This document shows, in pieces, positions 1-23,973 of a stretch of 23,973 nt of DNA. Both the position numbers and the translations under genes were made by a program. How positions within the stretch are numbered: position 1 is the stretch's first letter; every line of letters starts with the position of its first letter. The notes below the pieces were generated by a model that saw only the letters and a list, made by a program, of their open reading frames with translations, did not search any database and was not told the origin of the DNA. The stretch is from a virus, in the IMG/VR virus record IMGVR_UViG_3300028797_000632, positions 1 through 23,973 of that record; one strand, given 5' to 3'.

Positions 1-644
1 ATTTCCAACGGATATGATGCATTTCTGCTTCTTGTGGGTTTGGAAGCTGCTATTGTCTGACCAATTCCTTTAATATCCCACAAATCTGAGAACCATACGT
101 TGCGCTCTTCCCAAAAATATGCACTCTTTTGCCGCAATTCTTTTTCTCGTCCGCTAAATGTTCGTTTACCACCCTTGCGGAATATCAGAATATATTCATG
201 TTCATAGGTAACATAAGCACCAGCTGGGTACATTCCTGACCCCATGAATTTATTCGGTGAATTTGTTTGTTTGCGCCAGTGAATATCTGGTAACACGCTA
301 TATCCCATAGCAGAGAAATATTCTATTACTTTTGCGTGATTAGGATATAACTGAAAGTTACTATCAATTGTTCTTGTAGCATCACCAATGTTAATACAAA
401 CAAATCCACCAGATTTTAACACTCTATCACACTCTTCCCATACGCTATTTAATATATTATGCATATGGATAAACGCTTCGTAGCCGTTGCCAGAATACAA
501 TAATTCTTTTGTTGTTGTATCCCATATTGCATCCCACATTTCTATCATCGGATATGGTGGCGAAGTTACAATTAAGTCAACAGATTCATCGGTGATATTC
601 GACAAAAAATTACTATTGCCAATAATTACTTTATGTGTAGTCAT
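1..644 (-). CDS. DNA methyltransferase, N6-adenine/N4-cytosine family, beta class (motif IV SPPY near the N-terminus); C-terminus lies beyond the window edge
   Basis: Reverse-strand translation from the ATG at 644..642 gives MTTHKVIIGNSNFLSNITDESVDLIVTSPPYPMIEMWD...KSGGFVCINIGD... with no stop before position 1. SPPY is catalytic motif IV of amino-MTases. The start overlaps the dUTPase stop (TAATG). The ORF track omits it because it is open at the window edge. Confidence 0.75.
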   Translation of the reverse strand, partial: MTTHKVIIGNSNFLSNITDESVDLIVTSPPYPMIEMWDAIWDTTTKELLYSGNGYEAFIHMHNILNSVWEECDRVLKSGGFVCINIGDATRTIDSNFQLYPNHAKVIEYFSAMGYSVLPDIHWRKQTNSPNKFMGSGMYPAGAYVTYEHEYILIFRKGGKRTFSGREKELRQKSAYFWEERNVWFSDLWDIKGIGQTIAASKPTRSRNASYPLE

Positions 645-1090
645 TATTTTACTCCAGTAGAACCAAAACCACCGGCGCCTCGACTCGTTGTATTAAGCTT
701 CTTCACTTCATTAAACTCAACCTCAAGGTACGGAATGATAACAAGCTGTGCAATTCTTTCGTTCGGCGTAATAAATCTGGACGTATCAGAATCGTTGTGA
801 AGTGCAACTATAATTTCGCCACGATAATCTTGATCCACACATCCTACACAGTTCGCCGGTCTCAGTCCTTCCCTCGCCGCTAAACCAGATCGAGCGAATA
901 TTGCACCAAAATAGCCATCCGGAATAGCCATGGCCAATGCTGTGCCAATCTTTTTTGTTTCGCCAGGTTTAATCTCAATAAAATCTGCATCAACAATATT
1001 TGCGTACAAATCATATCCGGCAGATTCTTTGCTGCCACGAATAGGAACTTTTGCGGTGTCATCAAGTTTTCTAAAATTAATTGTTACCAT
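644..1090 (-). CDS. dut: dUTP pyrophosphatase (dUTPase)
   Basis: The protein MVTINFRKLDDTAKVPIRGSKESAGYDLYA...RSGLA...GVIDQDYRGEI...GGFGSTG carries the canonical dUTPase motifs. The real start is the internal Met of the track ORF, preceded by AAGGAGAAAAAGCACC-ATG. Confidence 0.9.
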   Translation of the reverse strand: MVTINFRKLDDTAKVPIRGSKESAGYDLYANIVDADFIEIKPGETKKIGTALAMAIPDGYFGAIFARSGLAAREGLRPANCVGCVDQDYRGEIIVALHNDSDTSRFITPNERIAQLVIIPYLEVEFNEVKKLNTTSRGAGGFGSTGVK

Positions 1091-1526
1091 GGTGCTTTTT
1101 CTCCTTATGATGAAATTTTGCATGATGTTCTCTAACATGTTTTAATATTTTTTTACGAACCAATTTTTCCATCTCGTTGTGATAATTCGTCACTACTTTC
1201 TCGTACACAAGATTGTCGTGGCGAGCATCTGGATCATAAAACGGTATGTATATATCACCGCCATTACAGGTAACAGATACTATTGTATTACTCATGTTTT
1301 CAACCCAGATTTTGAGTTCAACGTATGGTTGGCTAGTATCATCATATCTGTATAATATTTTATTATATTTGAGGTTGTTTCCTACCAGAGTGAAACCAGC
1401 TTTGGTGGCAACTCCAATAGGAACATCTGGATTAAATTCATAATTCTTCGGTTCTATCACGGATAATCTCCTTATCCTCACAAGGGACGTTCTGACCCCA
1501 CCAATATTGGCGATCTCTCGCATCAC
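1077..1526 (-). CDS. hypothetical protein, His/Lys-rich C-terminus
   Basis: 149-aa ORF with a GTG-ATG start and a 14-nt overlap with the dut start. No recognisable motifs. An overlapping 58-aa Cys-containing ORF (about 1438..1614, MPTIIAGPECNGCIYA...) in another frame makes the true start uncertain. Confidence 0.45.
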   Translation of the reverse strand: MMREIANIGGVRTSLVRIRRLSVIEPKNYEFNPDVPIGVATKAGFTLVGNNLKYNKILYRYDDTSQPYVELKIWVENMSNTIVSVTCNGGDIYIPFYDPDARHDNLVYEKVVTNYHNEMEKLVRKKILKHVREHHAKFHHKEKKHHGNN

Positions 1527-1616
1527 AGTAGACTCTAATACGCCCCTTGGTTTCTTCTTCTATAGTTGCATAAATACAACCGTTACATTCAGGGCCGGCA
1601 ATTATTGTTGGCATAA

Positions 1617-2096
1617 TTAATCATTCCATTCTTCATCTTCGGCGTTTGGAATATCATCGCTATCTTCCCAACAGCCATATTCTTCGTCGTAAGTTACAAT
1701 TACATCATCCACGGTTTCATCCACCATTGGTGTAGCATAGTATACCTCACAATCTGTCAGCATTGAGTCAAATTCTTCATAGGTTAAAATCTGGTTGGAA
1801 TAAGCATCACGTAAAGGGTACTTATACCAAGCTAACCTATATCCAGTTGGATGATAGACGAAATTTGGTTGATTATACTCTTCTTCGTCATTGCCCCAAT
1901 AGTATGGATAAAGACAAAACATTTTTGTTGTAACCCCTCCGCGAGAATTCACACGGGGGTTATCCTGGTCGTCTGCAATGCCATAATAATCACAACCGAT
2001 GTTATCTAAAAATTTACAAAATCTATCTTGCCATTGATCACGAGGGACTTCGTATGTCCCCCGCGAATGACCAAAAATAAGATTACCGAGTTCCAT
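1617..2096 (-). CDS. hypothetical protein with an acidic C-terminal tail
   Basis: 159-aa ORF with a TAA stop. The C-terminus is DEEYGCWEDSDDIPNAEDEEWND. No family recognised. Confidence 0.5.
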   Translation of the reverse strand: MELGNLIFGHSRGTYEVPRDQWQDRFCKFLDNIGCDYYGIADDQDNPRVNSRGGVTTKMFCLYPYYWGNDEEEYNQPNFVYHPTGYRLAWYKYPLRDAYSNQILTYEEFDSMLTDCEVYYATPMVDETVDDVIVTYDEEYGCWEDSDDIPNAEDEEWND

Positions 2097-2106
2097 TAAT
2101 TACTCC

Positions 2107-2433
2107 TTACTTGTCTCGTATGACATAAATATCACCAATTACATTTTCGAGTATATAACTGTTTAGAATTTCAGTCTTATTGTCTTTGTCTGTAATTTCA
2201 ATATAATATCTGTATTTATCTGGTTTGAAGTATGGGATTTTTGCAAACGCAATGAACGATGCAATAACGAAAATTATCGCAAGTATTGTACTAATAATCC
2301 TGTTTCTGGTTGATTGATCATCTAAGAATGCAGCCAAACACCAACAACCAAATATTATTGCAGCACAAATTGTAATTGCGCAAATCCAACCTTTAATACT
2401 GTTTTGAATCGGCAATGTTGCAAGTATTCTCAT
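2107..2433 (-). CDS. small integral membrane protein
   Basis: 108 aa with three hydrophobic segments (LATLPIQNSIKGWICAITICAAIIFGCWCLAAF, IISTILAIIFVIASFIAFA). Tightly coupled to the flanking genes. Confidence 0.55.
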   Translation of the reverse strand: MRILATLPIQNSIKGWICAITICAAIIFGCWCLAAFLDDQSTRNRIISTILAIIFVIASFIAFAKIPYFKPDKYRYYIEITDKDNKTEILNSYILENVIGDIYVIRDK

Positions 2434-2442
2434 AATTTTTCC

Positions 2443-4710
2443 TCAACTACAATGTGAAAAACCGCAATCTTTGCATACTGAGCACCCACCTTCAAATACT
2501 AATTCGCCACCACATTCCGGACAAATAGCTTTTGATTTCTGTTTAGGAACTTTTACCATTTCATTATTAACTGCCACTTCAACAAGTTTATCGGATGTTG
2601 GTTCATATTCACCATCGTCGTCAAACAGCTCATACTGCATTTCTTTGTACATATCAAGCAATGCATTAGCAATTGCAACTGGGCAACTATTACCCTTAGA
2701 TGTATCATGTCTGGTTGCTGCTCTTACAGCATATGACGGACAAGCTGGCACACTATGAAGCTGATCGGCAATGCTATATACATCAATTCCGCCTCTTGCA
2801 GACAATGAAATCATCCTAGATATAGCAGTCAGATTACATAGACATCCACCACTTGAACCTTTATTCAAAAAACATTCCAATAAATCGCCAGTATCTGGAT
2901 CAAAGAACGCAGAGCAATGAAGTGTACCACAACCAGTTACCAAATGTCGTTCCTTACCAATTGTATCATTGTCAACACGAATAATCATTCCACGACCAGG
3001 CTTAGTTGGAATACTCTTTTTTTCATCTGTTGAATTATTGTCGAGCGTTAGTATGCCAGTCCTTTTACAGTTATCTCGGAAAATTGTTACGCCTTTAAGT
3101 CCACATTCCCATGCGGTCATATATAATCTTTCAACTTCTTCCACAGAGAAATTATTTGGAACATTTACAGTAGAACTAATACTTGCATCTATATGCTGTT
3201 GCCAAATACCTTGCATTAATATGCGCTTCTCATAAAATATATTTTGTGCCGTAACAAAGAAATCTGGAAGATCAGAGTCATCCGTGAGACTATGCTCGTC
3301 CATGTATTTCTTTACGATTGGAGTATATACTTTATAGTATTCATCATGACCGTGTAGAGACTCTGTTTTGCGTGTATAATAGTTTGCAAAAATCGGCTCA
3401 ATTCCACCAGATATTCCAAGCATTGTTGACAGCGTACCAGTTGGAGCAATGGTTAGTAGCTGAGAATTAGCCAATCCATGAGATATATCAACATTTTCCG
3501 CATGTTTTTTGTAAAATTCAGATTTCGTAACAGCGTCATGGTGATACTTCGGATAATGACCAATTACACTGGCAAGATATGCTGACGTTTGTATTGCCTG
3601 AGATGCCATTGTGTATCCTATCATATTACAAAGATCAATTGATTCATCGTCTCCATACTTAATACCCATTTTGATTAGCATATCAGCTAACCCCATGATG
3701 CCTAACCCAATCTGTCTCCAATCACGAACCGATTCTCGCTGTTCTTGCAATGGATGAAGCGGAAGCCCTTCGTCTAACACATCATTAAGTGCAATTGTCG
3801 CAATATCTACGGTTTTTGCGAAATCATCAAAATTAAATTGTTTATCCTTAGTTACAAATTCAGCAAGATTAATTGAACCGAGAAGACAACTACCACCAGC
3901 TGGCAACGGTTCCTCCGCACACGGATTGGTTCCAGCATAATGGAACTCGTCATCGCAGCTTAACAAATTCCAATTCTCAATTCTGTCCCAAAACAGCATT
4001 CCAGGCTCCGCCCAATCCCAATTTGATTCGCAAATCTTATGGAATAATTCGTATGCATCAACTTCTTTAGTAATTGTCTCGCCAGTTTCTTGTCTGGTAA
4101 AACTTAATGTGAACGGCTCTCGATTTTTTACAGCATTCATAAATTTGTCAGTGATACGAATGCTGATATTTGCTTTCGTTACCCTATCAGTATTTTGTTT
4201 AACACCAATGAATTCTTCAAGGTCAGGATGCTCACAAGAAATTGACAACATCAATGCGCCACGACGACCGTTCTGACCTATTAAGCCAGTAACAAGCGAA
4301 TACAAATCCATGAAACTAACAGATCCAGATGTCTGTTTTGCAGTATTGTTGACCGTCGCTCCTCTTGGGGCAAGATTACTTAAATCAACACCGCAACCAC
4401 CACCATATGAATACGTTCTGGCAAGTTTCTTAGCACAATCGAATATTGATTCAATGCTATCCTCTGGCGGTTCAATAACATAACAGTTGGAGTATGTTAC
4501 TTTTACTCCTAACTTAGGCAACCCACGGTTGGCTAAAATACGACCGCCAAACAAAAACTTTTTTTCAATAATCTGACGTTTGAGTTCTTCATTTTTTGCC
4601 GAAACTCTATTTAACCATTCATCAAAGCTTTCATTGTCATAGCGGTATTTTTTATTCCAAATATCGATTCCAAGCTGATTATCTTTACCAAGCCATTCTT
4701 GTACTGTCAT
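2443..4710 (-). CDS. nrdJ: ribonucleotide reductase, class II-like (adenosylcobalamin-type, NrdJ-like) with a C-terminal Cys4 zinc ribbon
   Basis: 755 aa. It has the RNR active-site signature GTNPCAEEPLPAGGSCLLGSINL (N-x-C-x-E plus a second Cys), which resembles the class II NPCGE(Q/E)PL motif. It also has DWRQIGLGIMGLADML and a C-terminal CPECGG...CSVCKDCG redox/zinc tail. No NrdB/NrdG partner is adjacent. SD GAGGTG lies before the ATG, and the start overlaps the upstream stop (TGAATGA). Confidence 0.7.
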   Translation of the reverse strand: MTVQEWLGKDNQLGIDIWNKKYRYDNESFDEWLNRVSAKNEELKRQIIEKKFLFGGRILANRGLPKLGVKVTYSNCYVIEPPEDSIESIFDCAKKLARTYSYGGGCGVDLSNLAPRGATVNNTAKQTSGSVSFMDLYSLVTGLIGQNGRRGALMLSISCEHPDLEEFIGVKQNTDRVTKANISIRITDKFMNAVKNREPFTLSFTRQETGETITKEVDAYELFHKICESNWDWAEPGMLFWDRIENWNLLSCDDEFHYAGTNPCAEEPLPAGGSCLLGSINLAEFVTKDKQFNFDDFAKTVDIATIALNDVLDEGLPLHPLQEQRESVRDWRQIGLGIMGLADMLIKMGIKYGDDESIDLCNMIGYTMASQAIQTSAYLASVIGHYPKYHHDAVTKSEFYKKHAENVDISHGLANSQLLTIAPTGTLSTMLGISGGIEPIFANYYTRKTESLHGHDEYYKVYTPIVKKYMDEHSLTDDSDLPDFFVTAQNIFYEKRILMQGIWQQHIDASISSTVNVPNNFSVEEVERLYMTAWECGLKGVTIFRDNCKRTGILTLDNNSTDEKKSIPTKPGRGMIIRVDNDTIGKERHLVTGCGTLHCSAFFDPDTGDLLECFLNKGSSGGCLCNLTAISRMISLSARGGIDVYSIADQLHSVPACPSYAVRAATRHDTSKGNSCPVAIANALLDMYKEMQYELFDDDGEYEPTSDKLVEVAVNNEMVKVPKQKSKAICPECGGELVFEGGCSVCKDCGFSHCS

Positions 4711-4720
4711 TCATCACACC

Positions 4721-5155
4721 TCACATTTTCAAACGTCCAAATGTCCTACATAAATCGTCTTCAATCGCCTGCGCCTTATCCTCATGATGGAAACAAAAGC
4801 TCTGCGCAATAATCGCCGCTTCTTGTAAATCACGAGAAATACGATCATACAGTTTTGCAAGCTTACGATGATTCTTCAGTTCCAGTTTGGCAGCACAAAC
4901 CTCAATGCCACGCTTTTCATCCCAAGTGTCGTTCTCGTCGCAATAAGCATTGGCGTGAATAATATTTGTCTCGTTCAGAGTGTGTCTCCTAAAAACCTCA
5001 TCATGCAGAACGGCGTGTCTAAGAATTGACTTGTAAATCGGTTTAATCCCAATTCTCAAATCATTAGCGTAACTTTTTTCCAACATCTCGCCCTGGACAA
5101 GTTTTGCTTCAGGGATTACTTTAAATTCCTTACCTTTGATTTTAATTCGTTTCAT
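4721..5155 (-). CDS. hypothetical protein
   Basis: 144-aa ORF with no recognised motifs, coupled to nrdJ. Confidence 0.5.
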   Translation of the reverse strand: MKRIKIKGKEFKVIPEAKLVQGEMLEKSYANDLRIGIKPIYKSILRHAVLHDEVFRRHTLNETNIIHANAYCDENDTWDEKRGIEVCAAKLELKNHRKLAKLYDRISRDLQEAAIIAQSFCFHHEDKAQAIEDDLCRTFGRLKM

Positions 5156-5195
5156 GACATATCTCCTTAATATATGATTTAATTATTCTACTAAT

Positions 5196-5429
5196 TTATT
5201 CAACATACGCACCAAGTTCTTTAACTTGACTAATAAAATCTGCCAACTCTTCTGCATCTGATGTAACTGGCATTATCTCAACGACTCGCCCAGTCAGCCC
5301 CATTACACCCATGACCGAACATCCATCGACACATAACTTGCCGCAACTAACATTTACATCAAATCCGCAACTATCGCAAATTTTACACAAGTCATTAACT
5401 TGTTCTAAATCTAAATCTAATTTCAACAT
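5196..5429 (-). CDS. small Cys-rich protein (CKICDSCG...SCGKLCVDGC)
   Basis: 77-aa ORF with about 8 Cys in 30 residues, consistent with a metal-binding protein. It lies downstream of the RNR. Confidence 0.45.
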   Translation of the reverse strand: MLKLDLDLEQVNDLCKICDSCGFDVNVSCGKLCVDGCSVMGVMGLTGRVVEIMPVTSDAEELADFISQVKELGAYVE

Positions 5430-5431
5430 AA

Positions 5432-5644
5432 TTAATTATCCTTTACCCAACTCAGATAACTTTGCCAGTAGCCCAACATCGGCGTTGCATCAACGCACAT
5501 TTGCATACGATGTTTTGCACATTGATAATCTTCCCAAACTCCATCGTCGATTTTTAGCCAACCATCCTCAACTCCGACAATTGTCAGATGATCTTCTACT
5601 GGATCTGCATCAATAAATATATTATACTTGCTGTCAAATTCCAC
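5432..5644 (-). CDS. hypothetical protein (GTG start)
   Basis: 70 aa with an apparent GTG start. The nearest SD (AGGAG) is about 30 nt upstream with a 5-bp hairpin between, so the start is uncertain. Confidence 0.35.
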   Translation of the reverse strand: MEFDSKYNIFIDADPVEDHLTIVGVEDGWLKIDDGVWEDYQCAKHRMQMCVDATPMLGYWQSYLSWVKDN

Positions 5645-5743
5645 GCTGTCGCAATCTAACTACTTCACTGTAGTAACTCCTTTGGTTTGTTCTTGTCGCC
5701 GGATAACAAGTTAATAGTTTGTTTTATCGTCATTGTATATACC

Positions 5744-6235
5744 TCACAACACATATCGCAAGTCTACTTCGTCATTCATTACTTTGATTAAATCTTGTCG
5801 TTTACTAATTAATTTATCCTTGAGAGAATCGATTTCTTCATTAAGGCGGCGAACCACACGCTCTTTGTCTGGCATAGCATTCTTCTTTATCATATAGTGT
5901 GGCGATGTTCTGCCGCCAGAATCGAGAGATATAATCCATTTATCCTCAGATTTGTAATCGCCCCAGTGAAAGCCGCGAAATTTCTCAACGTCATTCAAGT
6001 CAAATACAAATTCAAACTTATCAATATTATCATCTGTTATTTCTATGATAAATTCATTAAAATAGGTATCACACATGTAGTATGTGTCACCGACAATTCG
6101 TACTTTGAATGTCCAATTGTTACTCCAGTATGGATTGTCACGCTTATATATTGGTAGCAATTCCAACATCGGTTCGCAGCGATAAATACCACTCATACAA
6201 AGTTTGTTGGCATTAGATTGTGATAATACTGGCAT
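5744..6235 (-). CDS. hypothetical protein
   Basis: 163-aa ORF with a TGA stop. Confidence 0.5.
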   Translation of the reverse strand: MPVLSQSNANKLCMSGIYRCEPMLELLPIYKRDNPYWSNNWTFKVRIVGDTYYMCDTYFNEFIIEITDDNIDKFEFVFDLNDVEKFRGFHWGDYKSEDKWIISLDSGGRTSPHYMIKKNAMPDKERVVRRLNEEIDSLKDKLISKRQDLIKVMNDEVDLRYVL

Positions 6236-6258
6236 TATTTCTCCTTATGTTTATTATT

Positions 6259-6447
6259 TTAAACAATAGATTGGTTATTGTTTATAATAGTTGACATTAT
6301 ACATTGTTGAGCAACTTTGTATGCGGCAATTAACTCTGTATCGGTTTGAACTAAATCACAGGCGGCGCAATTGTGATCACATATGTTGTTGCGTTCTACA
6401 CATCGTTGCTCAATTTGCATTAACTCCAGTGCTCGTTCTAATGTCAT
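6259..6447 (-). CDS. small Cys-rich hypothetical protein
   Basis: 62 aa with CVERNNICDHNCAACD. It overlaps the next gene by 4 nt (ATGA). Confidence 0.4.
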   Translation of the reverse strand: MTLERALELMQIEQRCVERNNICDHNCAACDLVQTDTELIAAYKVAQQCIMSTIINNNQSIV

Positions 6448-6725
6448 AGACCGAGTTCCCTCTTTGCTTCGTCTGTAAGCTGATATTTAACATTCTCACC
6501 TTCCCAATCCCATCCTTGAATGCGAGCTTCGGCAACTGCAGCGACGTTGAGAACCATACTCCCTTTATTAATAGAACAATCATCATTCATTACAGTGGCA
6601 ATAACTTCGAGTTTAATGGTGTTCTCTGGAATGTAAATGATTGCTGGGACTGTGGTTACTTCGAGATATTCTGGTTCTGGCGGATTTTGTGTTGAAACTG
6701 TGGGTGGTTCATTGTTAATTTTCAT
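6444..6725 (-). CDS. hypothetical protein
   Basis: 93 aa with the SD AAGGAGAACTAATT-ATG. It lies immediately 3' of the tRNA on the same strand. Confidence 0.5.
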   Translation of the reverse strand: MKINNEPPTVSTQNPPEPEYLEVTTVPAIIYIPENTIKLEVIATVMNDDCSINKGSMVLNVAAVAEARIQGWDWEGENVKYQLTDEAKRELGL

Positions 6726-6760
6726 AATTAGTTCTCCTTAATATGATATTTATTATTACA

Positions 6761-6851
6761 CAAGGGCGGAGCGATTCGAACGCTCATCAGCGGCATCAAA
6801 CGCGCTTACAGATTTAGAGTCTGCTGTTTTCGACCATTAAACTACGCCCCT
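6761..6851 (-). tRNA. tRNA with anticodon CUA (amber/UAG-reading); anticodon arm identical to the E. coli tRNA-Tyr su3/supF suppressor; long variable arm (type II); no encoded CCA
   Basis: Reverse complement is AGGGGCG-TA-GTTTAATGGTCGAAAAC-A-GCAGA[CTCTAAA]TCTGT-(22 nt variable)-GAGCG[TTCGAAT]CGCTC-CGCCCTT-G.
- Acceptor stem: 7 bp, with G2·U71.
- U8 and A9 are present.
- D stem: 4 bp.
- T stem: 5 bp, with a canonical TTCGAAT loop.
- Anticodon loop: CU-CUA-AA with U33 and A37.
- The GCAGA-CUCUAAA-UCUG(U) arm matches the tRNA-Tyr(GUA) arm with G34 changed to C. Confidence 0.75.
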
Positions 6852-6929
6852 AAATTAATCACGCCTTTCTCATTCTTCCGCAAAAGCGAGCTTTCATCTC
6901 CCAGTCCGCAAACCTCGACGAGCATTGAC

Positions 6930-6974
6930 CTACCCGCCGTCACCACGGCAGCAGATCATATATTTGTGCCACAT
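6930..6974 (-). CDS. 14-codon leader-like ORF (MWHKYMICCRGDGG) ending in TAG, directly upstream of the suppressor tRNA
   Basis: Very strong SD (CTATAAGGAGGTTAAA-ATG). The ORF terminates at a TAG at 6930-6932. Read-through would add VNARRGLRTGR and then TGA. Too short to assess by composition. Confidence 0.25.
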   Translation of the reverse strand: MWHKYMICCRGDGG

Positions 6975-7012
6975 TTTAACCTCCTTATAGTGGGTTATAT
7001 TGTTGCTATGTT

Positions 7013-7300
7013 TTATTCAACCCATTCCGACTCATACCAAACCATCAGAAACTGATCACCAGAAAACTCGTCGGTAAAAATATCATACCCATCCATTTCA
7101 TCATCAAGATAATAGCTATCTCCATCATCACTGATTAATTCACCAGTTGGATAATCATAATGACAAATGCCGACTAAAACATCACGATCATATGGCGTAT
7201 GAGTTCTGTAATTTATTTCAAGCCTTTTTCGTTCTGGGTTGCTTACCTTTTTTATAATCTCTCTAAGCTTCATCTTCGTCTTCGTCCCAACTATCAACAC
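7013..7300 (-). CDS. hypothetical protein
   Basis: 95-aa track ORF. The likely true start is the internal ATG (MKLREIIKK..., about 7275). A 38-aa ORF (7264..7380, MLATTSEKKIKQ..., TAG stop) overlaps its start in ATGAAGCTTAG fashion. Confidence 0.45.
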   Translation of the reverse strand: MLIVGTKTKMKLREIIKKVSNPERKRLEINYRTHTPYDRDVLVGICHYDYPTGELISDDGDSYYLDDEMDGYDIFTDEFSGDQFLMVWYESEWVE

Positions 7301-7407
7301 TTAATATTTCTACATCAACAGCACCAGTCATATCTTTGAGAGTTTGCTTAATTTTTTTCTCGCTAGTAGTAGCAAGCATATCGCCAACTCGACCTTCCCA
7401 AGTTAAA

Positions 7408-7989
7408 TCAGTTCTTACCGTCGTTATTGCCATCGAATTCTACCAACCTTCTCCAACCAAAACACCATGTCCACGCACGGAGTCCGTTATATCCTGCATC
7501 TACCATATCTTCGAATAACCGCTTGCGACTTGCATCAAACATTGGAATATGTAGTCCGTCGTATGTTGCTCTCTCGCCAGCGTACTTTACTCGCTTTACC
7601 AACTCAGTTTCATAATTTTCTTCACCATTATTCCATACGCAAATTTTTTTGATTGCTTCTTTATCGTCAAACGGCTCGTGATTTCTTTTACAACGTCTAT
7701 AATATTTTTTTAATTGATTTAATCGCCATTTGAGCCGATCTTCTTCTTCAATGTCGATGTATGAACGCTCCGATAGATGAGCGTCAATGCCGTCTTCTTT
7801 GGACGATGACATACTAGTTATCAAATAAGGATAATACGGCATCAAATCCTTTTGCGAGTCAATACGCAACGGAATTAAACCATTGTTCGCAGCGTATATA
7901 CGAACATTACTAAAATCAGTGACCTTGTGAATCATTACGAGCGTATCGTAACAATCGCACTTGCCAGTCAGATAACTAATGTTAATCAC
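7408..7989 (-). CDS. hypothetical protein
   Basis: 193-aa ORF with a TGA stop and no recognised motifs. Confidence 0.5.
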   Translation of the reverse strand: MINISYLTGKCDCYDTLVMIHKVTDFSNVRIYAANNGLIPLRIDSQKDLMPYYPYLITSMSSSKEDGIDAHLSERSYIDIEEEDRLKWRLNQLKKYYRRCKRNHEPFDDKEAIKKICVWNNGEENYETELVKRVKYAGERATYDGLHIPMFDASRKRLFEDMVDAGYNGLRAWTWCFGWRRLVEFDGNNDGKN

Positions 7990-8009
7990 CTCATCTCTTT
8001 AATAATTGA

Positions 8010-8438
8010 TTATCTGCAATAATAATCAATGACGTAATCAATCGCTTGCAACATAGACGGAAATACCACTTGACTATCAACCTTCAACCATGGATATACT
8101 TCCTCATCTGTCGAAAATGAAACCACCGGAATTTTATTATCTACTGCAAACTGTAGTTCTTGTGCTGTTCCTGGACTTGTTCTAGTTCTATCCAAATTAC
8201 AAAGCACCAATCGCGAATGTAGTATTTGATCCATATAGTATTGCTTGACTTGTGTATCAGATTGATGCTTGACTTCTGAATAGCTAAAGAAATCAAGTGG
8301 ATTGATAATTTTTACGGTACAATCTAAATCCTCTGTCACAGTCTTAAACATCTGCGTTGCTTTTGCTCTCCAACTAGCCCCTTCATCTTCTTCGAAGTAA
8401 GATGGCCCAGCAAGATAAATTCTAATTACTTCACTCAT
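8010..8438 (-). CDS. nucleoside 2-deoxyribosyltransferase-like / dNMP N-glycosidase-like protein (Rossmann-like YLAGP family)
   Basis: The N-terminus MSEVIRIYLAGPSYFEEDEGASWR matches the YLAGPxF signature of the nucleoside 2-deoxyribosyltransferase / Rcl-like fold (PF05014-type). Size is about 140 aa. Confidence 0.5.
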   Translation of the reverse strand: MSEVIRIYLAGPSYFEEDEGASWRAKATQMFKTVTEDLDCTVKIINPLDFFSYSEVKHQSDTQVKQYYMDQILHSRLVLCNLDRTRTSPGTAQELQFAVDNKIPVVSFSTDEEVYPWLKVDSQVVFPSMLQAIDYVIDYYCR

Positions 8439-8757
8439 TACTATTCTCCAATTCTATTACAGTCATCAAACAATAATTCGCCATGTCAATTAACGTGTCA
8501 GTAATCGCTTCGTCGCCGCTATCAACTTCAGGATGCTTTGATAAATTAACAAAACGATTATACTTATCACTGATACGAACAGCGCAAGCAGCAAGACCCC
8601 AATCGCTAAAACTGCGTCCAAAAGAATCACCATAAGCCGCATTCTTCTGGATATATGTTGAATGTATTTGCTCACATAATTCTTCATGTCGTTTGATTTT
8701 GTCCATCGTTGTTTCTCCTGTCGTAAAAATATTTATTGTAAGCATCGTAGCGTTCAT
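8431..8757 (-). CDS. small all-alpha hypothetical protein, possibly DUF1599/MazG-like nucleotide-metabolism associated
   Basis: 108 aa. KNAAYGDSFG...DEAITDTLIDMANYCL is reminiscent of small phage nucleotide-modification-associated helical domains. Recalled from memory only, not verified. Confidence 0.3.
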   Translation of the reverse strand: MNATMLTINIFTTGETTMDKIKRHEELCEQIHSTYIQKNAAYGDSFGRSFSDWGLAACAVRISDKYNRFVNLSKHPEVDSGDEAITDTLIDMANYCLMTVIELENSNE

Positions 8758-9121
8758 GGATATCCATTAAGTTATAACCATGATGCGTTGCCCACTGCTG
8801 AAATTGTTTCCAATATCCGCATGTGGAGAATTCTGGACATCCACAACGATATACGCAATTCGGTACCATCACATTCGACAGTTCTTTCTGGTCGCAATCA
8901 TCACGGATTGCAACCTTAAGTTCTTCCATATGGTGGCGAGTTTCCGGCGACGCCTGATAACATAATCTCCATCTAGCAACATTAATCAACGCTTGTGCAT
9001 TAGCATTGACATCCATGCTAACAAGTGTATCTTGCGGAGATTCATCACGATTTACGCCGGTTCTATCACTACGTTGTGTTGATATCCACTTATCCCAACC
9101 AAGCCAGTGTCGTGCAAACAT
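8684..9121 (-). CDS. hypothetical Cys-containing protein
   Basis: 145 aa with CVYRCGCPEFSTCGYW. It overlaps the previous ORF in another frame. Confidence 0.4.
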   Translation of the reverse strand: MFARHWLGWDKWISTQRSDRTGVNRDESPQDTLVSMDVNANAQALINVARWRLCYQASPETRHHMEELKVAIRDDCDQKELSNVMVPNCVYRCGCPEFSTCGYWKQFQQWATHHGYNLMDIHERYDAYNKYFYDRRNNDGQNQTT

Positions 9122-9271
9122 TTATACCGCTCATTACTGAGTACTTTAACTCTGTTTTCAACAGACGGATTAGACTATCTCATCATCCACACATAAGTGT
9201 TAGGATGCGGTGCGCTTCCAGCGGTACGTCTCCGCTGTACTTCCTTTCGGAATAGTCGTTACAAAAAGAAA

Positions 9272-10195
9272 TTATTCTGTTTTATATGTTTCATTGTTAA
9301 CAATGTGATATATCGTTTTAATACTCGAACGTGATTTAAACTTTTCATAGATTTGAGGTACTTTCATCCCGTCTTTATACATCTGCCTAATAGTGTCAAC
9401 CTCATCTTGTGAAAATTTGGCATTATTATTTCTACATCCATTTTGACGTCCTTTTGGTTTTGTGTGCTTTTTTCTATTATTTGGAAGATCGCTCTGTATG
9501 TGCTTAAATGTATTATTGTTCCAAACATCCATAAATGTATTGAAGTTTTCTATCCCTGAAATTTCAAATACTTCAGCGCACGATAACCGCCCTTTGTTGT
9601 ATTCATCTCTTATCAATATTACTTGTTCATCTGTAACAACTTTAATTGATTCATGAGATTGAACTTTATCATAATTGTTTCTATGAAAATTTTTATTTTC
9701 GTCTGTATAAACGTCTAAATGGATATTTTTCCATGTTTTGCCATGCCAGATATCATTGAATGTATTTATGCTAATTTTGTCAGCGTATTTTTTATAAACA
9801 TTCTGTTTGTCATCATGTTTATTATACGACTCCCTAATATCCCAAATCTCTTCAGATGTCATTTTTGAATTTGGATTATCTTCATTTAATAAATAAGAAT
9901 TAAGATTCCCGCCGGTTGATATATTGTACCCAGCATCACGATTTGTAGAATTATATTTCTAAATATAATATATTTCACGTTCATTTAATTTTTCTTTATC
10001 ACATTCTTCAAGGATATCAAAAGAAAATGCATCAACACCGTATTTATACATCGCTTTATACAAATAAGAATCTTTTCTTTCCGACTCTTGTTTATATTTA
10101 CGCTTATGTTCTCCCCATCTTCTTTTTATATCAATTGATTGTCCAATATATACTTTATTGTTAACAAGATTTCTTATAATATATATTCCAGCCAT
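9272..10195 (-). CDS. GIY-YIG homing endonuclease (I-TevI/Seg-like: GIY-YIG domain plus NUMOD/IENR-type DNA-binding repeats) interrupted by one in-frame TAG (9959-9961)
   Basis: N-terminal part (track ORF 9959..10195): MAGIYIIRNLVNNKVYIGQS...RRWGEHK...EREIYYI, then TAG, then in-frame KYNSTNRDAGYNISTGGN... running into track ORF 9272..9862.
- The interrupted stretch aligns with I-TevI ERENFWIKELNSKINGYNI, so the TAG sits inside the conserved domain.
- No frameshift.
- SD GAAGGAAAATT-ATG.
- The downstream half carries two HTH-like repeats (...LSCAEVFEISGIE..., ...DEVDTIRQMYKDGMKVPQIYEKF). Confidence 0.8.
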
Positions 10196-10321
10196 AATTT
10201 TCCTTCTCGGTATTGCCCTAAGTATAGGGGTTTCACCGATAGCATATTTTTAATACACCCCAATTTGTAAGATTGGTTCACACCGTTTTCATTTACACAT
10301 TACTGTGTAAAGGCACTTCAA

Positions 10322-10522
10322 TTAATGCGTCGCGACCCAGCTTTTAATGTTTGGCCATTTCCACCGAATTGTAATTAATCTAATCGGCGAATGTTCAGAG
10401 ATTAACAAATTATGTATAAACTGTTTGGACGGAACATTGTCTGTCGGATCTTTATTAACTGTATTTCTGCACTCATTTTTCGCCGCCGTCCAATCGGCAT
10501 TAACATTGAGAATTTTAATCAT
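10322..10522 (-). CDS. hypothetical protein
   Basis: 66-aa ORF whose start overlaps the stop of the ThyA-like gene. Confidence 0.35.
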   Translation of the reverse strand: MIKILNVNADWTAAKNECRNTVNKDPTDNVPSKQFIHNLLISEHSPIRLITIRWKWPNIKSWVATH

Positions 10523-11300
10523 TGTTCTTCAGCGTCTCAACTTTCTCCATAATCATTGGTATTGCTTCGTCCATGATGTCTTTCCAATCACCGTCATACT
10601 CATAAGTAATATCTTCTTTGTCTTCAGCAGTATCAATGCGCCACGCATATCCATGAAGAAGTTCCCAATCTTTTTCGTAGCAATGAAAACTATTCGCTCG
10701 ATGTGTGTAAGTGCCAACTTTAACACCAAGTTCATCGGCGATTCGTTTCTGCAACATAATCAATGCAAACGCATTCATAAATGTTGCTTTGGCGGCATCA
10801 TTTGACCTAAATAACACATCGCAATCAAGTTCACCATTGCGAATGAAATATTGGATATGCTGTAAACAAGCTGGATCATCAGAACCAATATCATCAATAC
10901 TACGAATAAACATAACCGCCCTTCTACTCGACGGATTGCGACGAAGTTCATTTATCACAAAACTAATCTGATTAATTAGATAACCTTCACGCCCAGGATA
11001 TTCCGTCATACGCTGATGGTATGTGTATGTCCAGTTGCCACGATCAACTTCGAAATCCAGAATACCATCCAACATTTCCATGACGTATTGCTGAAGTTCT
11101 TCTGGCCCGCCAATAAAGCATTTTGATATCATCGGTTCTCGTAGCGGATATTGGATTACCATTGTCGCAGATAATTCTTTCTGTCGTGTGTTCCAGTCGG
11201 CACAGTCAGTAACGTCGCCGCAATAATATAATGTCGTTAGCGCTTTGTGATATGCTTGAGGCAGTGTATCTTCACAAAATAAATATTCTTTCATTGGCAA
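10515..11300 (-). CDS. ThyA-family enzyme: thymidylate synthase or dUMP hydroxymethylase (dUMP-specific Asn retained)
   Basis: Aligns to ThyA as follows:
- NPSSRRAVMFIRS with DPDSRRIIVSAWN.
- PACLQHIQYFI with APCHAFFQFYV (catalytic Cys).
- GELDCDVLFRSNDAAKATFMNAFAL with [27 protein letters not shown].
Asp and Asn are conserved, and the Asn implies dUMP rather than dCMP as substrate. The N-terminus is divergent. SD AAGGAAAATTG-ATG. Confidence 0.75.
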   Translation of the reverse strand: MPMKEYLFCEDTLPQAYHKALTTLYYCGDVTDCADWNTRQKELSATMVIQYPLREPMISKCFIGGPEELQQYVMEMLDGILDFEVDRGNWTYTYHQRMTEYPGREGYLINQISFVINELRRNPSSRRAVMFIRSIDDIGSDDPACLQHIQYFIRNGELDCDVLFRSNDAAKATFMNAFALIMLQKRIADELGVKVGTYTHRANSFHCYEKDWELLHGYAWRIDTAEDKEDITYEYDGDWKDIMDEAIPMIMEKVETLKNND

Positions 11301-11319
11301 TTTTCCTTTAATAAATTAT

Positions 11320-11451
11320 TTATCTTCTTCGGTCGTCTTTGAACCACCGAGGAATTAGCCATTCGTAACCAAGCCAGATAACCATAACCACATCGCGACA
11401 GACATACCATCGCGGTTTCAATTTATACAATATATTTTTAACCCTATTCAT
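11320..11451 (-). CDS. possible 43-aa small ORF in the ThyA 5' leader (MNRVKNILYKLKPRWYVCRDVVMVIWLGYEWLIPRWFKDDRRR)
   Basis: SD GAGGAG lies 7 nt before the ATG. It sits between the predicted promoter and the ThyA start. Coordinates are approximate, give or take 2 nt. Confidence 0.25.
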   Translation of the reverse strand: MNRVKNILYKLKPRWYVCRDVVMVIWLGYEWLIPRWFKDDRRR

Positions 11452-11470
11452 AACCAACTCCTCGGTTCGT

Positions 11471-11499
11471 ATTATACCAAAAATTGTTATTATTGTCTA
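11471..11499 (-). promoter_or_regulatory. sigma70-type promoter: TAGACA, 17-nt spacer, extended -10 TGgTATAAT
   Basis: On the minus strand the -35 TAGACA is at 11494-11499. A 17-nt spacer follows, then TGG and TATAAT at 11471-11476. It lies in the 214-bp gap between ligA and the ThyA-like gene. Confidence 0.55.
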
Positions 11500-11514
11500 T
11501 GTGTTGCTTAATAT

Positions 11515-13428
11515 TTAATTAATAAGTTTGAGAAAATCAGCTTCAGAAATTATCTCGACACCAAGTTCCTTCGCTCGTTTATTCTTGCCACTGGTTGATG
11601 CGACATCGTTATTAATCAAATAATCAGTGTTTTTGCTAACTGAACTCGCCACATGACCGCCATTATCCTCAATTGCTTTGACCAGTTCATTACGGTTGCT
11701 ATAATTCTGAAGTTTACCAGTAATAACAAATGATTTCCCAGAAAGCGCTCCATTATTGGTCGGCTTATTCATAATATTATCACTCTGGAAACTCAGAATA
11801 CTACGCAAGAAATTGAATTCTGAGCGGTTTTTCTTCATCCAAGTGTAAATGTTTTTATTCAATATTGGCCCAATACCAGGGATTGACGAGAAATCAAATC
11901 CGCTGTCGATTGCATTTACAAACTCGTTAATGTTGTGGAAACGAGCAAAGATTAATTTGGTTTGTCCAGCGCCGATGTTCGGTATGCTCAGTGCCGTAAT
12001 AAATTTACGAGGATCAACATCATGTGTGCTTGCTTCGATTGATTTCAGCAATTTATCAACAGATTTTTTGCCAAACCCAGACAAGTGCAACATTCCGGAC
12101 TGATATGCATTGAGCAAATAAATATCGCCGAGACTATGAAGCCAACCCATGCTAATAAATGTCTGAAGCGTTGCTTCGGATAATCCATCAATATCCATGC
12201 CCTTTTTGCTGACAAAATGTGTGAGCTTGCCCAACAGTTTACCCTCGCAATCCTCATTCACACACATCAGCACTTCGGTGTTGTTATCTTTGACAATTTT
12301 TGTCGGTTCTCCGCAAATTGGACAAACAGAAGGAACTGCAATTGCACCATTACCATCCTGATCAACGTGATCAATCTGGGGAATGATTTGATTCGCTTTG
12401 TATATGTAGCAAGTGCAACCATTAGTTAATCCAAGTTCATTCATAATACTCAAATTATGAAGACTTGCTCTTTCAACTTCGCTACCATCAATCATTACTG
12501 ATGGAGAGAATACTGCTACCGGTGTAATTTGCCCAGTTTTACCAACTTGCCAGATAACTTCCTTAAGCTTTGTTGCATAAGTTTCATCTTGATATTTATA
12601 TGCTACTGCTCCAAGCGGATGATGTTCTGTCATTCCTAACGATTTTCCGTATTGGATATCATCATACTTGATTACAACACCATCAATTGGAAAACCTTCT
12701 TTGTTGGCATTGTTCTTGATTAATGTCAAGATTCTCGTGATCTCTTCCATTGTTTCAGCGCCATTCAACATATACTTATAAACAGTTTCAAATCCAAGGA
12801 AATTGGCTTCAATAAGATTAGCACATAAACTATTGTTACTACCACCCTCAATTACATCCCAACCATAGAACTTCAAATGTCGTTTCGCAGATTCAGCGCC
12901 GTCCAACAAATTAAGAGATCCGGCTGCAAGATTGCGAGGGTTCTTATACTCACCATTGGTGTTGATGCTATCAAAATCGCCTTGCAGTATTACGCATTCA
13001 CCATCAATAACATATTTGCCAATGCGATTGATAACCTTCGGTAGATTACTGATGGAATTTGCGTGATGCATAATATCATTGCCAACATTACCATCGCCTC
13101 TAGTTTCGAGACGCACAAGAATACCATCCTGATAAGTAGCGGAAATTGTCAATCCATCAGCTTTATACATTGCCAAGCACTGTCTGTCTTTAATGAACTT
13201 CTTGACTTCAAATTCGGAATGAATTTTGTCAAGCGACAGCATTGGATGCTGATGTGTGATCTTAGCAATACTGTCAACTGGTGATGCACCAACGGTTTCG
13301 ACGTATCCAAGATGTTTGGCTTGCTCAACAAGCCGGTCATATTCTTCGTCTGTAAGTTGCGACGTGCCATAGTTGTAGTAATCCTCTTTGGCTTTTTGAA
13401 TTTTGCCAACTAAATCATCGTATTTCAT
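11515..13428 (-). CDS. ligA: NAD+-dependent DNA ligase (LigA)
   Basis: It has the adenylation motif YKADG (KxDG) and the Zn finger CPICGEPTKIV...CVNEDC. HhH regions and a C-terminal BRCT domain (KSFVITGKL...GGHVASSVSKNTDYLI) are present. Length is about 640 aa. The start is assigned to MKYDDLVG, preceded by GTGGAGAATAAAT-ATG. Confidence 0.9.
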   Translation of the reverse strand: MKYDDLVGKIQKAKEDYYNYGTSQLTDEEYDRLVEQAKHLGYVETVGASPVDSIAKITHQHPMLSLDKIHSEFEVKKFIKDRQCLAMYKADGLTISATYQDGILVRLETRGDGNVGNDIMHHANSISNLPKVINRIGKYVIDGECVILQGDFDSINTNGEYKNPRNLAAGSLNLLDGAESAKRHLKFYGWDVIEGGSNNSLCANLIEANFLGFETVYKYMLNGAETMEEITRILTLIKNNANKEGFPIDGVVIKYDDIQYGKSLGMTEHHPLGAVAYKYQDETYATKLKEVIWQVGKTGQITPVAVFSPSVMIDGSEVERASLHNLSIMNELGLTNGCTCYIYKANQIIPQIDHVDQDGNGAIAVPSVCPICGEPTKIVKDNNTEVLMCVNEDCEGKLLGKLTHFVSKKGMDIDGLSEATLQTFISMGWLHSLGDIYLLNAYQSGMLHLSGFGKKSVDKLLKSIEASTHDVDPRKFITALSIPNIGAGQTKLIFARFHNINEFVNAIDSGFDFSSIPGIGPILNKNIYTWMKKNRSEFNFLRSILSFQSDNIMNKPTNNGALSGKSFVITGKLQNYSNRNELVKAIEDNGGHVASSVSKNTDYLINNDVASTSGKNKRAKELGVEIISEADFLKLIN

Positions 13429-13603
13429 ATTTATTCTCCACATCAAATTTATAACGATCCATTATGTTGCTATGGAGCAATCCTGCCGGATCTTTGTCTA
13501 CGGTGTACCCGCAGTCACAAATGTAACTGCGAATACCGTGGTTTGTGGTGCCATCAAAGAATAATTTCATCTTGAGAACTTTGCCACACTTGGGACAATA
13601 CAT
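13415..13603 (-). CDS. small zinc-ribbon protein (CPKCG...CDCG)
   Basis: 62 aa. MYCPKCGKV...YICDCGYTV forms a C4 ribbon. It overlaps the ligA start. Confidence 0.5.
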   Translation of the reverse strand: MYCPKCGKVLKMKLFFDGTTNHGIRSYICDCGYTVDKDPAGLLHSNIMDRYKFDVENKYEIR

Positions 13604-13637
13604 AATGATTTCTCCTTTAATATATTATGAATATTAA

Positions 13638-14921
13638 TTATTTAGCACTATTTCTTCTTAGATAATCATGTTCAATAGACACCTTGGGATTTCTCCGATA
13701 ATTATAGATTTTCTCAATCTGAAGAAGAGCGTCTCTAATCGACTTAATCTTTGTCATTTTCCCATAATTTTTGCGCAGTCTTTTCAGCAGAAATTCGTTA
13801 TCAATTTCTGGATGATTAAAACAAAATGCAAGAGCAATCTTGAAGTAATCTCCGCGACCGCCAACTTCACTTACGATGTTTTTGAACTTCAATTCATATG
13901 TAAGAACAGAGGTTGCTCTCTTAACATCATCGGCAGAACATTTAAGTTTACCACTTCTAATAATTTCGGCATCGGCAGCTGTGATTGATCCAGAGCCAGT
14001 AACTGCGTGATAAACATTGGTAAACCCGACGTCCTCAAATCTGCGATACAACTCCATGAAATTGCGATAGTCGTTTGAAGTTTTTGCCAAACGTGCAATA
14101 TGGTTCATGTTTGAATCTGCAAACTGAATAGTGTTAGTTTTGGAAGCAAAACCACTCTTGTCAACAGTGGTCACATTGGTATTTTTCTTGGATTTATTAC
14201 TGTTTATTCTTTCCTTGTATATCTTGGACTTGGCATTTATTTCACTTACAGCTTGATTAAAATCTCCAAAACCGTGAACACACATATAGTAATTGCTCCA
14301 CTTATCTTTATCCACAAGCATATATCCTTCTTTGTGCATCCACGGAACAACATCTTCATTTTCATTCATATATCTATGAGTAAAATGATCATTTCCTTTG
14401 CTAAACACTTTTGATTTATCATTGCTATATAAATCGTCCGTTATCGTCATAAAGTGACCGATGACTTTGTCTTCTACGGTTTCGATATACGAAAGAATAA
14501 CTTGCGGTCTTTTATGCTCCGCACTTCTATCCTTTACTTTAACACCATATATCATTTCATCACTCATCATCTCTTCTAAGTAGTTCATTTTTTCGATCTC
14601 CTCTTCTGTGTATTTAAACCCTTCCGATCTTGGCGCACCGCCATAAACCTAATTGTAATATTTTCTATTACGAACAACGTCAAGTTTTTGAGTTATCTTT
14701 TGTTCTTGCTTATATAGTTCTGCTTCAGTTTTACACACTTTAAGTATTTTTTTCTTAAAATTCTATCTGCCATATAACTTAAGCGCTTTCAAAAATGCCG
14801 TTCCACTGCCTAAGTAGTCATCTTCTTCTATTGCGCAATGGCAAGTTCTTCTACCAACATATTCCATATTGTTAATAAGATTTGTAGTACAATAAATGTA
14901 ACGATTAGTTATTTCTTTCAT
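13638..14921 (-). CDS. second GIY-YIG homing endonuclease, interrupted by two in-frame TAG codons (14763-14765 and 14649-14651)
   Basis: From the ATG at 14921 (SD AAGGAGTAATA-ATG) the minus-strand reading is MKEITNRYIYCTTNLINNMEYVGRRT...ALKLYGR-TAG-NFKKKILKVCKTEAELYKQEQKITQKLDVVRNRKYYN-TAG-VYGGAPRSEG...
- This runs in frame (111 codons) into the 316-aa track ORF 13638..14588.
- It carries GIY...YVG motifs and an RNRKYYN-TAG segment homologous to EREIYYI-TAG in the first endonuclease and to ERENFWIK in I-TevI.
- The pieces were missed by the ORF track because they are shorter than 60 aa. Confidence 0.7.
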
Positions 14922-14938
14922 TATTACTCCTTAATATA

Positions 14939-15130
14939 TTATTTATTTGAGATTCCCCACAATAAATCATCAAACAAATAATATGTCTTATGTCGATTTC
15001 TCAACCAAAACCACCACAATTCAAGCTTCTGCCACCAATACAACTTTATCCCATAATACTTCTTCACAAACTCAACGATCTCGTCAGTAGTCCAATGATG
15101 TTTCTCAATAGCCATAGGCACCTCCAACAA
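14939..15130 (-). CDS. hypothetical Trp-rich small protein
   Basis: 63 aa with SD GGAGGTGCCT-ATG. A near-consensus promoter lies directly upstream. Confidence 0.45.
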   Translation of the reverse strand: MLEVPMAIEKHHWTTDEIVEFVKKYYGIKLYWWQKLELWWFWLRNRHKTYYLFDDLLWGISNK

Positions 15131-15140
15131 TTACCCCACT

Positions 15141-15169
15141 ATAATACACTATCAAGTCGATTTTGTCAA
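15141..15169 (-). promoter_or_regulatory. near-consensus sigma70 promoter: TTGACA, 17 nt, TATTAT
   Basis: On the minus strand the -35 TTGACA is at 15164-15169, followed by a 17-nt spacer and -10 TATTAT at 15141-15146. The SD+ATG of ORF 14939..15130 lie about 25 nt further on. Confidence 0.6.
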
Positions 15170-15189
15170 TAGTTTTGTTTAATATATGA

Positions 15190-15226
15190 TTAATGTTTTT
15201 TTCGGGCGAACAATTAAGTCCGCCCA
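15190..15226. other. GC hairpin (GGGCGG-11 nt-CGCCCG) flanked by T7 and A-rich runs, in the gap between the MVP-like gene and the downstream promoter
   Basis: Plus strand: tttttttcGGGCGaacaattaagtCCGCCCatatataaaa. No proper U-tract follows in the minus-strand sense, so this is a possible but weak terminator or processing site. Confidence 0.25.
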
Positions 15227-15252
15227 TATATAAAATACTCCCACAAGTTACA

Positions 15253-23973: not shown

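Follow-up and report, generated by a model that had tools for sequence, protein, structure and literature searches.

The minus strand of the window (the whole 23,973-nt stretch of viral DNA analysed here) encodes a tRNA that we consider, with a probability of about 0.72, to be a functional amber suppressor decoding UAG as glutamine, i.e. a device of the kind found in code 15 phages. The gene itself is well supported by structure and covariation, its acceptor end is of the Gln/Trp type and compatible with glutaminyl-tRNA synthetase (GlnRS), and in phages bearing the same tRNA family the TAG codon aligns predominantly with glutamine.

A conserved tRNA gene with a CUA anticodon

ARAGORN called a single tRNA in the whole window (6760-6852), with cta rather than a sense triplet as its anticodon, and the Rfam tRNA family RF00005 aligned end to end with 6761-6851 on the minus strand (model positions 1-71; 58.9 bits, E = 1.3e-10, as compared to a gathering score of 29).

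6761..6851, minus strand: amber suppressor tRNA (ARAGORN, Rfam, covariation, three identical assemblies)
6815..6817, minus strand: anticodon CUA, nt 34-36 (ARAGORN and Rfam alignment; loop CUCUAAA)

The gene adopts a canonical 7/5 cloverleaf in which the acceptor stem (AGGGGCG/CGCCCUU) has seven pairs, one of them the wobble G2.U71; it also has U8 and A9, the D stem GUUU/AAAC and a 9-nt D loop containing GG, the anticodon arm GCAGA-CUCUAAA-UCUGU with its 7-nt loop and A36-A37-A38, the T arm GAGCG-UUCGAAU-CGCUC, a variable region of 22 nt and no encoded CCA end. An initial annotation of this DNA had described the same fold on the same strand; every structural detail that it listed (acceptor stem, U8/A9, D stem, T arm and anticodon arm) was recovered, as were the variable region of about 22 nt, the missing CCA and the CUA from which it had proposed a phage-encoded suppressor reading UAG. 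The discriminator base, G73 (position 6761), went unmentioned there. The acceptor end thus consists of A1-U72, G2.U71, G3-C70 and G73, and G10-C25, A26 and U35 are present in the remainder of the molecule.

Gene and flanks are identical in three further assemblies (L001, L002 and L003), and no other tRNA was found in the window, L001 or L010. Among four distinct homologues, standard pairs occupied 100% of 96 pair cells, with compensatory double changes at four pairs (4-69, 5-68 and two T-stem pairs). Pairs 1-72, 2-71 and 3-70, the whole anticodon arm including CUA, G73, U35 and G10-C25 were invariant; the conserved part of the variable arm was a 3-bp stem with an 8-nt loop, leaving four unpaired nucleotides on each side. 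Given this complete pairing and the four compensatory pairs, as opposed to 39-51% pairing in slid controls, the tRNA gene is far beyond chance, real and under selection.

The anticodon arm and the acceptor end resemble different isotypes

The tRNA was compared with phage-family tRNA genes and with E. coli trpT, tyrT and glnV, the latter taken by genome coordinates. Its anticodon arm is identical to that of a tRNA-Tyr(GTA) of the L040 family save for nt 34 and departs from the tyrT arm at nt 34 and nt 43, two of its 17 positions, tyrT carrying GCAGA-CUGUAAA-UCUGC as the initial annotation had stated. Overall identity was 0.60-0.67 to phage-family tRNA-Tyr, 0.63 to tRNA-Ser and 0.62 to tRNA-Leu, and at most 0.49 to tRNA-Gln(UUG). 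The CUCUAAA loop is equally one step away from tRNA-Trp (C35U, the Su7 change): E. coli trpT has the same 5′ acceptor strand, six of seven positions of the 3′ strand, G73 and the same loop except for C35, and locus L082 holds a natural class-I case, a family tRNA-Trp(CCA) with C35T alone.

Tyrosine identity critically needs A73 in all domains and G1-C72 in Bacteria (PMC9976931), and 12 of 13 distinct phage-family tRNA-Tyr genes carry this combination. The window tRNA has neither, as G73 occurs in all homologues and A1-U72 is invariant, while the long variable region, U35 and the anticodon arm are of the Tyr type. Bacterial tRNA-Ser is characterised by G1-C72 and G2-C71, mostly 'absolutely conserved', together with a long variable arm and G73 (PMC9976931). 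Of these, the window tRNA has the last two, with A1-U72 and G2.U71 replacing the two pairs; phage-family tRNA-Ser genes are mostly G1-C72/G73.

Glutamine identity resides in U35, the pairs 1-72 and 3-70, the discriminator and the 10-25 pair (PMC9976931), and the window tRNA presents U35, a weak 1-72 pair, G3-C70, G73 and G10-C25. Phage-family tRNA-Gln genes read U1-A72/G2-C71/G3-C70/G73 and the suppressors A1-U72/G2.U71/G3-C70/G73, so that the deviations are A-U for U-A at 1-72 and G.U for G-C at 2-71; phage-family tRNA-Trp reads A1-U72/G73. Against a glutamine reading count the GlnRS determinant G36, which is necessarily A36 here, the 22-nt variable region in place of the class-I loop of 4-5 nt of natural tRNA-Gln, and the A31-U39 pair, for which there is a precedent of mischarging by LysRS. 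The window tRNA is a chimera: its body is of class II, its anticodon stem is of the tRNA-Tyr kind and its acceptor end of the Gln/Trp kind. Of the 'supF-like tRNA-Tyr body' proposed initially, the class-II body and the Tyr-like anticodon arm hold; insertion of tyrosine, as implied by 'supF-like', is not supported, given G73, A1-U72 and the fact that TAG never stands opposite tyrosine (see below).

Further candidate identities were tried and rejected. The tRNA-Leu (supP) type is incompatible with G73 in place of A73, which is crucial for leucine identity along with the A15-U48 tertiary pair and is present in phage-family tRNA-Leu, and leucine scores −35.7 in summed BLOSUM at the TAG columns described below. 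The tRNA-Pyl assignment, ARAGORN's default label for CUA, would call for a compact molecule whose variable loop has 3 nt and whose small D loop lacks G18G19, accompanied by pylS and pylBCD; it does not fit the 22-nt variable region, the 9-nt D loop with GG and the canonical T loop, and no Pyl-pathway family was matched when window proteins were scanned against Pfam and PHROGs. A tRNA-Sec reading is at odds with the structure, and an allo-tRNA with the 7/5 branch (rather than 8/4 or 9/3) and with the full pairing in all homologues.

In-frame TAGs lie in two homing-endonuclease genes

As the initial annotation had suggested, the window contains in-frame TAGs available for decoding, and all three lie in homing-endonuclease genes (Fisher p about 0.001).

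9272..10195, minus strand: GIY-YIG homing endonuclease 1; 307 codons, TAG at codon 79 (9959-9961); Pfam GIY-YIG, E = 5e-13
13638..14921, minus strand: GIY-YIG (SegE-like) homing endonuclease 2; about 427 codons, TAGs at 14763-14765 and 14649-14651; one frame without TAA or TGA

PHROG 7168 aligns with residues 1-260 of endonuclease 1, across the TAG. A sister phage (L033), about 80% identical in DNA, has TAG79 in common with the window and three more TAGs opposite the window codons CAT, CAA and CAG; dN/dS between the two genes is 0.12 before TAG79 and 0.16 after it, at a dS of about 0.8-0.96. In endonuclease 2, Pfam SegE_GIY-YIG covers residues 8-91, spanning the first TAG (E = 3.3e-5; 24.5 bits, just below the 25-bit cut-off), and the fused frame recurs in the L011 orthologue, where, however, TAG is located at the linker. 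Across the endonuclease genes of the window, L033 and L011, the eight in-frame stops (seven distinct positions) are all TAG, with no TAA or TGA. A pseudogene origin of the TAG in endonuclease 1 was rejected in view of its presence in the sister phage, the dN/dS of 0.16 after it and the exclusive use of TAG.

These patterns indicate that TAG is translated as a sense codon in the window lineage. Since the endonuclease genes are under purifying selection across and after TAG, the suppressor would be functionally required by resident genes; within the ~46 kb visible, it would be needed for the full-length products of these two. Code-15 systems are characterised by recoding that is concentrated in late (structural and lysis) genes, early genes using the standard code. 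In the window phage the early genes keep the standard code apart from the two endonuclease genes, a putative endolysin has no TAG in its 185 visible codons, and the late genes lie outside the window.

Some annotation traps became apparent at this locus: standard-code gene callers split both endonuclease genes (endonuclease 2 into ORFs of 52 and 316 aa), and ARAGORN names the tRNA 'Pyl'.

TAG aligns with glutamine in phages bearing the tRNA family

Homologues of the window tRNA occur in phages whose terminase and portal genes are heavily recoded. Residues opposite TAG were counted exclusively in comparisons verified at the codon level; glutamines in database proteins were rejected as evidence, as 'Q79' of P0001 is in fact a TAG to which code 15 had been applied. 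The large terminase (TerL) comparison was drawn from IMG/VR loci, and a tblastn search with TerL against an annotated phage collection returned one weak match only.

No TAG was present in 26 of 29 representative TerL orthologues, while that of L040, a phage whose tRNA is 98% identical to the window tRNA, contained ten. Over 22 TAG columns, the 590 cells of other sequences comprised 288 Q (CAA 167, CAG 121), 88 E, 54 K, 32 L, 4 S and 0 Y. Glutamine was the majority residue in 11 of the 22 columns (P about 2e-9), five of the 22 columns were invariant or near-invariant Q in standard-code orthologues, and summed BLOSUM scores were 54.8 for Q, 32.3 for E, 15.6 for K, −5.3 for S, −31.7 for Y and −35.7 for L. 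Of the 10 high-identity contexts in orthologue pairs involving L006, L008 and L020, six had Q at the TAG position; Y occurred in 0 of 31 comparisons overall. Restricted to the window lineage, the comparison offers just six residues facing TAG, of mixed identity (Q, Q, H, H, I and E) and none of them Y. Taken at the codon level, these comparisons indicate that TAG is read as glutamine in phages bearing this tRNA family. Tandem class-I and class-II CUA tRNAs exist in other recoded phages, and the phages in which the glutamine reading was measured, whose genomes are partly visible, could hold a second, class-I suppressor.

TAG stops and the tRNA leader

TAG still terminates a few genes of this phage, in which it is otherwise a rare stop codon.

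22077..22079, minus strand: TAG ending the DUF551 gene (22077-22598), followed in the same frame by a Zn-ribbon-like ORF (21876-22073)
7263..7265, minus strand: TAG ending a 56-codon ORF (7263-7433); read-through adds 14 residues, then TGA
6852..7012, minus strand: 161-nt leader upstream of the tRNA, 45% GC (window ~38%)

The Zn-ribbon-like ORF has its own RBS and ATG, and the TAG at 22077-22079 is probably a genuine stop, at which the suppressor would cause partial read-through. Within the leader lies a mini-ORF of 14 codons (6930-6974), likewise ended by TAG. A permissive Rfam scan of 6500-7150 found the tRNA as the sole family, and no sigma-70-like promoter was detected directly upstream of the tRNA, matches being at or below shuffle expectation. 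Because of the latter result, the tRNA probably shares the transcript of the minus-strand operon, from which it would then be processed out.

Horizontal acquisition of the tRNA

The tRNA is the sole DNA that the window phage has in common with unrelated recoded phages, and it is missing from the loci examined in the phage's own relatives; it was therefore acquired horizontally. Neither megablast of 5500-8500 nor blastn of the tRNA gave a match among 50,697 phage records, and blastn against E. coli genomes gave none even at E = 10. An exact pattern with the anticodon left free had 0 matches in reference bacterial genomes and occurred in JGI metagenomes in the L007/L040 contig only; thus, these scans revealed no sense-anticodon parent and no host copy in those sets. 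As to the host, the closest ribonucleotide reductases (RNRs) of cultured phages, at about 52%, came partly from a Bacteroides phage and partly from Clostridioides phages, and searches of reference bacterial genomes gave no relatives of the MVP-like protein and no prophage. An integrase lies just beyond the window, so that the phage, initially described as lytic, is probably not strictly so.

Alternative readings

A tRNA-Tyr with G34C, charged by host TyrRS and inserting tyrosine as supF does, would account for the class-II variable region, for U35, for an anticodon arm equal to that of phage tRNA-Tyr(GTA) save for nt 34 and to that of tyrT at all but two of 17 positions, and for Tyr being the nearest sense isotype by overall identity. 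It is nonetheless very improbable, as the Tyr determinants A73 and G1-C72 are replaced by G73 and A1-U72, tyrosine is found opposite TAG in 0/590 TerL cells, 0/31 orthologue-pair comparisons and 0/6 positions of the window lineage, and its BLOSUM score of −31.7 contrasts with +54.8 for glutamine. Moreover, acceptor ends nearer to supF, with G1-C72 and A73, do occur in candidates at other loci (L132 and L135), which differ from the window tRNA at just this point. Serine insertion of the supD type, with the long arm making the tRNA a SerRS substrate, would agree with the variable region and G73 and, since SerRS ignores the anticodon, would be the easiest route to a suppressor. We deem it improbable: A1-U72 and G2.U71 are found in 4/4 homologues, only a 3-bp stem is conserved in the variable arm, S occupies 4/590 cells while five TerL columns are (near-)invariant Q, and the 1-72/3-70 change is the exact one that switched an amber tRNA-Ser from Ser to Gln.

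An ambiguous suppressor, in which A31-U39 and CUA would invite mischarging by LysRS or several synthetases and UAG would be read as Lys or as a Gln/Lys mix, draws on K being the third commonest residue opposite TAG (54/590). The scores (Q 54.8 vs K 15.6) and the invariant-Q columns make this reading quite unlikely. The discriminator differs too, being A73 in E. coli tRNA-Lys and G73 in the window tRNA. Amber suppressors with A31-psi39 indeed took Lys in E. coli, C31-G39 favouring Gln (PMC2965240); proteomics of other code-15 phages gave Gln at TAG (PMC9523058). Finally, the tRNA might not serve phage coding at all, acting instead as a weapon or counter-defence (by host UAG read-through or by replacing host tRNAs that defence nucleases have cleaved) or travelling as passenger DNA with mobile endonuclease genes whose TAGs are relics of an earlier, recoded host genome. 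Phages with a suppressor tRNA (Sup-CTA) but no recoding are documented, with a host-weakening role proposed (PMC12386605), and horizontal acquisition, the confinement of TAGs to mobile endonuclease genes, the TAG-free visible part of the endolysin and the genes ended by TAG are in line with this. However, purifying selection acts on the endonuclease genes both across TAG and beyond it, and the same tRNA family occurs in phages whose terminase and portal genes need a suppressor. We regard a role outside coding as unlikely; weapon, passenger and coding roles are mutually compatible.

Proposed charging and significance of the glutamine suppressor

Returning to the glutamine-inserting suppressor, we infer the role of this tRNA as the decoder, as well as its charging enzyme, expression and processing. 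It would be transcribed within the long minus-strand operon, released by host RNase P and 3′ processing enzymes, provided with CCA by the host CCA-adding enzyme and charged by the glutaminyl-tRNA synthetase of the host. Charging by host GlnRS is suggested by analogy with two precedents: the tRNA-Trp amber suppressor Su7 (CCA to CUA) is a GlnRS substrate (Yaniv et al. 1974, as cited in PMC2965240 and PMC9976931), and an amber tRNA-Ser was turned Gln-accepting by swapping the 1-72 and 3-70 pairs (reference 82, as summarised in PMC9976931). If the host relied on GluRS and GatCAB instead, GluRS would accept an anticodon with C34 only poorly (PMC9976931), which counts against the glutamine reading.

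Phage stop-codon recoding is established, and the charging of the suppressors was named an open question by the authors who described it (bioRxiv 10.1101/2021.08.26.457843). The present tRNA family offers a testable case, as the first three acceptor pairs, the discriminator, G10 and U35 are frozen in a GlnRS-compatible state while their neighbours co-vary; the question to be put to it is whether a class-II body can act as a natural glutamine adaptor. More tentatively, and as a scenario we find possible rather than probable, a chimeric class-II suppressor may have passed between unrelated phages, charged with Gln by host GlnRS, and may here act as a licence for selfish, TAG-dependent endonuclease genes with which it travels, perhaps as the first step of a code change. 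If so, nature would have done what the classical identity-swap experiments did by design, and the charging of code-15 suppressors would have a tangible explanation. With a suppressor gained horizontally, few TAG stops and TAG used as a sense codon in mobile endonuclease genes only, the window phage seems to represent recoding at an early or minimal stage, and this bears on models for the start of code change.

Comparison with known suppressor systems

Code-15 phages with Sup-CTA tRNAs are established, with charging by host GlnRS hypothesised (bioRxiv 10.1101/2021.08.26.457843; PMC10607447; PMC9523058). Like the window phage, the crAss-like, Lak and phAss-1 phages of this kind (Borges et al. 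2021/2022; Peters et al. 2022; PMC10607447) encode a CUA tRNA, have in-frame TAGs in conserved phage genes that align with Gln, use TAG as a rare stop in a low-GC genome and have no phage aminoacyl-tRNA synthetase found, host charging being assumed for them as it is here. In contrast, tRNAscan-SE assigned the phAss-1 suppressor to the Gln type (PMC10607447), whereas the window tRNA is of class II, with its 22-nt variable region and Tyr-type stem, and recoding in the window phage affects two homing-endonuclease genes of the visible 46 kb rather than structural or lysis genes. A further difference is that some genes of the window phage still end in TAG.

Among the classical suppressors, Su7/trpT has an acceptor stem one base apart from that of the window tRNA (AGGGGCG/CGCCCCU vs AGGGGCG/CGCCCUU) and shares A1-U72, G3-C70, G73, U8A9 and A26, the window loop being the trpT loop with C35U. 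Unlike the window tRNA, trpT is of class I, with a 5-nt variable loop and the anticodon stem CCGGU/ACCGG in place of GCAGA/UCUGU, and details of the D arm differ. supF (su+3, E. coli tRNA-Tyr with G34C) is likewise a class-II UAG reader with an essentially identical arm, GCAGA-CUCUAAA-UCUGY. It differs in having A73 and G1-C72, a variable region of 13 rather than 22 nt, and Tyr rather than Gln as its amino acid. supE (tRNA-Gln with CUA) inserts Gln at UAG and shares G73, G3-C70, G10 and a weak first pair, but is of class I, has U1-A72 and G2-C71 and is overall unrelated in sequence.

The Ser-to-Gln variant of supD (reference 82, as summarised in PMC9976931) is also a class-II amber suppressor in which the acceptor pairs 1-72 and 3-70 set charging, and it proves by experiment that a CUA tRNA with a long arm can be a GlnRS substrate, provided that its acceptor stem is suitable. 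It was engineered in E. coli, whereas the window tRNA is natural, has another D arm and a 3-bp conserved variable stem. Allo-tRNAs (PMC5389517) have a long variable arm too, and some are found in phages and some with stop anticodons, yet they branch 8/4 or 9/3, unlike the 7/5 window tRNA, which is regular over Rfam positions 1-71. The initial annotation had called a suppressor tRNA in such a region unusual, which was overstated, suppressor tRNAs being an already known feature of TAG-to-Gln (code 15) phages. It is with these suppressors that the window tRNA belongs, and its class-II, Gln/Trp-ended build is the new part.

Detection and structure of the tRNA gene

ARAGORN places one tRNA, the only one in the 23,973-base window, at 6760-6852 (-) with anticodon cta, and the Rfam tRNA model matches 6761-6851 (-) over model positions 1-71 with 58.9 bits (E=1.3e-10; gathering score 29).

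Parts of the tRNA at 6761-6851 (-), Rfam register
Acceptor stem and linker: 5′ strand AGGGGCG, then UA; 3′ strand CGCCCUU
D arm: GUUU-AAUGGUCGA-AAAC, then A
Anticodon arm: GCAGA-CUCUAAA-UCUGU
Variable region: 22 nt
T arm: GAGCG-UUCGAAU-CGCUC
Discriminator: G, 6761 (-)

The initial annotation had placed a CUA-anticodon tRNA here; this observation was confirmed, and all of its structural details proved correct. It left the discriminator G and the first two pairs, A1-U72 and G2.U71, without comment. No CCA is encoded. Three other assemblies carry the same gene with identical flanks, and homologues occur in three IMG/VR contigs of unrelated recoded phages: L006, L007 (= L020 = L040) and L008. Across the four distinct sequences (window tRNA and these homologues), 96/96 cloverleaf pair cells are standard and compensatory double changes occur at four pairs (4-69, 5-68, two T-stem pairs), as compared to only 39-51% pairing in slid-alignment controls. 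The model matches, the complete pairing and the compensatory changes show a genuine tRNA gene that is under selection.

No sigma-70-like promoter was found directly upstream of the tRNA, which is probably processed out of an operon transcript. The leader immediately upstream, 6852-7012 (-), is GC-richer (45% GC), moderately structured (z=-2.06) and holds a 14-codon mini-ORF at 6930-6974 (-), MWHKYMICCRGDGG, that has a strong ribosome-binding site (AAGGAGG) and a terminal TAG; this mini-ORF could be a chance occurrence or a suppression-sensing leader.

Sense TAG codons lie in two homing-endonuclease genes

The 41 ordinary genes of the window (6,586 codons) have no in-frame TAG, and TAG ends few genes (at 22077, at 7263, and two more in L010, a contig extending upstream into replication genes). 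In-frame TAGs decodable by the suppressor, as initially suggested, are indeed present: three, all within two GIY-YIG homing-endonuclease genes, where they account for 3/20 Gln-type codons versus 0/181 elsewhere (Fisher p about 0.0009).

GIY-YIG genes of the window
9272-10195 (-): gene 1, TAG at codon 79 inside the catalytic domain, …EREIYYI-TAG-KYNS…GYNIS
13638-14921 (-): gene 2, single frame of about 427-430 codons, TAGs at 14763-14765 and 14649-14651

In gene 1, the Pfam GIY-YIG and PHROG 7168 alignments span TAG79. A sister phage with conserved synteny and about 80% DNA identity (L033-L036, a single sequence found in four samples) carries four in-frame TAGs in its orthologue: codon 79, common to both phages, and three facing the window codons CAT for His and CAA and CAG for Gln. 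Between the two phages (dS about 0.8-0.96), dN/dS amounts to 0.12 upstream of codon 79 and 0.16 downstream of it, the latter value indicating purifying selection past TAG79 since their divergence. TAG79 is a translated codon and not a lesion.

The frame of gene 2 contains no TAA and no TGA; standard-code callers split it into an upstream 52-aa and a 316-aa ORF. Its N-terminus resembles Pfam SegE_GIY-YIG (E=3.3e-5, marginally below the curated cut-off), and an orthologue in L011 retains the same fused frame with a single TAG at the domain linker. The two ORFs are one gene for a SegE-like homing endonuclease, read through two TAGs. Every in-frame stop observed across these endonuclease genes, eight in all at seven distinct positions (TAG79 being shared), is TAG.

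At 21876-22598 (-), a TAG-ended DUF551 gene is followed in the same frame by a 66-codon Zn-ribbon ORF, as is a TAG-ended Sipho_Gp157 by AAA_24 at about 1351-2496 of L010. Suppression at these TAGs would produce fusion proteins; alternatively, the arrangement may be coincidental, the downstream genes having their own RBS or start.

Glutamine predominates opposite TAG in recoded relatives

Relatives with the same tRNA family show clear TAG recoding of late genes (TerL 8 and portal 4 TAGs in L008; TerS-like gene 12, TerL 11 and portal 3 in L020). Since database proteins may already have TAG translated as Q, we counted only residues with readable codons opposite TAG; the apparent Q79 of P0001, a database homologue of gene 1, is one such TAG and was discarded as evidence. 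In codon-level pairwise orthologue comparisons, Q (CAA or CAG) stood opposite TAG in 6/10 high-identity contexts, and Y, S and L never did.

A TerL set was compiled from 80 loci with orthologues, yielding 29 representatives below 97% identity. TAG is absent from 26 of these; L119 has 14, L040 (tRNA 98% identical to that of the window) 10, and L041 9.

Residues of other sequences at the 22 TerL TAG columns, with summed BLOSUM62
Q: 288/590 (CAA 167, CAG 121); 54.8
E: 88/590; 32.3
K: 54/590; 15.6
L: 32/590; -35.7
S: 4/590; -5.3
W: 1/590
Y: 0/590; -31.7

Q forms the majority at 11/22 columns (P about 2e-9) and is invariant or nearly so at columns 49, 68, 120, 420 and 519.

A composite tRNA probably charged by GlnRS

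For a like-for-like comparison, we used tRNAs encoded by the TerL-family loci themselves.

Identity elements of tRNAs in TerL-family loci
Tyr (GTA): G1-C72 and A73 in 12/13 distinct genes
Leu: A73
Ser: mostly G1-C72 and G73
Gln (UUG): U1-A72, G2-C71, G3-C70, G73
Trp (CCA): A1-U72 (or G1.U72), G73
Long-arm CUA: A1-U72, G2.U71, G3-C70, G73

The comparison of the anticodon arm with tRNA-Tyr in the initial annotation was valid, as one family tRNA-Tyr has exactly this arm apart from nt 34 (GCAGA-CUGUAAA-UCUGU). Overall identity of the window tRNA to Tyr (0.60-0.67) hardly exceeds the values for Ser (0.63) and Leu (0.62). E. coli trpT (from NC_000913.3) shares the complete 5′ acceptor strand AGGGGCG, 6/7 bases of the 3′ strand, G73, U8A9, A26 and the anticodon loop except C35. 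From the acceptor-end comparison, the Tyr-like arm and the likeness to trpT, the window tRNA is a chimera in which the acceptor end is of Gln/Trp type, the anticodon stem of Tyr type and the variable region class II. The supF-like reading is hence partly supported: it holds as to amber suppression and is not supported as to Tyr insertion, given this acceptor end and the lack of Y opposite TAG.

Tyr identity requires A73 and U35, plus G1-C72 in Bacteria, Leu identity A73, and bacterial Ser tRNAs keep G1-C72 and G2-C71; Gln identity involves U35, G36, pairs 1-72 and 3-70, the discriminator and the 10-25 pair (PMC9976931, a 2023 identity review). U35, G3-C70, G73 and G10-C25 are present in the window tRNA together with a weak first pair, and all are invariant among homologues while neighbouring pairs flip. 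As precedents, exchange of two acceptor pairs switches a class-II amber tRNA-Ser from Ser to Gln (PMC9976931), and E. coli tRNA-Trp given a CUA anticodon is no longer recognized by TrpRS and becomes a GlnRS substrate (PMC9976931, PMC2965240). Based on these invariant Gln-type elements and precedents, the best explanation is that host GlnRS probably charges the tRNA with Gln. Against it stand a first pair that is A-U and not U-A, the G.U at 2-71, the absence of G36, and A31-U39, which favoured LysRS in some E. coli suppressors (PMC2965240); a second, unseen suppressor may also exist.

Genomic neighbourhood and origin

All window genes lie on the minus strand and include a class II ribonucleotide reductase (RNR), an NAD-dependent DNA ligase, a dUTPase, a nucleoside 2-deoxyribosyltransferase and a thymidylate-synthase-like protein; they make up an early, nucleotide-metabolism region. 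The latter three, with DUF1599, occupy 644-1138, 8010-8757 and 10515-11300 (-) and could belong to a modified-base pathway; the thymidylate-synthase-like protein is divergent, with a partial Pfam match. RNR matches span 3.2-3.3 kb in the relatives L024, L026, L027, L031 and L032 versus 2.3 kb in the window, and the additional ~1 kb hints at an insertion in their RNR gene, either an intein or an intron carrying a homing endonuclease. At least six DUF551 paralogues lie in tandem at 18484-23720 (-) with the common motif WIPCSERLPE…AWMPLPEPY. The 811-aa product of 15253-17688 (-) has the shoulder domain of major vault proteins (Pfam PF11978); its relatives within the annotated phage collection (33-35% identity) come only from uncultured phages of 462-735 kb.

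L001, a longer contig of the same phage, extends into an N6/N4 methyltransferase and, past the window's low end, an integrase (17920-19155 (+)) and a convergent gene with a SPOR-like C-terminus (19572-20129 (-)), probably an endolysin, whose 185 visible codons contain no TAG. With an integrase just outside the window, the phage is probably not strictly lytic and could be temperate; heavy recoding may be lacking in its late genes.

The RNR neighbourhood is common to the window phage and 12 further contigs, and L005, a 205-kb IMG/VR contig, is syntenic with it; no tRNA was found at these loci in any of them. Conversely, the window phage shares no gene with the recoded L040, L006 and L008 except a distant GIY-YIG, the sole DNA similarity being the roughly 98-nt tRNA gene (97%, 88% and 85% identity). 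Its absence from relatives' loci and exclusive sharing with unrelated recoded phages argue that the tRNA gene was transferred horizontally as a unit. It directly adjoins a TAG-containing homing endonuclease in L020 (GIY-YIG) and in L006 and L008 (HNH).

Distribution and relation to known suppressors

A relaxed pattern search recovered long-arm CUA tRNAs in about 20 further IMG/VR contigs (L123-L142, up to 395 kb); this architecture is widespread in the data. TAG recoding is strong in most of these contigs, where treating TAG as a sense codon raises ORF coverage by 46-84%, versus 0-13% in the TGA control. Their tRNAs mostly combine a weak first pair, U1-A72, with A73, and several stand in tandem with a 73-75-nt class-I CUA tRNA. 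The L132 and L135 tRNAs have G1-C72 and A73 and may be truly supF-like; that of L127 is Ser-like (G1-C72 and G73).

The chimeric identity design of the window tRNA offers a direct way to test how such suppressors are charged, and the confinement of sense TAGs to two mobile endonuclease genes is a second distinguishing feature. A literature search of incomplete coverage found no paper describing the long-arm CUA architecture. The literature amply documents suppressor tRNAs of TAG-to-Gln phages (bioRxiv 10.1101/2021.08.26.457843, PMC10607447, PMC9523058) and also phages keeping a Sup-CTA tRNA despite little or no recoding (PMC12386605), so a phage suppressor is less unusual than initially claimed. 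Finally, L082 (IMGVR_UViG_3300045988_107333) encodes a class-I tRNA-CUA identical to the family tRNA-Trp(CCA) except for C35T, a natural analogue of Su7, the GlnRS-charged E. coli suppressor.

Follow-up and report, generated by a model that had tools for sequence, protein, structure and literature searches.

The DNA analysed here, referred to as the window, is the 23,973-nucleotide stretch of IMG/VR virus record IMGVR_UViG_3300028797_000632. Its minus strand carries the gene of an I-TevI-like GIY-YIG homing endonuclease (HEG1) that is interrupted by one in-frame TAG and is placed within a predicted group I intron. The features of the locus are given below in the direction of transcription.

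10325..10522, minus strand: exon 1 of a thyX-like gene, 66 codons
9119..10324, minus strand: group IA (T4 td-like) intron of 1206 nt, with HEG1 in a loop upstream of P7
10199..10205, minus strand: Shine-Dalgarno region of HEG1, AAGGAAA, complementary to UUUCUUU at 9265-9271, just past the stop codon
9272..10195, minus strand: HEG1, I-TevI-like GIY-YIG homing endonuclease gene, 307 codons, with ATG at 10195, TAA at 9272-9274 and TAG as codon 79
9917..10195, minus strand: GIY-YIG catalytic domain, HEG1 residues 1-93, from Pfam PF01541, the PDB 1MK0 alignment and the invariant columns of alignment A1
9959..9961, minus strand: in-frame TAG, codon 79 of HEG1, in the context TAG-A, very probably read as sense and most likely as Gln
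9252..9257, minus strand: 5' strand of P7, GACUAU, pairing with AUAGUC at 9173-9178, both equal to T4 td elements
8684..9118, minus strand: exon 2 of the thyX-like gene, starting TTT GCA CGA CAC (FARH)

A td-like intron in a thyX-like gene

HEG1 lies within a predicted td-like group IA intron of the thyX-like gene. This intron would be excised after the U of CAU at its 5' splice site and after the G of AAAUG at its 3' splice site. The predicted spliced protein, with the exons joined as KSWVATH-FARHW, aligned without gaps to the intron-less ThyX-like proteins of MT835551 and PQ006092. P1 is formed by the exon end GCAU and the internal guide sequence AGUGC, with a U.G pair at the end of the 5' exon. 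Comparison with variants of the intron revealed 93-97% conservation in the non-coding parts against 80% in the ORF, and all 34 of the proposed pairs were kept in three variants, four of them through compensatory changes. P4/P5 is supported by covariation, while P3 and two extra hairpins were assigned by complementarity alone. The minimum free energy fold recovered the intron helices with a z of -2.6. The Rfam Intron_gpI model gave no match, either at the gathering threshold or at E up to 10, probably due to the 924-nt ORF, and the T4 td intron was compared directly in its place. The intron core was not found in viral contigs scanned for its exact pattern. The location of HEG1 in a group I intron had been missed in the initial annotation. 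A 213-aa gene of a related contig (L010), considered as an intron-less thyX allele, was dropped when the alignment showed it to be unrelated.

The similarity to the T4 td intron extends to several features. Both are group IA introns that start UAAUUGA and have a GIY-YIG ORF looped out upstream of P7, and the P7 strands UAACGACUAU and AUAGUCU are identical in the two. The non-coding parts are of similar size, at 129+153 nt in the window and about 132+146 nt in td. Both host genes function in dTMP synthesis, although the T4 gene is thyA and the gene in the window is thyX-like. By analogy with I-TevI (PMC3073962), the complementarity between AAGGAAA and UUUCUUU suggests a candidate P6 stem that would close the ORF loop and hide the ribosome-binding site of HEG1.

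The HEG1 reading frame and its in-frame TAG

The ORFs 9959..10195 and 9272..9862 lie in the same frame and are parted by the single TAG at 9959-9961, as the initial annotation had described. The frame runs from the ATG at 10195 to the TAA at 9272-9274 (308 codons including the stop) with the TAG as its sole interruption, and the stop-free bridge joining the two ORFs (9863..9958) contains 32 codons, a trivial difference from the 33 counted previously. The GIY-YIG profile PF01541 matched the N-terminal 78 residues with E = 5e-13 and the joined protein with E = 2e-12. Residues 2-93 aligned with the catalytic domain of I-TevI (PDB 1MK0/1LN0) with E = 2e-9, in agreement with the earlier alignment that had put the GYN asparagine after the TAG. 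The residue of I-TevI opposite the TAG is K80, and the TAG lies between the catalytic glutamate E74 and the GYN asparagine N91. The set of catalytic and structural residues is complete (Y5 of GIY, Y16 of YIG, R26, H30, E74 and N91); in alignment A1, which contains 30 sequences, Y16, R26, H30, E74 and N91 are invariant and Y5 is nearly so (at least 90%). The C-terminus gave a weak match to the Pfam family HTH_7, and no counterpart of the I-TevI Zn-finger linker was detected in the HEG1 protein. A single polypeptide is predicted to contain both the nuclease domain and the C-terminal DNA-binding region, as the full-length homologues described below indicate.

It is very improbable that the locus contains two genes, one encoding a 78-aa N-terminal fragment and the other an independent 196-aa DNA-binding protein starting at ATG 9862. 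Standard-code gene callers do return exactly these two ORFs, just as they split the second endonuclease gene of the window (HEG2) into 52 aa and 316 aa, and the internal ATG of HEG2 at 14588 is preceded by GAGGAG. However, ATG 9862 has no Shine-Dalgarno sequence upstream, and the 32-codon bridge is open and constrained and contains the invariant GYN and a GG motif. Approximately 28 homologues of HEG1 are single uninterrupted proteins of 300-320 aa covering 99% of the query, and no homologue starts at the internal ATG, so that the C-terminal half was not borne out as a gene of its own.

The DNA was 100% identical in the ENA assembly ERZ27257207 and in the Logan assemblies of two separate runs, SRR10393135 and SRR10393136, and the TAG is therefore not a sequencing or assembly error. 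The same TAG also occurs in an orthologue that has diverged in sequence and comes from four further samples, leaving an error at 9959-9961, which had been raised as a possible refutation, with a negligible probability. Megablast with window positions 8000-12000 found nothing in the phage collection, and the relatives were reached through their proteins.

The orthologue (L006-L009) has 80% nucleotide identity to HEG1 and contains TAG at the same codon 79. It contains three more in-frame TAGs at positions where the window has CAA, CAG and CAT, and has no TAA or TGA and no indels relative to HEG1 at a dS of about 0.9. Between the two genes dN/dS was 0.13 in the part preceding the TAG, 0.16 in the part following it and 0.37 across the 32 codons of the bridge. 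A further relative (L017) has GAT at codon 79, and the public protein P0001 corresponds to the translation of the locus with TAG as Q, which the standard code does not give. The internal stops of the two endonuclease genes and their orthologues were TAG at seven of seven distinct positions (p ~2e-4). If nonsense changes of one base arose at random, TAG would be expected in 29% of cases in genes as AT-rich as these.

These data bear on whether HEG1 is a pseudogene, in which a recent CAG to TAG change killed the gene and left too little time for the remaining frame to decay. Phage introns often contain degenerate homing endonuclease genes, I-TevIII of T4 is annotated as defective, and CAG to TAG is a single transition. 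Against this, the TAG is common to an orthologue at 80% identity that has four TAGs yet no TAA, TGA or frameshift, dN/dS stays at about 0.15 downstream of the TAG, the bias of internal stops towards TAG is complete, and a suppressor tRNA is present in the window. A pseudogene is accordingly highly improbable, and the earlier view of HEG1 as intact holds, with dN/dS near 0.15 on both sides of the TAG. The TAG is very likely a translated sense codon within an intact, intron-encoded endonuclease gene.

The use of stop codons elsewhere in the window was then compared, for which the following features are needed.

13638..14921, minus strand: HEG2, free-standing SegE-like GIY-YIG endonuclease gene, 427 codons, with a strong Shine-Dalgarno sequence AAGGAG
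14763-14765, minus strand: in-frame TAG, codon 53 of HEG2
14649-14651, minus strand: in-frame TAG, codon 91 of HEG2
22077..22079, minus strand: within 27 kb, the only TAG to terminate an ORF that is not an endonuclease gene (DUF551 gene, 22077..22598), followed by T and in frame with the next ORF

Stop usage was TAA 29, TGA 17 and TAG 3, and two of the three TAGs were internal to endonuclease genes. As a terminator TAG ended one of about 47 non-endonuclease ORFs, where an estimated 15% or so is usual at such a GC content. The DUF551 gene, which still ends in TAG, is a caveat for recoding. TAG usage was examined over approximately 27 kb of this phage, a stretch that contains no late genes. In the relative L010, six TAGs were found in two core genes; the corresponding codons of the window specify Q, Q, Q, E, Q and E.

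The suppressor tRNA and the residue inserted at TAG

The UAG-reading tRNA mentioned in the initial annotation was recovered at the following position.

6761..6851, minus strand: amber-suppressor tRNA with anticodon CUA, found by ARAGORN and matching the Rfam tRNA model with 58.9 bits

The gene is 2.4 kb from HEG1 on the same strand. The tRNA(CUA) forms a standard cloverleaf in which the anticodon stem has 5 bp and the D-loop is normal, and its body is Trp-like, with A1-U72 and G73. The short (5-nt) variable loop of a class I tRNA is replaced by a long variable arm, created by an insertion of 17 nt. Outside this insertion 55 of 73 bases are identical to E. coli trpT, compared to 41-45 for four control tRNAs, and the anticodon loop CUCUAAA differs from the CUCCAAA of trpT only at position 35. 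No match to the tRNA was obtained by blastn in the phage collection or in E. coli genomes, and trpT was taken by its coordinates. Homologues in three other viral contigs showed compensatory changes in the acceptor and T stems, and the long variable arm is kept in all four phage contigs.

The closest known counterpart is E. coli su+7, which has the same Trp-type acceptor, D and T arms, the A1-U72 pair, G73 and the single C35-to-U change in the anticodon loop, and lacks the 17-nt insertion. A passage of PMC2965240, citing Yaniv 1974, states that tRNA-Trp(CUA) loses its Trp identity and gains that of Gln in E. coli, where such su+7-type tRNAs are aminoacylated by GlnRS. The Trp-like body of the phage tRNA(CUA) would therefore be of the type that GlnRS charges once the anticodon is CUA, and aminoacylation by this enzyme is predicted for it. 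The charging synthetase and the suppression efficiency are inferred. We know of no Gln-accepting tRNA with a long variable arm, and the charging of tRNA(CUA) is uncertain for this reason.

The residue at TAG was also estimated from aligned proteins. At 11 TAG sites compared with close orthologues (78-89% amino acid identity) the aligned residue was Q at six, E at two and H, K and M at one each, with W, Y, S and L never found. Sums of BLOSUM62 scores over the aligned residues, calculated by hand, were 35 for Q, 23 for E, 10 for K, -2 for S, -14 for Y and -25 for L. In three contigs (L022, L026 and L033) TAG replaces the near-invariant Q19 of the family. The inserted residue is therefore likely to be Gln.

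It is improbable that TAG encodes another residue (Glu, Trp, Tyr, Ser, Leu or pyrrolysine). The type-II-like long variable arm, the Trp-like body and the two sites with Glu would be consistent with such a reading, as would the distant contig L028, where TAG aligned almost only with conserved Glu. It is opposed by the six sites with Q, the highest BLOSUM62 sum, the TAGs at Q19 and the exchange of Trp for Gln identity described in that passage of PMC2965240. Tyr, which the initial annotation had suggested, was rejected; it is absent from all 11 sites, and these sites together with the Trp-like tRNA, a type charged by GlnRS, favour Gln. The long variable arm had also brought Ser and Leu into consideration, and both were rejected because neither agrees with the aligned residues or with a tRNA of Trp-like sequence. 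Pyrrolysine was the label given by ARAGORN from the anticodon alone, and is contradicted by the aligned residues, by the Trp-like sequence and by an architecture unlike tRNA-Pyl; no pyl genes were found among the 10 window ORFs scanned against Pfam.

Contigs with the same tRNA family have a TAG-rich large terminase gene (TerL), which in L016 was missed by Pfam and recognised by PHROGs. Since L010 has TAG in core genes and phages with this tRNA family have TAG in TerL, UAG appears to be reassigned from stop to sense across the phage lineage rather than to be a device of HEG1, a conclusion that for the phage of the window is drawn from its relatives. The earlier proposal of suppression-dependent expression thus stands insofar as the TAG must be read through, but the read-through would not be specific to HEG1. 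L010, which has the most TAGs among the relatives, had no tRNA(CUA) at the syntenic site, so the link between tRNA and codon is not one-to-one in the DNA seen. No prophage or host was found when bacterial genomes were searched with the 811-aa protein.

Recoding of TAG to Gln (genetic code 15) is already described in phages, including Lak, crAss-like, Garnet/Amethyst and similar clades, and phAss-1 (10.1101/2021.08.26.457843; PMC9523058, Peters et al.; PMC10607447), and HEG1 is most likely a real example. As in the window, these phages have TAG in conserved genes, Gln in the homologues, a phage tRNA(CUA) and a depletion of TAG as terminator, and in both the genes for replication and nucleotide metabolism follow the standard code. 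Among tblastn matches that span most of HEG1, the best were in Lak phages. The phage of the window differs in that it is known from about 27 kb, with TAG there only in two endonuclease genes, and in its Trp-like suppressor with the inserted long variable arm, while the suppressor of phAss-1 was assigned as Gln by its authors using tRNAscan-SE.

Concentration of TAG in endonuclease genes

TAG made up 3 of 734 endonuclease codons in the window and none of 7276 other codons (Fisher p = 6e-4). The same distribution was found in seven other viral contigs, with 32 TAGs in 1743 codons of homologous endonuclease genes and none in 8086 codons of large flanking genes. The frame of HEG2 is kept in its orthologues in L010 and L011, where, with the window included, the TAG of codon 53 is present in three of three and that of codon 91 in two of three, and dN/dS was about 0.1 in every segment. 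TAG positions also turn over between orthologues, for example at codons 151, 191, 234, 56 and 91. The GC content of the endonuclease genes is 27-30%, compared to about 38% for the window.

A mechanism can be proposed for these observations. With host RF1 alone, ribosomes would stop at the UAG and release a 78-residue fragment of HEG1, which would be inactive, being without the conserved Asn and the whole DNA-binding half. With the phage tRNA(CUA) present the UAG would be decoded to give the full 307-aa enzyme. As TAG in the window is confined to two selfish endonuclease genes, nuclease synthesis would likely be limited or delayed until the suppressor accumulates, and delayed translation of HEG1 would also keep the intron free of ribosomes during folding and splicing. 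The tRNA(CUA) gene has early-type genes as neighbours on its strand, an arrangement that makes a simple late-switch model less convincing. On balance, a role of TAG in the timing of endonuclease synthesis or in its attenuation, the latter proposed in the initial annotation for a nuclease toxic to DNA, has an even chance of being correct. That the amber codon serves only the selfish endonuclease genes, with a suppressor tRNA dedicated to gating the translation of mobile elements that cut DNA, is unlikely.

Somewhat less probable than a regulatory role, but a serious contender, is that TAG is decoded and has gathered in endonuclease genes through near-neutral changes of CAG or CAA to TAG. Among TAG-recoded phages such changes would collect first in AT-rich, horizontally mobile genes that are weakly expressed or selected. 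The low GC content of the endonuclease genes, the turnover of TAG positions, the TAGs in ordinary core genes of L010 and the early-type setting of the tRNA gene all agree with drift. It explains less well why the TAGs at codon 79 of HEG1 and codon 53 of HEG2 are conserved across a dS of about 0.9-1.2, or why the bias towards endonuclease genes recurs in seven unrelated contigs and, with TGA, in Agate phages.

The Agate phages provide the nearest precedent for a regulatory role. Borges et al. (10.1101/2021.08.26.457843) described an Agate group I intron endonuclease in an early gene that is stop-recoded, and proposed that recoding delays its production. As with HEG1, the recoded stop codon is preferentially loaded into the endonuclease gene, which in Agate lies in a self-splicing intron of an early gene. 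In Agate TGA is read as Trp, whereas in the window TAG would be read as Gln. The two systems also differ in phage clade and in the gene that hosts the intron, and the window has the same pattern in a free-standing Seg-like gene, HEG2. Late promoters are a further known restraint on I-TevI in T4. I-TevI is also restrained by a hairpin that sequesters its ribosome-binding site, and its premature translation impairs td splicing (PMC3073962). The in-frame UAG of HEG1 may add to such hairpin and promoter control, or replace it.

For annotation, contigs of this kind need translation table 15, as standard-code calling splits or loses genes. The locus is a compact case that combines a td-like intron with an enzyme family that is well understood and a single suppressor tRNA, and its reconstruction in E. 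coli would be feasible. The Trp-like tRNA with its added variable arm suggests a route to Gln insertion via host GlnRS, and a tRNA-Trp body with an inserted long variable arm would, if confirmed, be a previously undescribed class of suppressor. HEG1 would be the TAG counterpart of the published idea that recoded stops silence intron-encoded and free-standing endonucleases until a suppressor is available. If the suppressor were indeed dedicated to endonuclease genes, TAG-loaded endonucleases amid TAG-free early genes in at least seven other phage contigs, one of which (L028) appears to read TAG as Glu, would point to a general rule, in which endonuclease genes may be the first adopters of recoding or the selective reason to keep the suppressor.

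Reading frame and conservation of HEG#1

The reading frame of HEG#1, the I-TevI-like GIY-YIG homing endonuclease gene (9272..10195, minus strand), extended from an ATG at 10195 to a TAA at 9272-9274 with a single interruption, a TAG at 9959-9961 that forms codon 79. The initial annotation had placed both parts in one frame, and the 196-residue ORF 9272..9862 does share the frame of the HEG#1 start, but the stop-free bridge counted 32 codons instead of the 33 given there. The Pfam GIY-YIG profile matched residues 1-78 with E = 5e-13 and the joined protein with E = 2e-12. Residues 2-93 aligned with the solved catalytic domain of I-TevI (1MK0/1LN0) at E = 2e-9, which confirms the I-TevI alignment first proposed, and the TAG lies opposite K80 of I-TevI, after the catalytic glutamate (E74) and before the conserved asparagine of GYN (N91). 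The GC content of the HEG#1 region is 27-30%, compared to ~38% across the window. HEG#1 DNA was 100% identical in an ENA assembly and in two Logan assemblies from separate runs, which rules out a sequencing or assembly error at the TAG.

The closest database homologue of the HEG#1 product, P0001, is listed as an uninterrupted protein of 307 amino acids with 76% identity. It is encoded by four contigs from four different samples, none of which yields P0001 on standard-code translation; the database entry was translated with TAG as glutamine. The P0001 gene is 80% identical to HEG#1 at the nucleotide level and contains TAG at codons 79, 151, 191 and 234, with no TAA, TGA or indel relative to HEG#1. 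Codon 79 is TAG in both genes with the frame kept, and the window has CAT at 151, CAA at 191 and CAG at 234. Between the two genes, at a dS of ~0.9, dN/dS was 0.13 ahead of the TAG (codons 1-78), 0.37 across the 32-codon bridge and 0.14 from codon 112 to codon 307, so that all segments, including the stretch from the TAG to the next ATG, have been kept as coding sequence through a long period of divergence. The shared TAG, the intact frame and the low dN/dS on both sides exclude a pseudogene. An arrangement of two genes is excluded by the constrained bridge, by ~28 further homologues that are single proteins of 300-320 amino acids covering 99% of the query, and by the lack of a Shine-Dalgarno motif ahead of the ATG at 9862 within the frame. 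On these comparisons the TAG of HEG#1 is a sense codon within one gene, and the initial view that HEG#1 is not a pseudogene was upheld.

The intron of HEG#1 and a second endonuclease gene

HEG#1 is flanked by ORFs of 66 codons (10322..10522) and 145 codons (8684..9121). Joining CAT (10325) to TTT (9118) gave a 210-residue ThyX-like protein that was matched in one piece in phage genomes (46% identity, residues 3-204), and the junction ...KSWVATH/FARHW... aligned without gaps to proteins encoded without an intron, of which one carries the annotation ThyX. The 1206 nt between the exons (10324 to 9119, minus strand) are preceded by U and end in G. The non-coding parts of the intron, 129 nt at the 5' side and 153 nt at the 3' side, are 93-97% identical to the orthologous locus, compared to 80% for the ORF. 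Six helices of the 5' part were fully paired (100% of cells) in all three variants compared:

P1 GCAUU/AGUGC; P2; two extra hairpins; P4 UCGGU/ACCGA; P5 CCCUA/UAGGG

Compensatory changes were present in four pairs of these helices, which was equalled in 3 of 500 shuffles, and the unconstrained MFE fold reproduced the same helices (z = -2.6). The Rfam group I model gave no match to the intron, and the assignment of the core therefore rests on comparison with the T4 td intron, annotated as group IA. The td start UAAUUGA and P7 strands UAACGACUAU and AUAGUCU are identical in the HEG#1 intron, and both introns have a GIY-YIG ORF upstream of P7. Judged by this comparison, HEG#1 is carried in a td-like group I intron. 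Its ribosome-binding site, AAGGAAA at 10199-10205, has a complement in UUUCUUU at 9265-9271, immediately 3' of the stop codon; a stem between the two could seal the ORF loop and mask the ribosome-binding site by analogy with I-TevI, where the site is concealed by RNA pairing (PMC3073962).

A scan for frames closed solely by TAA or TGA revealed a second endonuclease gene:

13638..14921, minus strand: HEG#2, SegE_GIY-YIG match (E = 1e-5), strong AAGGAG ribosome-binding site

The HEG#2 frame contains two TAGs, one at 14763-14765 and one at 14649-14651, and standard-code gene calls give fragments of 52 and 316 amino acids. The frame is kept in orthologues from two relatives, L011 (86% identical) and L010 (68%). 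TAG53 is present in all three genes and TAG91 in two, the L010 gene having ATG at codon 91 and an additional TAG at codon 56, where the window and L011 have AAG. The dN/dS was ~0.1 in each segment. A GAGGAG lies 9 nt 5' of the internal ATG at 14588 (14589..14612, minus strand), so the 316-residue DNA-binding part could also be translated separately, without suppression.

Amino acid assignment and the tRNA(CUA)

L010, a syntenic relative on a 41-kb contig with 77-91% nucleotide identity, has two ordinary genes with TAG in frame. Of these, the orthologue of the nucleoside deoxyribosyltransferase (89% protein identity) contains two TAGs, where the window encodes Q and Q, and the orthologue of a 193-residue protein (78%) contains four, where the window encodes Q, E, Q and E.

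L010 14564..15592, 15955..16135 and 18157..20715: two core genes with TAG, whose window counterparts have none; RNR gene split by a LAGLIDADG ORF, absent from the window

Across the endonuclease and L010 core genes the residues opposite TAG were Q (6), E (2), H, K and M (one each), and none of the 11 aligned sites of close orthologues had W, Y, S or L. The BLOSUM62 scores over these residues, summed by hand, were 35 for Q, 23 for E, 10 for K, -2 for S, -14 for Y and -25 for L. In three contigs with more distant members of the family, TAG stands at the position of the near-invariant Q19 of YIGQS. Glutamine (genetic code 15) is thus the best-supported reading of TAG, and the tyrosine guessed initially is disfavored by its negative score and its absence opposite TAG.

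The UAG-reading tRNA of the initial annotation was recovered:

6761..6851, minus strand (as HEG#1): tRNA with anticodon CUA, Rfam tRNA 58.9 bits

The ARAGORN label "Pyl" for this tRNA reflects the anticodon alone. The variable region contains an insertion of roughly 20 nt by the Rfam alignment, or 17 nt relative to E. coli tRNA-Trp. With the insertion left out, 55 of 73 positions are identical to E. coli tRNA-Trp, compared to 41-45 for four control tRNAs; A1-U72, the G73 discriminator, the D arm and the T arm are common to both. The anticodon loop, CUCUAAA, differs from the CUCCAAA of tRNA-Trp solely at position 35, the identical change by which the classical suppressor su+7 arises. Suppressors of this tRNA-Trp(CUA) type are aminoacylated by GlnRS (PMC2965240, citing Yaniv 1974), which would offer a mechanistic route to glutamine. 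Homologues were present in three otherwise unrelated viral contigs:

L014, 2133-2223
L015, 761-851
L016, 5818-5905

These retain the variable arm, with substitutions that compensate each other in the acceptor stem (GG/CC to CC/GG) and in the T stem. In two of the three contigs there are ORFs rich in TAG; one such ORF encodes a large terminase (phrog_2, E = 2e-19) and has several TAGs in frame. HNH endonuclease genes with in-frame TAGs lie at most about 1 kb from the tRNA in L014 (rc 12294..13265, five TAGs) and L016 (rc 4150..5085, three TAGs), with about one per frame 3' of the start methionine. No tRNA(CUA) was found at the syntenic site of L010, half of the 41-kb contig being covered.

The HEG#1-family gene of viral contig L028 (IMGVR_UViG_3300020112_000379, 1893-2606) has 12 in-frame TAGs, almost exclusively opposite conserved glutamates including the catalytic one, and zero GAG codons. 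The flanking topoisomerase-like genes contain GAG and no TAG, which suggests that TAG may be read as glutamate in this phage. TAG-to-Glu reassignment is without report in the phage-recoding literature cited here.

Distribution of TAG and its proposed role

Among the stops of ~49 tiled minus-strand ORFs, counted over the window and a 3.4-kb extension, 29 were TAA, 17 TGA and three TAG, two of the latter being internal endonuclease TAGs. The third TAG, at 22077, ends a DUF551 gene:

22077..22598, minus strand: DUF551 gene
21876..22058, minus strand: small Zn-ribbon-like ORF with a strong Shine-Dalgarno sequence of its own, in frame with the DUF551 TAG and 6 codons downstream

Suppression of the DUF551 TAG would yield a fusion with the Zn-ribbon-like product. 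In-frame TAG was absent from 7276 non-endonuclease codons, 202 of them for glutamine, and occurred three times in the 734 codons of HEG#1 and HEG#2 (Fisher p = 6e-4). TAG accounts for all seven distinct internal stops in these genes and in their orthologues (p about 2e-4), where a random single-base nonsense change in HEG#1 or HEG#2 would give TAG 29% of the time. A purine directly follows 11 of 13 distinct sense TAGs of the lineage, and a T follows the terminating TAG of DUF551. A purine after UAG favors amber suppression in E. coli.

L006 and L011, the orthologous loci, likewise have TAG in endonuclease genes only. In seven viral contigs (L017, L022, L026, L027, L028, L031 and L033), each with an endonuclease match at about 3000, the homologous endonuclease genes contain 2-12 TAGs each, or 32 in 1743 codons, compared to none in 8086 codons of the large flanking genes. 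Endonuclease-biased recoding is therefore recurrent across viral contigs.

A scan of bacterial genomes gave no prophage. The window and its neighboring DNA contain:

L001 15905..17140: 411-residue tyrosine integrase gene, standard code, on the longer contig containing the window DNA, 1.2 kb past window position 1
15253..17688, minus strand: 811-residue protein with major-vault-protein shoulder domain (PF11978, E = 5e-16)
644..11300, minus strand, and L001 13621..15095: cluster of closely packed genes for nucleotide metabolism and modification (ThyA-like; ThyX-like; DUF1599, nucleotide modification associated; nucleoside 2-deoxyribosyltransferase; class II-type RNR with TSCPD domain; dUTPase/DCD; N6/N4 methyltransferase)

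Given the integrase, the phage may be temperate. The 811-residue protein was matched in the phage collection in huge uncultured phages alone (462-735 kb, 33-35% identity), and the cluster may indicate that a base of the DNA is modified.

Lak, crAss-like and several further phage clades are established cases of TAG-to-Gln recoding by means of phage suppressor tRNAs, with confirmation by proteomics (PMC9523058; PMC10607447; 10.1101/2021.08.26.457843). In the TGA-recoded Agate phages a group I intron endonuclease in an early gene is preferentially recoded, and in-frame stops were proposed to block endonuclease production until late infection (10.1101/2021.08.26.457843). The window shows the equivalent situation for TAG, in another lineage. 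New here are the td-like intron within a thyX-like gene, a second endonuclease, free-standing, in which the pattern is repeated, and a suppressor tRNA that combines a Trp-like body with an extra variable arm.

Neutral drift of CAG to TAG in AT-rich, mobile and weakly selected genes is a possible, if somewhat doubtful, origin of these codons. The confinement of TAG to endonuclease genes in the window, L006 and L011, together with the bias in the seven contigs, suggests instead that the TAG probably limits or delays nuclease synthesis. Host RF1 acting alone at the UAG of HEG#1 would release an inactive product after 78 residues, without N91 and the DNA-binding half, and the phage tRNA(CUA), presumably charged with glutamine by host GlnRS, would compete with RF1 to give the full enzyme. 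In the intron copy, HEG#1, the UAG would in addition shield the ribozyme from ribosomes while it folds.

Follow-up and report, generated by a model that had tools for sequence, protein, structure and literature searches.

The minus strand of the window from position 14,921 to position 13,638 forms, as read from its sequence, a single intact gene that codes for a free-standing GIY-YIG endonuclease of the SegE type, referred to here as endonuclease 2. The phage appears to come from a lineage in which TAG is read as Gln, the two in-frame TAG codons of the gene are probably decoded by an amber-reading tRNA of the phage itself, and the output of active nuclease would be tied to the recoded translation state; the probability of this explanation as a whole is estimated at about 0.8. 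The window is the whole stretch of 23,973 nucleotides analysed (IMG/VR virus record IMGVR_UViG_3300028797_000632), and every gene in it is located on the minus strand. Related contigs are designated by L-numbers and protein relatives by P-numbers. The features of the endonuclease 2 locus are as follows.

13638..14921, minus strand: endonuclease 2, complete gene of 427 sense codons including two TAGs, with a TAA stop at 13638-13640; codons 1 to about 110 form the SegE-type GIY-YIG nuclease domain, followed by a C-terminal module of about 315 aa
14927..14932, minus strand: Shine-Dalgarno sequence AAGGAG, with a spacer of 5 nt to the ATG at 14921-14919
14763..14765, minus strand: site A, in-frame TAG at codon 53 (LYGR-TAG-NF), a sense codon, most likely Gln
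14649..14651, minus strand: site B, in-frame TAG at codon 91 (KYYN-TAG-VYGG), immediately 3' of the invariant catalytic-site Asn (equivalent to I-TevI N90)
14586..14603, minus strand: possible internal start, GAGGAG at 14598-14603, a 9-nt spacer and ATG at 14586-14588 (Met112)
15141..15169, minus strand: weak sigma-70-like promoter match (TTGACA-17-TATTAT, 11/12) 5' of the 63-aa ORF located before endonuclease 2

An initial annotation of this DNA had placed a Shine-Dalgarno sequence plus ATG at 14921, followed by 111 in-frame codons ahead of a 316-aa ORF, and had described a GIY-YIG region broken only by TAG at 14763-14765 and TAG at 14649-14651; both the coordinates and the absence of any TAA, TGA or frameshift were borne out. 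The 111 codons share the frame of the 316-aa ORF (ATG at 14588, stop at 13638-13640), and the probability that such a stretch lacks TAA and TGA by chance is about 0.002, as calculated from the TAA/TGA frequency of the window itself (0.053 per position). The AAGGAG of the gene is part of a recurring ATATTAAGGAG motif, of which the minus strand carries four copies against 0.56 expected. Standard-code gene callers split the locus into ORFs of 52 and 316 aa. The TAG codons are not assembly errors, because the locus is 100% identical in three contigs, one from an ENA assembly and two from Logan assemblies of different sequencing runs. In a promoter and terminator scan around the gene, neither kind of site was more numerous than in shuffled sequences.

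The nuclease domain was examined by profile searches across the TAG codons. The N-domain searched alone, with the TAGs masked, matched Pfam SegE_GIY-YIG (PF19835) over residues 8-91 (E 4.8e-8, 33.7 bits against a curated cut-off of 25 bits), a match that takes in both TAGs; full-length endonuclease 2 scored 24.5 bits, slightly below the cut-off. PHROG 314 ('homing endonuclease') matched residues 8-249 (E 1.5e-19), running past both TAGs into the 316-aa ORF, and the 316-aa ORF searched by itself gave no PHROG match. The presence of a GIY-YIG domain across the bridged region, as first proposed, was thus upheld. Because the PHROG 314 match crosses the supposed gene boundary, because uninterrupted relatives share the same N- plus C-terminal architecture, and because the uninterrupted 422-aa relative P0018 aligns with the window protein end to end (residues 1-422, 37% identity, E 6e-89), the two ORFs are taken as parts of one intact gene.

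An alignment of 13 sequences was made from the N-domains of all lineages, more distant SegE-type proteins, I-TevI and a second endonuclease of the window.

9272..10195, minus strand: endonuclease 1, I-TevI-like GIY-YIG endonuclease of 307 codons, with one in-frame TAG at 9959-9961 (codon 79)

This gene and its TAG, both also described initially, are real. In the alignment, Y10, Y21, G23, E73 and N90 of endonuclease 2 are invariant, and the GIY/YIG tyrosines, the catalytic Glu (I-TevI E75) and the Asn (I-TevI N90) are present in every sequence. The SegE-type sequences are gapped at 'FEKRW' of I-TevI, the region of the conserved first-helix Arg (R27), and R24/R25, possible counterparts, come after the YVG motif. 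The initial proposal of homologous positions for the second TAG of endonuclease 2 and the TAG in endonuclease 1 did not hold, the latter being 13 alignment columns upstream. The former directly follows the invariant Asn (YYN, then TAG; I-TevI N90), whereas the latter follows 'EREIYYI' and is aligned to the Lys of I-TevI 'ERENFWI-K', five residues past the catalytic Glu; the counterpart of EREIYYI in endonuclease 2 is 'KQEQKITQ', not RNRKYYN.

Endonuclease 2 resembles the free-standing T4 Seg-type endonucleases (SegE family, PF19835) and I-TevI in its GIY...YIG motifs with catalytic Glu and Asn, in having a long C-terminal region behind the nuclease domain at the N-terminus, and in its location amid nucleotide-metabolism genes. 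It differs from them in that its C-terminal 315 residues match neither a Pfam family nor a known fold: an AlphaFold model of this module (from a six-sequence alignment, with a moderate pLDDT of 63) gave no Foldseek match with E below 0.05 in the PDB. A sequence search of the PDB with endonuclease 2 as query found no significant match. The module presumably binds DNA, and the whole protein would be an active homing or competitor-cutting nuclease.

Searching with the bridged protein sequence identified five relatives with 42-86% identity, each annotated merely as an ORF of about 305-334 aa. The gene order of MVP-shoulder gene, small ORFs, endonuclease 2, 62-aa ORF and NAD-ligase is common to all five. 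In five lineages a frame of about 420 codons with a GIY-YIG N-domain is complete, and TAG is its sole interruption, with no frameshift, TAA or TGA. The positions of the TAG codons are as follows.

The window and L009: site A (codon 53) and site B (codon 91)
L005: site A and three codons 3' of site A
L010: codon 4 and site B
L006: codon 3 (from an inferred TTG start) and codon about 108

There are thus six distinct TAG sites and exactly two per lineage, with L006 counted from its inferred TTG start. Site A is TAG in the window, L009 and L005, TCG (Ser) in L010 and CAT (His) in L006, and the corresponding residue in uninterrupted relatives is N, D, Y, Q, H, E or K. Site B is TAG in the window, L009 and L010, ATG in L005 and ATT in L006; uninterrupted relatives have I, V or C at this position, and elsewhere among relatives I, V, L or M is found. 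Between lineages, the N-domain has a dN/dS (Nei-Gojobori) of 0.06-0.12 at dS values that range from 0.8 to saturation, and the C-terminal part has 0.09-0.18 in most pairs, so that the TAG-bearing nuclease domain is under purifying selection and is equally or more constrained than the rest of the protein.

A profile search with the C-terminal part retrieved 354 relatives, and in the uninterrupted ones of 398-443 aa the module starts at residue 94-135 or so, after a GIY-YIG-like N-domain. An unrelated N-terminus was looked for among the orthologues and none was found, all of them carrying the GIY-YIG N-domain. Since the frame is kept, the domain is under purifying selection and uninterrupted relatives have the same architecture, both decay and an unrelated N-terminus are excluded. 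The initial annotation had made its reading depend on three points, and on each the outcome favours it: a profile match crosses the bridge, the orthologues share the N-terminus and no frameshift occurs in the other lineages.

Presence/absence polymorphism of endonuclease 2 was not detected across the five lineages, the gene lying at the same place between the MVP-shoulder gene and the ligase, and in this respect too it differs from the Seg-type genes and I-TevI. It is absent from L013 and L014, where the loci are not collinear, and endonuclease 1 is absent at its locus in L005 and L006. Megablast of the endonuclease 2 locus against deposited phages gave no match, and a metagenome scan yielded only a near-duplicate of L006.

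The phage very probably belongs to an integrase-bearing lineage with TAG-to-Gln recoding of the code-15 type. The window itself contains no late genes, and its membership rests on L018 (84-86% nucleotide identity to the window over shared DNA) and L016 (from a 77.5-kb contig), which were found by following the dUTPase of the window to its relatives. Both contigs run on into the integrase and then into a lysis and tail module on the opposite strand. In the latter module, the endolysin contains seven TAGs spread along the whole gene, the holin one conserved TAG and a tail-fibre-like gene five; RNR, dUTPase, the methylases and the integrase of the same contigs contain none. When L016 and L018 were compared, Gln was found opposite TAG at 10 of 20 informative positions and any other residue at most once.

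Other genes of the clade point to the same residue. In L005, a region where no genes had been called encodes a nucleoside deoxyribosyltransferase homologue and a 193-aa protein, two ordinary genes with six in-frame TAGs in total, at which the residues of the window and L006 are Q/Q, Q/Q, Q/R, Q/Q, E/E and E/E. The closest homologue of endonuclease 1 (P0162, 76% identical and uninterrupted) has Gln at the TAG position, and so does P0164. Two of about 43 ORFs in the window terminate in TAG, and clade ORFs ending in TAG mostly meet TAA or TGA within 0-14 codons further on.

A relationship to megaphages was also considered, as an 811-aa MVP-shoulder protein matches phage genomes of 462-735 kb (33-35% identity), and was ruled out by the closer relatives with an integrase and the 77.5-kb contig.

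The pattern agrees with that described by Borges et al. (10.1101/2021.08.26.457843) for code-15 phages, in which early and integrase genes keep the standard code, late genes are recoded and a suppressor tRNA is present; TAG-recoded phages are reported there with TAG-to-Gln only. Reading of TAG as Gln is reported to have been confirmed by proteomics in crAss-like phages (Peters et al. 2022, PMC9523058). The phages of these two studies and the lineage described here are alike in having Gln opposite sense TAGs, a phage-encoded tRNA(CUA), recoded lysis and structural genes, and integrase and early genes compatible with the standard code; in both, by the same logic, the recoded genes would be untranslatable before the phage shifts its translation state (10.1101/2021.08.26.457843). 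The present lineage differs in size, the named integrase-bearing clades being 22-34 kb against the 77.5-kb contig of a relative here, in the unusually long variable region of its tRNA, and in that a few ORFs still end in TAG. The recoding is thus of the known code-15 type and is nothing peculiar to the two endonuclease genes. The initial view that the TAGs reflect programmed recoding or suppression, which had set them apart from decay, is strongly supported by the frame kept in five lineages, the low dN/dS, the full-length relatives, the tRNA(CUA) and the reading of TAG as Gln in late genes of the lineage. Stop-codon-recoded phages (code 15, TAG to Gln) with suppressor tRNAs were reportedly described by Ivanova and colleagues in 2014.

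The distribution of TAG among genes and domains was examined as the TAG share, that is TAG/(CAA + CAG + TAG).

Genes of the window other than the endonucleases (5,555 codons): 0/156
Early and integrase genes of L016 and L018: 0/48 and 0/46
Late genes of L016 and L018: 20/74 and 11/49 (22-27%)
Endonuclease 1: 1/11
Endonuclease 2, nuclease domain, five lineages summed: 10/16
Endonuclease 2, C-terminal part of about 315 codons, five lineages summed: 0/22

Within the window, sense TAGs are confined to the two GIY-YIG genes (three in 734 endonuclease codons, against none among the 156 Gln codons elsewhere; Fisher p 0.001). The difference between the nuclease domain and the C-terminal part of endonuclease 2 gives a Fisher p of 1.7e-5, and the position of all six distinct TAG sites before Met112, in the first quarter of the gene, has p of about 3e-4 under uniform placement; both values overstate independence, the lineages being related. 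The TAG of endonuclease 1 and those of an HNH endonuclease ORF located beside the tRNA in L006 (codons 10 and 21 of 150) are likewise within the first quarter. In L005 and L006 the RNR gene is interrupted by LAGLIDADG ORFs that contain no TAG, and L005 also has TAGs in ordinary early-module genes, so TAG is not strictly a mark of endonucleases or of late genes in this clade. A purine context 3' of TAG, noticed by eye, was not clearly above the expectation for first codon positions and was dropped.

Whether the TAGs are placed by selection bears on the most serious alternative, in which TAG is merely another Gln codon and has no regulatory role in the endonuclease genes; its occurrence there would only mirror the expression of these selfish genes at a time when suppressor is available, or their origin from genomes rich in TAG. 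Such neutral recoding would account for the TAG share of 22-27% in the late genes of the lineage, for the TAGs in ordinary nucleotide-metabolism genes of L005 and for the LAGLIDADG ORFs without any, and every TAG of the gene except one is a single mutational step from the orthologous codons. The share of 10/16 in the nuclease domain, however, is well above the late-gene rate and is set against 0/22 C-terminally; the six sites fall in the first quarter, a bias shared by endonuclease 1 and the HNH ORF; and TAG positions turn over at a constant count of two. Even with independence overstated by the related lineages, these features make the neutral explanation rather unlikely.

A stronger form of selection may be considered, if tentatively and at odds that we place below even. 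The gene would be split by code: the 316-residue C-terminal module would be made alone in the standard code, from Met112, the full-length nuclease would appear only once tRNA(CUA) is active, and the ambers would be kept by selection as a switch between a DNA-binding and a DNA-cutting isoform. The TAG-rich part gives way to the TAG-free part exactly at Met112, and GAGGAG precedes this codon at 9-nt spacing in four lineages (TAGGAG in L006). If TAG were neutral in a gene expressed under suppression only, the C-terminal part should drift toward the late-gene rate, at which 0/22 has a probability of about 0.002. The residues EE...M are also conserved in uninterrupted relatives, and the Shine-Dalgarno sequence plus ATG at Met112 may therefore be a by-product of protein sequence. 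If the code-split reading is true, the amber pair would be a maintained feature, always two and always in the nuclease domain, with shifting positions.

The candidate decoder is encoded about 6.8 kb 3' of endonuclease 2; it shares strand and co-oriented block with the two endonuclease genes and lies downstream of both.

6761..6851, minus strand: amber-reading tRNA, anticodon CUA, 91 nt (ARAGORN; Rfam tRNA 58.9 bits)

The tRNA at this position, noted initially, is real. It has a 5-bp anticodon stem, a 9-nt D-loop, a variable region of 22 nt (21-22 across copies), an A1-U72 pair and the discriminator G73; under a constrained fold, the variable region forms a decent hairpin in the window copy only. 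Syntenic copies were found in L006 and L015, and in L005 the tRNA is missing at the syntenic place. Blastn of both tRNAs against deposited phages gave no match.

Directly 5' of the tRNA is a leader ORF of 26 codons with a conserved TAG at codon 15, which might sense the efficiency of suppression. An Rfam search at permissive thresholds of the tRNA leader and the endonuclease 1 insertion detected no riboswitch, leader or group I intron, and an IMG/VR scan for the leader motif found none.

Decoding of TAG as a residue other than Gln, either Ser, Leu or Tyr by a type-II-like tRNA or pyrrolysine, is improbable. The 21-22-nt variable region and G73 are reminiscent of tRNA-Ser, L010 has TCG (Ser) at site A, relatives have I, V, L or M at site B, and ARAGORN labels the tRNA 'Pyl'. 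This label, however, derives from the CUA anticodon alone. Whereas tRNA-Pyl has a very short variable loop, the tRNA here does not match its architecture in anticodon stem, D-loop or variable region, and no pyl genes were found among the window ORFs scanned. The acceptor end of the phage tRNA (weak A1-U72, G2, G3 and G73) appears to resemble the tRNA-Gln identity elements recognized by E. coli GlnRS. Gln is also by far the commonest residue opposite TAG, at the late-gene sites (10/20), in L005 and in endonuclease 1, in line with the TAG-to-Gln assignment of recoded phages (10.1101/2021.08.26.457843) and with the reported proteomic confirmation (PMC9523058). Two observations run counter to Gln: with its 21-22-nt variable region the tRNA is atypical for a tRNA-Gln, and Gln at site B replaces a conserved I/V beside the catalytic Asn, which is a non-conservative change.

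The last alternative, a decayed remnant in which the N-terminal GIY-YIG part is dead and function is confined to the 316-aa ORF or lost altogether, would fit the 52-aa and 316-aa ORFs of standard-code callers and the general tendency of homing endonuclease genes to decay after fixation, but is effectively refuted by five lineages near synonymous saturation without frameshift, TAA or TGA (0.002 by chance per lineage for the 111 codons), by an N-domain dN/dS no higher than that of the C-domain, by the invariant catalytic Glu/Asn and GIY/YIG tyrosines, and by the identity of 42-86% among the related contigs, which are therefore not chimeric or mis-assembled copies of one sequence.

For an intact gene read through its TAGs, the following course of expression is proposed. 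Both TAGs would be translated, most likely as Gln, by a phage tRNA(CUA) such as the copy at 6761-6851, which is the probable decoder and would be charged with Gln. With too little charged suppressor tRNA, host RF1 would terminate at codon 53 (or 91), leaving no complete nuclease domain. The output of active nuclease would then follow the switch of the phage into the recoded translation state, despite the location of the gene in a standard-code 'early' module, and the TAGs would act to delay or limit nuclease synthesis. From comparative data, we infer the decoding, the inserted amino acid and the timing for endonuclease 2. The delay may be short, because the tRNA gene and the endonuclease genes form part of one co-oriented block.

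The synthesis of I-TevI is reportedly delayed by translational control, as studied in the Edgell and Belfort laboratories; the delay of endonuclease 2 would differ in coming from codon reassignment and not from mRNA structure. The closest precedent comes from Agate phages with TGA recoding, in which an early gene contains a group I intron endonuclease that is preferentially recoded and for which delayed production was inferred (Borges et al., 10.1101/2021.08.26.457843). In both cases a homing endonuclease with recoded stops is embedded in an early standard-code region and the nuclease is inferred to be late. The two differ in that the recoded codon is TAG (Gln) here and TGA (Trp) there, that endonuclease 2 is not intron-borne but stands free at a fixed syntenic place in five lineages, and that its recoded codons are confined to the nuclease domain.

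Both phage recoding of TAG to Gln and preferential recoding of a homing endonuclease in an early gene (TGA) are already known. The present locus adds a TAG version, located in a free-standing gene of the SegE type whose syntenic place is fixed and which is under purifying selection across five lineages; its phage lineage bears an integrase and includes a relative of at least 77 kb. The intragenic code boundary and the TAG pair that is maintained might be the only features that go beyond published work. The analysis rescues a gene that standard annotation presents as 'hypothetical' ORFs of 52 and 316 aa, here and in every public relative, and the window contig and its relatives need code-15-aware annotation. 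From the sharp code boundary inside one gene, two isoforms are predicted, of which one would depend on the tRNA. The conservation in five lineages, with turnover of TAG positions, adds a comparative example to the view that in recoded phages reassigned stops keep dangerous proteins off until translation is controlled by the phage, the protein here being a nuclease within an otherwise standard-code early module.

The I-TevI-like GIY-YIG gene carrying one in-frame TAG (endonuclease #1) lies within an insertion that divides a ThyX-like gene in two precisely at the junction of residues 66 and 67, and the ThyX-like gene of the related phage contig L006 is one unbroken ORF of 205 aa.

9119-10324, minus strand: insertion of 1,206 nt holding endonuclease #1, flanked by the gene parts at 10325-10522 and 8684-9118

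The last base of exon 1 is U, that of the insertion is G, and GCAU and GUGC could form a P1-like pairing. No group I match to the insertion was found in Rfam. The insertion is a candidate group I intron, and the arrangement is likened to that of the T4 td intron with its I-TevI.

Other selfish ORFs were identified in the related contigs L005, L006 and L015.

L006 12075-12527 and L015 4164-4616: HNH endonuclease ORF (PF01844, E = 1.4e-5)
L005 18157-20715 and L006 14344-15985: ribonucleotide reductase gene broken by a LAGLIDADG ORF

The HNH endonuclease ORF, with two in-frame TAGs (codons 10 and 21), is inserted immediately behind the gene for the amber-reading tRNA, tRNA(CUA), a site at which the window is without it. 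The LAGLIDADG ORFs, located in either an intron or an intein, are TAG-free; the ribonucleotide reductase gene of the window (2443-4710) is unbroken and encodes 755 aa.

Several further proteins are encoded in the window.

15253-17688, minus strand: 811-aa protein with the major-vault-protein "shoulder" domain (PF11978, E = 4.6e-16)
644-1138, minus strand: dUTPase
19205-19732, 21416-21886, 22077-22598 and 23301-23720, minus strand: DUF551-type paralogues

The 811-aa protein is kept across the clade, with one homologue at 59% identity on a 205-kb IMG/VR contig and others at 33-35% in uncultured phage genomes of 462-735 kb (LR756500/01/03). The dUTPase probably begins about 16 codons further downstream than the ATG listed for it. 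Its identity to dUTPases from metagenome-assembled genomes named Clostridia bacterium by their sources is 65-69%, and this sequence likeness hints at a host among the Clostridia (Firmicutes). Two DUF551-type paralogues, 19205-19732 and 22077-22598, share the N-terminus MRLIDADAL.

TAG is still the final codon in a few ORFs.

Window 22077-22598 and 7263-7433 (minus strand), L006 10801-11367 and L005 17456-17689: ORFs ending in TAG

Most are followed within 0-14 codons by TAA or TGA, resembling back-up stops, the exception being the DUF551 gene at 22077-22598, in which read-through of TAG would enter the next ORF and add 66 codons.

A recurring motif was found just upstream of start codons.

5163-5173, 6734-6744 and 14927-14937, minus strand: ATATTAAGGAG

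Four matches with at most one mismatch were counted against 0.56 expected, and the motif may be a promoter-like and SD element in one.

The amber tRNA (window 6761-6851, minus strand; L006 11953-12040) measures 88-91 nt and has a variable region of 21-22 nt, discriminator G and an A1-U72 pair. Its extra region, odd where charging with Gln is expected, forms a 6-bp bulged hairpin (-5.7 kcal/mol) in the window and pairs over only 3 bp in L006. Nothing resembling this tRNA was found in deposited phage genomes.

A small ORF that has an SD of its own lies directly upstream of tRNA(CUA).

6894-6974, minus strand: leader ORF, encoding MWHKYMICCRGDGG-TAG-VNARRGLRTGR-TGA
L006 11822-11890, L005 about 15975-16050 and L015 3909-3975: its counterparts

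The core CRGDGG-TAG-[VI]xA[RH]RG, including the in-frame TAG, is kept in three lineages, which show synonymous changes at third codon positions. The leader region, for which Rfam gave no match, folds into conserved hairpins and is closed by an invariant 22-nt stretch just before the tRNA; in L005 the leader element is present without the tRNA behind it. The small ORF might function as a leader or attenuator through which amber suppression is sensed.
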